From positions 25,784 to 89,783 of the forward strand of contig JWKQ01000001.1 of assembly GCA_000806115.1 (NCBI GenBank): a DNA stretch of 64,000 nucleotides, given 5' to 3'. Below, one piece after another: positions 1 to 64,000 of the stretch; within the stretch, counting starts at the first letter, position 1, and the number at the start of each line of letters is the position of its first letter. The DNA comes from an archaeon GW2011_AR5. GTDB taxonomy: Archaea; Aenigmatarchaeota; Aenigmatarchaeia; GW2011-AR5. The notes below the pieces were generated by a model, which ran no database searches, was not told the origin of the DNA, and saw nothing but the letters and a program-made list of their open reading frames with translations. The position numbers and the translations under genes were made by a program.

Positions 1-34
1 AAAAGTTCCCTTTCCTTAGGGTTATTGATAACTT

Positions 35-553
35 ATGCCAGAAGTTCTTGACAAGGACACGATAAAGGCGATAAGCGCCGAGGCGAGACAGGAAATACTC
101 AAAATGCTCGCCAAGCGTCCATATACCGCGAGCGAGATAGCAAAGGCAACGGGCAAGCACGTAACCACCGTAACAGAGCATCTCAATGTCCTTGAGAAGT
201 CGAGCCTGGTGCGCAAGAAGGATTCCACCAACAAGTGGGTATATTATGAGCTCACCAGCAGGGGCGAGCATTTCTTCAAGCCGCAGTTCTACTCGTGGGT
301 AATCGTGTTCTCGCTGTCTGTCGTGTTCGTGTTCGTCGGAATGCTCAGGCTGTTCAGGTTTGAAAGCGAGACAAGAAATGCGATGGACATGGCTGCGAAT
401 GAACCTTCTCCTGCTTTCGGCGAAGCAGTCGCGCAGACAACTTCTCTGCCTGTTCCAATTGACTACATAGCTTACGCACTGATAGCGCTTGGAGCAATCG
501 GCATGATTTATCTGGCTTACAGAAAATACAGGATGCCGGCTACCTATAGGTAA
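35..553 (+). CDS. ArsR-type winged-helix regulator with C-terminal membrane anchor
   Basis: 172-aa ORF. YTASEIAKATGKHVTTVTEHLNVLEKSSLV fits the ArsR/SmtB HTH-wing pattern. The C-terminal half has two hydrophobic spans. Confidence 0.65.
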   Translation: MPEVLDKDTIKAISAEARQEILKMLAKRPYTASEIAKATGKHVTTVTEHLNVLEKSSLVRKKDSTNKWVYYELTSRGEHFFKPQFYSWVIVFSLSVVFVFVGMLRLFRFESETRNAMDMAANEPSPAFGEAVAQTTSLPVPIDYIAYALIALGAIGMIYLAYRKYRMPATYR

Positions 554-998
554 TGCGGATATGCCGGTAACCGTTCCCTAAAATAATGTCAGACAGCACC
601 CCGCTGACATAACCCGGATTTTCCCTGCAAAACCTTACGGCCGACCATTCTATCAAATCTTCTTCGCATGCATTCGAAGTCCCTGTCCAGGAATCTTCGT
701 ACAGTGCCCGCTTGTGCTTATTGAAAATACGCGATATCCTTTTCATATAGTAAATGTGTGCGACTTCATGCGCGAATGATTCATCCATTTTGTACTCGGG
801 ATGTGAAATATTCATCCATATCCAGTTAACCCCGCGCCCTAGATTTGTCATGCTGGCTCCGGGACTCTCAGAACCCCTCGAGGAGTAGAATTCTACCGAA
901 CTGATTTCGTACAAAAGAACCTTTTCAAAACTTTCCTTCTGCATTGGGTGGTCTTCAAAGAGCTTCTCCATCTCCCGAACAAATTCGGCTTCCCCCAT
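540..998 (-). CDS. hypothetical protein with HExxH zinc-peptidase motif
   Basis: The track ORF 540..1247 overlaps rps2, so the start was moved to the in-frame ATG at 998 (MGEAEF...). It contains HEVAH. No family recognised. Confidence 0.4.
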   Translation of the reverse strand: MGEAEFVREMEKLFEDHPMQKESFEKVLLYEISSVEFYSSRGSESPGASMTNLGRGVNWIWMNISHPEYKMDESFAHEVAHIYYMKRISRIFNKHKRALYEDSWTGTSNACEEDLIEWSAVRFCRENPGYVSGVLSDIILGNGYRHIRITYR

Positions 999-1129
999 AT
1001 TTGGCTTGGTTTTAAGCCAAGAAAAAGGCACTCCGAAAGAATTTTTTATAAAAAGGCCGGAGACCAAGGTAATACATAGGGGCAATCGTTTAGAACTCAC
1101 AAAAGAATGCAAGACTGATTCAAGAGGAA

Positions 1130-1717
1130 TTATTGATAGCCGAATTCTTCCGGCGTTGCTGTAAAGCCTTCGCCGCGCTTTTCCTTTATCAGCTTTGCAA
1201 GGAGCCACAAAATAAGAGCGACGGATTTCTTCCCCTTGTTGTTGCACGGCAAGACCAGGTCTATGTAAGCGGTGTCGTTGAACGTGTCCGCAAGCCCTAT
1301 AATCGGGATTCTCATCTGTATGGATTCCTTGATGGCCTGCCTGTCCGCCGCGGGGTCGACTATGATTGTAGCCTCAGGCTCGAAGAAGTCCTTGTAGGAA
1401 GGGTTCGTGAGCGAACCCGGCATGAACCTCCCGGTTATGTCCTTGGCGCCAATCACCTCGGCAAACTTCTTTGCCGGCTCCTGCCCGTTCTCCTTTCTTG
1501 AAACAATGAGTATTTTCTTCATCTGCGCAAGCGTATTTGCGGCGCACTCTATCCTCTTGTCTAGCATGCCGACGTTCAGCACAGCCAGACCATTGGGGCG
1601 GACTTTGTAGATAAACCTGTTCATGTCGGCTGTTTTCGACGTCATGCCTATATGGACGCCCGCCGAAAGGTACTTTTCCCTGGGAATTAACAGCTTGCCT
1701 TTTGCCATAAACATCAA
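1130..1717 (-). CDS. rps2: 30S ribosomal protein S2 (uS2)
   Basis: 195 aa. LIPREKYLSAGVHIGM and IIVDPAADRQAIKES..IPIIGLADT are typical of archaeal uS2. Confidence 0.93.
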   Translation of the reverse strand: MMFMAKGKLLIPREKYLSAGVHIGMTSKTADMNRFIYKVRPNGLAVLNVGMLDKRIECAANTLAQMKKILIVSRKENGQEPAKKFAEVIGAKDITGRFMPGSLTNPSYKDFFEPEATIIVDPAADRQAIKESIQMRIPIIGLADTFNDTAYIDLVLPCNNKGKKSVALILWLLAKLIKEKRGEGFTATPEEFGYQ

Positions 1718-1905
1718 CGCTTCTTAGGAAGAGAACGCCTGATTGTGATAGGAAGGATGTCCTTCTCGAACTCGGCGCGCGCCACGGCTTTCGGGTCGTG
1801 GACGTCTGCGGTCTTTATGAGTATCGGCGCGCCCATGGATATCTGGAGCGCTCTCGCAGATATTATTCTTGTCTTCTCGAAACGAGTCAAGCCTTCATAA
1901 AACAT
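1714..1905 (-). CDS. rpoK: DNA-directed RNA polymerase subunit K (Rpo6)
   Basis: LTRFEKTRIISARALQISMGAP core motif. Start set to the ATG at 1905. Overlaps the rps2 start by 4 nt. Confidence 0.85.
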   Translation of the reverse strand: MFYEGLTRFEKTRIISARALQISMGAPILIKTADVHDPKAVARAEFEKDILPITIRRSLPKKR

Positions 1906-1990
1906 TTTTACACCTATTTTAAAAATTCTTGACAAACCTTTGCCTAGAATCAAATTATTCATTTATGGGTAAAGCTTAAAAGGGTAGTTT

Positions 1991-2761
1991 TCACCCGATA
2001 TACTTGATGTCCTCGGGTTTGCCCTTGGAAATCTGCTGGAGCATCTTCTTGTGGATTTTGTCCGTTTTATCGATTCTTTCTTCCATCTCCTTGATGGTGT
2101 TCTCCAGCTTGGACATGTCAACCTTCACGCCGAGGACCTTGATGAGAACGTGCAGTACGCGGTCAGCCGCCTTCGGGTCCGTTATCAGCGGCAGCCCGAA
2201 GGTTTCGCCCATCAGACAGACTCCGTCTATGCCATGAACCTTCCCGAGTCCCAGAAGCAAGCCGGACGCGCCCACTATCGTGCCGATAGGGTGCTCCTTT
2301 CCGAAGTCGATGCCAAGCTTGTCATACTTCTTGAGCAGCTTCTTGTCGTTTACCGCGCCGATTATCCTCGGTTCGACGACTTCCTTGCCTTCCGCAAAGC
2401 CGCCCAGCGTTATCAACTCTTTTACGCCCATCTTGCCGACGAAATCCAGAATTTTCCCGCATATCTCGTAGTGACCCTCGGGCGTTATGCTCTGCGTGTC
2501 CCCGGTAAGCACTATTATGTCGCGCTTCTTGCCTTTATGATAATAAAACTCGCATTTCAGCATGCCTGCCACAGCATCGTTCTGGAGTATCACCAGGGGG
2601 AGGAAATGGGGAGAATAAAGCTCGGCGAATTTTTTCATCTTCAATTCATTCACAAGATAGCCGGCTGCGACCCGCCCGACATTGCCAATGCCCGGCAGGC
2701 CCTCAACAAGAAGCGGATTCTTCAATTTTACTTTCTCTAGAATTTTTATTGTCGTTTCCAT
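1991..2761 (-). CDS. PAC2-family proteasome assembly chaperone-like protein
   Basis: LVEGLPGIGNVGRVAAGYL N-terminal signature of PAC2/DUF75. The track start at 2782 is a TTG inside the repeat, so the ATG at 2761 (METTIKIL) is preferred. Confidence 0.75.
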   Translation of the reverse strand: METTIKILEKVKLKNPLLVEGLPGIGNVGRVAAGYLVNELKMKKFAELYSPHFLPLVILQNDAVAGMLKCEFYYHKGKKRDIIVLTGDTQSITPEGHYEICGKILDFVGKMGVKELITLGGFAEGKEVVEPRIIGAVNDKKLLKKYDKLGIDFGKEHPIGTIVGASGLLLGLGKVHGIDGVCLMGETFGLPLITDPKAADRVLHVLIKVLGVKVDMSKLENTIKEMEERIDKTDKIHKKMLQQISKGKPEDIKYIG

Positions 2762-2821
2762 ACCAATCCCTTTCTTTTCCAAAAGAAAGGTCTAGGTCTT
2801 ACCCAAAGAAAAGGGTTTGAC
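2762..2821 (-). repeat. leader-type two-hairpin element, copy A, abutting the PAC2 ATG
   Basis: Gene-sense read: GTCAAACCCTTTTCTTTGGGTAAGACCTAGACCTTTCTTTTGGAAAAGAAAGGGATTGGT-ATG. It aligns with copies at 16438, 16941, 35572 and 40600. Confidence 0.8.
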
Positions 2822-2842
2822 TCAACCTTTCGGTTTTCAATA

Positions 2843-2974
2843 TTATTTTTTCTTTGCCAGCCGCCTGTATTTTCCGTACTTGTCCTCTGACGAGAATTTC
2901 GGCGGATGGGCGCTTCGCGCATGCTCGCAGCACCCTTTTGTCGTGTAGCCGTGAACCGGGCATTTTTTCAGCAT
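2843..2974 (-). CDS. nop10: H/ACA RNP component Nop10
   Basis: Hand translation gives MLKKCPVHGYTTKGCCEHARSAHPPKFSSEDKYGKYRRLAKKK (43 aa, below the track cut-off). It has the SAHPxxFSxEDKYxxYRR Nop10 signature and lies 5 nt downstream of aIF2-alpha, the usual archaeal order. Confidence 0.85.
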   Translation of the reverse strand: MLKKCPVHGYTTKGCCEHARSAHPPKFSSEDKYGKYRRLAKKK

Positions 2975-2979
2975 CACTA

Positions 2980-3732
2980 TTATCTCTCGATTGTTTCGAA
3001 GGAAGCTTCTACGTCCTTCGATTTCAGCTTCTCAAGCTTCTCGACGAATTCCCTTTCTCCCTTCTTTGCATTCATCGACTTGTACTTCACCAGGTATTCA
3101 GGCGCCGCGATGTATTTCACTTCCAGCCCGTCTTCCTCTGCAGCTGATAATATCTTCTTGATTATATTTATACCGTTCGGCTTATAGGTTTTGACGAATA
3201 ACCTCGCCTTGAACTCGAACTCTTTCTGAACTATCGTGCGTTCGGCGACTATCTTCATCTGTTCTATCCACTTTTCAGGCACGCCGCGCTCCTTCAGAAG
3301 CTGGGGGTTGACTAGTGCCGCCTTGAAGCCCTCGTACAGCGAGCCGAAGCTGTCCTGGAGATCGAACCCCACTTCCTCGTAAGCCTTCTCCAGCGTTTTC
3401 TTCATTGCCTGGGCAGTCATCTGCAGCATCTTCTCGGCGCGCTGGTTGAGGCGGTATTCCTTTGTCTTGTTGTTTTCCTGGTTTCGGTCAACGCGCTTCA
3501 GAGAAAGAGAAATATGATTGTCTTCAATGCGCATTACCTTGGCGACGCCTGTCTGCCCGACTTTGACGAAGTTCCTGATGTCCTTCACCCAGCCGCTGGA
3601 AACCTCGGAAATGTGTATCATGCCCTCGGTGCCGTACTCTTCAAGATACGCGAAAGCCGAATGGGGATTTATCTTGCTTATCTTGACAATTACAAGCTCG
3701 CCGGGCTGCGGAAGGCCGCGTCTTTTTACCAT
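2980..3732 (-). CDS. eif2a: translation initiation factor aIF2 alpha subunit
   Basis: 250 aa. S1-domain N-terminus LPQPGELVIVKISKINPHSAFAYLEEY..GMIHISEVSSGWVKDIRNFVKVGQ. Confidence 0.93.
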   Translation of the reverse strand: MVKRRGLPQPGELVIVKISKINPHSAFAYLEEYGTEGMIHISEVSSGWVKDIRNFVKVGQTGVAKVMRIEDNHISLSLKRVDRNQENNKTKEYRLNQRAEKMLQMTAQAMKKTLEKAYEEVGFDLQDSFGSLYEGFKAALVNPQLLKERGVPEKWIEQMKIVAERTIVQKEFEFKARLFVKTYKPNGINIIKKILSAAEEDGLEVKYIAAPEYLVKYKSMNAKKGEREFVEKLEKLKSKDVEASFETIER

Positions 3733-3859
3733 AACAGAAGATTAGTGAGAGAAAGGTTAAAAGGATGAACAATGGAGGACTCTGGATAATATATATTTTG
3801 TTCAAAGTCCTTATTGTGAACTTTGATAATTAAAGGTTAATAAAAGTTCTCAATATTCT

Positions 3860-4144
3860 ATGAACATGGTTTATCTTGTGAAGGTGGACGACGAGGTATT
3901 CGCAATACCCGGCGGATTTGTTGACGTAGCATTGGACAGATACGCCGGAAGAACTATAAATTATGCCGAATTGAAAGAGGCTTTGAAAAGGGAAAGAATA
4001 GACGGAGGAGACGCCCCTCAAATGGGCGGTTTTGGCGATTTGGGTTATTTAGATTTTGATACAATGGAAGAACGTGCGTTAAGGGAACCTTTGCCGATAG
4101 GACGGCATCGCACTCTTTATCATAGGACGCGCGAACGCCAGTGA
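3860..4144 (+). CDS. hypothetical protein
   Basis: 94-aa ORF with no motif. Its last codons and stop lie inside repeat copy B, so the 3' end may be fortuitous. Confidence 0.3.
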   Translation: MNMVYLVKVDDEVFAIPGGFVDVALDRYAGRTINYAELKEALKRERIDGGDAPQMGGFGDLGYLDFDTMEERALREPLPIGRHRTLYHRTRERQ

Positions 4145-4206
4145 GCCTACAGTAATAGGTTTTCTTTTTTCCAAGGGTTTTTCTTTTTTCAAAAGAAAAA
4201 GGCTTA
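4131..4206 (-). repeat. stop-codon-type element, copy B, on the rps27e stop
   Basis: Minus-strand read: TAAGCCTTTTTCTTTTGAAAAAAGAAAAACCCTTGG..CCTATTACTGTA-GGCTCACTGGCGTTCGC. The 17-nt core is exact. Confidence 0.8.
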
Positions 4207-4380
4207 ATCCATGACTTCTTCGACTTTCGTCTGGACGTCCGCAAGCCCGCCCGTCGGCTGCGCCAGAACGGATTCACAAACGAGGCACTTAACCACCGTG
4301 GCTGCCTTGCTGAACACTATCTGCTCGTTGCGGCATTTCTTGCACTTGACTTTCAAAAATCTGCTTTTTGGAGATTCCAT
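4204..4380 (-). CDS. rps27e: 30S ribosomal protein S27e (eS27)
   Basis: MESPKSRFLKVKCKKCRNEQIVFSKAATVVKCLVCESVLAQPTGG, a C4 zinc-ribbon typical of eS27. Confidence 0.9.
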   Translation of the reverse strand: MESPKSRFLKVKCKKCRNEQIVFSKAATVVKCLVCESVLAQPTGGLADVQTKVEEVMD

Positions 4381-4439
4381 AATTATCAAACCTATTGTCT
4401 AGACAAAAGCATTAAAAGGCTCTATTCATATCTTTTTTC

Positions 4440-4730
4440 ATGGGCAAGATTCCTATTGACTCAAGGACACTGGAAGCGTTCAGACCGGTGTATAAGCTTA
4501 GATGGGGCGGAGACTTCCCGGTTACAGGCTTGCTTGGAGATGACAATTTTAGAGAGGCTTATGGGTCACTTGCTTTGATGGAGCTCATGGTTGCGAATCC
4601 AGGTCATCAGATTGACGGCAGACCAGGTCCCCACTATACGAATGGCCAGCTTTTCGGCGATGCTGCTTATCGTTTTGTAAAAGCGGTCGCAGAATGGGAT
4701 AAAGCACATCCGACCGACAGGGCTGCCTGA
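4440..4730 (+). CDS. hypothetical protein
   Basis: 96-aa ORF in an otherwise empty interval. No motif recognised. Confidence 0.35.
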   Translation: MGKIPIDSRTLEAFRPVYKLRWGGDFPVTGLLGDDNFREAYGSLALMELMVANPGHQIDGRPGPHYTNGQLFGDAAYRFVKAVAEWDKAHPTDRAA

Positions 4731-4782
4731 AGTTAGGACTTCTAAAGTGTTTTTTAATACTTTTCTTCGCTAATCTGGTTAG

Positions 4783-5112
4783 GTGAAAAATATGAAGTCT
4801 GATGAAGAGATGAAGACTGAGGATATCCTTGAAATCGTCGAGATTGCAAGAGAAACAGGCAAGATAAGAAAGGGCATAAACGAAGCGACGAAAGCTGCAG
4901 AAAGGGGCATAGCAAAGGTAATCGTCGTTGCTGAAGACGTGGACCCTCCTGAAATTGCGATGCATCTCGGCCCGCTCTGCGAAGAGAAGAAATGCAAACT
5001 GTTCAAGGTGGCAAGCAAGAACGAGCTTGGACGGGCTGCAGGACTTGACGTCTCGACCGCGGCCGTGGCGATAACGGACCTGGGCGACGCCAAGAAGAAC
5101 TTCAAGGAGTAG
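4783..5112 (+). CDS. rpl7ae: 50S ribosomal protein L7Ae (eL8), K-turn binding
   Basis: [38 protein letters not shown] matches the L7Ae/L30e family. Confidence 0.92.
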
Positions 5113-5133
5113 CTAACTTTTTTCAATTGGGGT

Positions 5134-5349
5134 ATGATTATGCCGGACGACGCAACACCAGCCGAGATAATAACCGTCTTTGGACGCGCGGGCACAAAGG
5201 GCGTTACGAGCGTGAAGTGCAGGGTGATAGACGGCCGCGACAAGGGCAAAATTCTTACAAGAAACGTCATGGGTCCCGTGAGAATGGGCGACGTGATCAT
5301 GCTGCGCGAAACCGAGATGGAATCAAGCGGCAGCTATGGAAGGCGCTAA
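5134..5349 (+). CDS. rps28e: 30S ribosomal protein S28e (eS28)
   Basis: AEIITVFGRAGTKGVTSVKCRVIDGRDKGKILTRNVMGPVRMGDVIMLRETE matches eS28. Confidence 0.92.
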   Translation: MIMPDDATPAEIITVFGRAGTKGVTSVKCRVIDGRDKGKILTRNVMGPVRMGDVIMLRETEMESSGSYGRR

Positions 5350-5351
5350 AA

Positions 5352-5519
5352 ATGAAATGTTCATTCTGTTCGACAAACATAGAGAAAGGCACGGGCAAGA
5401 TGTTCATACACAGCGGCGGGAAGATTTTCTACTACTGCTCGAACAAGTGCGAGAAGAACCAGCAGAAGCTCGGCAGAGATCCAAGGAATTTCAAGTGGGC
5501 AAAACCCGAAGGACGCTAA
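5352..5519 (+). CDS. rpl24e: 50S ribosomal protein L24e (eL24)
   Basis: Internal ATG of the track ORF 5127..5519. MKCSFCSTNIEKGTGKMFIHSGGKIFYYCSNKCEKN matches the eL24 zinc-ribbon. Standard L7Ae-S28e-L24e order. Confidence 0.9.
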   Translation: MKCSFCSTNIEKGTGKMFIHSGGKIFYYCSNKCEKNQQKLGRDPRNFKWAKPEGR

Positions 5520-5603
5520 CAGACGGACGCGAACAGGTGACGCCAAAGGCGTCATACGACATCGCGTCATACACTTTCGTCGTGTACCTCGAAAAGAAAT
5601 AAG

Positions 5604-5677
5604 TGAGACCTTTCTTTTAGAAAAAGAAAGTCCTCAAGCCTAAAGAAAAATATTAATGGTGACTCTCTGGCATTCGC
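5604..5677 (+). repeat. stop-codon-type element, copy C (degenerate)
   Basis: TGAGACCTTTCTTTTAGAAAAAGAAAGTCCTCAAGCCTAAAGAAAAATATTAATGGTGACTCTCTGGCATTCGC. Same architecture as copies G and H, but the core is diverged. Confidence 0.6.
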
Positions 5678-5726
5678 TGAAAAGAAACGTGCTATTTATT
5701 CTGTCTCATGATGTCCGCTGAGAAAA

Positions 5727-7682
5727 TTATTTCGGGCCGAAGATAAACGGCTGCGGCTTCTCTTTTTCCTTCCTGATTTTCTTCGGATTTTCCGGTTTAA
5801 TCCCTCTCGGCTTTTTTCTCAGAACCTTAATCGCAACGCCGGCTGCCACTAAGACCGCCCCCAATATCGCAATTATGACAGGATTTGACGCGATTATATC
5901 CGACGCGCTTCCCCCGCCCGAGCCGAAAATATCGAATACAGAATTCCCGTTACCGCCGCCATTTCCGGGAATATCTTCGTCTCTGCATGTGCCGCAGTCC
6001 GCCGCACAGTTTGAACACGTTTCACTCAGGCTGCAAACATTATTGCCGCAGTCAGCCGGAGTGAAGTTTCCGGAACTGCCCGAGCCGTTCGCGCTTCCAT
6101 TTCTGCCATCGTTTTCCGAGTACCATAATCCCGGAGCATTTGAATTTCCGCTGCTGCTTCCACTATCTGAATTTACGGAGCCGCTTTTGCTCACTGTTAT
6201 TGTTTTTGAGGCTGAGCCCGAATTGCCTGCTGCATCGGTGGCTGTGACGCTAAGGCTGTACTCCCCGTTGCTAAGCCCCGAAGGATCATAATTCGCCTCG
6301 CACAGGATGCTGTTGCTGCTTGCGACTACGCACGACATTGTTGTGCCGCTTCCTGAAACCGTGTAACTGACACGCGTCCTGTCGTAGTTTGTGTCGTTCA
6401 CCGTGGCGCTGATTGTGAACGTGCTGCTTACAGCGGAATTAGGCCCTGTTATTGCCACTACCGGATCCGTGTTGTCTGCCGTGACGGCGACTGTGTCGGT
6501 GGCGGGCTGGTCCAGTATATTGCTTGCGTTCGCCGTGAGCGTGTAAGCCCCGTCACCTGCCGTTACAGTGTTGAACGAGTAGCTGCAGCTTGTAAACTGC
6601 GAGTTGCAGCTCATTGTTACGTTATTGCCGTATCCCGACCTCTCTATCCTGAGGTGCACGCCATTGATTATGCTGCCGGGGTTGGAGAGCGACGCGCTTA
6701 TGCTCGCAGTGCCCGTCACGTAACCTTCCGGGCTGAGCGTCACAGACGGCATGTTGTTGTTTATCGTAAGCGAGAAATTTGTCGAGTTCACGTTTCCTGC
6801 CGTATCATTAACGCTGAATGTGACGTTGTAAGCGTTGTCCGGAAAAAGAGCCGTGTTGACAGTGACGTTGCATGTTGCGTTTCTCGTGCCGGTGCAGGTC
6901 ATCGTACTTTCCGACCCTGATATGCTTAGCTTCCCCCTGTCGGCGCCAGAGAACGAGTCGAGCGCGTTAATAACAAATGAAACTGTGCCTCTCACAGTGG
7001 CGCCCGCCGAGTGGGAAGTTACGGAAATTCTCGGCTTTTCGTTGTCCACAGTTGCGTTGATGGCTGACGTGCCGGTGTTGTTGAGGATATCGGACGCACG
7101 AACATATATAGTTAGCGTCTGGTTGTTTGAATATGCAGACGAGTTGAAATATCCGGTGCCGGAAGGCATGCTGCTCCATGTTGAATTGTCAAGGGAGAGC
7201 CTGTACGCGTCGGCGTTTACCCCCGAGACTGCGTCTGTCGAACTTGCCCGCACAGTGACGTTGCCGGAAACGTACGAGCCGTTCAACGGAGCAAGGAATG
7301 TTATCACTGGTGGACTCCTGTCCAGTCTGAACTGGAAGAATCCCGGATTGCCCAGCCTGTTTACGCCTGAACTGTCGTTAGCCTCGAAATAGAAGAATTC
7401 AATGGTGTCCGCGCCTGCTATAGCAAAGGATACTGTTTTGGTGCAGTTGTAAGGATTTCCTGAACATTGCATTGTATATGTGTCCCAGGGTTCGCCGTTG
7501 ATGTATGCGTCTTCGGAGATGAGATAAAGCCTGGCATAATCAAGCGACGACGAGGTTACATTGACGTAGAAACTGACGTTGCCGCGGCCGAAATAACTGT
7601 TGTTCGCAGGGAGATAATTTGAGAGGGAAGCGGCCTGAACGCCCGGCAAAAGCATCAACACGACAAGAAGAAGCCATCGCAT
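5727..7682 (-). CDS. large secreted, membrane-anchored surface protein (probable glycoprotein)
   Basis: 651 aa. Signal peptide MRWLLLVVLMLLPGVQAAS, dozens of N-x-S/T sequons, a repetitive beta-rich body, the Cys-rich motif CGNNVCSLSETCSNCAADCGTC, a Gly/Asn/Ser linker, one C-terminal TM and a Lys/Arg tail. Confidence 0.75.
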   Translation of the reverse strand: MRWLLLVVLMLLPGVQAASLSNYLPANNSYFGRGNVSFYVNVTSSSLDYARLYLISEDAYINGEPWDTYTMQCSGNPYNCTKTVSFAIAGADTIEFFYFEANDSSGVNRLGNPGFFQFRLDRSPPVITFLAPLNGSYVSGNVTVRASSTDAVSGVNADAYRLSLDNSTWSSMPSGTGYFNSSAYSNNQTLTIYVRASDILNNTGTSAINATVDNEKPRISVTSHSAGATVRGTVSFVINALDSFSGADRGKLSISGSESTMTCTGTRNATCNVTVNTALFPDNAYNVTFSVNDTAGNVNSTNFSLTINNNMPSVTLSPEGYVTGTASISASLSNPGSIINGVHLRIERSGYGNNVTMSCNSQFTSCSYSFNTVTAGDGAYTLTANASNILDQPATDTVAVTADNTDPVVAITGPNSAVSSTFTISATVNDTNYDRTRVSYTVSGSGTTMSCVVASSNSILCEANYDPSGLSNGEYSLSVTATDAAGNSGSASKTITVSKSGSVNSDSGSSSGNSNAPGLWYSENDGRNGSANGSGSSGNFTPADCGNNVCSLSETCSNCAADCGTCRDEDIPGNGGGNGNSVFDIFGSGGGSASDIIASNPVIIAILGAVLVAAGVAIKVLRKKPRGIKPENPKKIRKEKEKPQPFIFGPK

Positions 7683-8137
7683 CAGTTGTTCACCTTCTCA
7701 AGCAGCCTGAGTATGTCCTTCTTTGTAACTATCCCGACAAGCTGGCTTGATTTCACGACAGGCAGTCTGTCTATGCCGTGCTTGTTCATCAACCTCGCAG
7801 CCTCGTAGACGTCACGTTCGACGTCCACCGAAATAACCTTCCTGTTCATGATGTCGCTTACCCGCGCTTTGAACAGCTTTCTGAGGCGGGCGGGGTCGCT
7901 GCCCTTCGATTTCAGGATGGATATCAGCAGCGAGGATATATCGCTTCTGTTAATCTTCCCGTATATGTCAATGGCACGGACTGCGTCCGTCTGGGTCACA
8001 ATACCAATCAGTTTTCCGTCCTTCACCACCGGACAGCCGCTGATGTTCCTGCCGGTCATGAGGCGCACGGCTTTGCCGAACGTGTCGTCCGGCTTCACAG
8101 TTACCGGGCGCTTTGTCATGATATCCTTAATTCTCAT
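7682..8137 (-). CDS. tandem CBS-domain protein
   Basis: 151 aa. Two CBS repeats (ISGCPVVKDGKLIGIVTQTD and IDRLPVVKSSQLVGIVTKKD). Confidence 0.85.
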   Translation of the reverse strand: MRIKDIMTKRPVTVKPDDTFGKAVRLMTGRNISGCPVVKDGKLIGIVTQTDAVRAIDIYGKINRSDISSLLISILKSKGSDPARLRKLFKARVSDIMNRKVISVDVERDVYEAARLMNKHGIDRLPVVKSSQLVGIVTKKDILRLLEKVNN

Positions 8138-8190
8138 GGTTGCTAATTGTCGGGGGCGGAATAAAAAGTTTCCAGACTCGGATGTATATA

Positions 8191-8346
8191 GTTCTCCAAG
8201 GAAATAAGCAATATATAATTACTTCCTTGGGAACTACAAGGTGAAGCAAAGCTTCACCTGTACAGGAGAATCAAAGATTCTCCTTGTATCTGTGAACCCA
8301 GAATTCATGTCCTGTTTCTTTTCCGGGTTCACTATAAGATATAAAA
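8191..8346 (+). repeat. four-hairpin module 1 ending in a strong TATA-like box
   Basis: Stems at 8191-8203/8223-8234, 8239-8247/8251-8259, 8262-8272/8276-8287 and 8292-8299/8325-8332, followed by TATAAGATATAAAAG. Confidence 0.7.
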
Positions 8347-8489
8347 GCCTTTAGTTTCAAGCTATAGCTGTTGAAGGCTAGGGGAATGGACAGATTAGCG
8401 CTTCGCGCGACATGTCCGCTTATTGCTCCGATGAACCTTTCGTGTGAGCTTCTCTTTTACAGAGATGCTCAATGCCACGCTCCTAATAT

Positions 8490-8604
8490 CCCGCATTTGA
8501 AGATGCGGGTTTCATGGGAACACAAGGCGAAACGAAGTTTCGCCTGTGCAGGAAAAGCTCAGCTTTTCCTTGCATGGCATCCCGCATTCTTCCAAGAAGA
8601 ATGC
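8490..8604 (+). repeat. four-hairpin module 2, colinear with module 1, upstream of rps13
   Basis: Stems at 8490-8496/8503-8509, 8525-8533/8537-8545, 8548-8558/8562-8573 and 8584-8592/8596-8604. It shares the linkers GGGAAC-ACAAGG, CCTGTRCAGG and CCTTGYAT with module 1. Confidence 0.7.
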
Positions 8605-8629
8605 AAGATAAACATACACGGGTAATTCA

Positions 8630-9124
8630 ATGGCTGAAGCTCCTAAACAAGAGACTCAAAGACGAATAGTCAGGGTAATGACCACCGACATAGACGGCTC
8701 GCTCAGCGTCGAGCGCGCGCTGCGCAAAATCAAGGGCGTCAGCTTCATGTTCTCAAAATCCGTCTGCACCGCAACCGGCATAGACAGAAGGAAAAAAATC
8801 GGGCTTCTCAGCGAGGCAGAGGTAAAGACTATAGAAGGTTTCATCAAGAAGCCGCAGCTCCCGAAATGGATGCTGAACAGGCGGAAGGAGCCTGAAAACG
8901 GCGACGATGCGCACCTTACCATGGCGGACCTGGATTTCAGGAAACGCGAGGACATAAACACACTCAGACGCATACGCGCCTACAAGGGCATACGTCACGA
9001 GCTCGGGCAGCCCGTGAGGGGACAGAGAACCAGGAGCAGTTTCAGGACGCAGAAAACAGTAGGAGTCTCGAGAAAGTCGATACAGCAGGCGTCCAAGCCG
9101 AAGCCAAAGGAAGAAAAGAAGTGA
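8630..9124 (+). CDS. rps13: 30S ribosomal protein S13 (uS13)
   Basis: IVRVMTTDIDGSLSVERALRKIKGV...IRAYKGIRHELGQPVRGQRTRS matches uS13. Confidence 0.93.
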   Translation: MAEAPKQETQRRIVRVMTTDIDGSLSVERALRKIKGVSFMFSKSVCTATGIDRRKKIGLLSEAEVKTIEGFIKKPQLPKWMLNRRKEPENGDDAHLTMADLDFRKREDINTLRRIRAYKGIRHELGQPVRGQRTRSSFRTQKTVGVSRKSIQQASKPKPKEEKK

Positions 9125-9130
9125 TGATTC

Positions 9131-9631
9131 ATGGGACAACCGAAAAAATTCAAGAAGAAATACTCGCGGCCGAAGAAGCCTTACGACAAGGAGCGCATAG
9201 ACACGGAGCGGAAGATACTCAATGACTACGGACTCCGCAGGAAAAAGGAAATCTGGAGAGCCGAAGCAATCGTCCGCGATTTCCGCCGACGCGCACGCGA
9301 TTTGCAGGCAAAGAACAACCAGTCGGACGAGCAGATGCTTATTCAGAAACTTAACAAGCTGGGAATACACTGCAAGAAACTGGACGACGTCCTGCAGATA
9401 ACCCTTGACGACATATTGTCAAGGCGGCTTCAGACAATCATAGCAAAGAAGGGCATAGCGAACAGCATGCGCCACTCGAGGCAGCTCATAGTCCACGGGC
9501 ACGTGACTGTGAACGAGAAGAAGATATTCTGGCCGAGCTACATCGTGGAGAAGGACCTGGAGGAGAAAATCTCCCTGACACCCCGGATGTCTGCAAAAGC
9601 AATAAGCCAGGAAGCGAAGAAAAGTGAATAA
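9131..9631 (+). CDS. rps4: 30S ribosomal protein S4 (uS4)
   Basis: PKKFKKKYSRPKKPYDKERI..YGLRRKKEIWRAE and an S4 RNA-binding domain (SMRHSRQLIVHGHVTVN). Confidence 0.93.
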   Translation: MGQPKKFKKKYSRPKKPYDKERIDTERKILNDYGLRRKKEIWRAEAIVRDFRRRARDLQAKNNQSDEQMLIQKLNKLGIHCKKLDDVLQITLDDILSRRLQTIIAKKGIANSMRHSRQLIVHGHVTVNEKKIFWPSYIVEKDLEEKISLTPRMSAKAISQEAKKSE

Positions 9632-9633
9632 TA

Positions 9634-9825
9634 ATGAAACTGACGAACATAGACTATAAAAATCCTGTCAGTGTGTACAGACATCCAAACGGCATTGTTG
9701 AAAGGCATTATACTGACGGACGCGTAGAGAGGGAATTTCCTAACGGCATAATCGAGATGCGTATCCTGATTGATGGCTGCATACCATACACAACGGCGAT
9801 CATGCCGCTCAAGCTCGGAGATTGA
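9634..9825 (+). CDS. small repeat-containing protein inserted between rps4 and rps11
   Basis: 63-aa ORF that fits tightly, starting 2 nt after the rps4 stop and ending 5 nt before the rps11 ATG. It has internal repeats ([10 protein letters not shown] / TDGRVEREF / PNGIIEMRI). Confidence 0.5.
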
Positions 9826-9830
9826 TAATT

Positions 9831-10223
9831 ATGACAGCGAAAGAAAAATGGGGCATAGCGCACATATATTCCTCTGTTAACAACACGATAATTCATATAA
9901 CAGACATAACCGGCGCCGAAACGATAGCCATAGCCTCGGGCGGACAGGTATCAGACAAGGACATGAACAAGGGCAAGCCGTTCACAGCCATGAAGGCTGC
10001 GCGCAAAGCGGCGGAAAAGGCGACCGCATCGGGCATTACCAACCTGCACATAAAAATACGCGCGCCCGGCGGAATCAAGGCGCGCATTCCGGGACAGGGA
10101 GCACAGCCGGCAATAAGGACGCTGGCGAGGGCGGGCTTCAGGATAGGACAGATTGAGGACGTCACGCCCGTGCCTCACGACACGTGCCGCAAAAAGGGCG
10201 GACGAAGGGGAAGAAGGGTATAG
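9831..10223 (+). CDS. rps11: 30S ribosomal protein S11 (uS11)
   Basis: [65 protein letters not shown] matches uS11. The ATG at 9831 is preferred over the TTG at 9822. Confidence 0.93.
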
Positions 10224-10234
10224 GAGTGATATTC

Positions 10235-11011
10235 ATGAACGTGAAAATACTCAGCAAGTCACAGAATAGAATAAAGTTCCTGCTGGAAAAGTCAAACCCG
10301 GCTTTCGCGAACGCGCTGCGCAGGGTGATGAAGAGCGAAGTGCCTACAATGGCAGTTGAGTTTGTCGACTTTGAGGAGAACACGTCCGGCATGTTTGACG
10401 AGCTTGTTGCGCACCGCATCGGGCTCATTCCGCTTACATACGATGAAAAGGCGTACAGCCTGAAAAACGACTGCAAATGCGGCGGCAAGGGCTGCAGCCG
10501 ATGCGAAGTCACTCTGGTGCTTGACAAACAGGGCCCGTGCACGGTAAAAGCGGGCGACATGAAGTCAACCGACGACAGCGTCCAGCCGCCGGAGAAAGAC
10601 ATACCCATTGTCGAACTGCTTGAAGGGCAGAGACTGAAATTTGAAGCCGTGGCGCAGCTGGGCCTCGGCATAGACCATATAAAATGGCAGGCGGCGAATG
10701 TCGGATACCAGTACGCACCAATCGTGAAGGTAAGCAACGCAGACCCAAAGATAGCGGATGTCTGCCCCACGCATGTCTTCGAAAAAAAGGACGGAAAAGT
10801 GAAGGTTGTAGCGGAAGACAGATGCACGCTTTGCATGCGCTGCACCGAAGTTAGCGAGGGCGTAACAGTGCAATCGGATGACAGCATATTCATATTTGAT
10901 GTAGAATCAGTCTCGGGACTGACTGCAAAAGAGGTAATCAACAAAGCGCTTGACGTGCTCGAGGAAAGGGCGGAAAGCCTGGCAGAGAGCGTCAAGAAGA
11001 ATGTAAAATAA
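10235..11011 (+). CDS. rpoD: DNA-directed RNA polymerase subunit D (Rpo3) with Fe-S cluster domain
   Basis: NPAFANALRRVM..VPTMAV is typical of Rpo3. Cys clusters CKCGGKGCSRC and CPTHV..CTLCMRC. The ATG at 10235 is preceded by GGAGTGAT. Confidence 0.9.
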   Translation: MNVKILSKSQNRIKFLLEKSNPAFANALRRVMKSEVPTMAVEFVDFEENTSGMFDELVAHRIGLIPLTYDEKAYSLKNDCKCGGKGCSRCEVTLVLDKQGPCTVKAGDMKSTDDSVQPPEKDIPIVELLEGQRLKFEAVAQLGLGIDHIKWQAANVGYQYAPIVKVSNADPKIADVCPTHVFEKKDGKVKVVAEDRCTLCMRCTEVSEGVTVQSDDSIFIFDVESVSGLTAKEVINKALDVLEERAESLAESVKKNVK

Positions 11012-11143
11012 TGCGAGGAGGCGGATTTGAACCGCCGAAGGCACTAAGCCACAGGATTTTAAGTCCTGCCCAGTTATCCGTAACCCTTTGCGCTAACGCT
11101 TTTGCGCGAGCAAAAGGGTTAGACCATGCTTTGGTATCCTCGC
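11012..11143 (-). tRNA. tRNA-Leu(UAA) with a ~45-nt insertion (putative intron) in the D-arm
   Basis: Minus-strand read: acceptor GCGAGGA/TCCTCGC, anticodon arm CAGGA-CTTAAAA-TCCTG, long variable arm GGCTTAGTGCC, T-arm GGCGG-TTCAAAT-CCGCC and discriminator A. The D-arm CCA..TGG is interrupted by CCCTTTTGCTCGCGCAAAAGCGTTAGCGCAAAGGG... Confidence 0.75.
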
Positions 11144-11182
11144 CTGATGAATATTTTCCCAAGAAGTTTAAATGTGATATAA

Positions 11183-11515
11183 ATGCCGCATCCAACAGGA
11201 CCGACAGATCCGAACACAGAAGCGCTGATAAAAGCGATGAAGAAGAAAAAGGAAAAGTTTTACTTAAACCTGGCAAGGCATCTTGCGAAGTCCGCCCGCA
11301 GCAAGGTTCCGGTAAACGTCACGAAGATAGGAAAGTTTGCCAATAACGAGCCGGTGGCAGTTCCTGGCAAGGTGCTCGGCAGCGGGGAAATCAAGAAGCC
11401 CGTCGTTGTTTACGCGCTGTCATTCTCGAAAAGCGCGCGCAGAAAGATAACAGCCTCGGGCGGAAAATGCCTGCCCCTTCAGGACGTTGACAAGAAAGCG
11501 AGGATTATGATATGA
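11183..11515 (+). CDS. rpl18e: 50S ribosomal protein L18e (eL18)
   Basis: PTDPNTEALIKAMKK...VPVNVTKIGKFA..VAVPGKVLGSGEI matches eL18. Expected position after rpoD. Confidence 0.88.
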   Translation: MPHPTGPTDPNTEALIKAMKKKKEKFYLNLARHLAKSARSKVPVNVTKIGKFANNEPVAVPGKVLGSGEIKKPVVVYALSFSKSARRKITASGGKCLPLQDVDKKARIMI

Positions 11516-11901
11516 TAATAGACGGAAAGAACGCGGTGCTTGGAAGACTCGCTTCGTATACCGCAAAGAAGCTCCTTACCGGGGAAGAAATCACGATAAT
11601 CAACGCGGAAAACATAATAATCACAGGAAGACCGAACGACATCAAAACCAAGTACCTCGCGTTCAAGGGAAGGGGTTCGCCGCAGCACGGGCCGTTCTTC
11701 CCGAGGCAGCCGAACATGTTCGTGCGGCGCGTCATCCGCGGAATGCTGCCAAAAGAGAAAAAAGGAAGAGATGTATTGAAGAACCTGAAGGTATATGCGG
11801 GCTCCAACGGCATGAGCGGCGAACAGATTGCGATAAAGCTGATAAAGACAAATTACATAACTGTAGGAGAACTGTCGAAGACGCTGGGATGGCACAAATA
11901 A
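11512..11901 (+). CDS. rpl13: 50S ribosomal protein L13 (uL13)
   Basis: IIDGKNAVLGRLASYTAKKLLTGEEITIINAE..RVIRGMLP matches uL13. Overlaps rpl18e by 4 nt. Confidence 0.92.
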   Translation: MIIDGKNAVLGRLASYTAKKLLTGEEITIINAENIIITGRPNDIKTKYLAFKGRGSPQHGPFFPRQPNMFVRRVIRGMLPKEKKGRDVLKNLKVYAGSNGMSGEQIAIKLIKTNYITVGELSKTLGWHK

Positions 11902-11943
11902 CTGTGACATCAGTGGAAGCTTCGCGTAAGATCAAGTGATAAT

Positions 11944-12384
11944 ATGACAGAAACACACACAGAAACGAAACCGAAAAAGAAGAAGATGCTGATAGTCATA
12001 GGCAAGAGAAAGAAGGCTGTCGCGCGGGCGTTCGTGCAAGAGGGTAGCGGATTAATAAAAATTAACTCCACACCCATCGACTTCATCCGGCCGAACTACG
12101 CGCAGATGCGGCTTAAGGAGCCCGTCACGATAGCGGGCGACCTGGCAAAGCGCGTCGACATAGACGTGAGAGTGAACGGCGGCGGCGTCTGGGGACAGAC
12201 CGATGCCAGCAGGACTGCGATAGCAAACGCGCTGGTGCAGTGGACAAAGGACAGCAAGCTCAAGGAGATGTATACTGATTACGACCGCTCGCTGCTGGTT
12301 TCGGACTCGCGAAGAACGGAACCACACAAGCCGTCGCGCAGCACTGCCGGACCCAGACGCAGCAAGCAGCAGTCAAAGAGATAA
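11944..12384 (+). CDS. rps9: 30S ribosomal protein S9 (uS9)
   Basis: GKRKKAVARAFVQEGSGLIKINS..VRVNGGGVWGQTDASRTAIANAL..DSRRTEPHKPSRSTAGPRRSKQQSKR matches uS9. Confidence 0.92.
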   Translation: MTETHTETKPKKKKMLIVIGKRKKAVARAFVQEGSGLIKINSTPIDFIRPNYAQMRLKEPVTIAGDLAKRVDIDVRVNGGGVWGQTDASRTAIANALVQWTKDSKLKEMYTDYDRSLLVSDSRRTEPHKPSRSTAGPRRSKQQSKR

Positions 12385-12407
12385 ATAACACATGGAGAAA
12401 TGATAAT

Positions 12408-12602
12408 ATGCTCATACCAGTAAGATGTTTCACGTGCGGAAAACCGGTCAGCGCTGTCTGGGAGAAGTACAAGGAGCGCATTGAAAGGGGCGAGCAGCCA
12501 GGAAAGGTTCTGGACGACCTCGGAATGGACAGATACTGCTGCAGGTCGCTGCTGCTCACTCACAGGGACGTCATCAAGAAAATCGGCAAGTTCCGTGTTT
12601 AA
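12408..12602 (+). CDS. rpoN: DNA-directed RNA polymerase subunit N (Rpo10)
   Basis: MLIPVRCFTCGKPVS..W..Y...LG..RYCCR matches Rpo10. Confidence 0.92.
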   Translation: MLIPVRCFTCGKPVSAVWEKYKERIERGEQPGKVLDDLGMDRYCCRSLLLTHRDVIKKIGKFRV

Positions 12603-12608
12603 TTCATA

Positions 12609-13328
12609 ATGAACATAAAGCAGCTTCTTGAGATAGCAAAGATAAAGCCGAATCCCGCCCTGGACCAGTTCTTTCTCACGGACGACAAAGTCCTTGACGA
12701 AGAGGTTGCTCTGGCTTCGCTAAAGAAAAGCGACACTGTTCTTGAAGTCGGGCCCGGAATCGGCAACCTCACCATACGGCTGTCCAAGAAAGCGCGCGTG
12801 CTGGCTGTGGAAAAAGACTATTCCTTCATGAACGTGCTCAAAGGCATACAGAACTGCCAAGCTGTTTTCGCGGACGCTCTTGAGTTCCTGGAGTCGCTCA
12901 GGAGCAAGCAGCAGAAACCGGTTTTCAACAAGATAGTTTCCAACATACCTTACTCCATATCCCAGCCTCTTCTGCTGGAATTCTTCAGGCACCGGTGGGA
13001 CGTAGCCGTGCTGATGGTGCAAAAAGAATTTGCCGAGAAGCTTGCCTCGCGCGAGCGCCTTGGCATGATAATGAAAGACATGGCCGAGGTGAAGATAATG
13101 AAGCACATACCTGCCGGGGCTTTTTACCCGAAAGCCGTGCCTTCGTCGCTGGTGCTAATCAAACAGAAAAAACAGCTGGACGAGGGTTTCTGGAAATTCC
13201 TCTGCTCATTGAAGCCGAACAAAAACGTGTCGAATCAACTGCGCACGAGCGGCAAGCTTGGAACGAAGAAAATCCACCAGCTGACGCTTGATGAACTGAA
13301 AACACTGTACAAAAGCCGGAAATCGTAG
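12609..13328 (+). CDS. ksgA: 16S rRNA dimethyladenosine transferase (KsgA/Dim1)
   Basis: LDQFFLTDDKVL, SAM motif VLEVGPGIGNLT and NIPYSIS are characteristic of KsgA. Confidence 0.88.
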   Translation: MNIKQLLEIAKIKPNPALDQFFLTDDKVLDEEVALASLKKSDTVLEVGPGIGNLTIRLSKKARVLAVEKDYSFMNVLKGIQNCQAVFADALEFLESLRSKQQKPVFNKIVSNIPYSISQPLLLEFFRHRWDVAVLMVQKEFAEKLASRERLGMIMKDMAEVKIMKHIPAGAFYPKAVPSSLVLIKQKKQLDEGFWKFLCSLKPNKNVSNQLRTSGKLGTKKIHQLTLDELKTLYKSRKS

Positions 13329-13414
13329 GTTAATTTTCTCAATGGCATATAAAAAGTGCACTCAGTCGCGAAAAGCTTAAGAGGCGGACAGCGACTATAT
13401 GATTGGAGATAAAT

Positions 13415-14149
13415 ATGGGACAATTTGAAACGCTGACAAAGGAATTGTACGAACCTGATATCAACCCGATACTTGCCAGACGGCACTTGCAGCAGGCAAA
13501 AGAGAGCGTCGGATCCACTTATCACGCTGCCCAAGTGTTTGGAAACCCTTATCCCAGGCCGCCGACAAGGACTTTCTGGGACACGAGCCTGAAGGGCACG
13601 AACACGATTGCATGGTATCTCGACCCGCAGGAAGTCAAGCAGGAGTATCCGATGGAAGGGCTTGCCATAGAAAGGGAAATAGGCTCGGAACCCATCGTGG
13701 CTTATAATCCAAGACTGCTCAGGTCAAGAAACAAGAATTTCATAAAAGCTGTTGACGCCCATGAAAAAGCGCACGGCGGGCAGCAGGGTAAAATGAAATT
13801 AAAGAAAATCGGCGCCGTCACGAGATACGGTCCGGTTCCTCTGGGCGAGATGCTCATAGAAGGGGGAGTCGAATGGGCGCTGGACAGATATAGCGAGAAG
13901 AGCGGAGTAATGCCGCCAAGCAGGTACATGGACCAGATGAACGGCGGGCTCTCACTGTACGGCATATACAGGGAATTCGCGCATGAACTTGAGGGAAGAC
14001 AGAATGGAATATTAAGACAGGTTTACAGGGCGGCGGCAAGAGCCGGACCGCGCGACGTAGTCAGACTTCTGGAAACAGTTCCCGGCATCGGAGAAATGGT
14101 TGACAAGTACGCAGCCAAGATACACGGACCTGAGATGAGACGGAACTAA
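13415..14149 (+). CDS. hypothetical protein with HExxH motif
   Basis: The ATG at 13415 is preceded by GGAGAT. It contains AVDAHEKAHGG. No family recognised. Confidence 0.5.
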   Translation: MGQFETLTKELYEPDINPILARRHLQQAKESVGSTYHAAQVFGNPYPRPPTRTFWDTSLKGTNTIAWYLDPQEVKQEYPMEGLAIEREIGSEPIVAYNPRLLRSRNKNFIKAVDAHEKAHGGQQGKMKLKKIGAVTRYGPVPLGEMLIEGGVEWALDRYSEKSGVMPPSRYMDQMNGGLSLYGIYREFAHELEGRQNGILRQVYRAAARAGPRDVVRLLETVPGIGEMVDKYAAKIHGPEMRRN

Positions 14150-14230
14150 TGCGATCCAAATAATCGGGATATCAAATTTGGATCACAGTACTGTGCACAA
14201 TTGTTATATCGTTTCATTCCTTGTAGCACA

Positions 14231-14431
14231 TTAACTGACGATTATCCGATTCTTGCCGCGGAAAGTCGAGCCCAACTTGGTTTCATCGGGAATATGGCCG
14301 CTCTGCAGCATCTTCATCTCGCCTGATGACAAGTGCGTCCTGCTGTGCACCTTCAGTGCATTAAAGTTCGGAAACGTCTGTTCGCACCTGGCGCACTGGA
14401 CCGGGCGCGATTTCTTCTTTTTGAGTTTCAT
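14231..14431 (-). CDS. small C2H2 zinc-finger protein
   Basis: 66 aa. CARCEQTFPNFNALKVHSRTH fits C-x2-C-x12-H-x4-H. Confidence 0.6.
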   Translation of the reverse strand: MKLKKKKSRPVQCARCEQTFPNFNALKVHSRTHLSSGEMKMLQSGHIPDETKLGSTFRGKNRIIVS

Positions 14432-14589
14432 TAATAGAATTACTGCGTGGGAAAATATTTAAGATATGGTGTTACAAGAAACGAAACGATATACAGGTTT
14501 CTTGTACGCCATAAATGAAGCAAGTTGTAATAAGTATGTCCTAATCGTTACTTGCTTCACATTAAAAAGATTGCAGTCGTGATAAACCC

Positions 14590-15705
14590 ATGCTTCTCGA
14601 GAAATACGCGCCAAAATCGACGAAAGACATAATCGGCAACAGTTCCGCAATAGGCGAAATAAAGAGATTCATCACCGGCTGGACGCGGAAAACGTCAAGG
14701 CGTCAGCCCCTGGCACTGCTGGTCCACGGCGCCACCGGCTCGGGCAAGTCGACAGCGATAAGGCTCGCTGCGCAGGAGCTGGGGCACGAAGTTATTGAGG
14801 CGCACGGCGGAAAAGCGTCCTTTAACGCTTATCAGCAGGCTTCCATGCAGAGGGGCATATTCTCAAGGAAGCGCCTGATGCTTTTTGAACTGGATGAAAT
14901 GCCGATGAAGGGACTCCCCGAACTGATAAAGGCGAGCGAACATCCCGTGATATGCACCGTCGGCGACGCATACAGCCTCAGCCCTTCGGCGCGGAAAAAC
15001 TTCAAGCTTCTCAAGTTCGACAAAATCGGCGAAGCGGAAATGATAAAATTCCTTGAGGATGTCTGCAGGAAAGAAAATATCGCAACGGACCGCCGGAACC
15101 TAGAACAGCTGGTTAAGCTGAGCAAAGGGGACGTGCGCAGCCTTCTCATAGACATTGAGATGCTAAAAGCAGAGGGCACGGCTTCGCTGTCAGACCGTAT
15201 CGGCTACCGGGACAGCGAGGACAACATATTCAGCACCCTGAAAGTAATTTTCAAAACCATGAGCTTGGAGAATTCCAGAATAGCCGTGGAAAACTCTGAA
15301 AAGGAGCCGGAAGAGCTCATCAGGTGGCTCGAGGAGAACATAGCCGAGGAGTATACGGACATGACGGCAATTGCGACGGCTTTCGACTATCTGTCGAAGG
15401 CGGACATATTTGGCTCGAGAATAATCAGGCGCCAGTCGTGGAATCTCCAGAAATACATCTCTTTAGGCGCATACGGCACTTCGCTGGCAAAAAACAAGCC
15501 GTCAATGCGCTTCCCGTCATACAAATATCCCGTCTTTGCGAGGAGAAACGGCGCCGTGCTGGAAAAAATATCAAAAAACCTGCACATCTCGAAGAGGCGG
15601 GCGTCCGTATACATCCCCGTGCTCAGGATGCTTGCGAAGAAAAACAGCAGGATATTCGACGAGCTCGGAATTGACGAGAAAGAAGCGGCGTCCATCACCC
15701 TATGA
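14590..15705 (+). CDS. rfcL: replication factor C large subunit-like AAA+ ATPase
   Basis: LLEKYAPKSTKDIIGN, Walker A GATGSGKST and Walker B LFELDE. At 371 aa it is shorter than typical RFC-L. Confidence 0.7.
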   Translation: MLLEKYAPKSTKDIIGNSSAIGEIKRFITGWTRKTSRRQPLALLVHGATGSGKSTAIRLAAQELGHEVIEAHGGKASFNAYQQASMQRGIFSRKRLMLFELDEMPMKGLPELIKASEHPVICTVGDAYSLSPSARKNFKLLKFDKIGEAEMIKFLEDVCRKENIATDRRNLEQLVKLSKGDVRSLLIDIEMLKAEGTASLSDRIGYRDSEDNIFSTLKVIFKTMSLENSRIAVENSEKEPEELIRWLEENIAEEYTDMTAIATAFDYLSKADIFGSRIIRRQSWNLQKYISLGAYGTSLAKNKPSMRFPSYKYPVFARRNGAVLEKISKNLHISKRRASVYIPVLRMLAKKNSRIFDELGIDEKEAASITL

Positions 15706-16108
15706 AATCGCTCGCATATTTTTTCGTCGTGAAGTTGTAAATAACCTGCTCGTGCGACGCTACTATGAAATCAACCTTGACTTCGCTCTCTGTCGGCGGA
15801 TTGTCATTGCATACAATCATGGCTGGGTTGTATTCAACCCTTGCAAAGACACCCTTCGCTGCGAGCTCCTTCTCAACAACCCATTTCAGCTCGGCAAGAT
15901 TAGTCGTGAGATTTATGCAGCCGGATTTGGTTGGCGTGTTCCTGACTACGTTGTCCAGCTGTTCCTGTATGCTGTTGAAATAGAACGCGTTGTTTGTGCG
16001 CGCCGTCTCGGCGGAGTTTACGGCAAAGTAATCCTTCAGCAAAAGCGACATGCCGAGAAATATGCTTGAAGCCACGACGGCTGATATAATGAACCATTGC
16101 CCGCGCAT
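15695..16108 (-). CDS. type IV pilin-like protein (class III signal peptide)
   Basis: MRGQWFIISAVVASSIFLGMSLLL resembles an archaeal prepilin signal (RGQ followed by a hydrophobic helix). The rest is unassigned. Confidence 0.5.
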   Translation of the reverse strand: MRGQWFIISAVVASSIFLGMSLLLKDYFAVNSAETARTNNAFYFNSIQEQLDNVVRNTPTKSGCINLTTNLAELKWVVEKELAAKGVFARVEYNPAMIVCNDNPPTESEVKVDFIVASHEQVIYNFTTKKYASDFIG

Positions 16109-16146
16109 AATTAAGCTTGTTTTTGGGAGGAAATAAACCTTTTCGG

Positions 16147-16437
16147 CTATGTAGAAACAACCTGGGCGTGCTTCACGCCTCCGATATCCAGCACAGAGGA
16201 GCTTTCCACAAGCCCGTTCTTTATCAGCAGGTTGACTATCCTGTTTCCCACGGCATTTATTATTGTGGAGCGTCTTGCGATGTCCAGTATCTCCTTTTCG
16301 CCGGTCTTCTTTCCTGCATAGAACTCGGAAACAGTTATCTCAATGTCGCCTGTGCCGAACGATTTCCCGATTATGTCATCGTCACAGACGGCGAGCATCC
16401 TGTCGCTGCCCTGTTCAAACAGATTGTAAGAGAACAT
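16147..16437 (-). CDS. DUF424-like protein (conserved neighbour of aIF2-beta)
   Basis: Internal ATG at 16437 of the track ORF 16147..16638 (MFSYNLFEQGSDRMLAVCDDDIIGKSF..). The ATG abuts repeat copy D. Confidence 0.6.
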   Translation of the reverse strand: MFSYNLFEQGSDRMLAVCDDDIIGKSFGTGDIEITVSEFYAGKKTGEKEILDIARRSTIINAVGNRIVNLLIKNGLVESSSVLDIGGVKHAQVVST

Positions 16438-16496
16438 TACCGATCCTTTTTCTTGGAAGAAAAAGTCTAGGTATCGCCAAAAAGAACTGGAGATCC
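16438..16496 (-). repeat. leader-type two-hairpin element, copy D
   Basis: Gene-sense read: GGATCTCCAGTTCTTTTTGGCGATACCTAGACTTTTTCTTCCAAGAAAAAGGATCGGTA-ATG. Confidence 0.8.
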
Positions 16497-16547
16497 TGTA
16501 GACTTGACTTCGTGTATTATTTGGAAATTTACATGCCAAGAAGTGCA

Positions 16548-16940
16548 TCACTTTACTGGCCTTTTCGCCCCGCAGGCTTCGCACTTGATGAACGTGTAGC
16601 TGTCGAGCTTCTGCAGGGAAGTGTCGGGCTTTCCGCACTCCTTGCAGATTACAAAATCGCGCACATACTCTTTGATTCTCTGGTTCACGAGCGAAGGCGG
16701 AACTTTCGCCTGCAGCACCAGCTCACTGCCCCTGATGTCTCCGGGCACTGCAAGTTCCTTGAAAAGGTATTTTGCCAGCTCTTGCGGCGTGCGCCTGATG
16801 GTCTTGACTATTTCGGCGAAATTCCTCAGCACCGTCTGCCGCTTGCCTGTCTGCACCGACGCTGTCGGAATCTCAAACCTCGTCTCGGTTCTTACAGGCA
16901 GGTTCTTTACGGCTTTCTTCAGCATCTCTTCGTATTCCAT
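16548..16940 (-). CDS. eif2b: translation initiation factor aIF2 beta subunit
   Basis: RFEIPTASVQTGKRQTVLRNF and the C-terminal zinc ribbon CKECGKPDT..CEACGA match aIF2-beta. Confidence 0.92.
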   Translation of the reverse strand: MEYEEMLKKAVKNLPVRTETRFEIPTASVQTGKRQTVLRNFAEIVKTIRRTPQELAKYLFKELAVPGDIRGSELVLQAKVPPSLVNQRIKEYVRDFVICKECGKPDTSLQKLDSYTFIKCEACGAKRPVK

Positions 16941-17002
16941 GTCGATCCCTTTTCTTTGAAAAGAAAAGGTCTAGACTATCACCCCAAAAGAAACAGGTGA
17001 TC
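16941..17002 (-). repeat. leader-type two-hairpin element, copy E
   Basis: Gene-sense read: GATCACCTGTTTCTTTTGGGGTGATAGTCTAGACCTTTTCTTTTCAAAGAAAAGGGATCGAC-ATG. Confidence 0.8.
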
Positions 17003-17030
17003 TTCAGACCTTGAATTCAATATTACTTTA

Positions 17031-17399
17031 TTATTCACTCTTTTCCTGGCTTGAAAAATATTTGCTCTTTGCAGACTTGATTGTCCCTGTGACGCCAAGT
17101 ATATGCACCATGCATTTTGACTCGCTCACAACGGAGATGAGCGCAAGCATGGCGCGCACCTTCTCCACGCTGTCGTGGCGGCACTTGATGATGCCTGCCT
17201 GACGTTTCGCGTCATATGTGTTGTGAACAAACCATATGTTTGCCTCGGCGCCGCCAAGCTCTCCAAGGAACTCCATTGTGGTGGTCCAGATGGCATTGAC
17301 GAGCTCGCCGTAGATTACCGGGGTATCTGAAATAACCTCGTAAACTATATATCTCTTAGGCGGACGCATGCTCGGCGGCAGTATCTTCGGTTCGGCCAT
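17031..17399 (-). CDS. rnp2: RNase P protein component 2 (Pop5/Rpp14)
   Basis: PPSMRPPKRYIVYEV...AGIIKCRHDSVEKVRAMLALI matches the Pop5 family. Confidence 0.8.
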   Translation of the reverse strand: MAEPKILPPSMRPPKRYIVYEVISDTPVIYGELVNAIWTTTMEFLGELGGAEANIWFVHNTYDAKRQAGIIKCRHDSVEKVRAMLALISVVSESKCMVHILGVTGTIKSAKSKYFSSQEKSE

Positions 17400-17797
17400 T
17401 ATTTGTCAACCCTTATCTTAAGTTCGTTAAATCCAGTTTCTTTGTCGAATTCCCTTGAAAATGTTGCGTCTTCGATTTCCCCGATTATTATCTCGGCAGT
17501 GACGTAGATTATACAGCCTTCTTTCAAGTGACCTCCGACTCCATTTCCGTTTTCATCGGATAATGATACATGAAGATGGACATCATCCTGACAAAGAGTT
17601 CCGGAAAGGGCATTAATTTCGAAGCGATTTTCGTAGTCTTTTATTATATTTTCGTCAGACATTCTCAAAGTAGCCTTCCTTAGTGAACCTACACATGTTA
17701 TTATGAATCCTGCATTGATGTTGTTTTCCTTAGTGAATTTAATCAGCTCTTTTTTCAAATCCTGATTCGGCCGTAGTCGCAAGGCATGAATTTTCAT
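17399..17797 (-). CDS. PPC/DUF296-domain protein
   Basis: ALRLRPNQDLKKELIKFTKENNINAGFIITCVGSL..LSGTL....HLHVSLSDENGNGVGGHL fits the PPC (DUF296) pattern. The gene is strongly AT-rich compared with its neighbours. Confidence 0.65.
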   Translation of the reverse strand: MKIHALRLRPNQDLKKELIKFTKENNINAGFIITCVGSLRKATLRMSDENIIKDYENRFEINALSGTLCQDDVHLHVSLSDENGNGVGGHLKEGCIIYVTAEIIIGEIEDATFSREFDKETGFNELKIRVDK

Positions 17798-18486
17798 TAT
17801 TCCACCTCGCGCACTCCTTCATACCTCTTCCCGGCGAGCTTCTCCCTGTTCTCCCGTATTATCTGCTCAGGGATTGACGTGGTAGTTTCGATTGCTTTTC
17901 CCAGGTCAAGCCCGAGAAGATGCGCTATGGATGCAAGCTCGCGCCCTGAACGCATGCCCCATTTGGTGACTGCGGAAGATGTCGTAACTATCTTCACATC
18001 GTACTTCTTGCACAACTCTATGTTCTTCTTCATGGCGGAAAGTATGTATATCCTGTTCCGCTTGTAGTTCTCGAGCACCTCGCGGAAGTTCACCTCTATT
18101 GCAACATTATTGTCGTGCGCCGCCCGCGTGCATATGTGGTCCAGCCCGCTGTCCTTCCTGCCAAGCTCGGGATGGCAGAGCACGTCTATCGTGCCATTCT
18201 CGCATGCCGTGCGGTTTACGTCATAGTTCCCGCCGTGCACCATCAGCACCTCGGCGCGCTCGCGCGCTTTTTCAGCCAATTTGTTCACTTCTTCGGGCTT
18301 TGCGGGCTTTATCATGACAGAATTAATCAAATCAATGCCTTCGACGTCAGGCAGCTCGCTTACGGAAGGAAAATACCTGACTAGCCCGATTCCCGCCAGC
18401 CCGAGGCGCTTTCCCATCTGCGCCATTTCCTCGACGGAATTCTCCCCTATGGAAAGCGTCGTATGTACGTGCAAGTCGTAGTTCAT
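17797..18486 (-). CDS. rnp3: RNase P protein component 3 (Rpp30, PHP-like)
   Basis: MNYDLHVHT.. N-terminus and a TIM/PHP-like pattern, adjacent to Pop5. Confidence 0.8.
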   Translation of the reverse strand: MNYDLHVHTTLSIGENSVEEMAQMGKRLGLAGIGLVRYFPSVSELPDVEGIDLINSVMIKPAKPEEVNKLAEKARERAEVLMVHGGNYDVNRTACENGTIDVLCHPELGRKDSGLDHICTRAAHDNNVAIEVNFREVLENYKRNRIYILSAMKKNIELCKKYDVKIVTTSSAVTKWGMRSGRELASIAHLLGLDLGKAIETTTSIPEQIIRENREKLAGKRYEGVREVE

Positions 18487-18600
18487 CTAAATCACCCGGA
18501 CTTCGAAATCTTAGGCCTGTTGCCGAACCCGCCCGGAGCTTTTGCTATATTATACTGAGGAATGAAAGCTTTAATGCGAACGAAAAAGGAGCTTGCACGG

Positions 18601-18927
18601 TCAGATTAGCTTGAATTTTATCACTTTGACAAGTGAGCTCCCTGTAACACTATAGCCAAAATATCCCGAATAGGTTCTGTACATCTCTTCTTCTGAGACA
18701 AACTTTTCATGCCCTTCCTTGTCCTCATGCCTCATTCCGCCAAACGTTGTGTTGTTCACCGAGACGATTTTTGCTCTGGCGAACGGCTTGCGCGTTACCG
18801 ACTCTACAAACTCAAGAACATCGCCCGGCAGGATGTCAAAATCATACGGCTGCCTTCGCCAAGTAATCGTCTTTTCTCCGGAAAGAACCAATGGAATGAG
18901 TTCGCTTACAAATCCCAGCTGTTTCAT
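18601..18927 (-). CDS. ASCH-domain (PUA-like) protein
   Basis: ELIPLVLSGEKTITWRR...GDVLEF....FARAKIVSV fits the ASCH fold signature. Confidence 0.65.
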   Translation of the reverse strand: MKQLGFVSELIPLVLSGEKTITWRRQPYDFDILPGDVLEFVESVTRKPFARAKIVSVNNTTFGGMRHEDKEGHEKFVSEEEMYRTYSGYFGYSVTGSSLVKVIKFKLI

Positions 18928-18929
18928 TG

Positions 18930-19424
18930 TCAGCGCCTGAGCCCGCGGCTTCTTTTCCCCGCGCTTGTGCGCCCGCGGAACACGCGGCTTCTCTGGGTCG
19001 TTATCCAGTTTATTGTCTTGTCGCTCTTTATCACAGGATGATGTTTATCAACTAAGATAATCTCAAAGTAGTGATACTTTCCGTCTTCCCCGACTTTATA
19101 ACTGTTGAGAACCTCAAGATTCGGGTACTTGCCCGCCACGCGTTTTTCAGCAATCGATTGCTTGTTCTGCTTCGTCGTGAAGAACAGTCCCATGCTCCTC
19201 GGCTTCCTTCCCTTCCTTATCGTGGGGCGCCTTCTGCCGCCTTTCTTGATGCGGGTGCGCACAATGACAAAACCCTGCTTAGCCTTGTAGCCGAGCGCCC
19301 TTGCGCGCTTGGGCTTTGTGGGGCCTTCCAGCTTCTTCATCACGGGCTGCCTTCGCCATAGCTTCTCAGCCTGCAATGCAACCTTGGGCGTATTTTTCTC
19401 TTCCGCGCTTACTTGGTCTTCCAT
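18930..19424 (-). CDS. rpl15e: 50S ribosomal protein L15e (eL15)
   Basis: [39 protein letters not shown] and FEIILVD matches eL15. The ATG at 19424 lies ~30 nt downstream of TTTAAATATC. Confidence 0.9.
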
Positions 19425-19585
19425 AATTAACAAAGTAAGATGCAAAATAAGATATTTAAAGTAAATCCATCAAATGAGAGTATTGTTTATTGGATTTACT
19501 GATAGCGCACAAGAATTATAATATATTTTAAATCCTTTCTTGTGCTCTATAAAGATAAGCAAAAAAGTAACAAAAGTGAATTGAA

Positions 19586-19822
19586 ATGCACGCTGCAGTA
19601 AAACTCATTGTCGGGATAATAATATTTCTTGCCGGCTTGTACTGGTACCTGCCGGGCAGCGCGGTAAGCAGCTTTTTCAATCGCAGCGCCTTTCAGGCAT
19701 TCCTCGTCGTTTTCGAGGGATTGTTCGGGCTGATACTCATCTTCCTCGGACTGATAGTTGCGTGGATAGAATACGAGGACCTCAAGTGGGAAAGAAAGGA
19801 AAAACGCAAAGAAAAGAAATAA
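19586..19822 (+). CDS. small two-TM membrane protein
   Basis: 78 aa. Two hydrophobic helices and a Lys/Glu-rich tail. Confidence 0.5.
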   Translation: MHAAVKLIVGIIIFLAGLYWYLPGSAVSSFFNRSAFQAFLVVFEGLFGLILIFLGLIVAWIEYEDLKWERKEKRKEKK

Positions 19823-19859
19823 TCTCTTTCTAAATATTTTTCTAAATATACTAAGGGCT

Positions 19860-20603
19860 GTGTTAATCCGCGAAGTCCAAGCCAAGAGCATACTCACCAG
19901 GAGCCAGTTGACCGATTACTGCATAAACTGCTACATGGGATGTTCCTTCGGGTGCAGCTATTGCTATGCCCAGCTCATCATCCGCAAGTTTCACCCCGGC
20001 GAGGCGTGGGGCGGCTACCTTGACGTGAAAATCAATGCGCCACAGCTGCTTGAAAAGGAGATAGCAAGGGCGAAGCCCGGCACCGTGATGCTTTCTTCGG
20101 TTACCGACCCCTACCAGCCTCTTGAGGGCAAGTACCAGCTGACGCGCAGATGCTTGGAGATACTGCTGCGACACGGCTTCCCGGTTACAATCCTCACGCG
20201 CTCACCGCTTGTCACGCGGGACATCGGGCTGCTGAAGCAGTTCAGCGAGTGCAGCGTGGGCGTGAGCGTCACCACCGACGACGATTCTGTGAAAAACCTT
20301 TTCGAGCCGCTCACGCCGCCGTTCAAAACACGCATCGCTACCCTTAAGGCGCTGCATGACGACGGGCTGAACACGTATGCATTCATCGGGCCGATGCTTA
20401 AAATGGACGCAAAAACAGTGGCGGAGTCGATAGCGCCGAACGTGAACCACGTTTTCATAGACAAGCCCAAGTCCCCGCAGCTGTGGAGACAGACGGCTGA
20501 AAAAAACAGCATAAGCCTTGACAAAGAATACTTCGAAAGCGCAAGAGACGAACTGACTGACATACTGAAGGGCTACGGAATTAAGATTAATGCGCTTTTC
20601 TGA
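19860..20603 (+). CDS. radical SAM protein, SplB/DNA-photolyase-like (COG1533-type)
   Basis: INCYMGCSFGCSYCYA contains the CxxxCxxC radical-SAM cluster in the context typical of SplB-like enzymes. GTG start. Confidence 0.75.
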   Translation: MLIREVQAKSILTRSQLTDYCINCYMGCSFGCSYCYAQLIIRKFHPGEAWGGYLDVKINAPQLLEKEIARAKPGTVMLSSVTDPYQPLEGKYQLTRRCLEILLRHGFPVTILTRSPLVTRDIGLLKQFSECSVGVSVTTDDDSVKNLFEPLTPPFKTRIATLKALHDDGLNTYAFIGPMLKMDAKTVAESIAPNVNHVFIDKPKSPQLWRQTAEKNSISLDKEYFESARDELTDILKGYGIKINALF

Positions 20604-20748
20604 ATTCTAGTTTGCAAACCAGCAAAGCTTATAGTATCAAAACTGTTTATTAGTGGAAGGTGTGGCATCTGAGAATGTTTTTTCTAATGTAAAATATCAT
20701 AGAAAACATTCTAGATTCCATCATCATAAATTTGCAAGAGATGATGAG

Positions 20749-21876
20749 ATGTACGCAAGCAAGAAGCGATTTCTCGAAAGACTGACTCCAAGAATGCCGG
20801 CCATGAAATTCGGCAAAACAATAGACGGCACCAGCCCGCCGTCTGTCTTTGTCGGCAGGATGGGATATCCAAAAGTATTTGTGGGCCCCCTGGTCACGGA
20901 ATTAAAGGGAGACACGTTCGAGATGGACACGCCTGAAGCATGGATAGGCAAAAGCAAGATGAATATAGTCAATTTCAGGATGCAGCTTGCAAGGGGAATG
21001 GAGCAGGTTAAAATCACAGAGGTCGACAACAAGACGGTGGAGAAGATGAGAGAGATAGCCCTTGCATCCGGCACCGTCGATGCAAACGCAGAATTTGCCA
21101 AGCAGCCGAGAGGGTACTCTTTCAACGAGGACCACCAGCCGTTCGGTCCCAGCGCGCCTCTCAAATCCATGGAGATATCCAACGTGCGGTGGGATCACCA
21201 GATGGAAAAGGCTCACAGCGACACCGACATGAAAGCCGGCATGGCAATGGCAGAACTTTATGAAAAAGGAGTCCTCGTAAGTCAGATACAGAAGGCGCTC
21301 AGCGTCGGGGCATTTGGCATTAAGCGAAAATTAGTGCCAACCCGCTGGAGCATAACGGCTGTTGACGACACGCTCGGAAAGAACCTGCTGGACAGCGTAA
21401 GAAACTACCCGGTTCTTGACAGATACCTTGTTTATGAATTCGCGGCGCTTGAGAATTACTTTGTCATCCTGCTAATGCCGACACAGTGGCAGTATGAATT
21501 CCTTGAGGTGTTTCTCGGCGTAATGGGACAGCAAGAAATGATATTCACAGACTGGGAACCCTTCGGAGGACGCACCAAATACGCCGGCATGGGCGGATGC
21601 TATTATTCGGTGCGCCTGGCTGTTGCAGAAAAGCTGGAGGAAATGAAGAAACAAGCCGGCGCAATAGTCTTCAGGGAAAGCTATCCAAGCTACACGCCTC
21701 TCGGGGTATGGCTCTGCCGCGAGTCGGCGAGGAGATCCCTGCGCGCGCAGACAAAGGAATTTAACGACATGAATTCCGCACTCAGTTACATAGCGAACAA
21801 GGTTCAGACGCCTTTCTGGAAATACCGCAAGTCAAGCGTGCTTATGAAACAGTCAAGAATTAGCAGCTTCTGCTGA
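20749..21876 (+). CDS. nreA: NreA-like archaeal DNA repair protein (DUF650/DUF651)
   Basis: PPSVFVGRMGYPKVFVGP and LVPTRWSITAVDD are Nre-family signatures. The C-terminal QSRISSF is PIP-box-like. The ATG at 20749 is preferred over the GTG at 20653. Confidence 0.75.
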   Translation: MYASKKRFLERLTPRMPAMKFGKTIDGTSPPSVFVGRMGYPKVFVGPLVTELKGDTFEMDTPEAWIGKSKMNIVNFRMQLARGMEQVKITEVDNKTVEKMREIALASGTVDANAEFAKQPRGYSFNEDHQPFGPSAPLKSMEISNVRWDHQMEKAHSDTDMKAGMAMAELYEKGVLVSQIQKALSVGAFGIKRKLVPTRWSITAVDDTLGKNLLDSVRNYPVLDRYLVYEFAALENYFVILLMPTQWQYEFLEVFLGVMGQQEMIFTDWEPFGGRTKYAGMGGCYYSVRLAVAEKLEEMKKQAGAIVFRESYPSYTPLGVWLCRESARRSLRAQTKEFNDMNSALSYIANKVQTPFWKYRKSSVLMKQSRISSFC

Positions 21877-21941
21877 TTCTATATTCTTAAGGTTTGACTA
21901 TCCTAATTTATCTAGAAACCATAGGACCGGAGGTATACACA

Positions 21942-22178
21942 ATGGTAAGCTTTGAAACAATAAAGAGCGAAGAAATAAAATTCGGAAACAACAATTTCCT
22001 CGAGATTGCAAAGAAAAAGGCAGTCTCCGAAGAGGGGGAAAACACGTTCCTTTCCGTGAGCAGAGGATTCGTCACCCCGAGCGGCGAGAAAAGATACAGG
22101 AAGTCTTTCACGGTGCCGCTGGACGACAGCGTCATAGACTTCATCGTCCATAAGCTGAAGGAAATCAGCAAGGATTAA
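21942..22178 (+). CDS. PC4/YdbC-like single-stranded DNA-binding protein (tentative)
   Basis: 78 aa. FGNNNFLEIAKKKAV..GENTFLSVSRGFVTPSGEKRYRKSFTVP resembles the PC4-like beta-sheet repeat. GGAGGT lies 8 nt upstream of the ATG. Confidence 0.45.
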   Translation: MVSFETIKSEEIKFGNNNFLEIAKKKAVSEEGENTFLSVSRGFVTPSGEKRYRKSFTVPLDDSVIDFIVHKLKEISKD

Positions 22179-22195
22179 CTTTTGCTTTATTTTAG

Positions 22196-22663
22196 GTGTT
22201 AAATTTGGACGTCAGTTACGCGATAGAAAAGGCAGGCGCAAGCGAAGACATCAAAAAACTCAGCGGCTATTTCTTGTGTTCGTGCTTCGCGTGCATAAAG
22301 CAAAGCAGGGACGGGATAAACCAGTGGACGCTGCTTTACTTCAATCCGGAGGAGAACAAAGTCCTGGACTGCTTCGTCAACGACAAGTTTGTCACTATAG
22401 GAGACGAGACTCCGCCGATTGCCGAGATAGAGAAGCCTGATTTCACTGGGCTGAAAGTGCCGGTTCAGGATGCCATATCAACGGCGATGAAGGATTACAG
22501 GAAAAGCACGTTAAACATACTCATTACTCTCCACCAGAAGGGAAGGCTGACATGGACTATAAACCTCATCAGCGGCGACATGATGGCAACCACTGTAGAC
22601 ATAGATGCGAAAACAGGCGAAGTAACAAGGCAGGAAGAAACCAGCCTGATACGAAGGCTGTGA
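22196..22663 (+). CDS. hypothetical protein (PepSY-like C-terminus?)
   Basis: 155 aa, GTG start. The C-terminal WTINLISGDMMATTVDIDAKTGEV resembles PepSY. Confidence 0.45.
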   Translation: MLNLDVSYAIEKAGASEDIKKLSGYFLCSCFACIKQSRDGINQWTLLYFNPEENKVLDCFVNDKFVTIGDETPPIAEIEKPDFTGLKVPVQDAISTAMKDYRKSTLNILITLHQKGRLTWTINLISGDMMATTVDIDAKTGEVTRQEETSLIRRL

Positions 22664-22980
22664 TGCGAATGGATATACAAGTTACTGGATGGCGTAACGG
22701 CACGCCTAAGCCGAGCGGTGCAGGATACGGAATAAGGATAAGACGCAAAGACAGAGAAAAATACTTTAAACATGTAGGGAGTTTCATTAATGTGCAAACT
22801 GACAAAGAACTGATAAAAGTCAGCGTATCTCATTCTTTTTGGAAGAATTGCAACGAACTGAGGAATTCAAAAATTGGAAGATGGATGATAGAGAACAAAC
22901 TTGCTCCGTGGGAGAAAAATAAACCACCCTCGATGACGCTAAGGACTATCTGCAAAGGAAGATTCAGATTATATAAATAG
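22663..22980 (+). CDS. hypothetical protein
   Basis: Its ATG overlaps the upstream stop (TGATG), suggesting translational coupling. No motif recognised. Confidence 0.45.
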   Translation: MRMDIQVTGWRNGTPKPSGAGYGIRIRRKDREKYFKHVGSFINVQTDKELIKVSVSHSFWKNCNELRNSKIGRWMIENKLAPWEKNKPPSMTLRTICKGRFRLYK

Positions 22981-22992
22981 AGCTGCCTGACT

Positions 22993-24771
22993 TTAACCGG
23001 TTGGCATCGGCTGCTCTGCCTGCGATACGTAGAAAATGTAACGCCCGCGCTTCTCGCGCACCACGACGCCGCGCGCCATCAGGACGTCCAAGCGCTCCCT
23101 CAGCTTTTTCTCGCTTATCTTCGTTGTTTCCCTCAATTGCGTCATGTTCATGCTCGCCGCATTCAGGGTGTTTACTATGAGTATGTCAAGAGTCTCGTTC
23201 GTGACTCTTGGGGCGCGCGAACGCCTTGATTTTCTTCTTGCCGTTCGCTTTCTTCTCGGCTTTGCGCGACGCGCCTTCTTGCGAGTCTTGCGCGGCTTCG
23301 CCACAGCGGGCTTGAGCGCAATTATTGCCGCCAGTATCTCTTCCGACTGTTTCTTCACTTCTTCAAGTTCCCTGCGAAGCCTGTGCGTTTCCTCCGAGGA
23401 GAGATGAATCCTCTTGTCCATCTTGTCAAACATGTCATTTCCCACGGACTCTACCATGCCCGATAACTTTCTCTCCAAGGACGCCATCTCATCCTTAATC
23501 ACGCTTGTTACGTCTCCGTCGCCCCGTGTCTGGTCAAGCTTGTCAGAAAGTTCCCTTCCCTGGATAAGCGCATCGTTTATCTTGTCGTTCAGGTTTTCCA
23601 CTACGGAATACACGCCGGCAATCTTGTCGTCGGTTGCGCTTGTGTCGTACGGCTTTTCATCCAGCTTCTCGTCAATGCGCGCAAGGGCGTCCGCGCTGGA
23701 CGAAGACATTTCCATAAGACGCTCGTCAAACTTTGATAGAGTGTCAGAAATTGCGTCATGACGGCTTTCCATGTTCCTTATCGAGTCTGATATGCCGCCG
23801 AGAAGCTCGGAATTTGCCACAGAAACATTGTTCAGCTTCTCCTCCAGGGCCGCGAGCGCCTCGCCAAGCGCTCCGGATTTCTCGTCAATCTTGTCGACAA
23901 CTTCCATTATTTCGACGGAGCTGTCGCCCAGTTTCTCATCAAGCTTAATCATCATGTCTGCCGCAACGTCGTACCTGCTTTCAAGCCCGGCTACGGACGA
24001 CTTAAGGCTTTCCACAACCTGTGAAATTTCGTGAATATCAGAAATCTTCTCCCCGAGACCCGAGACATTCGAAGAAACCTCGCCCATCTTCTCCTCGACG
24101 CGGTCTGAAAGCGCGTCAACGCGCTCGCCAAGTTCCGACAAATACTCAATCTTTTCAAGCACAGCCGCGTTGCTGACAGAAAGGTCTCCCAGCTTCTCTT
24201 CTATGCTTCCAAGCGCTTCGTGATGTTCGCTGACTTTTTCCAGCAGCGACGCATTGCTCACAGAAATATCACCAAGCTTTTCCTCCGCACTGTCCAACGC
24301 TTCTCTGTATTCCGCAGACAAACCCTCCACCTTCTCACCGAGCTCGGCATTGATGACCGAAACCTCGTTGAGCTTCTCCTCAAGCTTGAGCACGCTGTCC
24401 GCAAGGAGTGGGTCGATGCTTTTTGACTTGATATCTGCAAGCGAAGTCTGGATGTCTGCAAATATGTCTGCCATGCCGGCAGCAAGCCTGTCAAGAGATG
24501 TCTTCTCATCAATCTTCAGCATAATCTCAGAAAGAAAGCTGTACTTGTTGTTTATCGCTGTTATGGAATCAAGCATGCCCGAAAGTATGTCCTTCATGTC
24601 ACGGAGCACATCGGCGTTGTTTATGGCCGATATACTTTCAAGCTTCTCGATTACGCTTTCCAGCTTCGCCCTGTACTCGTCGCTAACCACTTTTGTCTCA
24701 ATTACCTTCACCGCCGTGCGCTCGTCGCTCGGCAGCTCCTCGTCTACGCGTATGAGAAACTCGTCGTTCAT
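22993..24771 (-). CDS. long coiled-coil repeat protein with basic linker and C-terminal winged-helix domain
   Basis: 592 aa. There are six or more EEKL(G/N)xxSVxNA repeats, an Arg/Lys tract (KPRKTRKKARRAKPRRKRTARRKSRRSRAPR) and a wHTH-like C-terminus (MTQLRETTKISEKKLRERLDVLMARGVVVREKRGRYIFY). Confidence 0.7.
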   Translation of the reverse strand: MNDEFLIRVDEELPSDERTAVKVIETKVVSDEYRAKLESVIEKLESISAINNADVLRDMKDILSGMLDSITAINNKYSFLSEIMLKIDEKTSLDRLAAGMADIFADIQTSLADIKSKSIDPLLADSVLKLEEKLNEVSVINAELGEKVEGLSAEYREALDSAEEKLGDISVSNASLLEKVSEHHEALGSIEEKLGDLSVSNAAVLEKIEYLSELGERVDALSDRVEEKMGEVSSNVSGLGEKISDIHEISQVVESLKSSVAGLESRYDVAADMMIKLDEKLGDSSVEIMEVVDKIDEKSGALGEALAALEEKLNNVSVANSELLGGISDSIRNMESRHDAISDTLSKFDERLMEMSSSSADALARIDEKLDEKPYDTSATDDKIAGVYSVVENLNDKINDALIQGRELSDKLDQTRGDGDVTSVIKDEMASLERKLSGMVESVGNDMFDKMDKRIHLSSEETHRLRRELEEVKKQSEEILAAIIALKPAVAKPRKTRKKARRAKPRRKRTARRKSRRSRAPRVTNETLDILIVNTLNAASMNMTQLRETTKISEKKLRERLDVLMARGVVVREKRGRYIFYVSQAEQPMPTG

Positions 24772-24890
24772 AGCTTTTACTTAATAGTAGTGGTTTTAAA
24801 ATTATTTTGCAGCTACCGCGTAATTTTCCCGTTATTTCAAAACATTACGAAGACGGAAACGGATAATAGAGCGCGCAACGAAATACCTGC

Positions 24891-25385
24891 ATGGAGTTCA
24901 CTCCCGGCATCTACGGCTCGTGGCAGCAGGTTCAGGAGCAGAAATACAAAGAGATGAAGAGGCAGCTGGGCGGGCTATTCGGCGAGGTTTTCTCAGGAGT
25001 CATACTGGACGTAGGCTGCGGATTCGGATACCTTGAGAAGACGTTCAAGGGACGCTACATAGGAGCGGATAACAGCAGTGAAATGCTGCACAACCAGGTC
25101 GCCATATTTCCCCGCGTGCTGGCGGACGGCGGCAGCCTGCCCTTCAAAAACGGCTCTTTCGATTCGGTAATATCAATAGACGCGATGCACCTTATCCGCG
25201 GCGACGACTTCAAGCGGGTTCTGAAGAAAGGCGGAACAGCGATGATATCAATATTCTTCAACGACAGAAATTACGTGGAGCGAAAGGAAATGCTGCGCGA
25301 AAAGCTTTCCGGCATGGACATACTACACGATTTCACCATACACGGCAGGGAGAATGAATACGTGGCAGTCGCGAGGAAAATCTAG
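24891..25385 (+). CDS. class I SAM-dependent methyltransferase
   Basis: Motif I ILDVGCGFGYL and post-I/II spacing typical of the Methyltransf_11 type. Confidence 0.8.
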   Translation: MEFTPGIYGSWQQVQEQKYKEMKRQLGGLFGEVFSGVILDVGCGFGYLEKTFKGRYIGADNSSEMLHNQVAIFPRVLADGGSLPFKNGSFDSVISIDAMHLIRGDDFKRVLKKGGTAMISIFFNDRNYVERKEMLREKLSGMDILHDFTIHGRENEYVAVARKI

Positions 25386-25792
25386 ACGACACTTATGACG
25401 TATCTGGGATCCACCCTTCCTTTTTCCGTTCCGTATTCGAGGGCGGCTTTCCAGTTTTTCAGCGACTTCGGGTCCGCCTTGAATTTCACAGCCCCGAACT
25501 TCGTTTCCTTGAGCACCTTTCTCAATTTTATCCTGAAACTTCTTCCGCTGAAAATGATTATCAGATTCTTTCTGTCAGTGAAATGAACATAGTAACCAAG
25601 CTTAATTATTTTCTCCAGATTCTTGACAATCCTGTTCATGTCTTTGTCAGCGACTTCTACAACATTCAGCCTCCAGATTCTGACTTTGTCTCCTTCCTTG
25701 TTCCTTTCAGTGAACGAGTCAATAATGTTGAACTTCCCAAGAATGCCCTTTTTCCTTAGGCTCTTGTCAATCAGCCAGCCTTTCCAGACCAT
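25382..25792 (-). CDS. hypothetical protein
   Basis: 136-aa ORF that abuts the argS stop. No motif recognised. Confidence 0.45.
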   Translation of the reverse strand: MVWKGWLIDKSLRKKGILGKFNIIDSFTERNKEGDKVRIWRLNVVEVADKDMNRIVKNLEKIIKLGYYVHFTDRKNLIIIFSGRSFRIKLRKVLKETKFGAVKFKADPKSLKNWKAALEYGTEKGRVDPRYVISVV

Positions 25793-27463
25793 CTACATCT
25801 CCTTCAAAACATCTATGCCGAGCAGCCCGAGCCCGTTCTCCAGCACCTGCATCACCGACACGACCAGGGCGAGTCTTTCGCCTTCCTTCTCGCTGCCGAC
25901 CACTTTCACGGAATGGTAGAAGTCGTTGAACAGCGTGGCAAGCTCGAAAAGATAGTTCGCGAGCAGGTTGGGCTTGAACTCTTCGGCTGATTTTTCCAAT
26001 ATCAGGGGGAACTGCGAAAGCTTCTTCACCAGCGTGCACTCTTTCTCCTCGCCAAGCGCCCCGGCTTTCGGAGCCTTCACGGATTTCCCGAGAATCGAGT
26101 TTGCCCGCGCGTAAGTGTACTGCAGGTACGGCCCGGTATCGCCCTCGAATTCTATCGACGCCTTGGGGTCATAGGTAATTGCACGACCCGGGTCGAATTT
26201 GACTATGAAGTACTTGATGGCGCCAAGCCCGATCTTTTCCGCGCGCTTTGCCACGTCCAGCTCCGCGACGGCGCGCTCCCTGAGCTTCTCCGCGGCTACC
26301 TTTTGCATCTCGTCCATGAGGTCGTCGGCGTCCACCACAGTGCCTTCCCTGCTCTTCATCTTGCCTTCCGGCAGGTTGACCATGCCATAATACAGATGAT
26401 AGCATTTCTTCGCGAACTTGTACCCCAGAATCTCCAGTATTGCAAACAATGCGCGGAAGTGGTCGCGCTGTTCCTCGCCAACCACGTATATCATCCTGTC
26501 CATCATGAAATCCCTGAACCGCTCGGCGGCAAGCGCCATGTCCTGTGTTATGTAGACGGATGTGCCGTCGCCCCGCAGCAGGACGCGCTTCCCGAGCCCG
26601 CGGTCCCCGAGATCTATGATTACGCTTTCGTCAGGCTCTCTGGTGAAGATGCGCTTTTTCAGCCCGTCAACCACAATCTTCTTTCCCTTGAGATAGTGCT
26701 GGCTCTCATAATAGGTTTTGTCGGTACGCACGCCGAAACGCTTGTAAGTTTCATGGATGCCCGATACGCACCACTTGTTCATCTTTTTCCACAAGGCCCG
26801 AACTTCCTTGTTGCCGTTTTCCCAGTCCACGAGCATCTCATGCAGCTTTTGTTCCGTCCCTTCCTGCCCTTCAAGACGCTTTGCAAACATCACGTAAAAG
26901 TCGCCGACGAAATGATCCGGCTTCTTGTCAGGCTCCCCGCCTCCGAATTCCCTGTAAGCCATCATCGACTTGCAGATGTGCACGCCGCGGTCGTTTATTA
27001 TGTCAACGTTTTTCACGTTGTACCCGAGGAATCTCATTATGTTTGAAACCGACGTTCCGAGAACCATGTTCCTCATGTGTCCCAGATGAAGCGGCTTGTT
27101 CGTGTTCGGTCCCGGGAATTCTATCACAATAGTCTCCTTTTTCTTCTTACCGGAGCCGTATTTCGATTTTTGCGACAATATTTCCTTCAGCACAGACGGG
27201 GTAAATTTTTCATAGTCAAGATAGAAATTGAGATACGGGCCCGATGCCTTGACTTCTTTCACCAGAGCCTTTTTTTCCTTCCCTATTTCCGCTTCAAGCT
27301 GCTTCGCGATTTCAAAAGGGCTGCGCTTCTGCTGCTTCGCAAGCTCGAAACATGCGAATGCAAGGTCTGCCGAAACCTCTCTCGGCGGAACTTCCAGAGC
27401 GGCTTGCCCCGCAACCGGCAAGATAAGCTTCTCGCACTCGGAAACAAAATTTTTCCAGGACAT
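25793..27463 (-). CDS. argS: arginine--tRNA ligase
   Basis: 556 aa. PNTNKPLHLGHMRN (HIGH region) and a DALR-type C-terminal anticodon-binding region. Confidence 0.93.
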   Translation of the reverse strand: MSWKNFVSECEKLILPVAGQAALEVPPREVSADLAFACFELAKQQKRSPFEIAKQLEAEIGKEKKALVKEVKASGPYLNFYLDYEKFTPSVLKEILSQKSKYGSGKKKKETIVIEFPGPNTNKPLHLGHMRNMVLGTSVSNIMRFLGYNVKNVDIINDRGVHICKSMMAYREFGGGEPDKKPDHFVGDFYVMFAKRLEGQEGTEQKLHEMLVDWENGNKEVRALWKKMNKWCVSGIHETYKRFGVRTDKTYYESQHYLKGKKIVVDGLKKRIFTREPDESVIIDLGDRGLGKRVLLRGDGTSVYITQDMALAAERFRDFMMDRMIYVVGEEQRDHFRALFAILEILGYKFAKKCYHLYYGMVNLPEGKMKSREGTVVDADDLMDEMQKVAAEKLRERAVAELDVAKRAEKIGLGAIKYFIVKFDPGRAITYDPKASIEFEGDTGPYLQYTYARANSILGKSVKAPKAGALGEEKECTLVKKLSQFPLILEKSAEEFKPNLLANYLFELATLFNDFYHSVKVVGSEKEGERLALVVSVMQVLENGLGLLGIDVLKEM

Positions 27464-27648
27464 GAGAATACTTGAGGACGCAACTTAAAAAAGAATTCAT
27501 CTTGAATGCGCCTGAAACTGCCGTCTTTAGACGGCATGCATTAGGGGCGCATTCGGGATCCCATCTTCTCACAAACCCACGGCTAAAGCCGTGGGTATAC
27601 AAAGAAGATGTGATGCGCTTTTGAAGTTTGCCATTCCCATTCTTATCA

Positions 27649-28623
27649 ATGAACAGGGACAAGGCAAGGGACAAGATATTCAAGGAATCGGAGGACGTAG
27701 AAGGCATTCACGTCAGGGGCTACAGCTTTGCCGACGGCTTAGACATGAAGGATTTCATTGAATCCCTGAAGAGCACAGGATTCCAGGCGTCACACCTGGG
27801 AAAAGCGATAGACATAGCAAAAAAAATGAGAAAAGACGGCGTAACCATATTCCTCGGCTTCACGTCGAACATGATATCCTCCGGCGTGCGCGAACCCATC
27901 CTGCATCTGGTGAAGAACAAAATGGTGCATGTTCTTGTGACAACTGCCGGCGGAGTCGAGGAGGACATAATCAAGACGCTCAAGCCTTTCGTGCTCGGCG
28001 ATTTCAGGCTTGACGGCGCAAAGCTCCGCGAGCGCGGCGTAAACAGAATAGGAAACATACTGGTTCCGAACGACAGGTATATTGAATTCGAGAAGGTGTT
28101 CACCCCGCTGCTTCACCAACTCTTCACCGAACAGAAAGAAACGGGGAAGATAGCCACGCCAAGCGAGATATGCAGGCGGCTTGGAGAGCTGGCAGACGAA
28201 ACCAGCGTGCTGCACTGGGCGGCAAAGAACAACATCCCGGTTTTTTGTCCCGGCATAACAGACGGCTCGATGGGCGACATGATATTCTTCTTCAAATCGG
28301 AGCATCCCGAGTTCAAGCTGGACGTCACCGACGACGTTGTGAAGCTGGAAGACATAGTGCTGGATGCAAAAGAAACAGGAGCAATCATTCTCGGGGGCTC
28401 GCTGCCGAAGCACCACATCATGAACGCGAACATGATGAGGGAGGGCACAAAATACACGATATACATAAACACCGCCATGGAAGGGGACGGAAGCGATTCT
28501 GGCGCACTTCCGGAAGAAGCAAAGAGCTGGGGAAAAACAGCAGCGGACGCAGATACGGTGAAAGTGCAGTGCGACGCTACTATCGCTTTTCCCCTGCTTG
28601 TTGCCGGCGCTTTTGTTGATTGA
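27649..28623 (+). CDS. dys: deoxyhypusine synthase
   Basis: TSNMISSGVREPILHLVKNKMVHVLVTTAGGVEEDIIK and ILGGSLPKHH match the DHS family. Confidence 0.9.
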   Translation: MNRDKARDKIFKESEDVEGIHVRGYSFADGLDMKDFIESLKSTGFQASHLGKAIDIAKKMRKDGVTIFLGFTSNMISSGVREPILHLVKNKMVHVLVTTAGGVEEDIIKTLKPFVLGDFRLDGAKLRERGVNRIGNILVPNDRYIEFEKVFTPLLHQLFTEQKETGKIATPSEICRRLGELADETSVLHWAAKNNIPVFCPGITDGSMGDMIFFFKSEHPEFKLDVTDDVVKLEDIVLDAKETGAIILGGSLPKHHIMNANMMREGTKYTIYINTAMEGDGSDSGALPEEAKSWGKTAADADTVKVQCDATIAFPLLVAGAFVD

Positions 28624-28658
28624 GAACTTTTAAGATTCTACATCTTTCAGGTGGTTGA

Positions 28659-29066
28659 ATGGCTGACAGAGAAAGGCGAGAGGAGATAAAAAGTCAGATC
28701 AGCTACATTCTTAAGAAGCGACGGAAGTATCTAGAAGAGCTTGGAATAAATAGACAGGAGATCTCCGAAGCTTTCGCGAGGGCAATTAATACAACACATA
28801 ATTATGCGTCTTCAATAATAACGAAATACGAGCATGGACTCGTGCCTTATCCAACAACAGCCGGATACATTACTAACGCAAGCAAAAATAGAAGACGCCC
28901 TGTAAAGGAACATTACCGCCTCAAATATCTGCACGATATCGGAATTTACCTAAGAATTCTGGGAATCAAGCCGCCGGAGCTGGTATCCATCGCGGAAATG
29001 TTGCAGGAGCTTGACAGCAATTTTCATCTGCCGGAAGGCACAGAATCTATCGACCAGCCCGTATAG
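28659..29066 (+). CDS. hypothetical protein, possible XRE-like HTH
   Basis: 135 aa. LGINRQEISEAF...SSIITKYEHGLVPYP loosely resembles an XRE HTH. AT-rich. The 3' end overlaps a convergent gene. Confidence 0.4.
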   Translation: MADRERREEIKSQISYILKKRRKYLEELGINRQEISEAFARAINTTHNYASSIITKYEHGLVPYPTTAGYITNASKNRRRPVKEHYRLKYLHDIGIYLRILGIKPPELVSIAEMLQELDSNFHLPEGTESIDQPV

Positions 29067-30216
29067 AAATAACATCGCCGCTCTTCAGCTGATAGCTTCC
29101 CGAGAGCTGCTTTCCCGTTCTTGCGTCGACTGCTGCAACGAACTTCTTCCCTATGTCCTCGTGAACTGAAAAAGCCAAGTCCAGCGCCGTCGAGCCCTGG
29201 CGCATCAAGAGAGCGTGCGGGAGCACGTTGCCCTTTGAGTCGCTCAGCTTGTGCTCGTTCTCCACCGGGTAAACGACAATCATCTTCAGCACTTCGAAGA
29301 CTATGTGATCTATTATTTTCTGGACGCCCGTAGAGCCCTGCGAGTCCAGGAAAGACTGAATATGCTCAAGAGCCTTGCGATGCTGCGCGTCTATTTCCTT
29401 CATAATCCTAAAGCTCGCGCTGCCCGGATTATACTCGATTATGCCCCTCTCAGCCGCGCGCCGAAGGGCAAGCTCGAATTCAGCCGAGCACGGAAACAGC
29501 TCGTAGCCGAGATCCTGAAGACGTTCCAGATTCTCCCCGCTTCCGCTGATATCCGCCTTGTTGGCTGCAAGTATTATCGGCTTGGATTTTTCACGCAAAA
29601 CCGCTATGAACTTTAGGAGATCATAATCATCGGAACCGGCGTGTACGCCTGTTGCGTTCACGGCATGTTCCACTTCCGGCAACTTTATTCCCAAGCCTGC
29701 CAATTGCTTGTTCACCACTTCCGTGAATTTCTCCTTCGTTGCTTCCATCCTCTTCGACAGCGTCGACAGGTTCCGCTTCAGTATCCCGAGAATCCAGTAG
29801 TCGATCTCTTCCTCCAGGAATTTTATGTCATCCTTGGGGTCCCGGCTTCCGGCCGCAATTGGATTGCCGCTTTCGTCAGTTGAGCCGCTGATGTCGACAA
29901 CATGAATGAGCGCGTTCGCCTCCATTATGTCGGAGAGGAACTTGTTTCCCAGCCCCTTGCCTTCATGCGCTCCGGGCACAAGTCCCGCAATGTCAACCAT
30001 TTTCACCGGGACAAAACGAATTCCTTCTACGCATTTCGAGTTCTGCGGATTGCATTTGTTTCCGCCGCACGGACACGGCGCGCGTACATAAGTGACGCCC
30101 TTGTTCGGCTCTATGGTTGTGAAGATGCGATTGCTAATCTCTGCGTCCACCAGGGTTGCGGCGCTGAAGAAAGTGGATTTGCCCGTGTTGGATTTTCCTA
30201 CGAGGCCGATTAGCAT
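29047..30216 (-). CDS. Obg-like GTPase/ATPase (YchF/DRG-related) with C-terminal TGS domain
   Basis: P-loop GLVGKSNTGKST, G3 DIAGLV, NKAD and a TGS-like C-terminus. The ATG at 30216 is preferred. Confidence 0.85.
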   Translation of the reverse strand: MLIGLVGKSNTGKSTFFSAATLVDAEISNRIFTTIEPNKGVTYVRAPCPCGGNKCNPQNSKCVEGIRFVPVKMVDIAGLVPGAHEGKGLGNKFLSDIMEANALIHVVDISGSTDESGNPIAAGSRDPKDDIKFLEEEIDYWILGILKRNLSTLSKRMEATKEKFTEVVNKQLAGLGIKLPEVEHAVNATGVHAGSDDYDLLKFIAVLREKSKPIILAANKADISGSGENLERLQDLGYELFPCSAEFELALRRAAERGIIEYNPGSASFRIMKEIDAQHRKALEHIQSFLDSQGSTGVQKIIDHIVFEVLKMIVVYPVENEHKLSDSKGNVLPHALLMRQGSTALDLAFSVHEDIGKKFVAAVDARTGKQLSGSYQLKSGDVISIRAGR

Positions 30217-30268
30217 AAGACACAATAGAATGGAAAGGTTTAATAAAGTTCAGGCAAAAACCTTGAGC

Positions 30269-30760
30269 ATGAAGATATGCAAGGTGTGCCTGTCCAGCGA
30301 TTTGCTATGCAGCGGCTGCAGCCGGAAGCTCGACGAGGGCATGATTACTAAGACGGACATTGCGCTGTCAAGGGCTCTTCATGAAATAAATCAGAAATCG
30401 GATTTTATCGAGGCTTTCGAGGAAAACGGGCGGCTTTTCTTGATAGTCGACACCAAGCACACGAAGGAGTTCATAGGACCCGGCGGAAAGAATATCCGCA
30501 AGCTTTCAGAGGCGCTCGGCAAGCCGATAAAGCTGATGGAGAAAGCGACGGGCACCGAGAAGCACATAATAGAGAAGCTTATCGGAGCGCCTGTTCTCGG
30601 CATCAATAAGGTATACTCAAACCAGAAAGCGTCAAAAGAGAATACAAGCGGCGAATCATTCAAGGTGCGCGTGGAGCGCCGATACGTCAGGAACGTGCAG
30701 CCGCTTGCCGGTGTCGTCGGAAAAATCCTCAACAAGAAAGTCAGCTTTGTGTTCGAATAA
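30269..30760 (+). CDS. KH-domain RNA-binding protein with N-terminal zinc ribbon
   Basis: CKVC..x9..CSGC followed by the KH GxxG loop (IGPGGKNIRKL). TTTAATAAAG lies ~26 nt upstream of the ATG. Confidence 0.7.
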   Translation: MKICKVCLSSDLLCSGCSRKLDEGMITKTDIALSRALHEINQKSDFIEAFEENGRLFLIVDTKHTKEFIGPGGKNIRKLSEALGKPIKLMEKATGTEKHIIEKLIGAPVLGINKVYSNQKASKENTSGESFKVRVERRYVRNVQPLAGVVGKILNKKVSFVFE

Positions 30761-30761
30761 T

Positions 30762-31133
30762 CTAGTATCTCCGCCCCATGGAGCGTTCCATGTTCTTCAG
30801 CCGTTCGTTGATGGTTTCTGTCTGGCTGCGTATGGCTGACAGCTGGCTTTCTATGAGACTGAGCCGGTCCATTATGTCATAATCGCGCGAACCGCGTTCG
30901 CTTTGCATTTGCGCAGGCTGCCTCATGTCTATACTGCCAAAGCCTGCCGGGTTGTCGAACTGCTGCGGAGATGTCGGGTCGTCCCATGCCGGCACCTCAA
31001 CCTTCCTGTTGGGGCGCGGGAAATCCGGCTCGGGTTCCTGCGGCATCCGGAAATCGCCGAGCACGCTGGAGCGTATATCCTCAGCGTCGTCGTAGTCTTT
31101 CCTGTGAAGCCTGTTCTTTAGCCTGTCAAACAT
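30762..31133 (-). CDS. hypothetical protein, Pro-rich with C-terminal coiled coil
   Basis: 123 aa. C-terminal heptads MDRLSLIESQLSAIRSQTETINERLKNMERSM. Confidence 0.5.
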   Translation of the reverse strand: MFDRLKNRLHRKDYDDAEDIRSSVLGDFRMPQEPEPDFPRPNRKVEVPAWDDPTSPQQFDNPAGFGSIDMRQPAQMQSERGSRDYDIMDRLSLIESQLSAIRSQTETINERLKNMERSMGRRY

Positions 31134-31239
31134 ATTGATCTCTGGTATAGATTCGTTCTTCTTAGTATTTATTTGTGTTTTCCAGTTAATTTGCGGTTTG
31201 TGCGTATTGAAATAAAATCATGGGAAATGCCTAAGCATC

Positions 31240-31378
31240 GCGAACGCCAGTGAGCCAGAATAACTAATAAGTTTCTTTGGGGTAAGACCTAGACCTTTCT
31301 CGTAAGAAACCAAAGGTTTCTGGCGACTCAGGAAAGCTCCGCTTTCCTCGAGTTTCCGAAAGAAAGGGATTGGTATTA
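31240..31378 (-). repeat. composite repeat copy F (stop-type core plus leader-type body with internal insertion)
   Basis: Exact core at 31240-31256 (reverse complement). The body matches copy A almost base for base (GGGTAAGACCTAGACCTTTC ... AAAGAAAGGGATTGGTAT). There is an extra ~55 nt with two hairpins at 31306-31320 and 31331-31347. Confidence 0.8.
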
Positions 31379-31858
31379 GTCTTCTTCGTGACCTATCTTG
31401 AACTTTTCCTGAACAAATTCCTTCATGTCCATGATGTCGTCCTTGCCGTTCTCGAGATAGCCGCGCCGCTGCTTGTAATAGAACCCATGGTTGTAGAACC
31501 ACCAGAAGCTGCGCTGTATGAAATTAGCAAACGTGTAGCCGGTCTCCAGCGTGCCCTTTATCTCTATTGAGAAGTTGCCGGTCCCGTCCTTGTTCTGGAC
31601 TCCCTGCACGATCACTCGGATGAGCGTTCTTGACCACTGGTCCTCTGTGCGCTTCCCCATCCAGACGCCGTAAAAGCCTCCGTCAGTGATGTCCCACCGG
31701 ATGTCCGTTTCGAGCAGGTCTTTCCCGGGAATCTTCATGATGGTCTTTATCATGTCCGGCACCATTCCCATGATGGCGGCAGGATTCGAGCCCCTGTAAA
31801 CCACCTTCAGCCTGTCAGACGGAGCCATCAGGTCGTCTATAATCTTGAGGTCGCCCAT
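31376..31858 (-). CDS. hypothetical protein, paralog 1
   Basis: 160 aa. The C-terminal aromatic helix FIQRSFWWFYNHGFYYKQRRGYLENGKD aligns with MFRRFWHNMFYQQQRMQYLNLGKE of the ORF at 32508..33026. Confidence 0.6.
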   Translation of the reverse strand: MGDLKIIDDLMAPSDRLKVVYRGSNPAAIMGMVPDMIKTIMKIPGKDLLETDIRWDITDGGFYGVWMGKRTEDQWSRTLIRVIVQGVQNKDGTGNFSIEIKGTLETGYTFANFIQRSFWWFYNHGFYYKQRRGYLENGKDDIMDMKEFVQEKFKIGHEED

Positions 31859-31913
31859 ATAACATTATTCTGTTTCCTGCCTATTTATAAAATTCGTGGT
31901 AATCAGGAAAAAT

Positions 31914-32513
31914 ATGATAATAGACCTGACGATGGAAATCGACGAACGCACGCCTGTTTTTCCTGGCGACCCGAAGCCCGATATAAGACAGGCTGCAACC
32001 ATTGAAGAGAACGGCTGGAACGAGAAGCGGCTCACATTCAACAGCCACTTCGGCACGCACATCGACGCGCCGTTCCACATGCTCCCCGACGGGAAGAAGC
32101 TGACTGATTTCCCTCCGGAGAGATTCATCGGAGAAGCTGTTGTTATTGACGCGCGCGGACAGGACGAAATCGACAGCAATCTGGAAGCTGTGAAGGAAGG
32201 CGACATTGTGTTCTTCTTTACGGGCTATTCTGACAACGTCTCCGGCGACTACTTTGAGGGCGGTCCCGTAATCACCTCCGCCACCGCCGGGAAACTGGTT
32301 GAGAAGAAGGCAAAAATCGTGGGTTTGGATTCGTGGACGCCGGACAAGGCTCCTTACGACGTGCACAAAATGCTTTTCAGAAATGACATACTGATCGTCG
32401 AGAATCTTGTAAATCTGGGGCGGCTAATTGGAAGGCGTTTCGAGTGCTTTGTTCTGCCGCTAAAGATAAGGGATGCAGACGGCGCGCCCTGTCGCGTGAT
32501 TGCGCGATTATGA
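31914..32513 (+). CDS. cyclase-family hydrolase (kynurenine formamidase-like)
   Basis: TPVFPGDP, HFGTHIDAPFH and GLDSWTPD match the putative cyclase family. The ATG at 31914 is ~27 nt downstream of TATTTATAAAA. Confidence 0.8.
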   Translation: MIIDLTMEIDERTPVFPGDPKPDIRQAATIEENGWNEKRLTFNSHFGTHIDAPFHMLPDGKKLTDFPPERFIGEAVVIDARGQDEIDSNLEAVKEGDIVFFFTGYSDNVSGDYFEGGPVITSATAGKLVEKKAKIVGLDSWTPDKAPYDVHKMLFRNDILIVENLVNLGRLIGRRFECFVLPLKIRDADGAPCRVIARL

Positions 32514-33026
32514 TGCGCCGCCGTTTCTAAGGGTTTCGCCGAAGTGCTTGACGCTGGACTCCATGGATGTCAGCAGCTCCTTGCCGAGATTCAGATATTG
32601 CATTCTCTGCTGCTGGTAGAACATGTTGTGCCAGAAGCGGCGGAACATCTCATACATTATGTTCTGCTGCCAGATGGTGTCCTGGGGGTATTCCGTTATC
32701 AGGCGCGGCTTGAGGCGTATGACAGCTTTTCCTTCTCCGCCGGCGCTGAAACCCTTCAATGAGATTTCGCAGACTATGTAAGAATAAGTGTCCAGCACCT
32801 TGTTGACTTCCCAGTCAATCTCGAACTTTTCCCCGTCTTTTGTCTTCTCCCAGAGGTAGTTTTTCTCCTGGACGTACGCGTCGGGAACGTTGAACACGGT
32901 GCGCATGAGCTCGTTGAGCTTCTTGTAGAACTGCTCCGGCTTCGGGCCTATGTAGGAAATCCTCAGGTCCTTGATAGGTTCGAATATGTAATCCCATATC
33001 AGGAGCTTTGTTCTTGCCCATACCAT
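32508..33026 (-). CDS. hypothetical protein, paralog 2
   Basis: 172 aa. Same architecture as the ORF at 31376..31858: a beta-rich core followed by an aromatic/Gln-rich helix. Confidence 0.6.
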   Translation of the reverse strand: MVWARTKLLIWDYIFEPIKDLRISYIGPKPEQFYKKLNELMRTVFNVPDAYVQEKNYLWEKTKDGEKFEIDWEVNKVLDTYSYIVCEISLKGFSAGGEGKAVIRLKPRLITEYPQDTIWQQNIMYEMFRRFWHNMFYQQQRMQYLNLGKELLTSMESSVKHFGETLRNGGAS

Positions 33027-33180
33027 CTTCTACACCTTCTAAGATATACTTGCAGCTATGCTATATATTGGTTTTGCAAGGGAGGATGACGAACGTTCTT
33101 TTTTACATGCGCTGAAACAGGGGAACTTCGGGACTATTATTTACCTAAACAATAAATAGCGGATAAAGGCAATAATTATC

Positions 33181-33528
33181 ATGGTACTTGAGATAATACT
33201 AGCGGCGGTGCTGATAGCTTTCGGAATCATTGCTATACTGTTCTCCATCAACGAGGATGTCAACGACAAGCAGCTGATTGTCGTGCTGCTGGTAGGGGTG
33301 GCTGCCATAATCGGCGGCGGCTGGATAATATTGACGCACGTCACGCTCTGGATACTGCTGGCGAAGCTCGCCGGGCTCATACTGGCGGGCATAGGGCTCT
33401 TCCTCATAATCGGGTTCCCGGACGTCGAGCCCGACTACCAGCTCCGCGGGATGTCAAACGCCGGGGTTTTCATAGGCATCGTGCTCCTGATAATCGGGGC
33501 TTACCTCCTGCTCTTCTACCCCGCTTGA
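33181..33528 (+). CDS. small polytopic membrane protein (4 TM)
   Basis: 115 aa made almost entirely of four hydrophobic helices. Its stop codon is the first 3 nt of repeat copy G. Confidence 0.6.
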   Translation: MVLEIILAAVLIAFGIIAILFSINEDVNDKQLIVVLLVGVAAIIGGGWIILTHVTLWILLAKLAGLILAGIGLFLIIGFPDVEPDYQLRGMSNAGVFIGIVLLIIGAYLLLFYPA

Positions 33529-33616
33529 GCCTTTCTTTCTTCAGAAGAAAGAAACCCTTAACGGAAAGAAAGAACTTATTATTAATTCTGGCTCACTGGC
33601 GTTCGCGAAAGCGAAC
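33526..33616 (+). repeat. stop-codon-type element, copy G
   Basis: TGAGCC-TTTCTTTCTTCAGAAGAAAGAAA-CCCTTAACGGAAAGAAAGAACTTATTATTAATTCT-GGCTCACTGGCGTTCGC, followed by the hairpin GTTCGC-GAAA-GCGAAC. Confidence 0.85.
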
Positions 33617-33689
33617 CACCTTATAATATTTTCTTTTTGATTGAGATTTTTCTTTACAAAGAAAAAGCTCAGCCGAGAAAACTTTATTT

Positions 33690-35468
33690 ATGGGGAGCGG
33701 GGATATAGTTCTACAGGAACAGGGCAAAAAATTAGATGTCAGAACCGATGGCGATATTATGGCTTTCAAAGACATGTTCAAACCGGTGAAAAAGAAAAAG
33801 GAGAAAAAAGAGAAGGGAAGCTGGATACTCGACGACATATCCAGGCACCCGCTAAAAGGCGACATACTCAACAAGGATCTGGGCAAGATGTGCGGGCCGA
33901 AGGGAAAGTGGCTGGGACATGTGATAGCCGCGGGACCTTTCGAGGCGCACCAGCAGCTTGACTTCACCGGGCCTCCGGGCTCGGTTTCCGGAATGTATTA
34001 CAGCCTTGTTTTCCAGCTCAGAAAATGGGAATATCAGGTGCAGAAGAGGGACGAATGGGTGGAGGTTTCTCCCGTCCATGCCCAGTACTACCAGCTGACC
34101 CAGAAGCAAAAAGAGGACCTCGAGGGGAGAATAAAGCAGGGGCTTGTTTCCGTCTCGCAATCCGTGGCAGACATGGAACTCCTTATGCACGACAGGCGCA
34201 GGTACCACGAGTTCCTCCATTACCTCGGCTACAGGACCCCGAAAGAACTTATCAAGGACAAGAAGCTTGAGGACAGGGAGAGGAAGGAACATTCCCATGT
34301 TGACGAGGAAATGGACGAGATATGCCTCAATGAGGATAATGACGACGACGAAAGAAAAGAAAGGGAAAAGCGGACGGACAACCATTCACTGAAGGCTGTT
34401 TTCATAGACCAGGTGGACATGCACACCGGCGAAGGGATTTCCATGAGGAGCATAGTGAGCCGCTGGCCCACGCTCATCACCGACTTCATGAGGATGGACG
34501 ACGGCGACATGGACCCGGACAAGGTGAAAAACAAGCTGGACATCTCCCGCGCAGAAGCAGTGGTTCTGATAACGAAGAACAAGCTCTACCAGGAATGGAA
34601 GAACATGTTCGGCCCCGAGATAAAGAACAGGTACGTCACCATCAATGACCTCACCCACGCAAGGAAGAAGTCCGTTGAGGAGTACAAGGAGTGGCTGAAG
34701 CCGTTCATAGCGCGCCACAGGCTGCTCAAGGAGGGGCTGGCGCAGGAAGGCATGCGCAAGGGAGGCGTGACATCGTTCGTCACCACAGCCGGCACGGCGA
34801 CATCATCGTCGAAAATCGTGCTTTACGTCTGGAAGGATTTCCTCGTGCCGGAACTCTACAAGGGCGGCTCGGAGGAGACTGCAAAGCTCAGGGAATTCAA
34901 GAAATTGAAACCAAATGACGACTGGACAATGAAGCACCTAATATTCAACGAGAGATACGGACTGATAAACAAATACGACTGGATCACGGAAGACTGGGTA
35001 AACGAACATGCGGAAAAAATGAAAAACGACGGATGGTTCACCCACCAGAAGCCCTATTACTCGTTCTTCCAGATAACGCTTGACAAGACGAACATAAGGA
35101 TGCCCACAGGCGACGAGCTCGAGGACGGCGTGTTTGACATAAACATGTTCTGCATGAGCGAGAACGCGCTTTTTGCAAAACTGCTCGAGCTGAAGGCGGA
35201 GCAGGAGCTGATGGAGCAGCACGTCAATAAACTGCTCGGGATGCACAAGCCCGTAAGGGGCAAGATTCCGAAATACGCGTTCAAGGAGGGCGCTTTTGAC
35301 AAGTTCCTCGACAGATTCAAAATGCCGTTCATTTTTGCCAAGAACCACGGGCCCTACGAACGCGACTTCGCAGACAGGCTCACGAAGATATACTTCGCGC
35401 GCATAGCAGGCGAGCGCTACGCACCGATAGTCAACTTCATCAAGGGCAAGATGGGGATGAAAGGTTGA
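33690..35468 (+). CDS. large uncharacterized protein
   Basis: 592-aa uninterrupted ORF with a Lys-rich N-terminus and an acidic insert (DEEMDEICLNEDNDDDERKEREKR). I recognised no catalytic or nucleotide-binding motif. Confidence 0.7.
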   Translation: MGSGDIVLQEQGKKLDVRTDGDIMAFKDMFKPVKKKKEKKEKGSWILDDISRHPLKGDILNKDLGKMCGPKGKWLGHVIAAGPFEAHQQLDFTGPPGSVSGMYYSLVFQLRKWEYQVQKRDEWVEVSPVHAQYYQLTQKQKEDLEGRIKQGLVSVSQSVADMELLMHDRRRYHEFLHYLGYRTPKELIKDKKLEDRERKEHSHVDEEMDEICLNEDNDDDERKEREKRTDNHSLKAVFIDQVDMHTGEGISMRSIVSRWPTLITDFMRMDDGDMDPDKVKNKLDISRAEAVVLITKNKLYQEWKNMFGPEIKNRYVTINDLTHARKKSVEEYKEWLKPFIARHRLLKEGLAQEGMRKGGVTSFVTTAGTATSSSKIVLYVWKDFLVPELYKGGSEETAKLREFKKLKPNDDWTMKHLIFNERYGLINKYDWITEDWVNEHAEKMKNDGWFTHQKPYYSFFQITLDKTNIRMPTGDELEDGVFDINMFCMSENALFAKLLELKAEQELMEQHVNKLLGMHKPVRGKIPKYAFKEGAFDKFLDRFKMPFIFAKNHGPYERDFADRLTKIYFARIAGERYAPIVNFIKGKMGMKG

Positions 35469-35539
35469 GCCTTTTTCTTTGAGGAAAGAAAAAGCCTCAA
35501 CGGAAAAAGAAAATATTACTAAGGCTCACTGGCGTTCGC
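35466..35539 (+). repeat. stop-codon-type element, copy H
   Basis: TGAGCC-TTTTTCTTTGAGGAAAGAAAAAG-CCTCAACGGAAAAAGAAAATATTACTAA-GGCTCACTGGCGTTCGC. Confidence 0.85.
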
Positions 35540-35571
35540 TGAAAAATAATATTTGAAGATAAAGTTTACAA

Positions 35572-35626
35572 GATCACCAGTTCTTTTGGTGAGACGTAGA
35601 CTTTTCTTACCAAGAAAAGGATCCGT
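35572..35626 (+). repeat. leader-type two-hairpin element, copy J
   Basis: GATCACCAGTTCTTTTGGTGAGACGTAGACTTTTCTTACCAAGAAAAGGATCCGT-ATG. Confidence 0.8.
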
Positions 35627-37333
35627 ATGTCAGAAGAACAAAAAAAACCGCTGTACACCGTGGGCATATCGACAGGATTTTGGAGAATCGGCAAGGACCC
35701 CAATCTGCTCGGCCTGGCGCAGAAAATCGGCGGGCTGGGCGCCACGGGCGGAATCCGGTTCGTCCAGATAGACCTAGAGACGATAGCGGAGTTCGCCGAG
35801 CCTGACGTAAGAAATCAAATAAGGCGCATCCAGAGCAAGCTTGGCATCGGCGAAGTCGGACTTCACGGGGAGATAGGCGAGCTGATGGCGCTGGACTCGG
35901 CGGAGAAGCGCATATGGGATCAGACGCACCGAAGGCTCTGCCAGACGGTGAAATTCGCCGCTGAGGTGGGATTTCTTTATGTAAATGTCCACTTCTCAAA
36001 CAAGCAGTTCATTTCTTTTACCGAGGCGCAGCACCGGACGCAGGGTTACTTCTATCCTGTCGTGGGCTATGACGGAAGAGGGTTGCAGAACGTAGTGAAG
36101 GACCATCCTGCAATCTGGGACGAGGTAAAGAAGCGCATGCCACGGACGCTTTCGCAGAGTGGCACATTCCAGGAAAAATACAGAGCGTTGCGAGAATCCA
36201 AGATCGCCCAAGCGCCGGTGCTCATCGAGCAGGCAGTGAGAAGGGACATGGAAATGATTCCAGAAGGGCAACGGACACCGGAGGAGAGAAAAAGACGTGA
36301 AGAGTACCACAAAAATCAGATAGTGCCCAGCCTTCTGCAGCAGGCAAGGGAAGAGGCTCAGTCACCAGAGTTCGAATTCGATGCATGGCTGAACTTGAGA
36401 GATGACGAGTCAGAGAAGTACCAGCTGGACGACGGGGAATGGGGCGCATACCATGTGATTGCTCACTGCATGAAGGCTGCGCATGACACGTTCTGGTCGA
36501 ACATAGCCGGGAACAAAGATCCAGAATCGCTTTACTTCAAGGACGAACAGGCCTTCTGCGCGGCTGTGTCGTCAAAATACATAGAAGGACACCTGACGCT
36601 CAAGGATAATGATGCCAACAGAAAACATCTGGATGGAATGAGCGTCAAGGAATGGTGCGAGAAGCACAAGCTCATGCTTCTGCTTGAAAACCCGGAGTCC
36701 GGAGAAGGCGCCGAGGGGCTATACAGGCTGTTCGACCCGCAGCAGTTCTATTTTACGATAAAGAAAATAGGCTCGCCTTACGTGCGCGTGACGATAGACT
36801 TCGAGCACATGGTGTCGCAGGGCATAGACCCTGATGACATGCTTCCCAAGCTTCCTGGCGATTTCGGAAAAATGATATTCTTATTTCACCTGGGGCAGGC
36901 TGTGCCTTACGGCGGAACAGCCCACATACCCATAGCCAGAGGCAGCATCGCGCAGGAGCAGATATACAGGTGGCTTTTCTGGATGCGCAAAAAGGGATGG
37001 ACGCGCGGCTACATGATGTTCGAGCGCGGCGGCGGGCGCACCGGACAGGGGAGGCTGCCGAACGAGGTGTTCGAGGACAGCGTGCAGGCGCTGCGTCAGA
37101 TTGCCACATACCTGGAGAAAGACGCCAAGCCCGAGGCGCTCCCGCCGGAATTCTACGGGGTATCGGTGCGGAACGAGCCCGTATGGGCGCGGCAGATGGT
37201 GGCCATACGCGAGCATGCATGGGACCCGCTCGAGGGGCTGCTGAGCGTGTCCGAGGAGAAGCACACGTTCCTCAGCAAGGCAGCTGTCGAAAAGAACAAG
37301 GCGCAGGAATGGGAGAAGCGGAAGTTCAGGTAA
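35627..37333 (+). CDS. xylose-isomerase-like TIM-barrel protein with a large charged insertion (tentative)
   Basis: 568 aa. Strand-end motifs VGLHGE, LYVNVH, LLLENPE, TIDFEH, LFHLGQ and MFERGG resemble the sugar-phosphate isomerase/endonuclease IV TIM-barrel superfamily. A ~200-aa insert rich in Glu/Arg/Gln separates the halves. Confidence 0.55.
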   Translation: MSEEQKKPLYTVGISTGFWRIGKDPNLLGLAQKIGGLGATGGIRFVQIDLETIAEFAEPDVRNQIRRIQSKLGIGEVGLHGEIGELMALDSAEKRIWDQTHRRLCQTVKFAAEVGFLYVNVHFSNKQFISFTEAQHRTQGYFYPVVGYDGRGLQNVVKDHPAIWDEVKKRMPRTLSQSGTFQEKYRALRESKIAQAPVLIEQAVRRDMEMIPEGQRTPEERKRREEYHKNQIVPSLLQQAREEAQSPEFEFDAWLNLRDDESEKYQLDDGEWGAYHVIAHCMKAAHDTFWSNIAGNKDPESLYFKDEQAFCAAVSSKYIEGHLTLKDNDANRKHLDGMSVKEWCEKHKLMLLLENPESGEGAEGLYRLFDPQQFYFTIKKIGSPYVRVTIDFEHMVSQGIDPDDMLPKLPGDFGKMIFLFHLGQAVPYGGTAHIPIARGSIAQEQIYRWLFWMRKKGWTRGYMMFERGGGRTGQGRLPNEVFEDSVQALRQIATYLEKDAKPEALPPEFYGVSVRNEPVWARQMVAIREHAWDPLEGLLSVSEEKHTFLSKAAVEKNKAQEWEKRKFR

Positions 37334-37490
37334 TTTATATTGAATTCTTCCGAAAACCGCCGCCTTCAGACGGCGGATGACATGGCCGGCGGCATGATTG
37401 ACGCAATGAGGTACATGAGAATCGGGAATGGAAGGGTTGTGCCTAAAAAGCTTTAATACAGTAGCGTTTCAATTGAATTGCAGTTGATAT

Positions 37491-38693
37491 TTGATGGCAA
37501 AACAAAAACCGGCAAAACCCCAGGCAAAACAGCAGCCAGGCGCGCCCGTTGACAAGAAGCTGCAGGCAAAGCAGGAAGCGTTCCGCAAAAAGCAGCTTGC
37601 CCTCGCCAATAAGTTCAAGGAAGAAGTTCTGAAGAAGTACAAGGACATCGTCAAGGCTATAGTTATTTTTGGCTCTTTCACAAGGCAGGATTTCCATGAA
37701 AAATCCGACATAGACATGCTTGTCGTGATAGACGACGTAACCGCGCGGTTCACGCCTGAAATGAAGGACGAGTTTGACGACAGGCTCTACGACATCGCAA
37801 AGCGGATTTCAGAGAACATGACTGTGCAGCCCGCATGGATGCTCTCGGAGTTCTGGGACATGGCGAGGATAGGACACCCTTTGCTTTTCACGATAGTCCG
37901 CGACGGCTGGGCTCTCTACGACACCGGCTTCTTCATACCCGTGCGCAAGCTGCTCGAGCTCGGGAAAATACCGACCACGCTTGAAGCTGTGGAAAAATTC
38001 ATGGAAACCGCGCCGCAGAAAATCAACCGCGTGGAGACGGCAAAGCTCTACATGGTTGCAGAGGACTTATACTATTCAATGCTCAACAGCTCGCAGGCGG
38101 TGCTCATGTACATGGGACTCAACCCGCCGTCGCCAAAACATACGCCGCTGGACGTCAAGGAGCACCTCGTCGACGCGAACCTGCTCGAAGCCAATTACCA
38201 CCAGGATCTTGAGGCAGTCATACAGTTCAGGAAGCAGGTGGAGCACAAGGAGACCAAAGACATTTCAGGACAGCAGCTGGACGAGTTCATACAAAAAGCG
38301 AAGCAGTACGTCTCGAGGATGGAACAGCTTCTGCTGCAGCTGCAGAAGAAGAAAAAAGAGACGATAGTCCACAAGAACTATGAAGTGATGATAAAAGCGG
38401 CAGTCGCGGCGCTGAAGAAGATAGACAAGCTCCCGCCAGACCCGAAAGATTTGCCGGGGGCAATCAAGGAGCAGCTGATAGACACGAAGCGCGTGGACCC
38501 CTACTTCAATGACGTGTTCAAGCGCGTAATAACCATGAGAAAGATGCTGGACGAGGACAAAATAAACGAGATACCTCAACGTGATATAGAGATGACGCGG
38601 GAATACGTCCGCCGTTTTGTGCAGGACTTGCGCCCGATGATTGAGCCGTCGCCGAAAAAGGCAAAATCGCCTGCATCCAGGAAGAAGAAATAG
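37491..38693 (+). CDS. nucleotidyltransferase (MNT-like) fused to a HEPN-like helical domain and a C-terminal extension
   Basis: IVIFGSFTRQDFHEKSDIDMLVVID is the GS..DxD minimal NTase motif. A downstream helical region is HEPN-like. Both termini are basic. Confidence 0.65.
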   Translation: MMAKQKPAKPQAKQQPGAPVDKKLQAKQEAFRKKQLALANKFKEEVLKKYKDIVKAIVIFGSFTRQDFHEKSDIDMLVVIDDVTARFTPEMKDEFDDRLYDIAKRISENMTVQPAWMLSEFWDMARIGHPLLFTIVRDGWALYDTGFFIPVRKLLELGKIPTTLEAVEKFMETAPQKINRVETAKLYMVAEDLYYSMLNSSQAVLMYMGLNPPSPKHTPLDVKEHLVDANLLEANYHQDLEAVIQFRKQVEHKETKDISGQQLDEFIQKAKQYVSRMEQLLLQLQKKKKETIVHKNYEVMIKAAVAALKKIDKLPPDPKDLPGAIKEQLIDTKRVDPYFNDVFKRVITMRKMLDEDKINEIPQRDIEMTREYVRRFVQDLRPMIEPSPKKAKSPASRKKK

Positions 38694-38738
38694 CTAATTC
38701 TTAGCCTGGAGGAAATGCTTTAAAGCTTTTACTTTCAA

Positions 38739-38966
38739 GTGATAACTATGTCTGCAGATGTCGGCAGTATATCGCATGCCAGCCCGCTTACTTTTGCGCT
38801 TAGCGACGGCATGACGCAGATATTCGAAGGATATGCCCTTCTTCCTGACGGAAGAAACGGCGATGTCTTGCACTACAATGGCGCTCCTACGGGAATTGCA
38901 TTCGGATGCCATGCGCGTCCCGATGAAATCTACAAGGCAGTTGCAGAACACTCAAGAGGCGCTTAA
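38739..38966 (+). CDS. hypothetical small protein
   Basis: 75-aa ORF that abuts the next gene. A competing antisense ORF (38694..38951) exists. Confidence 0.3.
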   Translation: MITMSADVGSISHASPLTFALSDGMTQIFEGYALLPDGRNGDVLHYNGAPTGIAFGCHARPDEIYKAVAEHSRGA

Positions 38967-38968
38967 CA

Positions 38969-39325
38969 ATGCACTATAGAAAATTGATAATTGCAGCGTC
39001 GTTTGCGGCTGCCGCTTGCATATCGGTCCCGGAAGGGCATATAACAAGGCGCACAGGAACGACCTCTGCCATTGAAGGCGGGAATAAGTATGTGGAGTTC
39101 ATCGACAGGCGACCTGCCAAAGAAAGGCCTGCAAGATATGAAGGCGACATTATTTTTGTTGATATGAAAGCAGACGGAAGCATAGACGGTTATTTGATAC
39201 CTTTAATTCAAAAGCCTATGCCGCTTGAAGATATTTCAAGGGCGCCGGAAACTGTTAAAACAATTGCAGGATCCATAGTCACGGATTATTTTGGCCAAGA
39301 ACCGAAAGGAAAATGGTGGAGATAA
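38969..39325 (+). CDS. putative lipoprotein (lipobox-like signal)
   Basis: MHYRKLIIAASFAAAAC: positive N-region, hydrophobic core and AAAC lipobox-like cysteine. Confidence 0.5.
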   Translation: MHYRKLIIAASFAAAACISVPEGHITRRTGTTSAIEGGNKYVEFIDRRPAKERPARYEGDIIFVDMKADGSIDGYLIPLIQKPMPLEDISRAPETVKTIAGSIVTDYFGQEPKGKWWR

Positions 39326-39327
39326 AA

Positions 39328-39537
39328 ATGGGATTGGAATTTCACGTTCACGGGCTCTGGATACTCGGGGCGATATCATTCTTTTTGGGCACGCTTATCG
39401 CCGGGAATTTGCAGTGGGTTGAGGGCACCACGAACGCGTCTTTTGCGCTGTCCGTAGTGATTGCCTTCCTCTTCATACTGTTCGCCGGCGCTTTGTGGAT
39501 ATCCGCCGCTGTCAACGCGCGCGTGGAGCAGAGATAA
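39328..39537 (+). CDS. small two-TM membrane protein
   Basis: The ATG at 39328 is preceded by GGTGGAG. Two hydrophobic helices. Confidence 0.5.
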   Translation: MGLEFHVHGLWILGAISFFLGTLIAGNLQWVEGTTNASFALSVVIAFLFILFAGALWISAAVNARVEQR

Positions 39538-40023
39538 ATGAGATATCTAAGGATGCTTGCAACGGCATCCGCGCTTTTTGCCGCCGGATGTTATTCTAGC
39601 TCACAATTCAGCGGAAAATTGATTGAGCATAACAGGATGGAGATAAAGAACATTTCCCCCGATTTTCTGGAGTCTTTTGGACTAGACTCGTCCAACGAAT
39701 GCATTGTGGAATCATATGTTGTTCACGGAACCGGGCGAAACGAAGACGCATCTTATTTTGATGTCGGCTGCGACGGACACGTAGATGGATTCATAAGATT
39801 GGGGAGAACACCGGCAGGAAGGATACCATTAAGGTCGGTGTACGTAAGATACCCCGGCGGACGCGATTATAGGAAATTTATCGACGCGGTAGTTTTAGGC
39901 ATGTCAGGCCGCGGCTTCCCTGACGAAGAAGCCGACACGAATTCGGAGACTGGGAACAGACTCCAGAAAGAATTTGACGCTGTTGCCTCTGAAAGCAGAC
40001 GGAGGCCGAACGGCAGAAACTGA
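39538..40023 (+). CDS. putative lipoprotein (lipobox-like signal)
   Basis: MRYLRMLATASALFAAGC. It shares a DGxxDG(F/Y) segment with the ORF at 38969..39325. Confidence 0.5.
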   Translation: MRYLRMLATASALFAAGCYSSSQFSGKLIEHNRMEIKNISPDFLESFGLDSSNECIVESYVVHGTGRNEDASYFDVGCDGHVDGFIRLGRTPAGRIPLRSVYVRYPGGRDYRKFIDAVVLGMSGRGFPDEEADTNSETGNRLQKEFDAVASESRRRPNGRN

Positions 40024-40038
40024 ACAGGGACCTGATTC

Positions 40039-40599
40039 TTACGCGGCTGCAACCTTCTCAATAATCTCCGTTCTCCGGATTTCTATGCTTCCGATGGGAT
40101 AGACCTTGCTTGCGTCTTTCCTGAGCTTGTGCTGCAGGTCGCCTGAAATTATGGCATTTACAAATTCCTCAAAAGTCGACTTGGCTGCAGCTTCTTCAAT
40201 AAGCTCCCTTGTGAGCTTTCTTGTGGCGTCTTTCGTCGAACTGCCGACGCGCTTGATGAGCATGAAAACCGTCTTTACACGCACATGCACGCCGTCCTTG
40301 GTAACCACGTCCTGGATTGCGTCCACGCGGCGGCCATGGCGCTGAACCATGCGGTAGATGCGCTCGCGGAGCACGTCGTGGCCGACGAGCCTGGTGTGCG
40401 CCCTGTTGCCGTCAATCTTGTCGATCTGCAGGCGCACCTTGACAAAGAACTTCGAGTAACTATTCGAGATGTCCATGAGGCTGACATCCATCTTCCTTCC
40501 GACAAGCTGGCGGCTGTCCGCAGCAAGGGTCTCGCCGATAGGCTTGCCCCCGAACATCTCCGGCGCCACTATTTCGTACCACGTTTTTTTAACTGCCAT
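40039..40599 (-). CDS. rps3ae: 30S ribosomal protein S3Ae (eS1)
   Basis: KKTWYEIVAPEMFGGKPIGETLA..LVGRKMDVSLMD..FFVKVRLQI matches eS1. Confidence 0.92.
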   Translation of the reverse strand: MAVKKTWYEIVAPEMFGGKPIGETLAADSRQLVGRKMDVSLMDISNSYSKFFVKVRLQIDKIDGNRAHTRLVGHDVLRERIYRMVQRHGRRVDAIQDVVTKDGVHVRVKTVFMLIKRVGSSTKDATRKLTRELIEEAAAKSTFEEFVNAIISGDLQHKLRKDASKVYPIGSIEIRRTEIIEKVAAA

Positions 40600-40654
40600 A
40601 TCGATCCCTTTCTTGCAAGAAAGGTCTAGATTTCACCCCAAAGAACTGGGGATC
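40600..40654 (-). repeat. leader-type two-hairpin element, copy I
   Basis: Gene-sense read: GATCCCCAGTTCTTTGGGGTGAAATCTAGACCTTTCTTGCAAGAAAGGGATCGAT-ATG. Confidence 0.8.
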
Positions 40655-40722
40655 TTGAAGAACTGCTTTCAGATATTATCAACCTTACTTGAGCCAGAAG
40701 TTTTAAAAAGGTTAGGTGCCCG

Positions 40723-41481
40723 CTACTGGAGAAGGATCCTGGCGACGTTCGGCCTTTGCTCAAAAAGCTCTTGATCCGTGATATCGTCAGCCTCGAGTTC
40801 ATACGGGAAGTTAAGCCATACGTCCCTTCCGTCAATCCTGTCATAATCCGACACGAAGAATCTCGGCTTCATGCCTGTAAGGTTCGCGTACGGCTTTTGG
40901 TACGGTGCGGCTACGCAAACATCCGTATCAAGAGGCGCTATGTCAGACATCATCGGAACCTGCAAATCATACGATGTCCCGTTCGCATGCATGCCAAAAC
41001 GGTAATGAACATAGTTTTCAGGGCCGAGGGCCGCCGCTTTTCCAACGCTAATCTCCCTTGTCTTGCCGTCTTCTACAACGAAAGCCCTTTCAGCGTCTGC
41101 TCTTCTAAGACCGTTTTCCGCGACGCTAACCAGCGCATGACCCGTTACGCTGCTGTCTATGACGTCATCAATGAAACAAACATGCCCCATGCCGTGCGCT
41201 CTGACATATCTTGACAGCTCTTCCATATTATAAACTCTTATCATGTGAGACCTGTTCGCCATGCCGCTATACGATTTGCCTGTTGCAGGAAAGTGTTCGT
41301 GCGGAGCACCAAGACGCTTGAGCGCGCCTGTGACATATGCGGCAGCATGGGCGCCTCCGCGCCAGACGCCGACAATTACGTCAGGCCTGTAGCCGCTGTC
41401 AACCATTTGCCTGGCAAGAAGAGAACAGTCACTTTCCAGACGGTCCTTTTCTATGAAAATCTTTACCGGGGTTTCTGCCAT
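40723..41481 (-). CDS. phosphoribosyltransferase-family protein with C-terminal extension
   Basis: VIVGVWRGGAHAA and the PRPP-loop-like VCFIDDVIDSSVTG. The ~100-aa C-terminal region is unassigned. Confidence 0.6.
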   Translation of the reverse strand: MAETPVKIFIEKDRLESDCSLLARQMVDSGYRPDVIVGVWRGGAHAAAYVTGALKRLGAPHEHFPATGKSYSGMANRSHMIRVYNMEELSRYVRAHGMGHVCFIDDVIDSSVTGHALVSVAENGLRRADAERAFVVEDGKTREISVGKAAALGPENYVHYRFGMHANGTSYDLQVPMMSDIAPLDTDVCVAAPYQKPYANLTGMKPRFFVSDYDRIDGRDVWLNFPYELEADDITDQELFEQRPNVARILLQ

Positions 41482-41518
41482 ATTCCCACTATAAAATCAA
41501 ATCTTAAATACGGCTTAT

Positions 41519-41596
41519 ACAGGAGAATTTTCGATTCTCCTTGTATATGTGAACCCACTTGCGCGAAAATCTTTTGTGGGTTCACTATAAAAATAT
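41519..41596 (+). promoter_or_regulatory. two-hairpin module plus TATA box of the leaderless DNA ligase gene
   Basis: Stems at 41519-41528/41533-41544 and GTGAACCC 41549-41556/GGGTTCAC 41578-41585, then TATAAAAATAT at 41586-41596, centred ~25 nt before the ATG at 41615. Confidence 0.6.
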
Positions 41597-41614
41597 TGTA
41601 ATCAAATTCTATTC

Positions 41615-43258
41615 ATGAAATTCCTGCGGCTCGCCGAGCTTTATGAGCAGCTGGACGGCACAACCAAGAAGCTCGAAAAAAGGGATATTCTTGCCGAGTT
41701 CTATAAAAAGTGCGCCGACACCGAGCTCTACAAGGCTGTCGTGCTTTCCATGGGCACCGTGTTCCCGCGCGGCGAGCAGGAACTTGGCATAGCTGTCGGG
41801 ATGATCAAGAAAGTCATCGAGCGCGTCACTGGAGCATCGAACAGCGAAGTCGTGGAAAAATTCAAGACGACGGGCGACCTCGGGCTGGCTGCAGAAAAAT
41901 TGATGGAGAAAAGGAAACAAAATTCCCTCGCCAGGCGAGAGCTTACAATAGATCACGTTTTTGACAACCTCCGCAAACTGCCAACAATTACAGGACAGGG
42001 CAGCCAGGACAAAAAGATAGGACTGATAGCCGAGCTGCTTTCAGCCGCCGGGCCGAAGGAAGCCAGGTATATTGTCCGCACCGCCCTCGGGCAGATGAGG
42101 ATAGGCGTCGCCGCCGGAATTGTTCGCGACGCGATTGCAAAGGCATTCAGCCAGGACGCAAAGGAGATAGACAGGATACACGACATACTCGGCGATTTCG
42201 GAAAAGTTGCGGAGATGGCAAAAAAGGACAAGTTAAAGGCGGAGATGCAGGTTGGAATCCCGCTGCGCGTCATGCTGGCGGACAGGGCGGCTGACCTCAA
42301 GGAAGCAATGGAGAAATTCGAAAAGGTTGCAATAGAAACCAAGTACGACGGATTCCGCATACAATGCCATAAGAACGGGAACGATGTAAAAGTTTTCTCG
42401 CGCCGCATGGAAAATGTCACCAGGCAGTTCCCTGACATAGTTGCAATGGTCAAGGAAGGCGTCACGGCAAGGCAATGCATAATCGAGGGCGAGGCGCTGG
42501 CAATAAAGGCGGGACGCCCGCAGCCGTTCCAGACGCTTTCGCGGAGGATACAGAGGAAGCATGACATTGAAAGAACGGTAAAAGAGATACCGGTGCAGGT
42601 GAACCTTTTTGACCTTCTTTACCTGGACGGCGTTTCTTATCTAAATGAGACTTTTCGGGAGCGATGGAATCAGCTGAATAAAATAATATCAGAAAACAAA
42701 TCATTCAGGCTTGCTGAACATCTGGAAACGGAAGATTTCGAGAAAGCAGATAAATTCTACAAGAAATCCCTTGCAGCAGGACAGGAAGGCGTTATTGTGA
42801 AGAATCTGGATGCTCCCTACCAGCCCGGGAAGCGCGTCGGTTATTGGCTGAAAGTCAAATCTATATTGGACCCGCTTGATCTTGTGGTGGTCGGTGCCGA
42901 ATGGGGCGAGGGACGCAAGGCAAAGTGGTTTTCATCTGTTATCCTCGCCGCGCGCGATAAGGAAAAATTGGTGAGCACAGGCAGGATGGCCAGCGGCTTC
43001 ACGGAGGAGCAGCTTGAAGAATTGACAAAAACTTTGAAACCTTTAATCATAAGCGAGGAGGGAAAAGTTGTCACAGTAAAGCCTCAGGTTGTGCTGGAGA
43101 TAGGATATGAAGAGCTCCAGAAGTCGCCTAAATATGAATCTGGATACGCTATGCGATTTCCAAGATTGCTGAATTTCAGGTCGGACAAGTCTCCAGAGGA
43201 CTGCACGGCGCTGAAAGAGATCGAGAAGATATATAATTTGCAGCGGGGACGAAAATAA
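41615..43258 (+). CDS. lig: ATP-dependent DNA ligase
   Basis: 547 aa. Adenylation motif ETKYDGFRIQ (KxDG), EGEALA, EGVIVK and LKVK motifs. Confidence 0.93.
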   Translation: MKFLRLAELYEQLDGTTKKLEKRDILAEFYKKCADTELYKAVVLSMGTVFPRGEQELGIAVGMIKKVIERVTGASNSEVVEKFKTTGDLGLAAEKLMEKRKQNSLARRELTIDHVFDNLRKLPTITGQGSQDKKIGLIAELLSAAGPKEARYIVRTALGQMRIGVAAGIVRDAIAKAFSQDAKEIDRIHDILGDFGKVAEMAKKDKLKAEMQVGIPLRVMLADRAADLKEAMEKFEKVAIETKYDGFRIQCHKNGNDVKVFSRRMENVTRQFPDIVAMVKEGVTARQCIIEGEALAIKAGRPQPFQTLSRRIQRKHDIERTVKEIPVQVNLFDLLYLDGVSYLNETFRERWNQLNKIISENKSFRLAEHLETEDFEKADKFYKKSLAAGQEGVIVKNLDAPYQPGKRVGYWLKVKSILDPLDLVVVGAEWGEGRKAKWFSSVILAARDKEKLVSTGRMASGFTEEQLEELTKTLKPLIISEEGKVVTVKPQVVLEIGYEELQKSPKYESGYAMRFPRLLNFRSDKSPEDCTALKEIEKIYNLQRGRK

Positions 43259-43259
43259 T

Positions 43260-43697
43260 ATGAACGAACAGAAATTCCAGCTCGGCGTGAAGGCGCTTAT
43301 CACCAACAACAAGAACGAAATAATGCTGCTCCGCGTTGACACGTCCCACTTCAAGGATAAGAACAAGAATCTTTACTACTGGGATATACCTGGCGGACGC
43401 ATCCAGGAAGGTCATACTGTGGAGGACACTCTCCTAAGAGAAGTCGAAGAAGAAATCGGAACCAGGGAAATAAAAGTCGAAAGACACTTCGACTCGTTTG
43501 TTTCGAACATCAAGATACCGCCGCACAATGACGGACTGATACTTTTTGTTTTTCGGTGCATGCTGAAGAAACCAAACCAGAAAATCATACTCAACGAGGA
43601 AAGCACTGAATACAAATGGACGCCGGCGAAAGAGGCAAAGAAGCTTCTTACGCACAAGTACCCGAAGAGCTTCATTGATAAACTTGATTCAATTTAA
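43260..43697 (+). CDS. NUDIX hydrolase
   Basis: Nudix box GGRIQEGHTVEDTLLREVEEEIG. Confidence 0.85.
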   Translation: MNEQKFQLGVKALITNNKNEIMLLRVDTSHFKDKNKNLYYWDIPGGRIQEGHTVEDTLLREVEEEIGTREIKVERHFDSFVSNIKIPPHNDGLILFVFRCMLKKPNQKIILNEESTEYKWTPAKEAKKLLTHKYPKSFIDKLDSI

Positions 43698-43816
43698 AAA
43701 AACCGCCAGTCCCTGACCTGCGAGAATGACATCTGTGATTTGCAGCGCGGGCATTCTTCCGGGGCTTCCTCCGCTTCTATCTTGTTCGCGCATGTCATGC
43801 ACTGCCATTGCATCAT
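43694..43816 (-). CDS. small rubredoxin-like zinc-ribbon protein
   Basis: Hand translation gives MMQWQCMTCANKIEAEEAPEECPRCKSQMSFSQVRDWRFF (40 aa, below the track cut-off) with CxxC-x13-CxxC. It starts 3 nt after the glmS stop. Confidence 0.5.
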   Translation of the reverse strand: MMQWQCMTCANKIEAEEAPEECPRCKSQMSFSQVRDWRFF

Positions 43817-43818
43817 AA

Positions 43819-45543
43819 TCACTTCACCGTGACTGATTTCGCCAGGTTCCTAACTTTGTCAATCGGCAGACCTTTTTCTTTTGCTATGTAATAAGTAAGC
43901 AGCTGCCCCGCTATTGAAGCTTCTATTGAAAACGGAAACTTGTTGTGCGCCGATATCCTGATTGACTCCTGAAAACGCTCGTCATCCCGGTTCGTGACTG
44001 CAATTATTCTTCCGCCCCTTGCCTTTATTTCCATGACGTTTGAGATTATCTCCGGCTTATTGTCTATCAGCGCTATCACAGGCGTGCCTTCTTCTATTAA
44101 AGCCAAGGTTCCATGCTTCAGCTCGCCGCCCATCATCCCTTCCGCGTGTATGTAAGAAATTTCTTTTATCTTGAGGGCTATTTCTCTTGCCACGGGATAA
44201 AGATAACCGCGTCCTATGATGTAGATGTCCTTCTCGCCTTTCAGCGACTTTGCAAGCTGTTTTATTTTCCCCTCCTGGCTAAAAACATCCCTTATTTCAT
44301 CTGGTATTTTTGAGAAATCTTTCTCATAACCAAAAACCGAAGCCAGGTATGTAAGAGCCACCACCTGATTCACAAAGGATTTGGTTGCCGCCACGCATAT
44401 TTCCTGACCCGCTTCGATATTTATGGAAACGTTGCTCATTCTTTGTATAGTGGAATAAGGAACATTCACCAGCGAAGCTATTTTTGCGCCTTTGGCTTTC
44501 ATCCCGTGCAGCGCCTCGATGACATCCATTGTTTCGCCGCTCTGGCTGACCGCTATAAGAAGCGTTTTATCATCGACAAGATAGAAGTTCCTAAACTCGC
44601 TGGCTATTACGGCATGCGCTTCTACGCCTGCCTTGTTGAGAAAATAGACCCCGAGCAGTGCTGCGTGATAAGACGAGCCGCTAGCCACGAATACAATTCT
44701 TTTTGCGCCCTGTATAAGTTCTTTGAGCTTTTCCAGGCCCGGCTTCTGCTCTGTCCTTAATGAATTAATCAGTCTTTCTGCCACCTCAGGCTCCTCATTT
44801 ATTTCTTTTATCATATAATGGTCAAAATGATTCTTTTCTTCAGTTCCGGACCATTTCACAACTGTTATTTCCTTGCTAACAGGCTTCAGCATGTTATCCA
44901 GGAATTTGTAGAATTCATAACCGTCTTTATTCATTATTGCAAATTCATCCTCATTGAAGAAAATAGCCTTCTCTGTTTTATCCGAGAAAGCATAAATGTC
45001 GCTGGCAAGCACATTCCCATCGTCAAGCAGCCCGAGGGACAGGGGAGAGCCCCGTTTCAGTGCGTACAAGTTTTTGTCCCCCTTTAACATCATAACTATG
45101 GCAAATTCGCCCTGTGCTATCCGGAAAAATTCAAGAACAGACGATTTGATGTCATTGGTTTTCAGGGATTCCTCAAAGAAATGAGCTATCACTTCGGTAT
45201 CGGTCTCGCTGGTAAATTTATGTCCGACCAATTTATTTTTCAGTTCCTGATAATTACTAATGATTCCATTATGAACGAGAAAAATATTACCTGTGCAGTC
45301 GGTGTGCGGATGTGCATTCTCGCGAGTTACGCCGCCATGAGTCGCCCAGCGGCAGTGCGCCAAAGCCATTGAACATCTGTTTTCCTTGACAGGCTTTATC
45401 TCGCCAACTTCCTTCTCCATCATGCCCTTGTCGGTTACTATTCCGAATGAATCGTAGCCGCGGTATTCCAGGCGCTTGAGCATTTTGATTATGTCGTTGC
45501 TCCCGAATTCGTGTTTGGATGCCATTCCGATTATTCCGCACAT
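43819..45543 (-). CDS. glmS: glutamine--fructose-6-phosphate aminotransferase
   Basis: MCGIIG N-terminal nucleophile, two SIS domains and a C-terminal ..NLAKSVTV. Confidence 0.93.
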   Translation of the reverse strand: MCGIIGMASKHEFGSNDIIKMLKRLEYRGYDSFGIVTDKGMMEKEVGEIKPVKENRCSMALAHCRWATHGGVTRENAHPHTDCTGNIFLVHNGIISNYQELKNKLVGHKFTSETDTEVIAHFFEESLKTNDIKSSVLEFFRIAQGEFAIVMMLKGDKNLYALKRGSPLSLGLLDDGNVLASDIYAFSDKTEKAIFFNEDEFAIMNKDGYEFYKFLDNMLKPVSKEITVVKWSGTEEKNHFDHYMIKEINEEPEVAERLINSLRTEQKPGLEKLKELIQGAKRIVFVASGSSYHAALLGVYFLNKAGVEAHAVIASEFRNFYLVDDKTLLIAVSQSGETMDVIEALHGMKAKGAKIASLVNVPYSTIQRMSNVSINIEAGQEICVAATKSFVNQVVALTYLASVFGYEKDFSKIPDEIRDVFSQEGKIKQLAKSLKGEKDIYIIGRGYLYPVAREIALKIKEISYIHAEGMMGGELKHGTLALIEEGTPVIALIDNKPEIISNVMEIKARGGRIIAVTNRDDERFQESIRISAHNKFPFSIEASIAGQLLTYYIAKEKGLPIDKVRNLAKSVTVK

Positions 45544-45545
45544 AG

Positions 45546-46019
45546 TTATTCCACCATTTCCATTTCAAGCATAAGGCTGTATTTGAAAAATCCCACAGAC
45601 TCATAAAACTTTATCGCCGATACGTTCTTTTCAGATGCGGTAACGGCTATACGCCTCACGCTTTTGCTTTTGCACCAAATCACAAACTCCCTTACAAGGG
45701 ATTTGCCTACGCCCCTGTTTCTGAAGGGTTTTTTCACCAGCATATTTTCGAGCTCAGCCATTTTCACCTTTGTGCGGTATGAAAACGTGTTTCTTACCCT
45801 ACCCTCCAGATAACCTATAACTTTGCCTTCGATTTCCGCTATCAGCATGCAGCCTTCAGGCCTTTCTATTACTTTTAAAAAATAATCTTTCCCTTTGCTG
45901 TCCGGCCAGTCCATGTTCAGGGTTTTGTCAAATTCTGAATCCTCTTCAAAAAGGGATTTGTTCATCTTCACTATGTTTTCCAAGTCAGACTCTTTCGCGT
46001 GCCTGATTTTTATCTCCAT
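45546..46019 (-). CDS. GNAT-family N-acetyltransferase
   Basis: Acetyl-CoA loop VKKPFRNRGVGKSL. The ATG at 46019 lies 1 nt after the upstream stop. Confidence 0.8.
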   Translation of the reverse strand: MEIKIRHAKESDLENIVKMNKSLFEEDSEFDKTLNMDWPDSKGKDYFLKVIERPEGCMLIAEIEGKVIGYLEGRVRNTFSYRTKVKMAELENMLVKKPFRNRGVGKSLVREFVIWCKSKSVRRIAVTASEKNVSAIKFYESVGFFKYSLMLEMEMVE

Positions 46020-46020
46020 T

Positions 46021-47211
46021 TCATTCACTCTTCCTTTCTGACTGACGCGTTTCATGATTCCTGAAACTGCTCAGCGGTATCTCACTCTTGATGTCCTCTT
46101 CAACCGTGTGGCATGCGGGCACGAGTATGTCCGGCCAGATGCGCTTGCCCGGCATTATAGTCACGCGCGCACCGAGCTTCACGTTGTCGCCGACGACCGC
46201 GCCCAATTTGCGGCGTCCGCTGTCTACACGCATTCCGTTCACTTCCATCTTGACGTTCTTGTCGTCGAGCCTCAGGTTTGCAAAGAGCGTGCCGCCGCCC
46301 ACGTTGCAGTTCCTGCCGATGATTGAATCACCGACATATGCAAGATGCGAGACGAACGAGTTATCCATTATTATGGAATTCTTGGTTTCAACCGCCTGGC
46401 CGATCTTGCAGTTTTTTCCGATGGAAGAATATTTCCTGACGTAACAGTTCGGGCCTATGACGCTGCCTTCTGCAATGCTCACGGGATCCTCTATGACGGC
46501 GCCGGGCCTTAGCTCAACAGACTTGTCAATCCTGGAGCCGTACATGTCGAGCATGTGGATGTTCGCGTCAAGTATGTTCCACGGATAAGTAAGGGGTACC
46601 CACGTTTTCAGCGTATGATTGCGCACTTTCCCTTGGCCTATCAGGAGCTTGAGCGCGTCGGTAAGCTCGTATTCGCCGCGCGGCGACTTCTCAAGATTTT
46701 TCAGTATGCCAAATATCGAGCCGTCGAGCAGGTAAAGCCCGCAATTCACCAGATTTGATTTCGGCTTCTCAGGCTTCTCCTCGAGGCTTCTCACAAGCCC
46801 GTTCTCAACCTCCAGCACGCCGTAAGCCTTCGGATTTTCCGACACGAAGGAACTCATCACAGGCGCGTCCATTTCTGAAACGGACTTTATATCATCTTCG
46901 CCATAGATGTCGTCCCCATAAATCATGAGAAATTTTCCTTTTACCAATCCTTCCGCGCACAGAAGCGCATTGCCCGTGCCCAGCGGCTGTTCCTGAAATA
47001 CGAGGCGCACTTTCGGGTTGTTGATGAAGCCGGCTATTATGTCGCGCTGGCTTTCGCTCACGACAAGAACTATCTCCTCACAAAAGTCCAGGAAAGAGCA
47101 CGTCCATTCGAGCAGCGGGCGGTTTGCCACAGGTATCATTCCCTTGCTCATCGTGGCTGTGAGCGGCAGCATGCGCGTTCCACGCCCGGCCGCAAGTATT
47201 ACTGCTTTCAT
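46021..47211 (-). CDS. glmU: bifunctional sugar-1-phosphate nucleotidylyltransferase/acetyltransferase (archaeal GlmU-like)
   Basis: MKAVILAAGRGTRMLPLT N-terminus and C-terminal left-handed beta-helix hexapeptide repeats. Confidence 0.85.
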   Translation of the reverse strand: MKAVILAAGRGTRMLPLTATMSKGMIPVANRPLLEWTCSFLDFCEEIVLVVSESQRDIIAGFINNPKVRLVFQEQPLGTGNALLCAEGLVKGKFLMIYGDDIYGEDDIKSVSEMDAPVMSSFVSENPKAYGVLEVENGLVRSLEEKPEKPKSNLVNCGLYLLDGSIFGILKNLEKSPRGEYELTDALKLLIGQGKVRNHTLKTWVPLTYPWNILDANIHMLDMYGSRIDKSVELRPGAVIEDPVSIAEGSVIGPNCYVRKYSSIGKNCKIGQAVETKNSIIMDNSFVSHLAYVGDSIIGRNCNVGGGTLFANLRLDDKNVKMEVNGMRVDSGRRKLGAVVGDNVKLGARVTIMPGKRIWPDILVPACHTVEEDIKSEIPLSSFRNHETRQSERKSE

Positions 47212-47295
47212 TCAACCTCCTTACCCTCAAACCTTTAAGACTCCGTATTAAAACTTTTGTATTACTAGTATGAATATTTTCATAGAGGTTTGCAT

Positions 47296-48141
47296 ATGCA
47301 CATAGTAAAGGAAAACGGGACTCTTGTAATGGAGGCGGAGGAGAAGCAGCTTTTCTCAGGACTGCAGCTGAAGATAATGAAGTTGCTTGCCGAAAATGAG
47401 AAATACCCGAAGGAAATTGCCCGCGAGCTCCGCGCAGACGAGCAGAAAGTTTATTATCATATCAGGCAGCTCGAGAAGAAAGGCTTCATCAGTCTGGCGA
47501 AGAAAGAGGAACGGAGCGGGGCGCTGGCAAAGATATACCGCATCTCGAGCCCGGCATTTGTCGTGCGCTTCGGGGAGTTCGCGCGGGCAAGGCGCGTGCC
47601 GGGAAACGGATTTTACCCGTTCGTGAAAAACGGACTGCTGGACGCGAAAATAATTGTCGGCTCTCCCGACCCGCACGGCCCGGAGAAGGCAAGGAGCAGG
47701 GACGTATCTTTCGCCGTGGATCTTGCACTGTTCATCGGCACCTTCCTTACGAGAGCCGGGCATTCAGTCATTGAGGACAAGGATACCACCTCCGACGACC
47801 TCCGCAACAACCTGATAATAATCGGGGGACCCGTGACCAACAAGGTAACCAGGATGATAAACGAGAAGCTTCCCGTCAGGTTCGACAGCAGGAAGAACAT
47901 ACAATCGAAAAAGAGGACGTACAGGGGAGACGACTGCGGGTTCGTTGTAAAAACAGACAACCCGTGGAACGACGGAAAGAGCATCATGGTGATTGCCGGC
48001 AAACGCTACAGCGGAACCAAAGCGGCGGTTCTCGGCTTCATCAAACATTTCGAGCTTATAGAAAAGAGAAGCCACATGATTGTCGAGGGAATGGACAACG
48101 ATGGTGATGGTGAAATAGACGACGTCAGGGTGCTTGAGTAA
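47296..48141 (+). CDS. winged-helix regulator with large C-terminal domain
   Basis: LQLKIMKLLAENEKYPKEIARELRADEQKVYYHIRQLEKKGFI is an ArsR/MarR-type wHTH. The ~190-aa C-terminal domain is unassigned. Confidence 0.6.
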   Translation: MHIVKENGTLVMEAEEKQLFSGLQLKIMKLLAENEKYPKEIARELRADEQKVYYHIRQLEKKGFISLAKKEERSGALAKIYRISSPAFVVRFGEFARARRVPGNGFYPFVKNGLLDAKIIVGSPDPHGPEKARSRDVSFAVDLALFIGTFLTRAGHSVIEDKDTTSDDLRNNLIIIGGPVTNKVTRMINEKLPVRFDSRKNIQSKKRTYRGDDCGFVVKTDNPWNDGKSIMVIAGKRYSGTKAAVLGFIKHFELIEKRSHMIVEGMDNDGDGEIDDVRVLE

Positions 48142-48218
48142 CAGGAAATCTCTCAAATAAAGGAACTTTATAGTTCTACAAGGAAACAAACAAGAAAAAA
48201 ACCAGCTTGCTGTGAGAA

Positions 48219-48518
48219 TCAATCAACCGGCCTGTATCCGCGCCTTTTGGCTTCCTCTTCAAATATGGCAGCTTTCGGGTGATCAGTATAAACATCGACA
48301 TCTTCCCTGTTGTGATGCGATTCAATTCTTGCCACAGGATTTCCGTCAACGGCAACATCAACGTAATGAGGGTCCATGTCGACCCAGCCTGTACTTGCCT
48401 GTACGCCAAACTGCCCCAAAAAATCGCGCGTAAGACGATACCTGTTGGCAACAGCTGTCAAAACGCCTGAAAAATAACTCTTGCCTTCAATGTCACGGTG
48501 AAGATGCGATACGGGCAT
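48219..48518 (-). CDS. hypothetical protein downstream of tfb
   Basis: 99-aa ORF starting 8 nt after the tfb stop. No motif recognised. Confidence 0.4.
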   Translation of the reverse strand: MPVSHLHRDIEGKSYFSGVLTAVANRYRLTRDFLGQFGVQASTGWVDMDPHYVDVAVDGNPVARIESHHNREDVDVYTDHPKAAIFEEEAKRRGYRPVD

Positions 48519-48526
48519 AATATCAC

Positions 48527-49450
48527 TTATACTGTTTCCTCTTCCTTTGCCTTCTTTTCCACTTCTTCCTCTATGTCGAGGGCTTCAGCCATTTCCTTGT
48601 AGCGGTTGCGGATTGTGACTTCCGTAACGCCCACCACGTCCGCGACTTCCCTCTGCGTCTTGCGCTCGCCTTCGAGCACGGAAGCAATGTAAATTGCGGC
48701 GGCGGCGCATCCGCAAGGGCCCTTTCCACTGATAACATCTTTTTCCTTTGCCGTCTTCAGTATCTTGATAGCCCTCATCTGGGTGCGATCGCTAAGCTTA
48801 AGCATTGAGCTGAATCTTGGTATGTAAGACTCTGCACGAGCCGGAAGGATGCGTATATCCAGCTTTCTTGAAATGTAACGGTACGTGCGGCCCAGTTCGC
48901 GCTTTCCTATGCCGGAAGCCTGGCTGATTTCTGTCAGCGTTCTCGGCGTTTCGTACTCGCGGGACAATGAATATACAAGAGCTGCAATTATCGACTCGAT
49001 TGAGCGTCCTCTAACAAGCGATTTCTGCAAAGCTTTTTCGTAGAGCTTTGCAACCTCTTCATGGAGCGTTTTCGGAAGCCCCAGGAAGCTGATCAATCTC
49101 TGCAGCTCGCTCAGCGCAAAGGACATGTTCCTGTCCTTGCTTGTGAGCAGCCTTTTCTGCCATTTTCTAATTCTAAAGAATTGTGAACGCTTTTTTGCAG
49201 GCACCTTGAAAAGCTCCGTGGTGCCTTTTCCGATTTCCGTGGTAAGCCCCTTGTCGTGACGCTTGTGGGTGAGCGGCGCGCCCGTTCTTGCGCGCTTCAC
49301 TTTCTGGTCGTGGTCGAAAGCGCGCCATTCCTGCCCCGTGTCAACCATGCTCTCTTCTAGGACAAGCCCGCACTTTGCGCAGACTTTTTCCGCCTTTTCC
49401 GGGTCTCTATAGAAGTGCTTGGAACCGCACTCGGGGCATTTCTCGAACAT
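48527..49450 (-). CDS. tfb: transcription initiation factor IIB (TFB)
   Basis: Zinc ribbon CPECGS..x..CAKCG, B-reader region and two cyclin folds. The ATG at 49450 (MFEKCPECG) is preferred. Confidence 0.9.
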   Translation of the reverse strand: MFEKCPECGSKHFYRDPEKAEKVCAKCGLVLEESMVDTGQEWRAFDHDQKVKRARTGAPLTHKRHDKGLTTEIGKGTTELFKVPAKKRSQFFRIRKWQKRLLTSKDRNMSFALSELQRLISFLGLPKTLHEEVAKLYEKALQKSLVRGRSIESIIAALVYSLSREYETPRTLTEISQASGIGKRELGRTYRYISRKLDIRILPARAESYIPRFSSMLKLSDRTQMRAIKILKTAKEKDVISGKGPCGCAAAAIYIASVLEGERKTQREVADVVGVTEVTIRNRYKEMAEALDIEEEVEKKAKEEETV

Positions 49451-49703
49451 GGTTATCACATTCCTTCCCGACGCCAATCTTGCTGATGGAACGACGTGCA
49501 GAAGGCAAATCATCAAATTTTTGTAATTTATTACTTATTTGAGGTAACATTACGGCTGCTGTCTACAAACCATTAATTTACGCCGTAAAGTATTTAAAGG
49601 TTTGTGGTTTTTATGGGTGGTTTTTAAATATCCATCGGATTTTGGCAAAGTAGGTTAAGAACTGCGCAAAAGTTCTTATAACATCCAGGACAAGAGAGAA
49701 GAT

Positions 49704-50669
49704 ATGCTCACATTCCTCCTGTTCGCCGTCGGTATTGTCCTCATCACAGTTGTGCTGGCGTTTTTCGGGCTTACAGAGGTTGTGAATGTCGTCACCTCCG
49801 CTAACATGGAATACCTGGCATTGGCGCTGGCGCTGCAGCTTGTCATCCTCGGCTTGCTCGCATGCCGGCTGATAGTCATATCGAGGAGGCACGAGAGGCT
49901 AAGCTTTTTTTCAGCGTTCAGGATAAGCATGTCGGGAATGGCAATCAGCATGCTGACGCCGATAGCAAAGATAGGCGGGGAACCGCTAAAGATATACCTA
50001 CTCAGGAAGAAGAAATTCACCGGCTCGGAGGCGACTGCCATCATCGCGGTGGACACGCTTGCCGAACTGGCTTCGTCGCTGCTGGTTGTGCTTTTCGTTT
50101 TCGTCATGTTCGCGGAGCATGTTCCCGGGGTGATTTTCTCGTCTTTTGTCGTATTTCTGATAGTCGTGGCAGCCATACTGGTGGTATTCCTCAAGCTCCT
50201 CCTTAATCCCCGATGGATGAGAAAGCTGATACGATGGACCGCCAAGCGGATATCACGGGCTTCGCATGCAAGGAAGAAGGATTACGCGAGGCTTTTCTAC
50301 AACGCGTTCAACGTCCTGATAAAGGACAGGAAGATACTTGCGGGCTCATTCGGCATATCCTTCATAACCAAGCTGCTCGAGTTCGCGCGCATGTGGCTTG
50401 TTTTCGCCGCGATAGGCTCGGTGCTGAGCTGGGACGTCATCGTGATTGTATGGTCGGTCATACTCGTGCTTTACCTGGTGCCGTGGCTTCCCGGCTCATT
50501 GGGGCTGGTGGAATTCTTCGGTGCAGGCACGCTGGTATTCTTCGGACTTACCAGCAGCGCGGCAGCCGGCGGGCTGCTGCTTGACAGGTTCATCAGCTTC
50601 TGGTTCGTGCTGATACTCGGCTTGCTGATAAGCACAACCATGCCGCTTCCCAAACGGCTGAAGAAATAA
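49704..50669 (+). CDS. polytopic membrane protein, LPG-synthase-TM/flippase-like (UPF0104-like)
   Basis: 321 aa with ~8 TM helices and the short charged loops characteristic of this family. Assigned on architecture only. Confidence 0.5.
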   Translation: MLTFLLFAVGIVLITVVLAFFGLTEVVNVVTSANMEYLALALALQLVILGLLACRLIVISRRHERLSFFSAFRISMSGMAISMLTPIAKIGGEPLKIYLLRKKKFTGSEATAIIAVDTLAELASSLLVVLFVFVMFAEHVPGVIFSSFVVFLIVVAAILVVFLKLLLNPRWMRKLIRWTAKRISRASHARKKDYARLFYNAFNVLIKDRKILAGSFGISFITKLLEFARMWLVFAAIGSVLSWDVIVIVWSVILVLYLVPWLPGSLGLVEFFGAGTLVFFGLTSSAAAGGLLLDRFISFWFVLILGLLISTTMPLPKRLKK

Positions 50670-51596
50670 TTATCTTTTGAATATCGGCAGGACTTCTTCC
50701 ATTTCAAGCCGGGACCAATCATCCCAGCCTGTGATTTCTACTGCCGTGCGGTCATCAAGCAGTTCCCCGGCAGCCGGGTATATATTGCACCTATGCGGGT
50801 CAATTTCATACGCCTCGACAAGGTTATTTTCCATGTCTTCTATGGTTTTCATCCACCCCGCCCTGAAATGTCCTTCTCTCGGGCGCGCAACCACGAATCC
50901 GTCTGAAAATATGAGCGTATTAAATGACGGACAGGGCATGCTCTTCATCATAATGCCTTCGAGCATGGGTGCGCCGGTTATTGCTGCGTATGATAGAGGA
51001 TGACCAGTTGTGTTCTGAAATCTTTGCTGGTCTGCTATAAACGGCTTTAGAATATCATAGGCGCCCTGAAAGTCGCCGGTCTGCCTTATGTATTCCCTGC
51101 GGAGCCTGTTCATGAATCTCTGCACCTCAGTCTCCTCGCCGATAACATGCCGCCCGTTAGAATAAACCTTGACATCTCCAACCCATGTCACTGTCATTTT
51201 ATCCGGTGTAACGTATATGTGAGACAAGAATCCTGCAAAGCGATATCTTGGGTCGCTGACATCCACACCAAGCTGCCTGTACTTCCTTTCCATCTCCTGA
51301 TTTATCTCGCCTATGAGCGAATCGCCTGTTGAACTGCTCCCGGTTATGACACTGCGAGCTGTCTGGGCACCAATCACGCCGCCGTTGTACTCCGTTTCCC
51401 TGTCCTGTTCCAAGGCGTCTGCTGTGTCAGCATCCTTATACTTTCCACCCATGAGATTGCTTGCCCAGTCGCCTACAGCTGCAATAAGCGCCCCGCCCCT
51501 TAGCTCGGCGTACCAGAAATCCTCACCGGCAGGTTTTCTGATTATCCTGCCATCTTCCTTCCTTTCGCCAGGAACAGATATGTACCGCACTTTCAT
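50670..51596 (-). CDS. divergent PP2C-like phosphatase (tentative)
   Basis: IAAVGDWAS, VTWVGDVKVY, LIFSDGF and DDRTAVEI align to PP2C motifs (DGxxG, GDSR, SDG, DDxT). Confidence 0.5.
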   Translation of the reverse strand: MKVRYISVPGERKEDGRIIRKPAGEDFWYAELRGGALIAAVGDWASNLMGGKYKDADTADALEQDRETEYNGGVIGAQTARSVITGSSSTGDSLIGEINQEMERKYRQLGVDVSDPRYRFAGFLSHIYVTPDKMTVTWVGDVKVYSNGRHVIGEETEVQRFMNRLRREYIRQTGDFQGAYDILKPFIADQQRFQNTTGHPLSYAAITGAPMLEGIMMKSMPCPSFNTLIFSDGFVVARPREGHFRAGWMKTIEDMENNLVEAYEIDPHRCNIYPAAGELLDDRTAVEITGWDDWSRLEMEEVLPIFKR

Positions 51597-51647
51597 GCCA
51601 ATACGATTCCAAAAAACTATAAAAGCAGAAAATAACAAAGTTATAGA

Positions 51648-52082
51648 ATGGAAATGGCTACGGTGAACTATGCTGCCGTCCTTGTGGCGTCCGTGGTAAG
51701 CATCATAGTCAGCTTCATATGGTACGGGCCAATCTTCGGCAAAACCTGGATGAAACTGACGAAACTGACGCCGAAGGATGCGGCAAAGGGCAAGAAACAG
51801 ATGCCTGCGAACACCCTTGGCATGTTCGTCGCCATGCTGGTCATGAACTTTATTCTTGCAAATTTGCTGGATTTTGCAGGCGCGCTGTCCGTTGCTAATG
51901 CGCTCGCAGTGGGCTTCATGGTATGGCTGGGCTTCATTGCAACGGTGCTTTTCGGGAACTGGATATGGAGCAGAGGCCCGTCAAAGCTGTTCGCGATAAA
52001 CGTTGCGCACTATCTTGTAATCCTGCTCGTGTCCAGCGCGATAATAACCATTATGTCAGTGCGCGTCATCATAGTACCTTAG
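51648..52082 (+). CDS. DUF1761-like membrane protein
   Basis: NYAAVLVASVVSIIVSFIWYGPIFGKTWMKL N-terminus and 4 TM helices. Confidence 0.6.
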   Translation: MEMATVNYAAVLVASVVSIIVSFIWYGPIFGKTWMKLTKLTPKDAAKGKKQMPANTLGMFVAMLVMNFILANLLDFAGALSVANALAVGFMVWLGFIATVLFGNWIWSRGPSKLFAINVAHYLVILLVSSAIITIMSVRVIIVP

Positions 52083-52093
52083 GCGCATTTCCT

Positions 52094-52417
52094 TCATTTA
52101 CATTTCTTTGAATGCCTTATGTCTTCCGGTAACAAAACCATGTCAAGGCTCATAGAAAAAGCGACACCTTCCCTCAGGGCTACGCAGTCGCCGGTAACAT
52201 AATCGCGGTTCAGCCTGTCGAGATCGCTTTTCTTCCCGATGAACGCGTATCCTCTTATGCCGTCTTCTGTCCTCACTTCTATCCTGTAAATTTCCCCGAA
52301 GCTTGGGTTGTTCCACTGCTGCTCCATGAATATGCGGCCTGTGGTTTTGAAGCCGTCGTTACCGCAGGAAGCTGCCGCTATCGCGCCCGCCAGTAAGTAT
52401 CCTGCCATTTTCCTCAT
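52094..52417 (-). CDS. putative lipoprotein (lipobox-like signal)
   Basis: MRKMAGYLLAGAIAAASC. Confidence 0.45.
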   Translation of the reverse strand: MRKMAGYLLAGAIAAASCGNDGFKTTGRIFMEQQWNNPSFGEIYRIEVRTEDGIRGYAFIGKKSDLDRLNRDYVTGDCVALREGVAFSMSLDMVLLPEDIRHSKKCK

Positions 52418-52467
52418 GCGAATGAAATGGATGGAGCCTTTTTAAAATAGATTTCATAAATAGAATC

Positions 52468-52668
52468 ATGCTGTCGCTTCTTTCCATCGAACGGATTGCC
52501 AAGAAGAACGGAATCAAAAGAATATCCAAAGAGGCGCTGGAAGAGGCGCGCGAAGTCATAGAAGAGATAGGATTCGACATCGCGGAGAAAGCCGTGAAAG
52601 TGAGCCGCTTCGCGGGAAAGAAGACCGTGATGGAAGAGGACGTGAAATTTGTCACGAAGCGCGAATAA
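52468..52668 (+). CDS. archaeal histone (single histone fold)
   Basis: 66 aa. IERIAKKNGIKRISKEALEEAREVIEEIGFDIAEKAVKVSRFAGKKTVMEEDV fits an HMf-like histone fold. Confidence 0.75.
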   Translation: MLSLLSIERIAKKNGIKRISKEALEEAREVIEEIGFDIAEKAVKVSRFAGKKTVMEEDVKFVTKRE

Positions 52669-52672
52669 ATAT

Positions 52673-52699
52673 CTGCGGGCTTTAACCCGCAGTATTTTT
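52673..52699 (+). terminator. stem-loop plus T-tract after the histone gene
   Basis: CTGCGGG-CTTTAA-CCCGCAG followed by TATTTTT, starting 5 nt after the stop. Confidence 0.5.
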
Positions 52700-52847
52700 G
52701 CAAGAATGCTGTAATATGAACGACCTGAAGGTCGTGGTATTGACTGCATTCATTGCAATAAAATTACGCATGATTTACATTTTTCCGCCTGATTGTGTTT
52801 ATATATTTCTGGCAACAACAGAATAAAGACAATTCTAGAGTGATTAA

Positions 52848-53249
52848 ATGTCAGAAAAGCGACCAACCGAAATAAAAAACCTGAAGCCCGGCTCGTACGT
52901 GCTAATAGACGACGTGCCATGCGTTGTGGAAAAGGTTCAGAAATCCAAGGCAGGCAAGCACGGCGCGGCAAAGGCAAGGATGATGGCGCGCGGCGTTTTC
53001 GACACTTCCATAAAGAAAATCATAGTCAAGCCGGCGGACACCAAGATGGATTCGCCGATAATCGAGAAGAAAACCGCGCAGGTAATCTCGCTGACTGACG
53101 ACAACGCCAACCTCATGGATCTCGTGGATTACAGCACGTTCGAGGTAAAGATACCTGAAGAGCTGCGCGGACAGCTCGTCGAGGGAGACGAGGTCACGAC
53201 GTGGGAATTCGGCGCGTACAGGATGATAAAGAGCAAGAAATCGTCGTAA
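52848..53249 (+). CDS. eif5a: translation initiation factor 5A (aIF5A)
   Basis: KPGSYVLIDDVPCVVEKVQKSKAGKHGAAKAR contains the hypusination loop (K-x-G-K-H-G). Confidence 0.92.
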   Translation: MSEKRPTEIKNLKPGSYVLIDDVPCVVEKVQKSKAGKHGAAKARMMARGVFDTSIKKIIVKPADTKMDSPIIEKKTAQVISLTDDNANLMDLVDYSTFEVKIPEELRGQLVEGDEVTTWEFGAYRMIKSKKSS

Positions 53250-53378
53250 CAGGAAAGGACGCCAAACCGACGGACGCAAAACAGGCTGACGCCTTTGGCG
53301 TCTTGCACTGTGTCATGCAGTTTCGTGCCGTGCGGCTTGCGAATCACATTTAATAACACGGAAAGACTAATTCTATTC

Positions 53379-53963
53379 ATGAGAAAGAAGCCAGGGCGTT
53401 TGCTCTTTTCCGATCCGGAAACGAAATTCATCCGCGTGCTGAAATTTTTCATAAAATTCAACCTGTTCGCCATACCACTGTACGTCATACTTTACGAAGG
53501 CTGGACTCTTCCTGAACTGCAGAAGGCAATTGCGGACTTTACAATGTACGCCCTTACATCCCTGGGACTTAATCCAACACTTGATGGACTAATAATTTCG
53601 ATTCCGGTAAGGAATGGGGATTGGGCTGCCGTTATAAATTGGGACTGCACCGGCTGGAAGAGCATGCTGGCTTTTTTCGCGCTGATTATGGCGACTGACT
53701 ATCCAAACAAACGAAAAATGCTCGGACTTCTGTTGCTTCCCGTGATATTCGCTGTAAATCTTGCGCGGATAATATTCATGTTCCTCTGGGTTCACTGGTT
53801 TGACCTGGCAAACTACCAGCTGGTTCATTCAGTCGTATGGAGCTGGGGGCTGATACTCACAATCCTGACGCTTTGGCTCATCTGGATGAAGTGGGATTTC
53901 ACAAAACCTCTGAAAAAGAAAGTTCCGGCTGAAAGAAGCGGCAGGAAAAAAAGAAGACGTTAG
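53379..53963 (+). CDS. archaeosortase/exosortase-family protein (small form)
   Basis: Polytopic. WDCTGWKS (Cys), VNLARII (Arg) and VHSVVW (His) appear in the order expected for the sortase-like triad. Confidence 0.55.
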   Translation: MRKKPGRLLFSDPETKFIRVLKFFIKFNLFAIPLYVILYEGWTLPELQKAIADFTMYALTSLGLNPTLDGLIISIPVRNGDWAAVINWDCTGWKSMLAFFALIMATDYPNKRKMLGLLLLPVIFAVNLARIIFMFLWVHWFDLANYQLVHSVVWSWGLILTILTLWLIWMKWDFTKPLKKKVPAERSGRKKRRR

Positions 53964-54945
53964 GAGGTCCCATGCTTCGCGCTATATTCAGGACGCGCAC
54001 TTCATCTATCTGACCGATAAAGATTTCACCATCCGAGCCGGCAACTATGTTGCGCAGCGTTTCCTGGCCTGCACACGCCTGATCCAGCTGGAGCTGGCCG
54101 TCTATAAAGATTTTTATTCTGCTCCCATCGAGTGTGCCAACCACATGGTACCACTGGTTCGCAGTCGGAATGATGTTAGTGTCATAACTACCACCGCATG
54201 AAGCGATGCCGTACCACATCAGGCTGTTATCCGTTGCGTGCAGATGGAACCTAGTTTCGTCAATGTGCCCGCGCGTGCCAACTATGTCCCTCCAGACGCC
54301 GCCGCCGACAGTTGTCGGACGCATCCAAAATTCAAGAGTCATTTGCGGCACCGTTATGTCTGTTATGTCCTTTTCTACATATTCACTTGCCGAGTCCAGA
54401 GAAATCGCATTTCCATACTTCCCTGCTGCCCACACCACTCCATTGTTGAAAGTTCCATCATTCCCGTTGCCTGACGAATCAGCCGCAACTGTACCCGAAC
54501 CCTCGTCAAATTTCCACCAGGCGATTGCGTCGTCGCAATAGAAGCAGACGTTTCTTACAACATCGTTAAAGCCTCCGGAAGTGATTTTGACATCGGCCGT
54601 GCCGTCCTCGAGCAGGGCCAGCTGCGCGTCATTGAGGTAGTATGTTTCAATCGACCCGGGAGCGAGGGTTGCGGGGCCGGCGTGCGTGACTGCCGCGTCG
54701 TTGACAAAGAACGCTACATTCCCGAGGTCGCTCGAGCCCGCGTTGCGCACATAAACGCGGTTGCGGCTGACGCTCTCTATTCTCGGCTGCGAGGCGAAAT
54801 TTGCCAGCTGCTGCTGAAGCTGCTCGTCGCCGGCTTTCGTCGCCGTTTCAGCGGTGCGCTGGAAGAACACCATCGAGAAGCCCACCATGGAGATTGTGAT
54901 GAGCAGGAGAAGTATCACAGCGATTACTGGCGTGATGCCTTTCAT
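53899..54945 (-). CDS. type IV pilin-like (DUF1628-type N-terminus) protein with LamG/ConA-like domain
   Basis: MKGITPVIAVILLLLITISMVG class III signal. LamG-like block GNGNDGTFNNGVVWAAGKYGNAISLD..LEFWMRP..IFIDGQL..DEVRVLN. Confidence 0.7.
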   Translation of the reverse strand: MKGITPVIAVILLLLITISMVGFSMVFFQRTAETATKAGDEQLQQQLANFASQPRIESVSRNRVYVRNAGSSDLGNVAFFVNDAAVTHAGPATLAPGSIETYYLNDAQLALLEDGTADVKITSGGFNDVVRNVCFYCDDAIAWWKFDEGSGTVAADSSGNGNDGTFNNGVVWAAGKYGNAISLDSASEYVEKDITDITVPQMTLEFWMRPTTVGGGVWRDIVGTRGHIDETRFHLHATDNSLMWYGIASCGGSYDTNIIPTANQWYHVVGTLDGSRIKIFIDGQLQLDQACAGQETLRNIVAGSDGEIFIGQIDEVRVLNIARSMGPPNVFFFSCRFFQPELSFSEVL

Positions 54946-55013
54946 GGAATAATTATGAAAGAATCAGTAAATAAAAGCGGCTGGTAATTGCCGTGTCGGC
55001 TCATAACTATATA

Positions 55014-55105
55014 GTGAACCCAGAAAAGAATATGTGCACGCTGGGTTCACAGATAGTTCCCAAGGAAATAATATCCAGATTGTTTCCTTGGAGAACTATA
55101 AATAT
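55014..55105. promoter_or_regulatory. divergent promoter with two inverted repeats flanked by TATA boxes
   Basis: GTGAACCC 55014-55021/GGGTTCAC 55043-55050 and GTTCCCAAGGAAA 55056-55068/TTTCCTTGGAGAAC 55083-55096. TATAAATAT at 55097-55105 is centred ~28 nt before the ATG at 55129. ACTATATAG at 55006-55014 faces the minus-strand gene. Confidence 0.6.
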
Positions 55106-55128
55106 GGTATACGGGCAATAGAATAAAT

Positions 55129-55710
55129 ATGTCGGACAAGGTTGTAGAGCTCGAGGAGCGGCTTAACAGGCTGGAGGAGCGCCTCAAGCTTACTTTTGTC
55201 GAGATTGAAAAACGCATGCAGCCGCAGCAGCCCGGCGCATCCGGCACTCCCGCCAATACCATGGACGTCGGCGACAGGATTGACGAACTCGAGGATCTTC
55301 TGCTTCTGCTCCAGCTGGAGAACACCAAGCTCAAGGAACGGGTGGGCGAGGGGCTTGACTTTGGAATAACACCTTCCGCTCCTGACGTTTCCGAAAGACT
55401 GAACAGGATAGAGAGTGAATTGGGAAACAAGTCGGTGCCGGTGTTTGAGACGGATGAAGAAGGTAACAACCCTGCAATCATCTCAAAGCTGGCGGAACTG
55501 GAAGAACGCATCAACGCCATCCCCAGCACCACAATCAAGGTGCCAAAAGACGTGGAGAAGCATGTCAAGCATGAGATGGAAGAGGACATGCGCCAGATGG
55601 AGAAGCGCATAAAGACGCTCGAAGCGCTGCTTGCGCAACGCGGGCGCGAGGATTTGGAGAAGGAATCAAATGTGCTTGCGGACGTGCATGCGATTCTTAA
55701 GAGGGGCTAA
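55129..55710 (+). CDS. coiled-coil protein
   Basis: 193 aa. Heptad-rich segments (VVELEERLNRLEERLKL, IDELEDLLLLLQLENTKLKE, MRQMEKRIKTLEALL). Confidence 0.6.
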   Translation: MSDKVVELEERLNRLEERLKLTFVEIEKRMQPQQPGASGTPANTMDVGDRIDELEDLLLLLQLENTKLKERVGEGLDFGITPSAPDVSERLNRIESELGNKSVPVFETDEEGNNPAIISKLAELEERINAIPSTTIKVPKDVEKHVKHEMEEDMRQMEKRIKTLEALLAQRGREDLEKESNVLADVHAILKRG

Positions 55711-55712
55711 AA

Positions 55713-57113
55713 TTGTCACTTGAAAAAAGGCTCAGCGACGTTGAACAGTCGATAAAAGTAATCGCGCAGTACGTACGCGAGCAGAGTGAAAAGCTGGAGT
55801 CGGAGGTAAGCTCGCTCAAGGGAACAGAAAGCCTTTACGACGCCAAGCCTGAGATAGAACAGATAAAGACTAATGTTGAATCGCTTCGTTCTTCCATGCA
55901 AGTTGCCACGCCTCTGGACGAGGACAGGGTAAGGAAGTCCATACAAATTCTTCGCAATGAGTTTGACAATTTCAGGAACGAGGCTTCTCCAAAACTTCAA
56001 TACCTCGACAAGAAGACCGACAAGCTCAAGGAAACTGTTGAAACTGTGAGCCTTGCCGACATGGGCGAACTGAAAAAGTACGTCGAAAGGATGGACAAGA
56101 AGATACACGAGATGCTTGCGCTGAAGGAAGAGCTTGACGACGTCGAGGAAACTCTCACCAAAATGAAGGTGATTGCCAACAGGCTGAAGGACTTCGACGT
56201 GGCTTCCTACAGGGAGGAGTTCGACAGGCACATGAACGACATGTTCGGCAAGTTCGAAGCAAGCGACATGAAGAGGATTGGCGAAATTGCCGAGCAGCTG
56301 AAGGACACGGATATTCATGATTTCAAGAACATGTCATCGAAAATGAAGCATCTCGAGAAGCTGGAGACGGACGAGGCCAAGAAACTTGTGGAGATGATGA
56401 ACCAGCTGAAGGACATCGAGATGCATGACATCAGGAACCTTGTCAAGCAGATGAAGGAATCAAAGGAAGCGCTGGAAGAAGAGGCGGTAAGCAGACTTTC
56501 CACCGAGAAACGGCTCGCGGATATCGAGTCGAAGCTCGCGCAGGTGAAGAATCTTGAGACGAAAGACATAGGACAGCTTAACACTGCACTGGAACACCTG
56601 CAGGGCATCGAAATGGAAGAGCTCAAAGGGATAGCAACCACTATAAAGGAGGCGAAGGAAGCGCTCGAGGATGAGTCGATAAACAGGATGTCGACTGAGA
56701 AACGCTTCGCAGAATTCGAGAGGACGCTCAAGGAGCGTCAGTCAGCTTTGGAGGCAAAAGTGAACAGGGCGAGCGAGATTGCAAGTCATATTGAAAACGT
56801 TGATGGTCTGGACATACAGAAGCTGGGCAGCAGAATCAACGACATGGAGAGCAACATGAAGCTCAATACGGTGAAATTGCTGACGCAGCAGCTCAACGAG
56901 TTCGCGAAATCAGTCGACAGGCGAATTCCAAACGTGGTGAGCCGCGAGGAATATATGAGGCAGGTGGCTGACTTGAACCAGAGAATGCGCACCGTCGAGG
57001 CGCCCGATCTGTCGCCGCTGGGAGCGCGCGTTGAGCGGCTGGAAAAGAAACTTGACGAGATAGCAGGCATGATGCGCCAGATGTACGACCGCGTGCCTAT
57101 TGTCGTTGAATAG
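55713..57113 (+). CDS. long coiled-coil protein with internal duplication
   Basis: 466 aa, TTG start 3 nt after the upstream stop. Duplicated block LKDIEMHDIRNLVKQMKESKEALEEEAVSRLSTEKRLADIESKL / LQGIEMEELKGIATTIKEAKEALEDESINRMSTEKRFAEFERTL. Confidence 0.6.
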   Translation: MSLEKRLSDVEQSIKVIAQYVREQSEKLESEVSSLKGTESLYDAKPEIEQIKTNVESLRSSMQVATPLDEDRVRKSIQILRNEFDNFRNEASPKLQYLDKKTDKLKETVETVSLADMGELKKYVERMDKKIHEMLALKEELDDVEETLTKMKVIANRLKDFDVASYREEFDRHMNDMFGKFEASDMKRIGEIAEQLKDTDIHDFKNMSSKMKHLEKLETDEAKKLVEMMNQLKDIEMHDIRNLVKQMKESKEALEEEAVSRLSTEKRLADIESKLAQVKNLETKDIGQLNTALEHLQGIEMEELKGIATTIKEAKEALEDESINRMSTEKRFAEFERTLKERQSALEAKVNRASEIASHIENVDGLDIQKLGSRINDMESNMKLNTVKLLTQQLNEFAKSVDRRIPNVVSREEYMRQVADLNQRMRTVEAPDLSPLGARVERLEKKLDEIAGMMRQMYDRVPIVVE

Positions 57114-57150
57114 AATCATTTCTTAAGCTTTCTTTCTAACATCCTCTTCA

Positions 57151-57972
57151 ATGAATGCCTATCTTGAGCTTCTCAGGCTGAATAACGGAATCCTAGCGAT
57201 ACTCGGCATAATAATCGGCGCCATAGTCGCCGACGCATTTCTTCCTTCGATGTCTTTGCAGATTGTAATTGCAATAATCGCCGCGTTCCTCATAAACGGC
57301 GCCGGGAATGTCATCAACGATTATTTCGACCACAAGATTGACAAGGTAAACCGGCCAAACAGACCGATACCATCCGGACGCGTCAGGCGCAAAAATGTCG
57401 CGGTTTATTTCGTTGTGCTGATAGCTGCCAGCCTCGCGCTTGCATATTTTGTCTCGAGAGATTTCCTTTACCTTGCGGCTATCAATTCGCTTGTTTCACT
57501 GGTTTACTCATGGAAGCTGAAAGGAATGCCGCTGATAGGCAACCTTACTGTGAGCTGGCTCGCGGGCTCGACATTTATCGGCGGCGCGCTAATAGTGCAT
57601 CCATTCGCTGCTCTCCCCTCTTCTGTTCTGCTTCTTGCATCTATAGGTTTCATCGGGACGCTGAGCAGGGAAATATTCAAGGACATCGAGGACGTGAAGG
57701 GCGACAAGGAAGGCGGAGCGAAAACGCTCCCTATAGCCGCAGGCGAGAAGGCTGCAAGAATAGCTGCATCAGCCGTACTTGTGATAGGCATACTATCGCT
57801 ACTGATACCGCTTTACGTCAGCATGTTCAGTATGTTCTATTATATCGGCATAGTGCCGGCAATAGCAATCTGCCTGACGGCGATGGTTAAACCGGCAAAA
57901 AAGTCGCAGAAGCTGATAAAAATAGCGATGTATTTCATTTTCCTCGGCTTCGTTCTTGGAACTGTTCTGTAG
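57151..57972 (+). CDS. UbiA-family prenyltransferase, digeranylgeranylglyceryl phosphate synthase-like
   Basis: NGAGNVINDYFDHKIDKVNRPNRPIPSGRV (first Asp-rich motif) and a second motif KDIEDVKGD. ~8 TM helices. Confidence 0.85.
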   Translation: MNAYLELLRLNNGILAILGIIIGAIVADAFLPSMSLQIVIAIIAAFLINGAGNVINDYFDHKIDKVNRPNRPIPSGRVRRKNVAVYFVVLIAASLALAYFVSRDFLYLAAINSLVSLVYSWKLKGMPLIGNLTVSWLAGSTFIGGALIVHPFAALPSSVLLLASIGFIGTLSREIFKDIEDVKGDKEGGAKTLPIAAGEKAARIAASAVLVIGILSLLIPLYVSMFSMFYYIGIVPAIAICLTAMVKPAKKSQKLIKIAMYFIFLGFVLGTVL

Positions 57973-58001
57973 TTTTAATCTGTTTCTGAGTTACTATTTC
58001 T

Positions 58002-59033
58002 ATGCCAAAACGAAATGCAAAAAATACTTCTGAAAAACATCACCTTCGCGTGCTTGTAACGGGAGGTACGGGATTCCTCGGCAAGCGCCTGGTGCAGAAG
58101 CTGCTGGCCGAAGGCAACGATGTCATAGTTTTCTCCAGGCACCTGCATGACGACCTGCCCGAAGATGTAAAGCCTGTGCTGGGCGATATCCGCGACAAGG
58201 GCGCACTGAGAAAAGCGTTCGAGAAAATCGACGTGGTTTATCATCTCGCAATCTGCCTGAACGAGTCCGATCCCGATATGCGGGAGATAAACGTGAAAGG
58301 CACGCAGAACGTCGCGGAGCTCTGCAAGGAATCCGGGGTGAAGCGCCTTGTTTACATGAGCTCCTCCGGAGTGCTCGGCGAAACCGATGCGCCGGCGGAG
58401 GAAGATTTTGATTACAATCCCAAAACCGGCTACGAGAAATCCAAGATGGAAGGGGAAATGATAGTCAAGCAGTCAAGCGTTCCATATACGATAATCAGAA
58501 CAACCATAATAATCGGCCCGAACCTGATATGGGCGCAGATATTCGAGGCGGCGAAGAGGGGATATCCGATTATCGGATCAGGCAAAAACTATTTTCACCT
58601 TGTTTACGCCGACGATGTGGTTGAGATGCTTGACATCATCAAGGACAACGAAAAAGCGGCGAACCAGACATTCCACGTGGCATCGAAGGACACGCCGACT
58701 TACGGGGAAGTCTACGGCATAATATGCAGGGAACTCAATGTAAAAATGACCGAGAAACACGTGCCGCTCACGTTCGCTTATCTCGCATCGTATCTGCATA
58801 CAATATTGCGGCGCATCCGGGGAAAACAGCCGTCGCTCACTAAAAGCAGGTCGAGCATAGACAGGCTGGTGCGCAACAGGATAATCTCCACGAAAAAGGC
58901 AAAGGCGCTGCTTGGATTCGAGGCAAAATACAGCACACGACAAGCGATACAAGAAACAATTAAATACCTTAAGATTGCAAGACTAGGTTATTCGGATTAT
59001 GAATTAACCGAGGTACACAAGGTGAAAAGATGA
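58002..59033 (+). CDS. NAD-dependent epimerase/dehydratase (extended SDR)
   Basis: VLVTGGTGFLG Rossmann motif and catalytic YEKSK. Confidence 0.85.
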   Translation: MPKRNAKNTSEKHHLRVLVTGGTGFLGKRLVQKLLAEGNDVIVFSRHLHDDLPEDVKPVLGDIRDKGALRKAFEKIDVVYHLAICLNESDPDMREINVKGTQNVAELCKESGVKRLVYMSSSGVLGETDAPAEEDFDYNPKTGYEKSKMEGEMIVKQSSVPYTIIRTTIIIGPNLIWAQIFEAAKRGYPIIGSGKNYFHLVYADDVVEMLDIIKDNEKAANQTFHVASKDTPTYGEVYGIICRELNVKMTEKHVPLTFAYLASYLHTILRRIRGKQPSLTKSRSSIDRLVRNRIISTKKAKALLGFEAKYSTRQAIQETIKYLKIARLGYSDYELTEVHKVKR

Positions 59034-59797
59034 GGACAGAAAAATACATCAACGACAAAATAGGCGAGGATGGCGGAATAATCTCCATCATAATAGACCC
59101 CGTCGATTACCCGACAATAGACAAGGCGGTTCGCACTGCGGTAACCGCGCATAGCGCAGGCGTCGACATCATTGCAGTCGGCGGGTCCATCGGAGCGCAA
59201 GGGAAGCTTCTTGACTCTGTCACAAAGGCTATCAAGGAAAAGGTTGACATTCCTGTCGTGCTGTTTCCCGGAAACATCGCCACCATAACGCCTTTTGCGG
59301 ACGCCATTTACTTCATGTCGCTTCTGAACAGCCGCAACCCCTACTGGATATCTCAGGCGCAGACGCTTGCGGCGCCGCTCATCAAGCAGCTCAACGTCGA
59401 GCCGCTGCCGATAGGATACATAGTCGTCGAGCCCGGCGGAACGGTTGGATGGGTGGGCGACGCGAACGTTGTTCCGAGAAACAAGCCCCAGATTGCCGCA
59501 TCGCTCGCGCTCGCTGGACAATACAACGGGAACCGCATTATTTTTACGGACGCGGGCTCGGCAGCATACGAGCCCGTGCCAATTGACATGGTGACTGCGG
59601 TGAGCCGCGCGATAGACGTGCCTTACCTGGTTGCCGGCGGAATCAGGACGCCAAGGCAGGCGGGCGACATAATTCGGGCTGGCGCAGACTGGATACAGAT
59701 AGGCACCGCGGCCGAGAAGTCAAAAGACCCGAAGAAAACCCTGAAGGAATTTGTTTCTGCTGTCAAATCAGAAGGCAGGAAGAAGCTCAAAGGTTGA
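59030..59797 (+). CDS. geranylgeranylglyceryl phosphate synthase (PcrB family)
   Basis: VVLFPGN and LVAGGIRTPRQAGDIIRAGADWIQIGTA are typical of GGGPS/PcrB TIM barrels. Confidence 0.85.
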   Translation: MRTEKYINDKIGEDGGIISIIIDPVDYPTIDKAVRTAVTAHSAGVDIIAVGGSIGAQGKLLDSVTKAIKEKVDIPVVLFPGNIATITPFADAIYFMSLLNSRNPYWISQAQTLAAPLIKQLNVEPLPIGYIVVEPGGTVGWVGDANVVPRNKPQIAASLALAGQYNGNRIIFTDAGSAAYEPVPIDMVTAVSRAIDVPYLVAGGIRTPRQAGDIIRAGADWIQIGTAAEKSKDPKKTLKEFVSAVKSEGRKKLKG

Positions 59798-59801
59798 TAC
59801 T

Positions 59802-60299
59802 ATGTTACACATTAATTCATTGCTTCAAGAGAAGGGGTTTTTAGGCAGGTTATTTGATATGACTCTTCCAGAAACATATTTTGCGACTGGGATTTCAGAT
59901 TTTTGGAGAGAGCGCAGAGAGTTAAAGCCAACAAGCTACATGAGAACATTTGGATACACACTTCCTTTTAGACCTGGAGGGAAACATCTTTTGGGAAGGA
60001 CCGTGATAACTTTTTTCAATGTGAAATATCTTGGAATTGATGATTCGGCTATTTGCTTATATGATGACGACATACAGAGACACATATACGCCCGCGTTCA
60101 TGATATAGAAGGTCACTGCAAGACGCGCGAAGAACAAGGAATTATGGATGAAGATACGGTCCAGCTCGCTTGCATTCTTTATGATCCCAGAGACGACTCT
60201 TCCCAACTGATAGCTATACGGAAGCATCTTGACATGCCAGCGCCGGATTTGAGCAGGGCTGATATCCATGACCTTATGCCTGCTCTCGGCTTCTCATAG
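59802..60299 (+). CDS. hypothetical protein
   Basis: The ATG at 59802 is 5 nt after the GGGPS stop. ~165 aa, AT-rich, no motif recognised. Confidence 0.45.
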   Translation: MLHINSLLQEKGFLGRLFDMTLPETYFATGISDFWRERRELKPTSYMRTFGYTLPFRPGGKHLLGRTVITFFNVKYLGIDDSAICLYDDDIQRHIYARVHDIEGHCKTREEQGIMDEDTVQLACILYDPRDDSSQLIAIRKHLDMPAPDLSRADIHDLMPALGFS

Positions 60300-60312
60300 A
60301 TGTTTTACTGGT

Positions 60313-61107
60313 TTAGATTATTGCAAAGAACATGTTGCCATAGAGCAGCGTAAGCACCAGAGCAATCGCGAAAACAGGCACGAAGCGCATCCCGTCCTTT
60401 ATCACAACGTAGCGCTTCTCGCGCCTTAGCTTCCTTACCTGACTTTCCGTCAGCCCGACCCAGTTGCCCTTCTCAAGCACGTCGCCAACCCGCAGTTTGC
60501 CCACGGGTATTTTTTTCTTGAACACGTGCTTTTCTACCACGACAGCATATCGCCAGAAAATCACGAGCAGGAAAACCAGCGGCACCAGCGTTAACGACAA
60601 CCCGATGAACTGCGGAAGAACGAAAGAGATGCCCAGGATGACGGCGAACACGGCGACAGGCGCGCCGGCTATTATCCTGATATTCGCTTTGAAATCGGCA
60701 GCGACATGGGCGAGCGCTTTCCTGTTGAGAAGCCCTATCACAACTGAGTATATCACCGTGTAAGCTATGCTCACCAGCATGAAATTGAACAGGTACGGCA
60801 CGATGAAGATGTTGCCGTTGTAAACTGGAATCATGTAGCCTATGGCTGCAAGAATCCACGCGTCCGCCCCGCCCCACTGTCCCTTGCTGTAGAGCAACAT
60901 GCCCGCGGCAAGCAGCACGGTGCCTATGCCGAGGGACAGCAGAAGCGGGCTCAGCTCCCCGGCAACAATCCAGTTGGCTACCCAGAATATTATGCCCGCG
61001 GCGACCATGCCAATGGGCAAAGGATCAGGAACCTCCGTGGTCTTCAGGTCCCAGAGCCCGGCAATTATTGAGCCGGCGACTGCAAGTATGATGATAATCT
61101 CAATCAT
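60313..61107 (-). CDS. A24-family prepilin/preflagellin peptidase with C-terminal extension
   Basis: Two catalytic Asp contexts, WDLKTTEVPD and WGGADAW. Polytopic. There is an extra C-terminal soluble segment plus a TM. Confidence 0.75.
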   Translation of the reverse strand: MIEIIIILAVAGSIIAGLWDLKTTEVPDPLPIGMVAAGIIFWVANWIVAGELSPLLLSLGIGTVLLAAGMLLYSKGQWGGADAWILAAIGYMIPVYNGNIFIVPYLFNFMLVSIAYTVIYSVVIGLLNRKALAHVAADFKANIRIIAGAPVAVFAVILGISFVLPQFIGLSLTLVPLVFLLVIFWRYAVVVEKHVFKKKIPVGKLRVGDVLEKGNWVGLTESQVRKLRREKRYVVIKDGMRFVPVFAIALVLTLLYGNMFFAII

Positions 61108-61238
61108 TTTACCAACAACATTTCAATTTTTGTCCTAACCGGTGCAAAGGCGAAAATAAGCGCATTTACAAAACTTTTTTAACTGCTAGTTTAAATTAGT
61201 TTATAACTATATGAGTCTACTCTTGAATAGTGATTAGA

Positions 61239-61946
61239 ATGCTACCACAACATGTCGGAATAATCCTCGACGGGAACAGGCGATTCGCCCGCGAACTGAT
61301 GAAGACGCCCTGGCTGGGGCACAAGATGGGGCTTGAAAAGGCAAGAACCGTGCTTGGCTGGGCGTGCGAACGCGGAATAAAATACGTGACAGCCTACGTG
61401 CTATCCCTCGAAAACTTCCAGACGCGCCCGAAGAAAGAGCTAAAGATGATACTCGAGTACTTCGGCGAGGAAATGGACAACATAGTCAATGATGCGAACC
61501 ATGTCATCAACCGCTTCGCAGTTCAGGTAAGGTTCATAGGAAGGACGCACATACTTCCCGACAAGCTCCAGGCGAAGATGAGGAAAGTGGAGCAGAAAAC
61601 CAAAGGAAACAAGAAGCACACCATAAACATAGCGATAGCCTATGGCGGGCAGCAGGAACTTGTCGACGCGATGAAGAAGATACTGCAGGAAGGGCTGGCG
61701 GGCGTGATAAAGCCGTCCGACCTTGACGAGACGCTCCTGAAGGAGCATCTTTACACGAACGGTCAGCCGTATCCGGACATGATACTCAGGACGGGCGGGG
61801 AGAAGCGCCTGAGCAACTTTTTGCCGTTCCAGGCGGCTTACAGCGAACTTATTTTCACGGACACCAAATGGCCCGCGCTGACGGAGAAGGAATTTGACTC
61901 CGCACTAAAGGAGTTCTCCAGCAGGCAGCGGAGATTTGGTCGATAA
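61239..61946 (+). CDS. uppS: cis-prenyltransferase (undecaprenyl/dolichyl diphosphate synthase)
   Basis: HVGIILDGNRRFA and RTGGEKRLSNFLPFQAAYSELIF match UPPS. Confidence 0.9.
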   Translation: MLPQHVGIILDGNRRFARELMKTPWLGHKMGLEKARTVLGWACERGIKYVTAYVLSLENFQTRPKKELKMILEYFGEEMDNIVNDANHVINRFAVQVRFIGRTHILPDKLQAKMRKVEQKTKGNKKHTINIAIAYGGQQELVDAMKKILQEGLAGVIKPSDLDETLLKEHLYTNGQPYPDMILRTGGEKRLSNFLPFQAAYSELIFTDTKWPALTEKEFDSALKEFSSRQRRFGR

Positions 61947-61995
61947 CTTTTATAACTGACCAATCTAACAAACTTTTACAAGCAGTGTTTTTCTT

Positions 61996-62364
61996 ATGAA
62001 TCTTCTGAACCAATTTACTATGAAAGCGAGAAACTTTTCAATATTCTTGGCTTTGGCGTACACCTCGGCGTTTTTTGTCGAAGAAATTACAAGAACGATT
62101 CTCAGTCAGGTTCATATATGGCAAATCGGGTTGTATGCTATTCCATTCTTTTTTGGGTGGTATGGGCTTCTTTTTGCAGTGACATATTTCTTATTTGTTA
62201 AAAAACCCGTCAAGTATTCTGTCGCCTTCGGCATAATTATCGGGATGCTTGCTGAAACATTCTTATTTCATCAGATGAATGCAATCTCGGTATTTATTTT
62301 TCCGGTGTTATACGGACTGACGTTTTATTTACCATTCAAAATTATTTCACGTCTTTCTAATTAG
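61996..62364 (+). CDS. membrane protein
   Basis: 122 aa with 3-4 hydrophobic helices. Confidence 0.45.
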   Translation: MNLLNQFTMKARNFSIFLALAYTSAFFVEEITRTILSQVHIWQIGLYAIPFFFGWYGLLFAVTYFLFVKKPVKYSVAFGIIIGMLAETFLFHQMNAISVFIFPVLYGLTFYLPFKIISRLSN

Positions 62365-62389
62365 AAGATGCTCTGTCATACACTTACTG

Positions 62390-62644
62390 TTATTTTCTCT
62401 TCAGGTTCCAGTTGTAGAACTTCGCGATGAGCCATCCTGTTATGTAGAAGCCTGCAACCGAGACGATTAGGAATCCCAGGGCGTGCACAGGATAGACATA
62501 AGAAAAGCCCGGATACATGTAGTCCATCATCGATGGCTGCATCATTCCTCCATGCCAGACGACTGCGACAAGCCAGAACACGAACCCGAACATCGCCATC
62601 GCTGCTGCCAGTGCTTTCTCGCTTAACTGCTGATATTTTGACAT
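62390..62644 (-). CDS. small Met-rich membrane protein
   Basis: 84 aa with two TM helices flanking GGMMQPSMMDYMYPG. Confidence 0.45.
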   Translation of the reverse strand: MSKYQQLSEKALAAAMAMFGFVFWLVAVVWHGGMMQPSMMDYMYPGFSYVYPVHALGFLIVSVAGFYITGWLIAKFYNWNLKRK

Positions 62645-62677
62645 GAATAGAATTGCACGGCTGTAATAAAATAGGTT

Positions 62678-63568
62678 TCAATAGCCCCTCTTCTTGTCCA
62701 CCACATTAATGAGCTTCTTCCCCTTCTTGAAAGCTTCCAGGTTTCTGCAGAAAATCTCCACCATCCTGTCCTCGTAGTGTGGAGTGCGCGATGCGCAGTG
62801 CGCCGTTATTATCACGTTCTTCATCTTCCATAGCAAGCTTGATTTTTTCAGCGGTTCGCTCTCGAACACGTCGAGGCACGCGCCTGCGATGCGCCCCTTT
62901 CTCAATGCAGCAACCAGCGCATGTTCGTCGACGACAGGGCCGCGCCCGACGTTGACAAGCACCGCCGATTTTTTCATCGCCGAGAATTCTTTCGCGCCCA
63001 TCAGGCGGCGCGTTTCGTCCGTGAGCGGAAGGCACGCGACAACGTAATCAGCCTGCGGAAGCATGCCGTGCAGCTTCCCCGGAAGGGCAGCGTTGTCCAC
63101 GTATTTGCTTTTTACAGGCTCGTTGTTTATTCCAATGACGCGGCATCCGAAAGCCTTGCAGAGCCTTGCGATTTCCAGACCAATGGCGCCCAAGCCGAGC
63201 ACAAACACCGTCTTCCCCGCGAGTTCGCCGCCTGTTATCCTGTTCCAATCCCGATTCTGTTGCGAAGCGAACGCGTCCCTTAGCTTCCTTTCAAAAGCCA
63301 GAACAAGCGCCATCGCGTGCTCGGGCACCGGCGTTTTCATCCCGCGCGAATTCGTGACGATGACGCCGCTTTTCTTGATGCCGTCTGTCAGAAGGACATC
63401 AACCCCGACGAAGGATGTATGTATCCATTTAAGATTCCTGTACTTCCCGACGTCGATCCTGTCCTCAACAAGCGCAACGTCCGCATCGTAGCCTTTCGTG
63501 ATGCTTGCAAGCCCGGCTATTTTTGCAATGTTCTCTTTTTTCAGCTTCTTCAGCAGAACTACTTTCAT
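62678..63568 (-). CDS. D-isomer-specific 2-hydroxyacid dehydrogenase
   Basis: NAD-binding GLGAIGLEIARLCKAFGCRVIG and the catalytic region VNVGRG..D...L.....GA.LDVF..EP...ITAH. Confidence 0.88.
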   Translation of the reverse strand: MKVVLLKKLKKENIAKIAGLASITKGYDADVALVEDRIDVGKYRNLKWIHTSFVGVDVLLTDGIKKSGVIVTNSRGMKTPVPEHAMALVLAFERKLRDAFASQQNRDWNRITGGELAGKTVFVLGLGAIGLEIARLCKAFGCRVIGINNEPVKSKYVDNAALPGKLHGMLPQADYVVACLPLTDETRRLMGAKEFSAMKKSAVLVNVGRGPVVDEHALVAALRKGRIAGACLDVFESEPLKKSSLLWKMKNVIITAHCASRTPHYEDRMVEIFCRNLEAFKKGKKLINVVDKKRGY

Positions 63569-63619
63569 AACTAATGGTTATCAGAGACAATTAATAAGCT
63601 TTCTGTGCCAAGTCTATCT

Positions 63620-64000
63620 ATGAGCTATATTGACACGGAAAAAACCTACAAGCGGGGGCCGCAGATAATAACCAGAAAGGACGCGGGCGCAATCGTGGCG
63701 AGAGTCGGGCTTCAGCCTAACTGGCGCTGCCTGGACCTCGGCGGCGGCTCCGGGTTTCTCGCGCTGTTCCTTGCAAACCTCACGCCTTCCGGTTCCGTAA
63801 CCACTTATGAAATAAAAAAAGAGCACGCAGAAATCATAAAAAAGAACATAGGGGCGAGCGGCTTCAGGAACGTAAAACTTGTGAACAAGCCGGCGGAGAA
63901 GTTCGCGGGCGGCGGCTTTGATTTGATAACAATGGACGTGAAAGGTGCGGAAAAAATAATACCGAGGGCTTACAAGGCATTGCGAAGCGGCGGGTTCATT
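63620..64000 (+). CDS. trmI: tRNA (adenine-N1)-methyltransferase TrmI/Gcd14-like, 3'-truncated by the window edge
   Basis: Hand translation gives MSYIDTEKTYKRGPQIITRKDAGAIVARVGLQPNWRCLDLGGGSGFLALFLA... It is open to the end of the window and absent from the track because it has no stop. Confidence 0.6.
   Translation, partial: MSYIDTEKTYKRGPQIITRKDAGAIVARVGLQPNWRCLDLGGGSGFLALFLANLTPSGSVTTYEIKKEHAEIIKKNIGASGFRNVKLVNKPAEKFAGGGFDLITMDVKGAEKIIPRAYKALRSGGFI

Follow-up and report, generated by a model that had tools for sequence, protein, structure and literature searches.

Two kinds of described system resemble parts of the locus presented here, namely the leaders of ribosomal protein mRNAs and small palindromic repeats. 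The E. coli alpha-operon leader is a nested pseudoknot bound by S4. Among the repeats, the Sulfolobus SM1-type MITEs are counted with the IS630/Tc1-mariner-type MITEs, which have a TA target duplication. Palindromic repeats of the REP/BIME type can alter expression when they are located in UTRs (general description: PMC3184786, PMC2229807). Ribosomal protein operon leaders such as the E. coli alpha leader have a narrow distribution (PMC3616713). L7Ae represses mRNAs by way of K-turns in their 5' UTRs, which have a GAU bulge and lie beside the Shine-Dalgarno sequence (PMC5539422, PMC6298567). In a K-turn, G.A and A.G pairs follow a 3-nt bulge, and U is found at position 2n in natural K-turns (PMC2790904, PMC5061560); 2n = U is a non-standard class known from Kt-23 (PMC2790904). 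Kt-7, the K-turn of 23S helix 7, is a binding site of L24 in the ribosome, and L7Ae binds it in vitro with a Kd of 10 pM (PMC3884654, PMC4316175). A change from G to U at 2n of Kt-7 blocks ion-induced folding in vitro (PMC5061560).

The window, which is the whole stretch of DNA analysed, is 64,000 nt long and belongs to the genome of an uncultured archaeon, an 858-kb Aenigmatarchaeota assembly that is 87.6% complete (labelled G000). It contains the rps13 operon and, divergent from it, a gene for a CBS-domain protein (Table 1). This divergent pair is conserved in relatives. The CBS-rps13 gap, 492 nt long in G000, was described in an earlier note as containing two four-hairpin modules (modules 1 and 2, with cassettes A and B of Table 1), the second of which was proposed to lie in a structured leader of the operon. 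The reading preferred here, with a probability of about 0.85, is that small palindromic repeats have invaded the gap, which is otherwise an ordinary divergent promoter region, and that the operon-specific element is a leader hairpin reproducing 23S helix 7 with its Kt-7.

Table 1. Features of the CBS-rps13 region, in window positions
Feature	Position	Strand	Basis or remark
CBS-domain protein gene, divergent neighbour of rps13	7682..8137	-	Pfam CBS, E = 2e-36
A/T box AATAAAAAGTTT, read as the TATA box of the CBS gene, ~25-35 nt from its ATG	8160..8172	-	conservation; putative promoter role
LR repeat (TATAG...CACTATAA), ~97-nt dispersed two-hairpin element, split by module A; hairpins 8196-8230 and 8292-8332	8187..8337	+	genomic copies
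Module A, 52-nt double-hairpin cassette, CAAGG-hairpin-CCTGTACAGG-hairpin-CCTTGTA	8237..8288	.	TA at 8235-8236 repeated at 8287-8288
TATA-type box of the rps13 operon, GATATAAAAG	8338..8347	+	conserved in 8 relatives; predicted promoter
K-turn-type leader hairpin	8373..8440	+	model R1, 68 bits; conservation, covariation
Leader hairpin, P1: GAAGG with CCUUU	8373-8377 with 8436-8440		
Leader hairpin, short strand CUA	8378-8380		
Leader hairpin, P2: GGGG with CUCC	8381-8384 with 8426-8429		
Leader hairpin, P3: variable hairpin	about 8387-8418		
Leader hairpin, long strand GAUGAA	8430-8435		
Extra hairpin GAGCUUCUCU-UUUAC-AGAGAUGCUC, lineage-specific filler between leader hairpin and P repeat	8446..8470	+	window sequence
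P repeat (ATGNNNNGCTCCTAATA-hairpin-TTTCATGGGARCA, then TRGCATCC-hairpin-GGATAA), split by module B; hairpins 8490-8509 and 8584-8604	8472..8611	+	genomic copies
Module B, 52-nt double-hairpin cassette, CAAGG-hairpin-CCTGTGCAGG-hairpin-CCTTGCA	8523..8574	.	CA at 8521-8522 repeated at 8573-8574
Shine-Dalgarno-like GGGUAAU and rps13 start codon (ATG at 8630)	8620..8632	+	relatives: GGUGAU or AGUGAU, same spacing to ATG
rps13 - rps4 - (63-aa ORF) - rps11 - rpoD	8630..11011	+	Pfam Ribosomal_S13, S4, Ribosomal_S11, RNA_pol_A_bac with RNA_pol_L; ORF list

The gap is strongly structured when compared with shuffled sequences (z = -10.2 on the + strand and -13.5 on the - strand). The two strands fold alike because the elements in the gap are palindromic, and thus the folding neither identifies the strand nor shows that RNA is the active form. 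Only two open reading frames are found in it, at 8371-8625 (84 aa, with a TTG start) and at 8514-8669 (51 aa). Both cross the repeats and the gaps of relatives are much shorter, so that the original statement that there is no convincing ORF holds. No tRNA was found in the gap, and a permissive search of positions 7500-9500 against Rfam 15, with E values up to 10, returned nothing at the gathering score. The sub-threshold matches, to the Tetrahymena H/ACA model (33.9 bits against a gathering score of 100) and to miRNA models, were rejected as chance, since they reflect a generic two-hairpin shape.

The orthologous gaps are ~170-220 nt long in five genomes of the same genus and 52-278 nt in other genera. 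In 12 relatives with the same CBS/rps13 pair all four repeats, that is LR, P and both cassettes, are absent from the gap. Some relatives have other small inserts at the same two gap positions. Both promoter boxes can be followed across these gaps. The CBS-proximal box is kept as GATAAAAAGTTT or AATAAAAAGTTT beside the CBS start in same-genus relatives. On the rps13 side, the TATA-like stretch of the earlier note is present, at 8333-8347, but the conserved promoter box, found in the same relative place in relatives, is only GATATAAAAG (8338-8347) on its right; the left half, CACTATAA, belongs to the LR repeat, whose 3' end is at 8337. The conserved box aligns with TTTATAAAC, TTTAAATGC, CTTAAAAGC and TTTAAAAAG in 8 relatives, ~35-45 nt 5' of the leader hairpin. 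Because module 1 is situated upstream of this box, between the two divergent promoters, it is probably absent from the rps13 mRNA altogether. Judging by the anatomy, module 2 could plausibly lie within a long rps13 leader.

There is indeed a structured leader conserved upstream of rps13, as the earlier note had supposed for the S13 operon, but it is not formed by the modules. The exact motif of the leader hairpin occurs in a single copy per genome and only upstream of rps13. It is present in 7/9 genomes of genus g1 and 3/3 of g6. A covariance model finds the hairpin in 11 genomes of two genera, and the minimum-free-energy fold has the same architecture in nine of 11 sequences. A third genus, g29, has a minimal form, CAAGG-CUA-GCC-GAAA-GGC-GUCGAA-CCUUG, that adjoins the Shine-Dalgarno sequence. 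The C helix is GGGG/CUCC or GCC/GGC, covarying, and the 3-nt bulge is GAU, AAU or GUC. G1b, A2b and A1n are invariant in 13/13 leaders, and 2n is always U. Position 3b is A and 3n is C, G or A; CCUU/AAGG-type pairs follow, the two outer of which covary. The distance from the hairpin to the Shine-Dalgarno sequence is 0-1 nt in g29 (CCUUG-GUGAU), 4-6 nt in two genomes (G006 and G007) and ~180 nt in G000. The last of these spacings does not fit simple occlusion. A descriptor search of the G000 genome for other K-turn leaders gave the rps13 site and scattered matches that are probably due to chance. When a loose K-turn pattern was run over 370 genomes, the control matched as many sequences as the real pattern, apart from the rps13 leaders and 23S rRNA.

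The leaders and 14 23S helix-7 hairpins fit one structure, which is 97.4% paired and in which 8/9 pairs are changed on both sides. Like helix 7 with Kt-7, the leader consists of an NC helix, N-(G/U)-A, a C helix of 3-4 bp, a 3-nt bulge and GA-A-CC. The corresponding 23S sequence of one relative (G021) reads CCAAGG-CGA-GCC-...-GGC-GUUGAA-CCUUGG. The leader differs from the 23S of a family member at 3/27 core positions compared; the mimicry is judged against the 23S of relatives, as the 23S is unassembled in G000 and in all same-genus genomes. Of the 14 23S sequences from this order, six share the U at 2n of the leader. The two hairpins differ in that the leader sits in an mRNA and has GAAA or a long variable hairpin in place of the terminal loop GCAUGCA of 23S; the leader thus lacks the loop that makes the ribosomal tertiary contact. 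Mimicry of the S11/Kt-23 kind was suspected at first because 2n is U, and was dropped when the match to 23S helix 7 turned out to be far closer. Helix 23 of the G000 16S reads CACGG-GUA-AGA-GUAAAA-UCU-UUUAAU-CCGUG and has no G.A at 1b, and no stretch of the G000 16S resembles the leader hairpin.

Judging by this likeness, the leader hairpin probably binds L7Ae or uL24, and it is a better candidate for feedback control than the modules are. The window contains an L7Ae gene at 4783-5112 (Pfam). The S13-S4-S11-RpoD operon itself includes no gene for L7Ae or uL24. A more specific proposal, to which we give slightly less than an even chance, is that the hairpin represents an undescribed archaeal ribosomal protein operon leader that mimics 23S helix 7 (Kt-7). 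L7Ae or uL24 that is free of ribosome assembly would bind to it and set the translation of S13, S4, S11 and RpoD, while each repeat nearby would fold back on itself and thus be tolerated as a structurally neutral spacer. The binding of such a K-turn protein would couple translation of the operon to ribosome assembly. If this is true, the leader would link large-subunit assembly to the synthesis of small-subunit proteins and an RNA polymerase subunit.

The hairpin might instead have no regulatory role and be a neutral relic that binds nothing specific, originating from an old insertion of an rRNA-like fragment or representing a promoter-proximal element that acts at the DNA level. Its narrow range of three genera, the non-standard U at 2n and a distance to the Shine-Dalgarno sequence that varies between 0 and ~180 nt among genomes are in keeping with such an origin. 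Nevertheless, it is an unlikely one. Neither strand of the K-turn core varies between two genera that have an S13 identity of only 63-79%, and the helices covary and the bulge varies as they would in a K-turn. Furthermore, insertions have occurred before the hairpin, in its terminal loop region and after it, but have never hit the core, and the element is strictly single-copy and bound to its position.

The modules have quite different properties. Their quoted sequences are found in the window exactly as reported, and the modules do have common linkers, forming a direct repeat of 54 nt (8236-8289 and 8522-8575) with 76% identity. All of the inner hairpins are perfect (8239-8247/8251-8259 and 8264-8272/8276-8284 in module 1; 8525-8533/8537-8545 and 8550-8559/8561-8570 in module 2). 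The flanking hairpins that had been described were likewise found, at 8196-8207/8219-8230 and 8292-8303/8321-8332 around module 1 and at 8490-8497/8502-8509 and 8579-8592/8596-8609 around module 2. A pattern made of the linkers only, ACAAGG-N15-CCTGTRCAGG-N15-CCTTG, has two matches in 64 kb, which are the two modules, and none is expected from 100 shuffles. The compensatory nature of the stem changes was confirmed in 20 genomic copies, in which 97.0% of cells are paired and 16/20 pairs are changed on both sides. In these copies none of 500 shuffles reaches the pairing observed for the two-hairpin fold, and slid controls reach 38-46%. The copies have a conserved NGAANC stem core and TAC/GTA ends. 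With the copies oriented to the + strand, G.U pairs (11) are not commoner than non-pairs (12), and thus no strand preference was detected.

The genome contains ~24 module loci (nhmmer), of which ~20 are full copies of the ~52-nt cassette. There are 14+13 CCTGTRCAGG centres, whereas the reversed sequence, used as a control, gives 2-3. Of 23 module copies, 19 fall between crude gene calls, by which only 12% of the genome is non-coding. The repeats that carry the modules are themselves dispersed. Besides partial copies, LR has 16 full-length copies without a module in G000, which share sharp ends and vary in their stems in a compensatory way, and eight copies with a module at the same TA and always in the same orientation. 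An empty LR site has GAACTA directly followed by TCTGTGAAC, whereas a filled one has GAACTA, the cassette and TA in front of TCTGTGAAC. P has seven copies, five without a module, in which GGGAGCA is joined to TRGCATCC, and two with a module at the same site, namely the window copy and another at C1:183038 of G000. The cassettes end in CAAGG and CCTTG, and TA (cassette A) or CA (cassette B) occurs twice at filled sites and once at empty ones; these dinucleotides also extend the hairpin stems. The 2-nt 'duplications' could be part of the palindromes or simple microhomology, and the difference between empty and filled sites could be due to deletion instead of insertion. The extra hairpin at 8446-8470 has no second copy in the genome and is absent from relatives. 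A bulge-helix-bulge intron was rejected by inspection, as the flanks of neither cassette form two 3-nt bulges 4 bp apart.

Repeat copies within the genome are only ~75-92% alike, so that most of the insertions in G000 are, by this measure, old. The distribution of the repeats is patchy and bursty, even among close relatives. A query consisting of LR and cassette A matches 23/40 relatives, and the strict module pattern is found in 10/370 genomes of the phylum, nine of them in family f1, with no control matches. One genome (G013) has at least nine near-identical copies of one module variant, seven of which are identical. On the sequence evidence, the modules are members of a dispersed hairpin-repeat family and not a dedicated control element. 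The repeats form a proliferating, intergenic, hairpin-forming family of Aenigmatarchaeota family f1 that behaves like selfish DNA of the MITE or REP type. No known enzyme accounts for these nested hairpin repeats; a search of the 87.6% complete G000 assembly for three families, DDE_3, Y1_Tnp (PF01797; RAYT) and the TnpB zinc ribbon, gave no match. A search of the literature on Aenigmatarchaeota and DPANN for these repeats gave only a general MITE census, which reports high densities in some DPANN genomes (PMC11602168).

The cassettes, LR and P could also act mainly as RNA that is used by the host, either as cis-acting modules or small RNA genes or as mRNA stabilisers, processing sites or leader spacers, in which case their spread would reflect function. 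The stems of the modules and LR are strongly maintained by compensatory change over diverged copies, the stem core and the ends are conserved, and copies are found in UTR-like positions adjoining genes. In G000, moreover, a long-range helix predicted between 8439-8445 and 8616-8622 would close the inserted block and bring the leader hairpin beside the ribosome-binding site. Nevertheless, a role as RNA is improbable, because the palindromes fold equally on both strands with no detected strand preference, the repeats are patchy among close relatives and show bursts of identical copies, their mutual nesting is typical of selfish DNA, module 1 is in a spacer that is probably not transcribed, and no Rfam family matches.

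It is very improbable that the modules are parts of a dedicated S13-S4-S11 operon leader through which S4 (or S13 or S11) would exert autogenous control by binding, as in the E. coli alpha operon, since, although their stems covary, module 2 is between the conserved promoter and the rps13 start and the gap is strongly structured, modules occur at ~24 unrelated intergenic places, both are nested in other repeats, neither is upstream of rps13 in any relative examined, module 1 is upstream of the TATA box and the conserved element at the locus is a different, single-copy hairpin. The earlier note had itself stated that absence of the modules upstream of rps13 in relatives would argue against a regulatory role, and absent they are. 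Its suggestion of an S4 leader also falls away, as nothing ties the modules to S4, and the conserved element mimics 23S helix 7 (Kt-7), not an S4 site.

The preferred reading, a divergent promoter region invaded by repeats, would account for the anatomy of the gap as follows. The ancestral order would have been the CBS start, the CBS TATA box, the rps13 TATA box, the K-turn-type leader hairpin, the Shine-Dalgarno sequence and rps13. A near-bare version of this layout is seen in related genera. An LR repeat carrying cassette A (8187-8337) would have been inserted between the two TATA boxes. The solitary hairpin and a P repeat with cassette B (8446-8611), ~180 nt together, would have entered the 5' UTR downstream of the leader hairpin and upstream of the Shine-Dalgarno sequence. 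Since each host repeat has a cassette of the same kind between its two hairpins, the 'four-hairpin modules' look alike. The stems of the repeats are kept by compensatory change.

Compensatory changes between nearby look-alike sets of hairpins can stem from selfish palindromic repeats and do not imply a dedicated riboregulator. The check that settles between the two is the genomic copy number together with the orthologous site in relatives. The locus is a further well-resolved example of how nested hairpin repeats fill what little intergenic space DPANN genomes have, with both filled and empty sites at hand. The K-turn hairpin of ~30-70 nt that resembles helix 7 is a testable candidate for archaeal ribosomal protein feedback control, of which few cases, such as L7Ae, were found in the literature consulted. 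Its natural variants, which are minimal or long and have an inserted spacer of 0 to 180 nt, provide a ready-made mutational series.

The repeats resemble the REP/BIME, BOX, Correia/NEMIS, RUP and Rickettsia palindromic elements in being short (~25-150 nt), multicopy, intergenic and hairpin-forming. Elements of the REP/BIME type, too, often form hairpin pairs and mosaics, show compensatory stem changes and are located in UTRs. However, the host here is an archaeon (DPANN), a RAYT/Y1 transposase was not found in G000, the unit, a double hairpin of 52 nt, has TAC...GTA ends and nests in other repeats, and its sequence is not similar to that of any family described. Terminal inverted repeats and, in cassette A, a TA at both ends with one TA at empty sites recall the IS630/Tc1-mariner-type MITEs, although the TA may be no true target duplication. 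As in MITEs, many dispersed, non-coding intergenic copies have common sharp ends, and their presence or absence differs at the orthologous rps13 gap. In contrast to such MITEs, no DDE_3 transposase was found in G000 and cassette B is flanked by CA instead of TA; furthermore, the 52-nt cassette is far smaller than usual, and the whole element is a hairpin pair instead of ends and filler. The double-hairpin elements, repetitive hairpin-forming elements and GC clusters of fungal and sponge mitochondria (PMC2800124, PMC4478555) are also tiny double hairpins that enter intergenic DNA and each other, in small gene-dense genomes and with no known enzyme of their own. The genomes and the sequences are different, and the likeness is one of behaviour only.

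The leader hairpin can be compared with the autoregulatory 5'-UTR K-turn of archaeal l7ae mRNAs and with the K-turns that L7Ae binds in other mRNAs (PMC5539422, PMC6298567). Both are 5'-UTR stem-loops with a GAU-type bulge followed by GA, and the proximity to the Shine-Dalgarno sequence is similar in the minimal g29 form, which directly abuts it, and in G006 and G007, where the K-turn is 4-6 nt off. The candidate differs in that it precedes rps13-rps4-rps11-rpoD and not l7ae, has U and not G at 2n, and in G000 has been moved ~180 nt from the Shine-Dalgarno sequence by repeats. The E. coli alpha-operon (rpsM) leader is similar in being a structured leader upstream of the homologous S13-S11-S4-RpoA set, but what is conserved here is a simple K-turn hairpin mimicking a 23S site and not an S4 site.

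The gap at 8138-8629 lies between a CBS-domain gene (7682-8137, minus strand) and the rps13-rps4-rps11-rpoD operon (plus strand), the genes being identified by Pfam. The genome comprises 858 kb in three contigs; the MAGs whose S13 is closest to its own carry the label Candidatus Aenigmatarchaeota. On both strands alike, folding of the gap is 10 to 13 SD better than for its shuffles. As the earlier note had reported, it contains no convincing ORF, the sole ones running through repeats, and two related modules (8236-8289 and 8522-8575), which form a 54-nt direct repeat of 76% identity with perfect inner hairpins of differing sequence. A further hairpin is present on either side of each module. 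The modules are unique in the window: a pattern made of the linkers only has no other match in the 64 kb, and none is expected by chance. Within the operon, a 63-aa ORF (window 9634-9825) exactly fills the space between rps4 and rps11.

Layout of the gap between the CBS-domain gene and rps13, in plus-strand order
Feature	Window positions
CBS gene start	to 8137
CBS TATA-like box	8160-8172
LR repeat with cassette A	8187-8337
rps13 TATA box	8338-8347
Leader K-turn hairpin (putative)	8373-8440
Solitary hairpin	8446-8470
P repeat with cassette B	8472-8611
Shine-Dalgarno-like GGGUAAU	8620-8626
rps13 ATG	8630

Each 'four-hairpin module' is a cassette nested in a two-hairpin host repeat, LR for cassette A and P for cassette B, and this nesting is the reason for the modules' colinearity. 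A BLAST search of the gap against the genome revealed that 8187-8236 and 8287-8337 are contiguous in most other copies. LR is a ~97-nt element with two hairpins, of the form TATAG...CACTATAA, and its 16 full copies end sharply at common boundaries and also show compensatory changes among themselves. In empty copies GA(A/G)CTA is followed immediately by TCTGTGAAC, and the window copy reads GAACTA-(CAAGG...CCTTGTA)-TCTGTGAAC, a 52-nt insert with the dinucleotide TA present twice. The cassette occupies this spot in eight LR copies, with a TGAAGC-type hairpin adjoining the left LR hairpin in all eight; given this constant orientation, either the composite spreads as a unit or insertion is oriented. 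The segments 8479-8522 and 8575-8611 are parts of the P repeat, which has the form ATGNNNNGCTCCTAATA-hairpin-TTTCATGGGARCA, the insertion site, and then TRGCATCC-hairpin-GGATAA. Five other P copies are without the cassette and one more has it at the same site; the dinucleotide doubled at the insert in the window is CA. All P copies start with a four-codon mini-ORF, ATG-NNN-NGC/TGT-TCC-TAA (ATGCCACGCTCCTAA at window 8472-8486; other copies on contigs 1 and 2 at C1:317217, C1:397479, C2:42322, C2:141604 and C2:219682), which may be a mere repeat boundary or a conserved upstream mini-ORF.

The central palindrome of the cassette, CCTGTRCAGG, occurs 27 times in the genome on both strands, compared to 5 for the reversed control, and most of these sites, inspected by sequence, have the whole module with differing stems. 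A profile search of the genome gave ~24 module loci, ~20 of them full length; 19 of 23 are intergenic according to crude gene calls, which cover 88% of the genome. The consensus of 20 aligned copies is TAC-A-AGG-NGAANC-loop-GNTTCN-CCT-GTAC-AGG-stem-loop-stem-CCT-T-GTA. When folded as two extended hairpins, 97.0% of the cells in these copies are paired and 16 of the 20 pairs are changed on both sides. This pairing is equalled by none of 500 shuffles, a significance that is overstated for related sequences, and slid controls reach 38-46%. An alternative fold with an outer stem is worse, with 88.6% paired for the outer helix. The compensatory pairs support the earlier claim of selection on hairpin formation, but this selection pertains to the repeat family rather than to the locus. 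Outside the window, a 651-nt intergenic gap (C1:182862-183219) holds three double-hairpin cassettes, one in an LR+A composite, one in a P+B composite and a third, of B type, in the second P hairpin, and its build closely parallels that of the CBS-rps13 gap.

The LR+A composite used as a query has matches in 23 of 40 relatives, among which are all nine members of the genus. Of 370 genomes in the phylum, 10 have the strict module pattern, nine in the family of this genome (itself counted) and one in family f3, with no control matches, and the number per genome varies from none to about 11. In one relative, G013, a single cassette variant, AAGGTGGATTCCATGAATCCACCTGTACAGGAGAATCTTCGATTCTCCTCG, is present over several contigs in at least nine nearly identical copies, seven of them identical. 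This burst is recent, and G013 is the best genome for finding the enzyme that moves the cassettes. Patchy and bursty spread is the pattern expected of proliferating selfish repeats. Searches of this genome for transposases of the DDE_3, Y1 and TnpB-type families found none. A census has reported that MITEs are dense in some DPANN genomes (PMC11602168), and no description of this repeat family was found in the literature on Aenigmatarchaeota/DPANN. Both modules belong to a family of nested hairpin repeats specific to this lineage. The 16S rRNA gene (C2:1179-2989, outside the window) is 1811 nt long, compared to the 1478 positions of the model, and is interrupted by large inserts in three places (rRNA positions about 470-590, 845-915 and 1495-1670), perhaps introns or inserted elements.

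Relatives retain the divergent CBS/rps13 pair, with a gap of about 170-220 nt in five same-genus genomes and 52-278 nt in other genera. Neither LR+A nor P+B was found in the relatives' gaps examined, so the regulatory role proposed for the modules, that of an S4-type leader, is not upheld. The gap has two insertion-tolerant spots, and some relatives carry other small inserts at these same positions: between the two TATA boxes (e.g. a short LR-like hairpin in G007) and downstream of the conserved leader, before the Shine-Dalgarno sequence, where unrelated hairpins take up 15 to about 140 nt. Two loci of family f2 (L034 and L035, in G024 and G031) have, about 60-170 nt upstream of rps13, a structured and conserved stretch of another kind (GTCGGTTT..GCCGGCGG..CCTAAAATGTTC..AAACATTAAA..TGTTTCT), possibly a further leader or the gene of a small RNA. 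At locus L031 (G025) the region upstream of rps13 is filled by a ~70-nt unit (ATAGAAGATGGAATAAAATTCCATCTGATTTAATCACTTCACATAGTTCAGTGATAAA) that is present three times in tandem.

A TATA-type box, a spacer of about 35-45 nt and a leader block, AGGG-NUA-GGGG-A-(variable hairpin)-UUG-CUCC-RAUGAA-CCUU, are common to all same-genus gaps and to one gap of another genus. Each genome has a single exact match to the motif, upstream of rps13 every time. A covariance model detected the leader in 7 of the genus's 9 genomes and 3 of 3 of a second genus, which are relatives and not independent samples, and gave nothing convincing elsewhere among 69 genomes of the order. RNAalifold and pair counts support an architecture in which helix P1, two of whose pairs covary, is followed by a 3 x 6 internal loop, helix P2 and a variable hairpin; single-sequence folding regains it for 9 of the 11 sequences. 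In a third genus, g29, the leader has a minimal form, CAAGG-CUA-GCC-GAAA-GGC-GUCGAA-CCUUG, followed directly by GUGAUAC..AUG. Here P2 is GCC/GGC in place of GGGG/CUCC and the bulge is GUC in place of GAU, whereas the long strand keeps its G-A-A and the short strand its U-A. Judged by its sequence, the element has the kink-turn signature, consisting of a C helix, a 3-nt bulge, G.A, A.N and an NC helix. Only position 2n departs from this signature, with U in place of G, as is known from Kt-23 (PMC2790904; PMC5061560).

The TATA-like box earlier placed at the end of the first module stands in its right half (8338-8347), which is the conserved TATA-type box. If this promoter is used, the rps13 leader is ~260 nt long, in agreement with the earlier estimate, and includes cassette B but not cassette A. 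In the MFE fold of 8368-8645 the inserted block is closed by a helix, 8439-8445/8616-8622, with a probability of ~0.87 for three pairs. The predicted pairing in the full leader, 8428-8445 with 8616-8633, joins the 3' strand of the K-turn to the Shine-Dalgarno and AUG region and encloses all inserted repeats. In this prediction, which concerns this genome only, the closing helix would put the K-turn region beside the ribosome-binding site and cover that site.

A loose leader-motif pattern, run across the phylum, matched two genomes within the 5' portion of their 23S rRNA, at model positions about 81-108, which is helix 7, the site of Kt-7. Helix 7 of 14 relatives has the form (6-bp NC helix)-N-(G/U)-A-GGC-GCAUGCA-GCC-UUU-GA-A-CC(NC helix), with U at 2n in six, three of them in the family of this genome. 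The 23S rRNA of G021 reads CCAAGG-CGA-GCC-...-GGC-GUUGAA-CCUUGG and, in a comparison over 27 core positions, has 3 differences from the minimal leader. When a linker stands in for the loops, leaders and rRNA hairpins conform to one structure (97.4% of cells paired, 8 of 9 pairs changed on both sides), the rRNA in this comparison being that of relatives since no 23S is assembled for this genus. The locus does have a conserved leader of putative K-turn type, not described before, which mimics helix 7 of 23S rRNA, and it is this leader that is worth experiment.

In the ribosome the partner of Kt-7 is L24, and in vitro L7Ae binds it with a Kd of about 10 pM (PMC3884654, PMC4316175). Together with the likeness to helix 7, this points to L7Ae or uL24 as the probable ligand of the leader hairpin. 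L7Ae is given a rough probability of 0.4; uL24 is considered somewhat less likely, and the remaining weight falls on another ligand or on none. Mimicry of the S11/Kt-23 type was dropped because the genome's own 16S rRNA has no such likeness to the leader. L7Ae represses its own and other mRNAs by means of 5'-UTR K-turns that have a GAU bulge and are close to the Shine-Dalgarno sequence (PMC5539422, PMC6298567).

What the first reader, a model, noticed from the sequence alone, without database searches (positions are those of the whole stretch)
30762..37333. Candidate undescribed gene block: seven mostly unassignable genes separated by copies of the repeat element
This 6.6-kb block interrupts a run of recognisable housekeeping genes. 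It encodes:
- a Pro-rich coiled-coil protein (30762..31133, -)
- paralog 1 (31376..31858, -)
- a cyclase-family metal hydrolase (31914..32513, +)
- paralog 2 (32508..33026, -)
- a 4-TM protein (33181..33528, +)
- a 592-aa protein without any motif I can name (33690..35468, +)
- a 568-aa interrupted TIM-barrel protein (35627..37333, +)

Four of the ten repeat copies in the window lie inside this block (31240-31378, 33526-33616, 35466-35539, 35572-35626). The last gene carries the same leader element as rps3ae, eif2b, DUF424 and PAC2.

The block combines a membrane component, two small paralogs, two large soluble proteins (one probably enzymatic) and a hydrolase. That combination could be a dedicated structural or metabolic module. 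Nothing in the sequences matches a known defence, secretion or cytoskeletal system by eye.
Basis: inference. Interest (0 to 1): 0.7.

Follow-up and report, generated by a model that had tools for sequence, protein, structure and literature searches.

The report
Conserved unknown-function gene module in Aenigmarchaeota
This block is a real gene module of unknown function, kept in the same order across the whole uncultivated archaeal phylum Aenigmarchaeota; it pairs a distant endonuclease-IV-like metal enzyme with proteins that resemble nothing described, so it is a good target for experiments.

Summary

The window comes from an Aenigmarchaeota (DPANN) archaeon. In 80 loci from species-level genomes the same architecture recurs, even where the 592-aa family is only about 30% identical:
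- one operon on the minus strand: paralog 2, paralog 1, small coiled-coil protein;
- one divergent operon on the plus strand: [small TM protein], 592-aa protein, 568-aa TIM-barrel protein, nucleotidyltransferase.

Gene spacing indicates translational coupling.
- The cyclase gene occurs in no other locus, so it is a local insertion.
- The adjacent nucleotidyltransferase (37491-38693) belongs to the module.

What the proteins look like:
- 592-aa protein: no sequence or structural relative.
- Paralogs: modelled as helix-grip-like.
- TIM barrel: keeps an endonuclease-IV-like set of metal ligands around a roughly 230-aa insertion.

The repeats are specific to this genome and have loosened formerly compact operons. 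Function is unknown. My best guess (about 0.3) is a membrane-tethered phosphoesterase complex acting on a lipid-like substrate; nucleic-acid processing is nearly as likely.

The parts
30762..31133 (-). Small tether-like protein (123 aa): short amphipathic/basic N-terminus (MFDRLKNRLHRK), Pro/Glu-rich variable linker, conserved C-terminal coiled-coil helix ending in RRY. Last gene of the minus-strand operon.
   Evidence: ORF. Detected by BLAST in 23 of 57 loci. The distant clade has an ORF of 81-121 aa with the same architecture at the same position. It lies within 50 nt of paralog 1 in 27 of 47 loci.
31134..31375 (-). Intergenic spacer holding a genome-specific repeat cassette: 17-mer at 31240-31256 and leader-core copy at 31281-31301.
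   Evidence: The 17-mer is absent from related genomes.
31376..31858 (-). Paralog 1 (160 aa), helix-grip-like small subunit.
   Evidence: Paralogy to 32508-33026 with E = 8e-13. The family is in 54 of 65 loci, and 45 of those have two copies.
31896..32513 (+). Cyclase / arylformamidase-like metal hydrolase (PF04199). A passenger gene inserted between the paralogs, not part of the conserved module.
   Evidence: Pfam 91.6 bits. Below the TIGR03035 equivalog cut-off (94.5 against 223). Absent from all other fetched loci. It widens the paralog gap to 649 nt against a median of 1.5 nt.
32508..33026 (-). Paralog 2 (172 aa), helix-grip-like small subunit. First gene of the minus-strand operon and the better conserved of the two paralogs.
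   Evidence: 191 homologs; the 120 listed are 59-94% identical. AlphaFold model pLDDT 81, pTM 0.71. Foldseek finds SRPBCC / Bet v 1 / CoxG / PYL proteins at E = 3e-4 to 5e-3 but with TM <= 0.36.
33027..33180 (.). Divergent control region between the two operons.
   Evidence: Divergent arrangement conserved; the gap between paralog 2 and the 592 family has a median of 430 nt, small TM gene included. Sequence.
33181..33528 (+). Small membrane protein with four TM segments (115 aa), weakly DUF308-like.
   Evidence: Four TM-like windows. DUF308 scores 18 bits, below its cut-off of 25. Homologs found in 32 of 71 loci, 26 of 38 in the near clade.
33526..33616 (+). Repeat cassette that begins at the stop codon: T/C-rich hairpin, AACGGAAAGAAAGAA, then the 17-mer at 33590-33606, followed by a TATA-like stretch.
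   Evidence: RNA fold z-score -3.8 for this copy, but no fold common to all copies.
33690..35468 (+). 592-aa protein: family without sequence or structural relatives, with very long helices plus beta hairpins. Inferred scaffold and obligate partner of the TIM-barrel enzyme. The true start may be Met24 (33759), because homologs are about 23 aa shorter.
   Evidence: 243 homologs, no Pfam domain. 245 cluster representatives among 1.84 billion proteins. Model pLDDT 72.6. No Foldseek match at E < 0.001 in PDB or BFVD. Nothing in PDB by sequence. 94 species-level genomes encode it.
35466..35539 (+). Second copy of the stop-codon repeat cassette (17-mer at 35523-35539).
35572..35626 (+). Leader module with a hairpin that ends at the ATG of the 568-aa gene; shared with PAC2, DUF424 and rpS3Ae.
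   Evidence: Fold z-score -3.5.
35627..37333 (+). 568-aa metal-dependent TIM-barrel enzyme (xylose isomerase-like / AP_endonuc_2 superfamily). It has a roughly 230-aa insertion between the VNxHxS and ENPE strands and invariant H80, H122, E354, D391, E393, H421, H433 and E466.
   Evidence: Pfam. Family alignment. The only hits among solved structures are endonuclease IV, at E = 0.027. The register matches E. coli Nfo motifs. Follows the 592 family in 60 of 67 loci, with a median gap of 19 nt and overlaps or zero gaps in 27 of 68.
37491..38693 (+). 400-aa KNTase-like nucleotidyltransferase with a helical (HEPN-like) C-terminal domain and basic tails.
   Evidence: PF01909 and PF18765. Kanamycin nucleotidyltransferase at E = 5e-6. 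G61, S62, D73 and D75 conserved; the His of the R-x4-H motif is not. Present in 42 of 54 loci and the best conserved gene of the block. Fits the DPANN family cls.004259 / NEQ050 described in PMC6393860.

Best explanation
SHOWN. The block is the local version of a vertically inherited module found throughout Aenigmarchaeota. It consists of two divergent operons:
- minus strand: paralog 2, paralog 1, small coiled-coil protein;
- plus strand: [small TM protein], 592-aa protein, 568-aa TIM-barrel enzyme, nucleotidyltransferase.

In this genome the ancestral compact operons were loosened by genome-specific repeat cassettes and by an unrelated cyclase gene inserted between the paralogs.

INFERRED. 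The products form one multi-subunit complex:
- The 568-aa protein is the catalytic subunit, a TIM barrel whose invariant His/Glu/Asp set mirrors the multinuclear metal site of endonuclease IV. That points to phosphoester chemistry.
- The 592-aa protein, translationally coupled to it in many genomes, is its obligate scaffold or partner.
- The two helix-grip-like paralogs, probably a heterodimer, bind or deliver a small hydrophobic ligand.
- The small protein with an amphipathic N-terminus, the 4-TM protein and, in some lineages, an N-terminal TM anchor on the 592-aa protein hold the assembly at the cytoplasmic face of the membrane.
- The nucleotidyltransferase modifies the substrate or a subunit.

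MOST LIKELY ROLE (speculative, about 0.3). The complex processes a phosphoester-linked lipid or isoprenoid at the membrane, for example remodelling lipids taken from a host. This lineage is inferred to have lost lipid biosynthesis.

I rate the module itself as real and functionally linked at about 0.9. The confidence given for this entry refers to the mechanism.
For: Synteny and inheritance
- The 592 family is encoded in 94 species-level genomes, nearly all labelled Aenigmatarchaeota.
- tblastn and unbiased ORF clustering both recover the same order and strands down to 29% identity.
- After correcting for truncated loci: 568 family in 60 of 67, paralogs in 54 of 65 (two copies in 45), NTase in 42 of 54.
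- Even the ~400-aa distant relatives are followed directly by an AP_endonuc_2 gene.

Operon structure
- 592 to 568: median gap 19 nt, with -4/-1/0 overlaps in 27 of 68 loci.
- Paralog 2 to paralog 1: median gap 1.5 nt.

Catalytic subunit
- PF01261 above its cut-off.
- Invariant H80, H122, E354, D391, E393, H421, H433, E466.
- Endonuclease IV entries are the only hits among solved structures, and the register agrees with Nfo motifs.

Partner and small subunits
- The 592-aa model has long helices and no relatives.
- The paralog model matches SRPBCC, CoxG, PYL and START proteins.

Membrane link
- A small multi-TM ORF, or a TM anchor on the 592 family, is present in 42 of 79 loci (TM N-termini are visible).
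- The MGLFD..KKKK-type N-terminus of the small protein is conserved across the phylum.

Context
- Loss of lipid biosynthesis is inferred for the ancestor of DPANN cluster 2 (bioRxiv 10.1101/2025.11.11.687807).
Against: - No subunit interaction, metal content, ligand or activity has been shown.
- The similarity to endonuclease IV is not statistically significant (E = 0.027; hhalign probability below 3%). The core Glu-Asp-His-Glu set is, to my knowledge, common to the whole xylose isomerase-like superfamily (not tested here).
- The helix-grip assignment rests on TM-scores of 0.36 or less, and no Pfam SRPBCC family matches.
- A membrane component is detectable in only 11 of 34 distant-clade loci.
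- The genomic neighbourhood (KH protein, Obg-like GTPase, ArgRS, rpS3Ae, DNA ligase), the Pol-beta-type NTase with basic tails, and the enzyme's nearest relatives all fit a nucleic-acid substrate at least as well.
- I did not check whether this genome really lacks lipid biosynthesis genes.
Confidence: 0.3

Rival explanations
1. Nucleic-acid processing or repair complex. The endonuclease-IV-like TIM barrel cuts DNA or RNA phosphodiesters, the Pol-beta-type nucleotidyltransferase adds nucleotides to the ends produced, the 592-aa coiled-coil protein is a scaffold, and the paralogs form a TBP-like or helix-grip nucleic-acid-binding pair. The complex could serve repair, RNA maturation or scavenging of host nucleic acids.
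For: - Endonuclease IV entries are the only solved structures found by the de-inserted profile, and the ligand register agrees with Nfo.
- The NTase has intact catalytic residues, basic N- and C-terminal tails and pI 9.3.
- The 592-aa protein has a polybasic N-terminus and pI 8.6.
- The conserved neighbours are information-processing genes: KH protein, Obg-like GTPase, ArgRS, deoxyhypusine synthase, rpS3Ae, DNA ligase.
- The leader element is shared with translation genes.
Against: - It does not explain the small TM protein inside the operon, the TM anchors on some 592-family members, or the amphipathic N-terminus of the small protein.
- No recognisable nucleic-acid-binding domain is present in any subunit.
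- The His of the HEPN-type motif is not conserved.
- The similarity to endonuclease IV is not significant.
Confidence: 0.27
2. Structural, cytoskeletal or membrane-remodelling apparatus, for example for cell division, cell shape or host contact. The long-helix 592-aa protein and the highly conserved small paralogs would polymerise, and the TIM barrel and NTase would be regulatory or have lost catalysis.
For: - Helices of 48 and 65 residues in the 592-aa model.
- Unusually high conservation of paralog 2, 59-94%.
- A tether-like small protein with an amphipathic N-terminus and a coiled coil.
- Membrane components in many loci.
Against: - The invariant metal-ligand set in the TIM barrel and the intact NTase catalytic residues argue for active enzymes.
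- No similarity to any cytoskeletal, ESCRT or dynamin fold.
- No nucleotide-binding motif was seen in the 592-aa protein or the paralogs.
Confidence: 0.1
3. There is no common function. The genes are unrelated lineage-specific genes that remain neighbours because these small genomes rearrange little.
For: Housekeeping genes flanking the block (Obg-like GTPase, deoxyhypusine synthase, rpS3Ae) also keep their positions in the near clade, so some synteny is simply inherited.
Against: - The flanking housekeeping genes lose their positions in the distant clade, while the module genes keep order, strand and tight spacing.
- Overlapping start and stop codons indicate co-translation.
- The 592 / TIM-barrel pair persists even in the most divergent, shortened relatives.
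Confidence: 0.05
4. Mobile element, provirus remnant or anti-virus defence island inserted among housekeeping genes.
For: - It interrupts a housekeeping run and is flanked by repeats.
- An MNT/HEPN-like protein sits next to it.
- There are weak PADLOC hits to candidate systems, for the NTase only.
Against: - It sits at the same chromosomal position across a whole phylum, with divergence that tracks the genome.
- No integrase or transposase, and no compositional anomaly.
- No PADLOC or PHROG family for the core proteins.
- No relatives of the 592 or paralog families in 2.9 million viral contigs.
- The repeats are genome-specific and also occur next to translation genes.
Confidence: 0.03

Closest known systems
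Endonuclease IV (Nfo; AP_endonuc_2 / xylose isomerase-like TIM barrels)
   Same: - The 568-aa protein matches PF01261 above its cut-off.
- Endonuclease IV entries are the only solved structures its de-inserted profile finds.
- Invariant residues line up with Nfo motifs: LHGEIG ~ PHDSY, VNIHxS ~ LNFHPGS, ENPE ~ ENTA, IDFEH ~ IDTCH, FHLG ~ MHLND, AHIP ~ RHHS.
- From my own knowledge, these Nfo motifs carry the ligands of its three-zinc site.
   Different: - Twice the size, with a roughly 230-aa partly conserved insertion and a conserved ~100-aa C-terminal extension.
- The similarity is not statistically significant.
- One Asp ligand appears to be replaced (Thr/Ala before H433).
- It is always encoded next to a large partner protein.
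- The substrate is unknown.
Multinuclear non-haem iron TIM-barrel enzymes with an obligate partner (DUF692 / MbnB-MbnC type); comparison from memory, not tested
   Same: A xylose isomerase-like TIM barrel with a His/Asp/Glu-rich multinuclear metal site, encoded directly next to a non-catalytic partner protein with which it forms a heterocomplex.
   Different: - No PF05114 match.
- The partner here is 400-590 aa and unrelated to any known family.
- No precursor-peptide gene or other peptide-natural-product genes are recognisable.
SRPBCC / Bet v 1-like helix-grip ligand-binding proteins (CoxG, PYR/PYL receptors, START domains)
   Same: The paralog model has an antiparallel sheet plus a long C-terminal helix. 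Its best Foldseek hits are 3lyd, PYL10, the APE2225 CoxG-family protein, M. smegmatis CoxG, PR-10 proteins and a START domain.
   Different: - TM-scores are 0.36 or less.
- No sequence-family match.
- Two paralogs always sit in tandem, which suggests a heterodimer.
- There is an invariant ITEYPQDT loop with no counterpart that I know of.
DPANN 'dark matter' family cls.004259 / NEQ050: MNT fused to HEPN in a housekeeping context (Makarova et al. 2019, PMC6393860)
   Same: g7 is an MNT-type NTase fused to a helical HEPN-like domain. It is strongly conserved and always lies in a housekeeping, non-mobile context.
   Different: Identity with NEQ050 could not be tested because no sequence was at hand. 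The paper does not describe linkage to the other five families.

Membership tests
Xylose isomerase-like TIM barrel (Pfam PF01261, AP_endonuc_2), for the 568-aa protein | Profile match above Pfam's gathering score | tested here: met
   36.1 bits against a cut-off of 31.1. All 8 de-inserted members match, best E = 2.3e-12. PF01261 is precomputed for most homologs.
Xylose isomerase-like TIM barrel (Pfam PF01261, AP_endonuc_2), for the 568-aa protein | A complete (beta/alpha)8 barrel | tested here: inconclusive
   Only profile positions 112-248 of 249 are matched. The N-terminal half aligns only weakly, to endonuclease IV.
Xylose isomerase-like TIM barrel (Pfam PF01261, AP_endonuc_2), for the 568-aa protein | Conserved Glu-Asp-His-Glu metal ligands on the C-terminal strands | tested here: met
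   E354, D391, H421 and E466 are invariant in 27 sequences. The first three align with the Nfo ENTA / IDTCH / MHLND motifs. The match of E466 to ILET is inferred by pattern only.
Endonuclease IV (Nfo) family | Significant sequence similarity to endonuclease IV | tested here: not met
   Best E = 0.027. hhalign probability 2.9% and 0.3%. No NCBIfam hit.
Endonuclease IV (Nfo) family | Full set of nine ligands for three metal ions (ligand list from my own knowledge) | tested here: inconclusive
   Counterparts exist for eight: H80, H122, E354, D391, H394, H421, H433, E466. H394 is Gln in some members, and the Asp before the last His is Thr/Ala.
Endonuclease IV (Nfo) family | Compact barrel of about 285 aa that acts alone on abasic-site DNA | tested here: not met
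   568 aa, with a roughly 230-aa insertion and an obligate neighbouring partner gene. Activity cannot be tested with these tools.
SRPBCC / Bet v 1-like helix-grip superfamily, for the two paralogs | Helix-grip fold | tested here: inconclusive
   Model pLDDT 81. Foldseek E = 3e-4 to 5e-3 and probability up to 1.0 against 3lyd, PYL10, CoxG-family proteins and PR-10, but TM <= 0.36 and rmsd above 9 A.
SRPBCC / Bet v 1-like helix-grip superfamily, for the two paralogs | Match to a sequence family of the superfamily | tested here: not met
   No Pfam family for the two window proteins or for any of the 28 aligned members.
SRPBCC / Bet v 1-like helix-grip superfamily, for the two paralogs | Hydrophobic ligand cavity | not tested
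MNT-HEPN fusion, DPANN cls.004259 / NEQ050 (PMC6393860), for g7 | Minimal nucleotidyltransferase domain with the GS...DxD motif | tested here: met
   PF01909 at 41.3 bits and PF18765 at 37.2 bits. G61, S62, D73 and D75 are at least 95% conserved in 44 sequences.
MNT-HEPN fusion, DPANN cls.004259 / NEQ050 (PMC6393860), for g7 | HEPN domain with an R-x4-6-H motif | tested here: inconclusive
   HepT-like scores 20.7 bits, below its cut-off of 23.5. RKQVEH is present at residue 247; R247 is conserved but H252 is below 95%.
MNT-HEPN fusion, DPANN cls.004259 / NEQ050 (PMC6393860), for g7 | Sequence identity with the published cluster | not testable with these tools
   No NEQ050 sequence was available. 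Only the description matches.
Putative cyclase / arylformamidase (PF04199), for 31896-32513 | Profile match; and membership of the conserved module | tested here: met
   The family match is met: 91.6 bits against 23.1, though below the arylformamidase equivalog cut-off (94.5 against 223). Membership of the module is NOT met: the gene is absent from all other fetched loci.
Known anti-phage defence systems (PADLOC) | Any core protein matching a defence-system model | tested here: not met
   Only chance-level hits (E >= 0.002) for the block proteins. Only the NTase matches candidate systems, through its generic MNT domain.
DUF308 (PF03729), for the 4-TM protein | Profile match above the cut-off | tested here: not met
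   18 bits against a cut-off of 25. A faint hit is also recorded for the L003 homolog.

The most novel reading that the evidence does not exclude
The module encodes a previously unseen, phylum-specific membrane-tethered machine. A new-fold scaffold (592 aa) holds an endonuclease-IV-derived metalloenzyme and a heterodimer of helix-grip carriers, and Aenigmarchaeota use it to take up or remodel lipids (or nucleic acids) obtained from their hosts. That would make it a molecular basis of the DPANN dependent lifestyle.
Probability: 0.2. Interest if true: 0.8.

Novelty: categorically new. Interest (0 to 1): 0.58.

Why it matters
Aenigmarchaeota are uncultivated, genome-reduced archaea whose biology is known almost only from gene lists.

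- A module of six or seven genes that is kept in order across the whole phylum, is translationally coupled and is absent elsewhere is very likely important for these cells. It is also one of the few handles on what is specific to them.
- It contains a protein family with no detectable sequence or structural relatives.
- It contains an unusual derivative of the endonuclease IV / xylose isomerase barrel, with a large insertion and an obligate partner.
- If the complex handles host-derived lipids or nucleic acids, it would bear on the open question of how DPANN archaea obtain building blocks they cannot make.

The label 'categorically new' reflects the lack of any matching described system. It does not mean that new biology has been demonstrated.

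Tried and rejected
Searches that found nothing
- Rfam on the whole window: no family, so the repeats are not a known RNA.
- Folding of six repeat copies: z-scores from -3.8 to -0.1 and no shared global structure. I rejected a structured non-coding RNA family in favour of terminator/leader cassettes.
- Search for the 17-mer in related loci: none. I rejected a conserved regulatory site.
- PDB sequence searches with the 592 and 568 profiles: nothing.
- Viral-contig scans for the 592 and paralog families: nothing.
- PHROGs and PADLOC: no meaningful hits.
- Literature: three full-text searches and three papers read, and no description of this cluster.

Leads examined and dropped
- Foldseek of the 592-aa model. 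PDB: best E = 0.15. BFVD: best E = 0.015, with a list dominated by levivirus maturation proteins at TM <= 0.17. I judged these non-credible.
- Weak START/Ups1-like hits of the 592-aa model (E about 1). Not significant, so not used as evidence.
- hhalign of the 592 family against the paralog family: no relation.
- Pfam on every member of both alignments: no consistent weak family.
- The HEPN RNase idea for g7: weakened because the motif's His is not conserved.
- pI and composition: uninformative.

Full report
**Observation.** All seven ORFs are present at the stated coordinates.
- The two small proteins are real paralogs: 25% identity, E = 8e-13.
- Among four profile libraries, only two proteins get a family. 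The cyclase matches PF04199 at 91.6 bits. The C-terminal half of the 568-aa protein matches PF01261 (xylose isomerase-like TIM barrel) at 36.1 bits, against a cut-off of 31.1. The coiled-coil protein, both paralogs, the 4-TM protein and the 592-aa protein match nothing.
- The repeats are real. The 17-mer GGCTCACTGGCGTTCGC occurs four times exactly, three of them in the block, against 0.22 expected. The leader core occurs four times against 0.01 expected. Pyrimidine-stem hairpins number 15, against 1-5 in shuffles.
- The leader before the 568-aa gene is shared with PAC2, DUF424 and rpS3Ae, and eIF2-beta has the hairpin directly upstream.

**Origin and distribution.**
- The 592-aa protein has 243 homologs, 43-95% identical among those listed. 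They have no Pfam domain, are named 'hypothetical' at best, and the named ones are almost all from Candidatus Aenigmarchaeota.
- An exhaustive profile search of 1.84 billion cluster representatives finds only 245, so the family is confined to roughly this phylum.
- The 568-aa protein and paralog 2 have the same distribution, and many hits lie on the same contigs.
- A scan of one genome per species found 94 genomes encoding the 592 family. Eighty loci were kept, nearly all labelled Aenigmatarchaeota.

**Synteny.** Three individual neighbourhoods, tblastn of all window proteins against 83 loci and an unbiased clustering of 1079 ORFs from 81 loci give the same picture:
- paralog 1 (-) lies about 1.4 kb upstream of the 592-family gene;
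- paralog 2 (-) lies about 0.9 kb upstream;
- a small TM gene (+) lies directly upstream of the 592-family gene;
- the 568 family (+) starts about 1.65 kb downstream of the 592-family gene's start;
- a ~400-aa nucleotidyltransferase (+) starts about 3.3-3.8 kb downstream of it.

This holds even where the 592 family is only 29-36% identical. After correcting for truncated contigs:
- 568 family: 60 of 67 loci
- paralogs: 54 of 65 (two copies in 45)
- NTase: 42 of 54
- TM protein: 32 of 71
- coiled-coil protein: 23 of 57 by BLAST

The distant clade has, at the coiled-coil gene's position, an ORF of 81-121 aa with the same architecture: an MGLFD..KKKK-type N-terminus, a Pro/Glu-rich linker and a C-terminal coiled coil. 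Shortened ~400-aa relatives of the 592 family are still followed directly by an AP_endonuc_2 gene.

Spacing shows operons. The 592-to-568 gap has a median of 19 nt, with -4/-1/0 overlaps in 27 of 68 loci. The paralog 2-to-paralog 1 gap has a median of 1.5 nt.

**What is peculiar to this window.**
- The cyclase gene is found in none of the other loci. It creates a 649-nt gap between the paralogs. The closest relative (L004) has different ORFs at that spot, so this position is an insertion hotspot and the cyclase is a passenger.
- The 158-nt gap between the 592 and 568 genes is among the largest seen. It is filled by a repeat cassette plus the leader module.
- The 17-mer is absent from all 89 loci fetched by then, including L004. 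The copies share a hairpin but no common fold, and Rfam finds nothing.
- I read the repeats as genome-specific terminator/promoter-leader cassettes that also serve translation genes. They are not part of the module's function.

**The proteins.**
- *592-aa protein.* The AlphaFold model (pLDDT 72.6) has helices of 48 and 65 residues, beta hairpins and an acidic disordered loop. Foldseek finds nothing below E = 0.001 in PDB or in viral models. Many Trp, His, Asp, Glu and Arg positions are invariant, and some lineages carry an N-terminal TM anchor followed by basic residues.
- *Paralogs.* The model (pLDDT 81, pTM 0.71) is beta2-alpha-beta4 followed by a 45-residue helix. Its best matches are helix-grip ligand binders: 3lyd, PYL10, CoxG-family proteins, PR-10 proteins and a START domain. 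Cyt1Aa also appears. E-values are 3e-4 to 5e-3 but TM-scores are 0.36 or less, so the fold class is suggestive and not secure.
- *568-aa protein.* H80, E82, N120, H122, E354, D391, E393, H421, H433 and E466 are invariant. A roughly 230-aa insertion, partly conserved and partly a variable charged segment, separates VNxHxS from ENPE. With the insertion removed, the only solved structures found are endonuclease IV entries (E = 0.027), which align LHGEIG and VNIHxS with CHSGY and LNIHPGS. hhalign against E. coli Nfo has low probability but a consistent register for ENPE/ENTA, IDFEH/IDTCH, FHLG/MHLND and AHIP/RHHS. From my own knowledge, these are the ligand motifs of the three-zinc site of endonuclease IV. 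The resemblance is a lead, and membership of the Nfo family is not established.
- *NTase (g7).* It has intact GS...DxD residues and a helical domain whose R-x4-H histidine is not conserved. It resembles kanamycin nucleotidyltransferase. It fits the DPANN-wide family described as 'MNT fused to HEPN... typically in house-keeping context' (PMC6393860).

**Membrane link.** A small multi-TM ORF upstream, or a TM anchor on the 592 family, is present in 42 of 79 loci: 31 of 45 in the near clade and 11 of 34 in the distant clade. The small coiled-coil protein has an amphipathic, basic N-terminus throughout the phylum.

**Interpretation.** That this is a functional module is well supported; I put it at about 0.9.

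The mechanism is inferred. I propose a complex built on the translationally coupled pair of 592-aa scaffold and 568-aa metalloenzyme. The paralogs would act as a ligand-binding heterodimer, the small protein and the TM protein as membrane tethers, and the NTase as a modifier.

Two substrate classes remain open:
- A phosphoester-linked lipid or isoprenoid at the membrane. This is favoured by the helix-grip fold, the membrane components and the inferred loss of lipid biosynthesis in DPANN cluster 2.
- Nucleic acid. This is favoured by the endonuclease IV resemblance, the Pol-beta-type NTase, the basic tails and the information-processing neighbourhood.

I put the two at roughly 0.3 and 0.27. A purely structural role, chance synteny and a mobile or defence island are less likely. 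The last is contradicted by the fixed chromosomal position across the phylum, the absence of defence or phage family matches and the absence from viral contigs.

**Novelty.** Three full-text searches and three papers gave no description of this cluster. Only the NTase seems to have been noted before, as a DPANN-wide family of unknown role. The module matches no described system.

Noticed in passing
window 38969-39325 and 39538-40023 (+): Two small ORFs (118 and 161 aa) between the NTase and rpS3Ae start with a signal-like hydrophobic segment followed by Cys (…AAAACIS…, …LFAAGCYSS…), like lipoprotein signal peptides. Neither has a homolog in any of the other fetched loci, so they are insertions specific to this genome.
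   Followed up: partly
window 5727-7682 (-): A 651-aa protein with several bacterial Ig-like domains (Big_7, Big_13, Big_3_3), a likely surface or adhesion protein. A degenerate copy of the 17-mer cassette lies just beside it at 5661-5677.
   Followed up: no
window 8261-8300 and 41518-41557: A second, unrelated 40-nt repeat (88% identical) that contains its own inverted repeat, GGAGAATC…GATTCTCC. Possibly another intergenic hairpin element.
   Followed up: no
window 4125-4210 (-) and ORF 3860-4144 (+): The fourth exact copy of the 17-mer cassette lies outside the block. The stop codon of the 94-aa ORF 3860-4144 falls inside the reverse complement of the 17-mer (CGCCAGTGAGCC). The cassette also begins with TGAGCC and ends with GGCTCA, a terminal inverted pair of the kind seen in small mobile repeats.
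   Followed up: partly
L004 7017-8475 (closest relative, 83% identity): Between the two paralog genes, where the window has the cyclase, L004 has two other ORFs on the minus strand (161 and 368 aa). The paralog-paralog junction seems to be a recurrent insertion site.
   Followed up: partly
window 33690-33758: The first 23 codons of the 592-aa ORF have no counterpart in most homologs, which start near MAFKDMFKPVKKKK. The true start may therefore be Met24 at 33759.
   Followed up: partly
window 56295-56729: Internal direct repeats, 74-81% identical, of 36 nt (108 nt apart) and 87 nt (192 nt apart), inside what looks like a coding region for a repetitive, coiled-coil-type protein.
   Followed up: no
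window 28659-29066 (+): A 135-aa ORF between deoxyhypusine synthase and the Obg-like GTPase has no homolog in any related locus. It overlaps the 3' end of the GTPase gene by about 20 nt.
   Followed up: no
592-aa model against BFVD and PDB: The non-significant Foldseek lists are dominated by maturation proteins of ssRNA phages (PDB 8toc_a; about 40 of the top 50 BFVD hits), all at TM <= 0.17. This is probably an effect of database composition and a generic mix of long helices and beta sheets.
   Followed up: partly

Follow-up and report, generated by a model that had tools for sequence, protein, structure and literature searches.

We found that a cassette of ~80 bases, made up of a hairpin, a TATA-like sequence and a box of 17 bases, recurs at gene ends in the archaeal DNA analyzed here and in related genomes. 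This hairpin–TATA–box cassette is previously undescribed and is a lineage-specific repeat of one subclade of the Aenigmarchaeota. Its hairpin is supported by covariation. We tentatively favor the notion that the cassette could serve as a boundary between transcription units, a reading that is weighed below against several others.

A cassette that recurs at gene ends

The window (the whole 64-kb stretch of DNA that was analyzed) contains four exact copies of the 17-mer GGCTCACTGGCGTTCGC and one copy with three mismatches. Dinucleotide shuffles of the window had a mean of 0.22 matches, and none of 100 shuffles reached five. The exact copies are where the initial annotation had placed them, at 33590-33606 and 35523-35539 on the plus strand and at 4131-4147 and 31240-31256 on the minus strand. 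The fifth, which had been described as degenerate, is also real: GACTCTCTGGCATTCGC at 5661-5677 (+).

Each 17-mer (referred to here as the box) is the last part of a unit of ~75-90 nt. The order of parts claimed for the element holds in all five copies in the window: the end of a co-oriented gene, a T/A-rich hairpin, a purine-rich or A-rich tract, TATTA, 3-8 nt (most commonly 7) and the box. The hairpin is ~17 bp, with a pyrimidine-rich (T-rich) 5' arm and a purine-rich 3' arm. Past the box, the sequences at the five sites are unrelated. The copies in the window, and a unit that faces copy G, are:

33525..33561 (+), hairpin of copy G: outer stem TTGAG (33525-29)/CTTAA (33557-61), which holds the TGA stop (33526-28) of ORF 33181..33528; inner stem TTTCTTTCTT/AAGAAAGAAA with loop CAG; a CC/CC internal loop between the inner and outer stems
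33565..33585 (+), promoter-like part of copy G: A-rich tract AAAGAAAGAA and TATA-like TTATTATTAA, resembling a BRE/TATA promoter
33590..33606 (+), box of copy G: GGCTCACTGGCGTTCGC, with two GYTCRC half-sites 10 bp apart
33601..33671 (-), unit head to head with copy G: TGAGC-hairpin(33646-33671)-TCAATC-AAAAAGAAAA-TATTATAA-GGT-GGTTCGC...
35464..35539 (+), copy H: outer stem GTTGAG/CTCAAC, including the TGA stop (35466-68) of the 592-aa ORF (33690..35468); inner stem CTTTTTCTTT/AAAGAAAAAG; A-tract 35504-13; TATTACTAA at 35514-22; box 35523-39
4131..4207 (-), copy A, after the gene for ribosomal protein S27e (ORF 4204..4389): outer stem TTAAG (4207-03)/CTTGG (4175-71), including the TAA stop (4206-04); inner hairpin 4200-4178; A-tract 4170-59; TATTA 4157-53; box 4147-4131
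5604..5677 (+), copy B: outer stem TGAG (5604-07)/CTCA (5633-36); inner hairpin 5610-5630; TATTA 5651-55; degenerate box GACTCTCTGGCATTCGC at 5661-77
31240..31378 (-), copy F, an expanded form: TAA stop (31378-76) of ORF 31376..31858; extra hairpins GAGGAAAGC..GCTTTCCT and CCAGAAACC..GGTTTCTT; then AAAGAAAC-TTATTAG-TTATTCT; box 31256-31240

The initial annotation held that the element starts at the stop codon of the upstream ORF. This is so for three copies: the TGA-GCC at 33526, the TGA-GCC at 35466 and the TAA-GCC at 4206-4204 are ORF stops. It is not so for copies B and F. The TGA at 5604 had been taken for the stop of the ORF upstream of copy B, but that ORF (5336..5602) stops at the TAA at 5600-5602. 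The TGAG at 5604-5607 lies one base further and is part of the outer stem of the element. Copy F is not flush with a stop; the TAA of its upstream ORF is 119 nt away, with the extra hairpins between. On the downstream side, a convergent 651-aa Ig-domain gene ends at 5727, beyond copy B, and the convergent 94-aa ORF 3860..4144 would stop at a TGA within the reverse complement of the box of copy A. At several copies, the stop of a convergent ORF touches or lies inside the box.

The GTTCGC-GAAA-GCGAAC hairpin reported after copy G is present because the boxes of the head-to-head pair overlap there. That is, the facing unit on the minus strand has a partial box that overlaps the box of copy G by 6 nt. 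The composite (33526-33672) folds at -39.5 kcal/mol, z = -4.1. The partner of copy G is missing in L169, a relative at 95% (percentages for relatives are the protein identity of the homolog of the 592-aa ORF to that of the window). Head-to-head pairs, with boxes abutting or overlapping, are found at three sites: 33526-33671 in the window, 3119-3292 in L139 and 5006-5289 in L137. The sites in L139 and L137 are orthologous. Box-less units, tandem or nested, are found in L126, L079 and L137.

Searches for the 17-mer and the element beyond the window found further copies, at least ~25 of them distinct and with the same architecture, in related archaeal MAGs and metagenomes. In a scan of species-representative genomes for the 17-mer, the matches listed were mostly chance matches in high-GC bacteria, and the full architecture was present at five or more archaeal matches in at least three MAGs. 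A TATTA-anchored scan of metagenomes gave 22 loci, ~14 of them distinct, and the architecture was present in 22 of 22. A profile search of these loci gave ~9 more copies with variant boxes. Viral contigs scanned for both box types gave chance matches in GC-rich contigs, with the architecture absent. We searched the literature for the sequence of the 17-mer and for intergenic hairpins of Aenigmarchaeota and found no description.

The host lineage is the Aenigmarchaeota (DPANN), from Rifle groundwater, and contigs from the Rifle aquifer carry identical proteins. Those homologs of the 592-aa ORF that have organism names are nearly all from Candidatus Aenigmarchaeota. Genes in the window include those for archaeal S27e, eIF2-alpha, eIF2-beta, S3Ae, Nre, RNA polymerase subunit D, RNase P p30 and similar proteins.

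All copies follow the 3' end of a co-oriented gene, whatever lies downstream. In L071, the gene is that for SRP RNA, and the T-rich arm begins 4 nt past its 3' end. Thus, translation is not required. At other units, the 5' arm (T5CT3, T3CT4 and similar) begins 0-10 nt past the stop codon and places a T-tract, as in archaeal oligo-T terminators, right behind the end of the transcription unit. T-tracts are also frequent 10-30 nt beyond the box. Only ~5 of ~80 gene ends in the window have the hairpin element, and it is thus not a terminator in general use. Roughly 40% of copies lie opposite a convergent gene, a share that matches the background (10 of 23 gene ends in one gene table of a related locus). 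Where the downstream gene runs in the same direction, it mostly has a TATA of its own ~30 nt before the ATG, and this TATA lies 5-25 nt beyond the box.

Hairpin pairing, the box and turnover among relatives

We aligned 19 hairpins in a fixed register and compared their pairing to that in shuffles and in controls in which the partner column was slid. Of the cells, 79.5% were paired, compared to 65.9 +/- 1.5% in shuffles. In addition, 61 cells had changed on both sides, compared to 23.6 in shuffles and 5-14 in slid controls. The inner stem of the hairpin is 9-10 bp, with free exchange of UA and CG, and an internal loop (1x1 or 2x2) separates it from an outer stem of 4-6 bp.

The stop codon lies within the outer stem, and its pairing partner follows it as it changes. 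The middle base of the stop is in a G-C pair in 10 copies (TGA/CTCA), a G.U pair in 1 and an A-U pair in 6 (TAA/CTTA-type), and TAG pairs with CTA. At site H in orthologous genomes, the outer stem is GTTGAG/CTCAAC in the window, CTTGAG/CTCAAG in L169, ATAAGGC/GCCTTAT in L170 and GTGAG/CTCAC in L172. These differences are compensatory changes in place, and they reach the last sense codon. In copy B, L128 and L129, the gene stops several bases before the element, which even so carries a TGAG or TAAG of its own. Behind the SRP RNA gene, CAAT/ATTG forms the outer stem. Thus, the stem belongs to the element and not to translation.

Mismatches in the fixed register (2 G.U and 7 A.C) give no indication of whether either strand acts as RNA, or which. 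Single units have weak thermodynamic z-scores (-0.5 to -2.0) because T-rich and A-rich shuffles fold too. If transcription stopped at the T-tract in the 5' arm, an RNA hairpin would be precluded, yet the pairing is selected. Either transcripts therefore run through, or the structure matters as DNA.

The sequence between the hairpin and the box resembles a promoter. AA..TATTA is invariant across copies, and the full type is (C/A)(T/A)TATTA after an A-rich tract. In the window, apparently leaderless genes have TATA boxes of this type 29-33 nt before the ATG, for example GAAAGCTTATTAATTG before 62678-63568 (-) and TATAAAAATA before 41615 (+). At the level of sequence, the features shared with archaeal promoters are the BRE-like purine tract, the TATA octamer directly behind it and a Y-R step at the start-site distance, about 25-30 nt downstream.

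The box has the consensus G-GYTCRC-TGGC-GYTCRC, with half-sites at positions 2-7 and 12-17, 10 bp apart. C15-R16-C17, ~29 nt from the start of the TATA-like octamer, would be the expected start site. Among variants of the box, T4, T8, C15 and C17 are essentially fixed and the center is most variable. A swapped box, GG-TTCGC-TGGCG-CTCAC, is found twice in L139 and also at site H of L169, the closest relative, where ~130 nt of nested hairpins have been inserted. C15-R16 remains pyrimidine-purine in both normal and swapped boxes. Box-like sequence is also present at the same short distance after another type of TATA, as in GGGTTCAC-TATAAAA and GGGTCAAC-TATATAT (L139 about 7113-7130, L137 5139-). 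This links the box to TATA boxes and not to the hairpin. The gene downstream in L071 has a leader of ~31 nt with a Shine-Dalgarno sequence, and this leader would begin right after the box.

The swapped variant GGTTCGCTGGCGCTCAC and C7T+G12A hint at an internal hairpin within the box (pairs 3-16, 6-13 and 7-12). However, GGCTTACTGGCGCTCAC (L137) and other variants contradict such pairing, and the two half-sites fit equally well or better. We also considered the box as a tRNA primer-binding site, a C/D-box sRNA, a CRISPR leader-repeat, an ORB or a dif site. The context of the sequence is at odds with these: nothing downstream is conserved, C/D boxes are absent and the copies are scattered.

At orthologous sites, the box is much better conserved than neutral sequence. 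Identities in two comparisons of such sites were:

Window H and L170: third codon positions 54%; element before the box 72%; box 17/17; 60 nt downstream 62%
L075 and L129: third codon positions 48%; element before the box 79%; box 17/17; 60 nt downstream 54%

The initial annotation had proposed a search for empty sites in relatives, and such sites exist. Presence or absence differs at sites G, F and H and at a site after a 568-aa gene. Site G holds an element in the window and, in degraded form, in the 95% relative L169, and nowhere else. It is empty in L166 (83%), where the ORF has its stop at an unchanged codon, and site F is empty there too. Site H is filled in relatives at 80-95%, hairpin-only or empty at 75%, and empty at 68% or below. 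After the 568-aa gene, the window and L170 have no element, L172 and L173 have a degenerate one, and L126/L176 have an intact one. The more distant relatives L167, L168 and L175 had no copy across three loci of ~21 kb each.

The presence of the exact 17-mer at non-homologous sites implies copying, and its persistence in place implies selection or continual conversion. These comparisons of sequence argue that the cassette is kept by selection.

Possible functions of the cassette

The anatomy fits an earlier proposal of a bidirectional terminator plus promoter: both strands have T-tracts, and the BRE/TATA-like box is of the genome's own promoter type. Termination and initiation themselves, binding of TBP/TFB, the start site, a box-binding protein and a mechanism of copying are what we infer from these features. 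We favor, tentatively, the reading that the cassette is copied and selectively maintained at gene ends and that it may act at the level of DNA and transcription as a transcription-unit boundary. The hairpin, together with T-tracts on both strands (in the hairpin arms and in the complement of the A-tract), would stop polymerases coming from either side. The TATA/BRE would recruit TBP/TFB, and a sequence-specific factor would bind the box, perhaps as a tandem dimer, as is suggested by half-sites one helical turn apart. The complex of TBP/TFB and the box factor might initiate transcription where the box ends on its 3' side, or might sit there as a block or insulator. New copies would arise by a copy-and-paste process (transposition, recombination or gene conversion), and selection would keep copies at some gene ends, with decay at others.

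There are arguments against a boundary. The TATA that most co-directional downstream genes have of their own makes a promoter in the cassette unneeded for them and would be crowded by it. In addition, the putative promoter in ~40% of copies is aimed at a convergent gene, or directly at another cassette (L139, window G, L137). It would be unusual for an archaeal promoter to have a GC-rich block where the DNA has to melt, and identity at 17/17 positions is tighter than most protein-binding sites need.

Each of the alternatives accounts for some of the data and is at odds with others. It is possible, although unlikely, that the cassette represents a class of regulated promoters. The BRE/TATA and the 17-bp box would then be a bona fide promoter in which -15 to +2 serves a lineage-specific regulator or an alternative TFB as its operator or recognition site. 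The hairpin would be the terminator of the upstream gene, and the copies would be a regulon that includes antisense transcripts. The match to BRE/TATA and its spacing are right for this, C-R-C is conserved at the expected start site, and the box lies at the same distance behind two types of TATA. The gene downstream in L071 fits with a leader starting right after the box, and direct half-sites 10 bp apart suggest a DNA-binding dimer. However, the hairpin, A-tract, TATTA and box travel as a unit that is tied to the end of the upstream gene, not to the downstream gene, and most downstream genes have a TATA already. Furthermore, the share of copies in a convergent context equals the background, and promoters in head-to-head pairs would fire into each other within ~30 nt.

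It is also improbable, on balance, that the cassette works as RNA, in the 3'-UTR of the upstream gene. The upstream transcript would span the cassette, the hairpin would protect or define its 3' end, and an RNA-binding protein or a complementary RNA would bind the single-stranded A-rich/UAUUA region and the 17-nt box. In favor of this, T-tracts are often present 10-30 nt past the box, compensatory change keeps the hairpin paired even at coding bases, and the element is strictly tied to the upstream transcription unit, the SRP RNA gene included, and shares its orientation. Against it, the T5-rich 5' arm right after the gene should itself terminate archaeal RNA polymerase, and G.U is not in excess over A.C among mismatches on the sense strand. 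Near-absolute identity over 17 nt is more typical of targets for base pairing, but the box has no consistent pairing partner in the element, the 3' half of 16S or SRP RNA. As a pairing site for rRNA or SRP RNA, it was at the level of chance (at best 12-13 of 17 positions with wobble counted, for the 3' half of 16S and for SRP RNA). No Rfam family reached the gathering score in the window, and the sole match with E<5 in 33450-35700 was a chance match. The invariant TATTA and the likeness to real promoters would have to be a coincidence.

A rather unlikely reading, to our minds, is that the box is the site of a dedicated DNA-binding protein and that, with the hairpin and T-tracts, it forms a terminator or insulator that acts on archaeal RNA polymerase and depends on a factor and on a specific sequence. 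Such a gene boundary would be of the roadblock type, similar in function to the Reb1/TTF-I terminators of eukaryotic Pol I, and would be spreading between gene ends in a DPANN lineage.

We think it distinctly unlikely that the cassette is selfish and mobile without being autonomous (MITE, REP or PATE-like), with the 17-mer and hairpin recognized by a transposase encoded elsewhere and the location at gene ends reflecting a target preference or the survival of harmless insertions. Several observations are as expected of such an element. Orthologous sites are patchily occupied, with decayed copies (L169 G, L172, L173), units are arranged nested, in tandem and head to head, and hairpin modules have been inserted between relatives. 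In L127, one related module is flanked by a 15-nt direct repeat. The identical 17-mer at non-homologous sites needs some form of copying. However, the TGAGCC and GGCTCA read by the initial annotation as terminal inverted repeats do not covary: the bases of the stop covary with CTCA, CTTA or CTA right after the inner hairpin, and GGCTCA is constant at any stop codon. Target-site duplications (TNA/TTAA type) are not consistent either. The base after the box is T, G or A, without a match in the left flank, and the TGA in copies H and B is there by chance.

A recent burst of MITEs is not supported either. Outside the 17-mer they are ~72-80% alike, a divergence of 20-28% with the box intact. At orthologous sites where silent sites are saturated, the box is conserved at 17/17 and stems are compensated in place, pointing to selection at the level of the host or constant conversion. 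No transposase or integrase was seen in the 64-kb window or in gene tables of ~190 kb of related loci, and Y1_Tnp (RAYT) had no match in the Pfam tables obtained, which cover part of the genomes. A PATE derived from IS200/IS605 would have subterminal hairpins at both ends, with conserved cleavage tetranucleotides, and TnpA; the cassettes are single units with one hairpin at one end and a non-palindromic box at the other, and no TnpA/TnpB was seen. Nor is it supported that insertion of the element defines the 3' ends of ORFs. Orthologs with and without the element stop at the same codon (..FYPA* and ..FYPV*; ..KFR* in both), and the element also follows the SRP RNA gene. The classical MITE reading, with terminal inverted repeats, target duplication and ORF ends defined by the element, is not supported.

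The transcription signals of DPANN archaea, which are not culturable alone, are little known, and the cassette is a compact, recognizable and constrained signal at the ends of transcription units. Should it be a terminator, insulator or promoter module to which a factor binds, it would offer a handle on how small, gene-dense archaeal genomes limit interference between neighboring or convergent genes, and a testable pair of DNA and protein. If it is selfish, archaea would have their own counterpart of REP-like elements, unusual in architecture and without inverted repeats. Either way, it helps to annotate gene ends and non-coding regions in these MAGs and to place the true start of the 592-aa ORF.

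Comparison with known systems

Among the closest known systems are the REP/BIME sequences of Gammaproteobacteria (with REPINs moved by RAYT). Like these, the cassette is a short, extragenic, imperfect palindrome at the 3' ends of genes, found singly and in inverted pairs. REP/BIME sequences number tens to hundreds per genome, their presence varies between relatives, and they have been proposed to function in termination, protection of mRNA and binding of proteins. Unlike them, it has an archaeal host and a conserved part that is a non-palindromic 17-mer outside the hairpin. Its hairpin drifts with compensation, a BRE/TATA-like box is integral to it, and a RAYT/IS200-like gene was not seen. Correia elements (CREE/NEMIS) of Neisseria are similar to the cassette in being repeats of ~100 nt near gene ends with promoter- and terminator-like signals and a protein-binding site, which is putative here. 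However, terminal inverted repeats of 26 bp and a duplicated TA target are features of Correia elements that the cassette does not share.

The attC sites of integrons are also structured, imperfect inverted repeats that lie at or overlap the stop of the preceding ORF, are always co-oriented with it, and are conserved in structure over sequence. In contrast to attC, the cassette has no cassette arrays, integrase or R/L core sites, and it follows housekeeping genes (S27e, SRP RNA) in conserved synteny. In the roadblock terminators of eukaryotic RNA polymerase I (Reb1/Nsi1, and TTF-I at the Sal box), a T-rich release region lies shortly upstream of a protein-binding box of ~17-18 bp at the end of the unit. 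The cassette might work like these; the comparison implies no homology, and the protein that would bind the cassette is hypothetical.

The BRE/TATA promoters and oligo-T terminators of archaea resemble several parts of the cassette: the A-rich tract and TATTA, T5-type tracts directly after the gene and a putative start site on a Y-R step. Ordinary archaeal promoters differ in that they have no conserved, GC-rich block of 17 bp between the TATA and the start and are not fused to a hairpin or to the end of an upstream gene. The cassette combines a hairpin that embeds the stop codon, a BRE/TATA and a non-palindromic, near-invariant box of 17 bp, a combination found in none of REP/BIME, Correia elements and the archaeal promoter and terminator signals.

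Gene boundaries at cassette sites

The cassette runs from a gene end through a T/A-rich hairpin to the box (the 17-mer at its 3' edge). In L071 (380-800, minus strand), one of the related loci, the gene that precedes a full cassette, by 4 nt, encodes archaeal SRP RNA (Rfam RF01857, 120 bits), which shows that the element needs no stop codon. The box may also supply the end of a gene read from the other side. Among the convergent ORFs, three that are unrelated and 80-115 aa long have a C-terminal ..E(R/C)Q* encoded by the box reverse complement, and in each the stop is the TGA within it. One candidate lies in the window:

3860-4144, plus strand: convergent candidate ORF ending in the box, with equivalents in L071 and L121

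The probable start of the 592-aa ORF, judged from sequence comparison, is the ATG at 33759 (ATGGCTTTCAAAGAC), which would give a protein of 569 aa; the region concerned is 33690-33761. This placement is based on three comparisons: the query is matched by homologues over just 94-96% of its length, the nearest of these has 569 aa, and in L169 (the 95% relative) the start reads ..GGTATGGCTTTCAA.

Hairpin modules and an rRNA gene end in L127

A small hairpin repeat, CCCACGNCTNNAGNCGTGGG, is distinct from the cassette and was found again in several genomes:

Window 27555-27614
L139 6861-6933
L123 7247-7305
L169 about 2235-2360

In L169, this repeat is inserted between TATTA and the box of the cassette that follows the 592-aa ORF (site H).

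L127 contains a hairpin module of ~115 nt, of the type seen in the expanded cassette (copy F), in which TTATTA is present and the 17-mer is absent. The 15-nt direct repeat AAAGGGCTGTTAGAT lies on both sides of this module (5248-5262 and 5376-5390), and a tRNA gene (5429-5497) is just downstream. Module and repeat together look like a duplication or insertion scar. Elsewhere in L127 (10531-11319, minus strand), the match to 16S rRNA ends at model position 1467, past ..GTCGTAAC, and the sequence beyond is unrelated. There may be an insertion or intron at the 3' end of this gene, or else an assembly break.

Leaders, palindromic boxes and a candidate RNA gene

The window also contains a separate conserved family, a 5' leader of ~80 nt, with TATA (ATAATATT), the stem-loop GATCNCCAGTTCTTTTGGNGA, TAGA, the T/A hairpin CTTTTCTT/AAGAAAAG, GGATCNNT and ATG, in that order:

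35545-35626, plus strand: 5' leader copy
40600-40690, minus strand: 5' leader copy
16941-17030, minus strand: 5' leader copy
16438-16520, minus strand: 5' leader copy
2762-2850, minus strand: 5' leader copy

The genes downstream of these copies encode a 568-aa ORF, S3Ae, eIF2-beta, a DUF424 protein and a PAC2 protein. In relatives, the homologue of the 592-aa ORF also has the leader upstream.

Palindromic boxes adjoin TATA boxes in the window, as GTGAACCC...GGGTTCAC-TATAA and as TATAGTTCTNCAAGGAAAC, the latter frequently present as an inverted pair:

8290-8340, 41548-41596, 55003-55050: palindromic boxes, first group
8182-8240, 48167-48189, 55054-55105, 33702-33722: palindromic boxes, second group

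These look like operator sites common to several promoters.

The ~500 nt upstream of the S13 gene (8130-8630) are without a convincing ORF and contain several GC-rich hairpins (e.g., GGTGAAGC..GCTTCACC and CAAGGCGAAAC..GTTTCGCCTGTG). This stretch had no match in Rfam and may be an unrecognised RNA gene.

The 17-mer in bacteria

The identical 17-mer was found repeatedly in a few unrelated bacterial MAGs, within GC-rich repeats of different architecture:

L040, L055, L103: Rhodomicrobium MAG
L032: Gemmata MAG, 17-mer arranged as a back-to-back palindrome
L016/L087/L100: bacterial 17-mer loci
L006/L042: bacterial 17-mer loci

These repeats probably belong to unrelated families.
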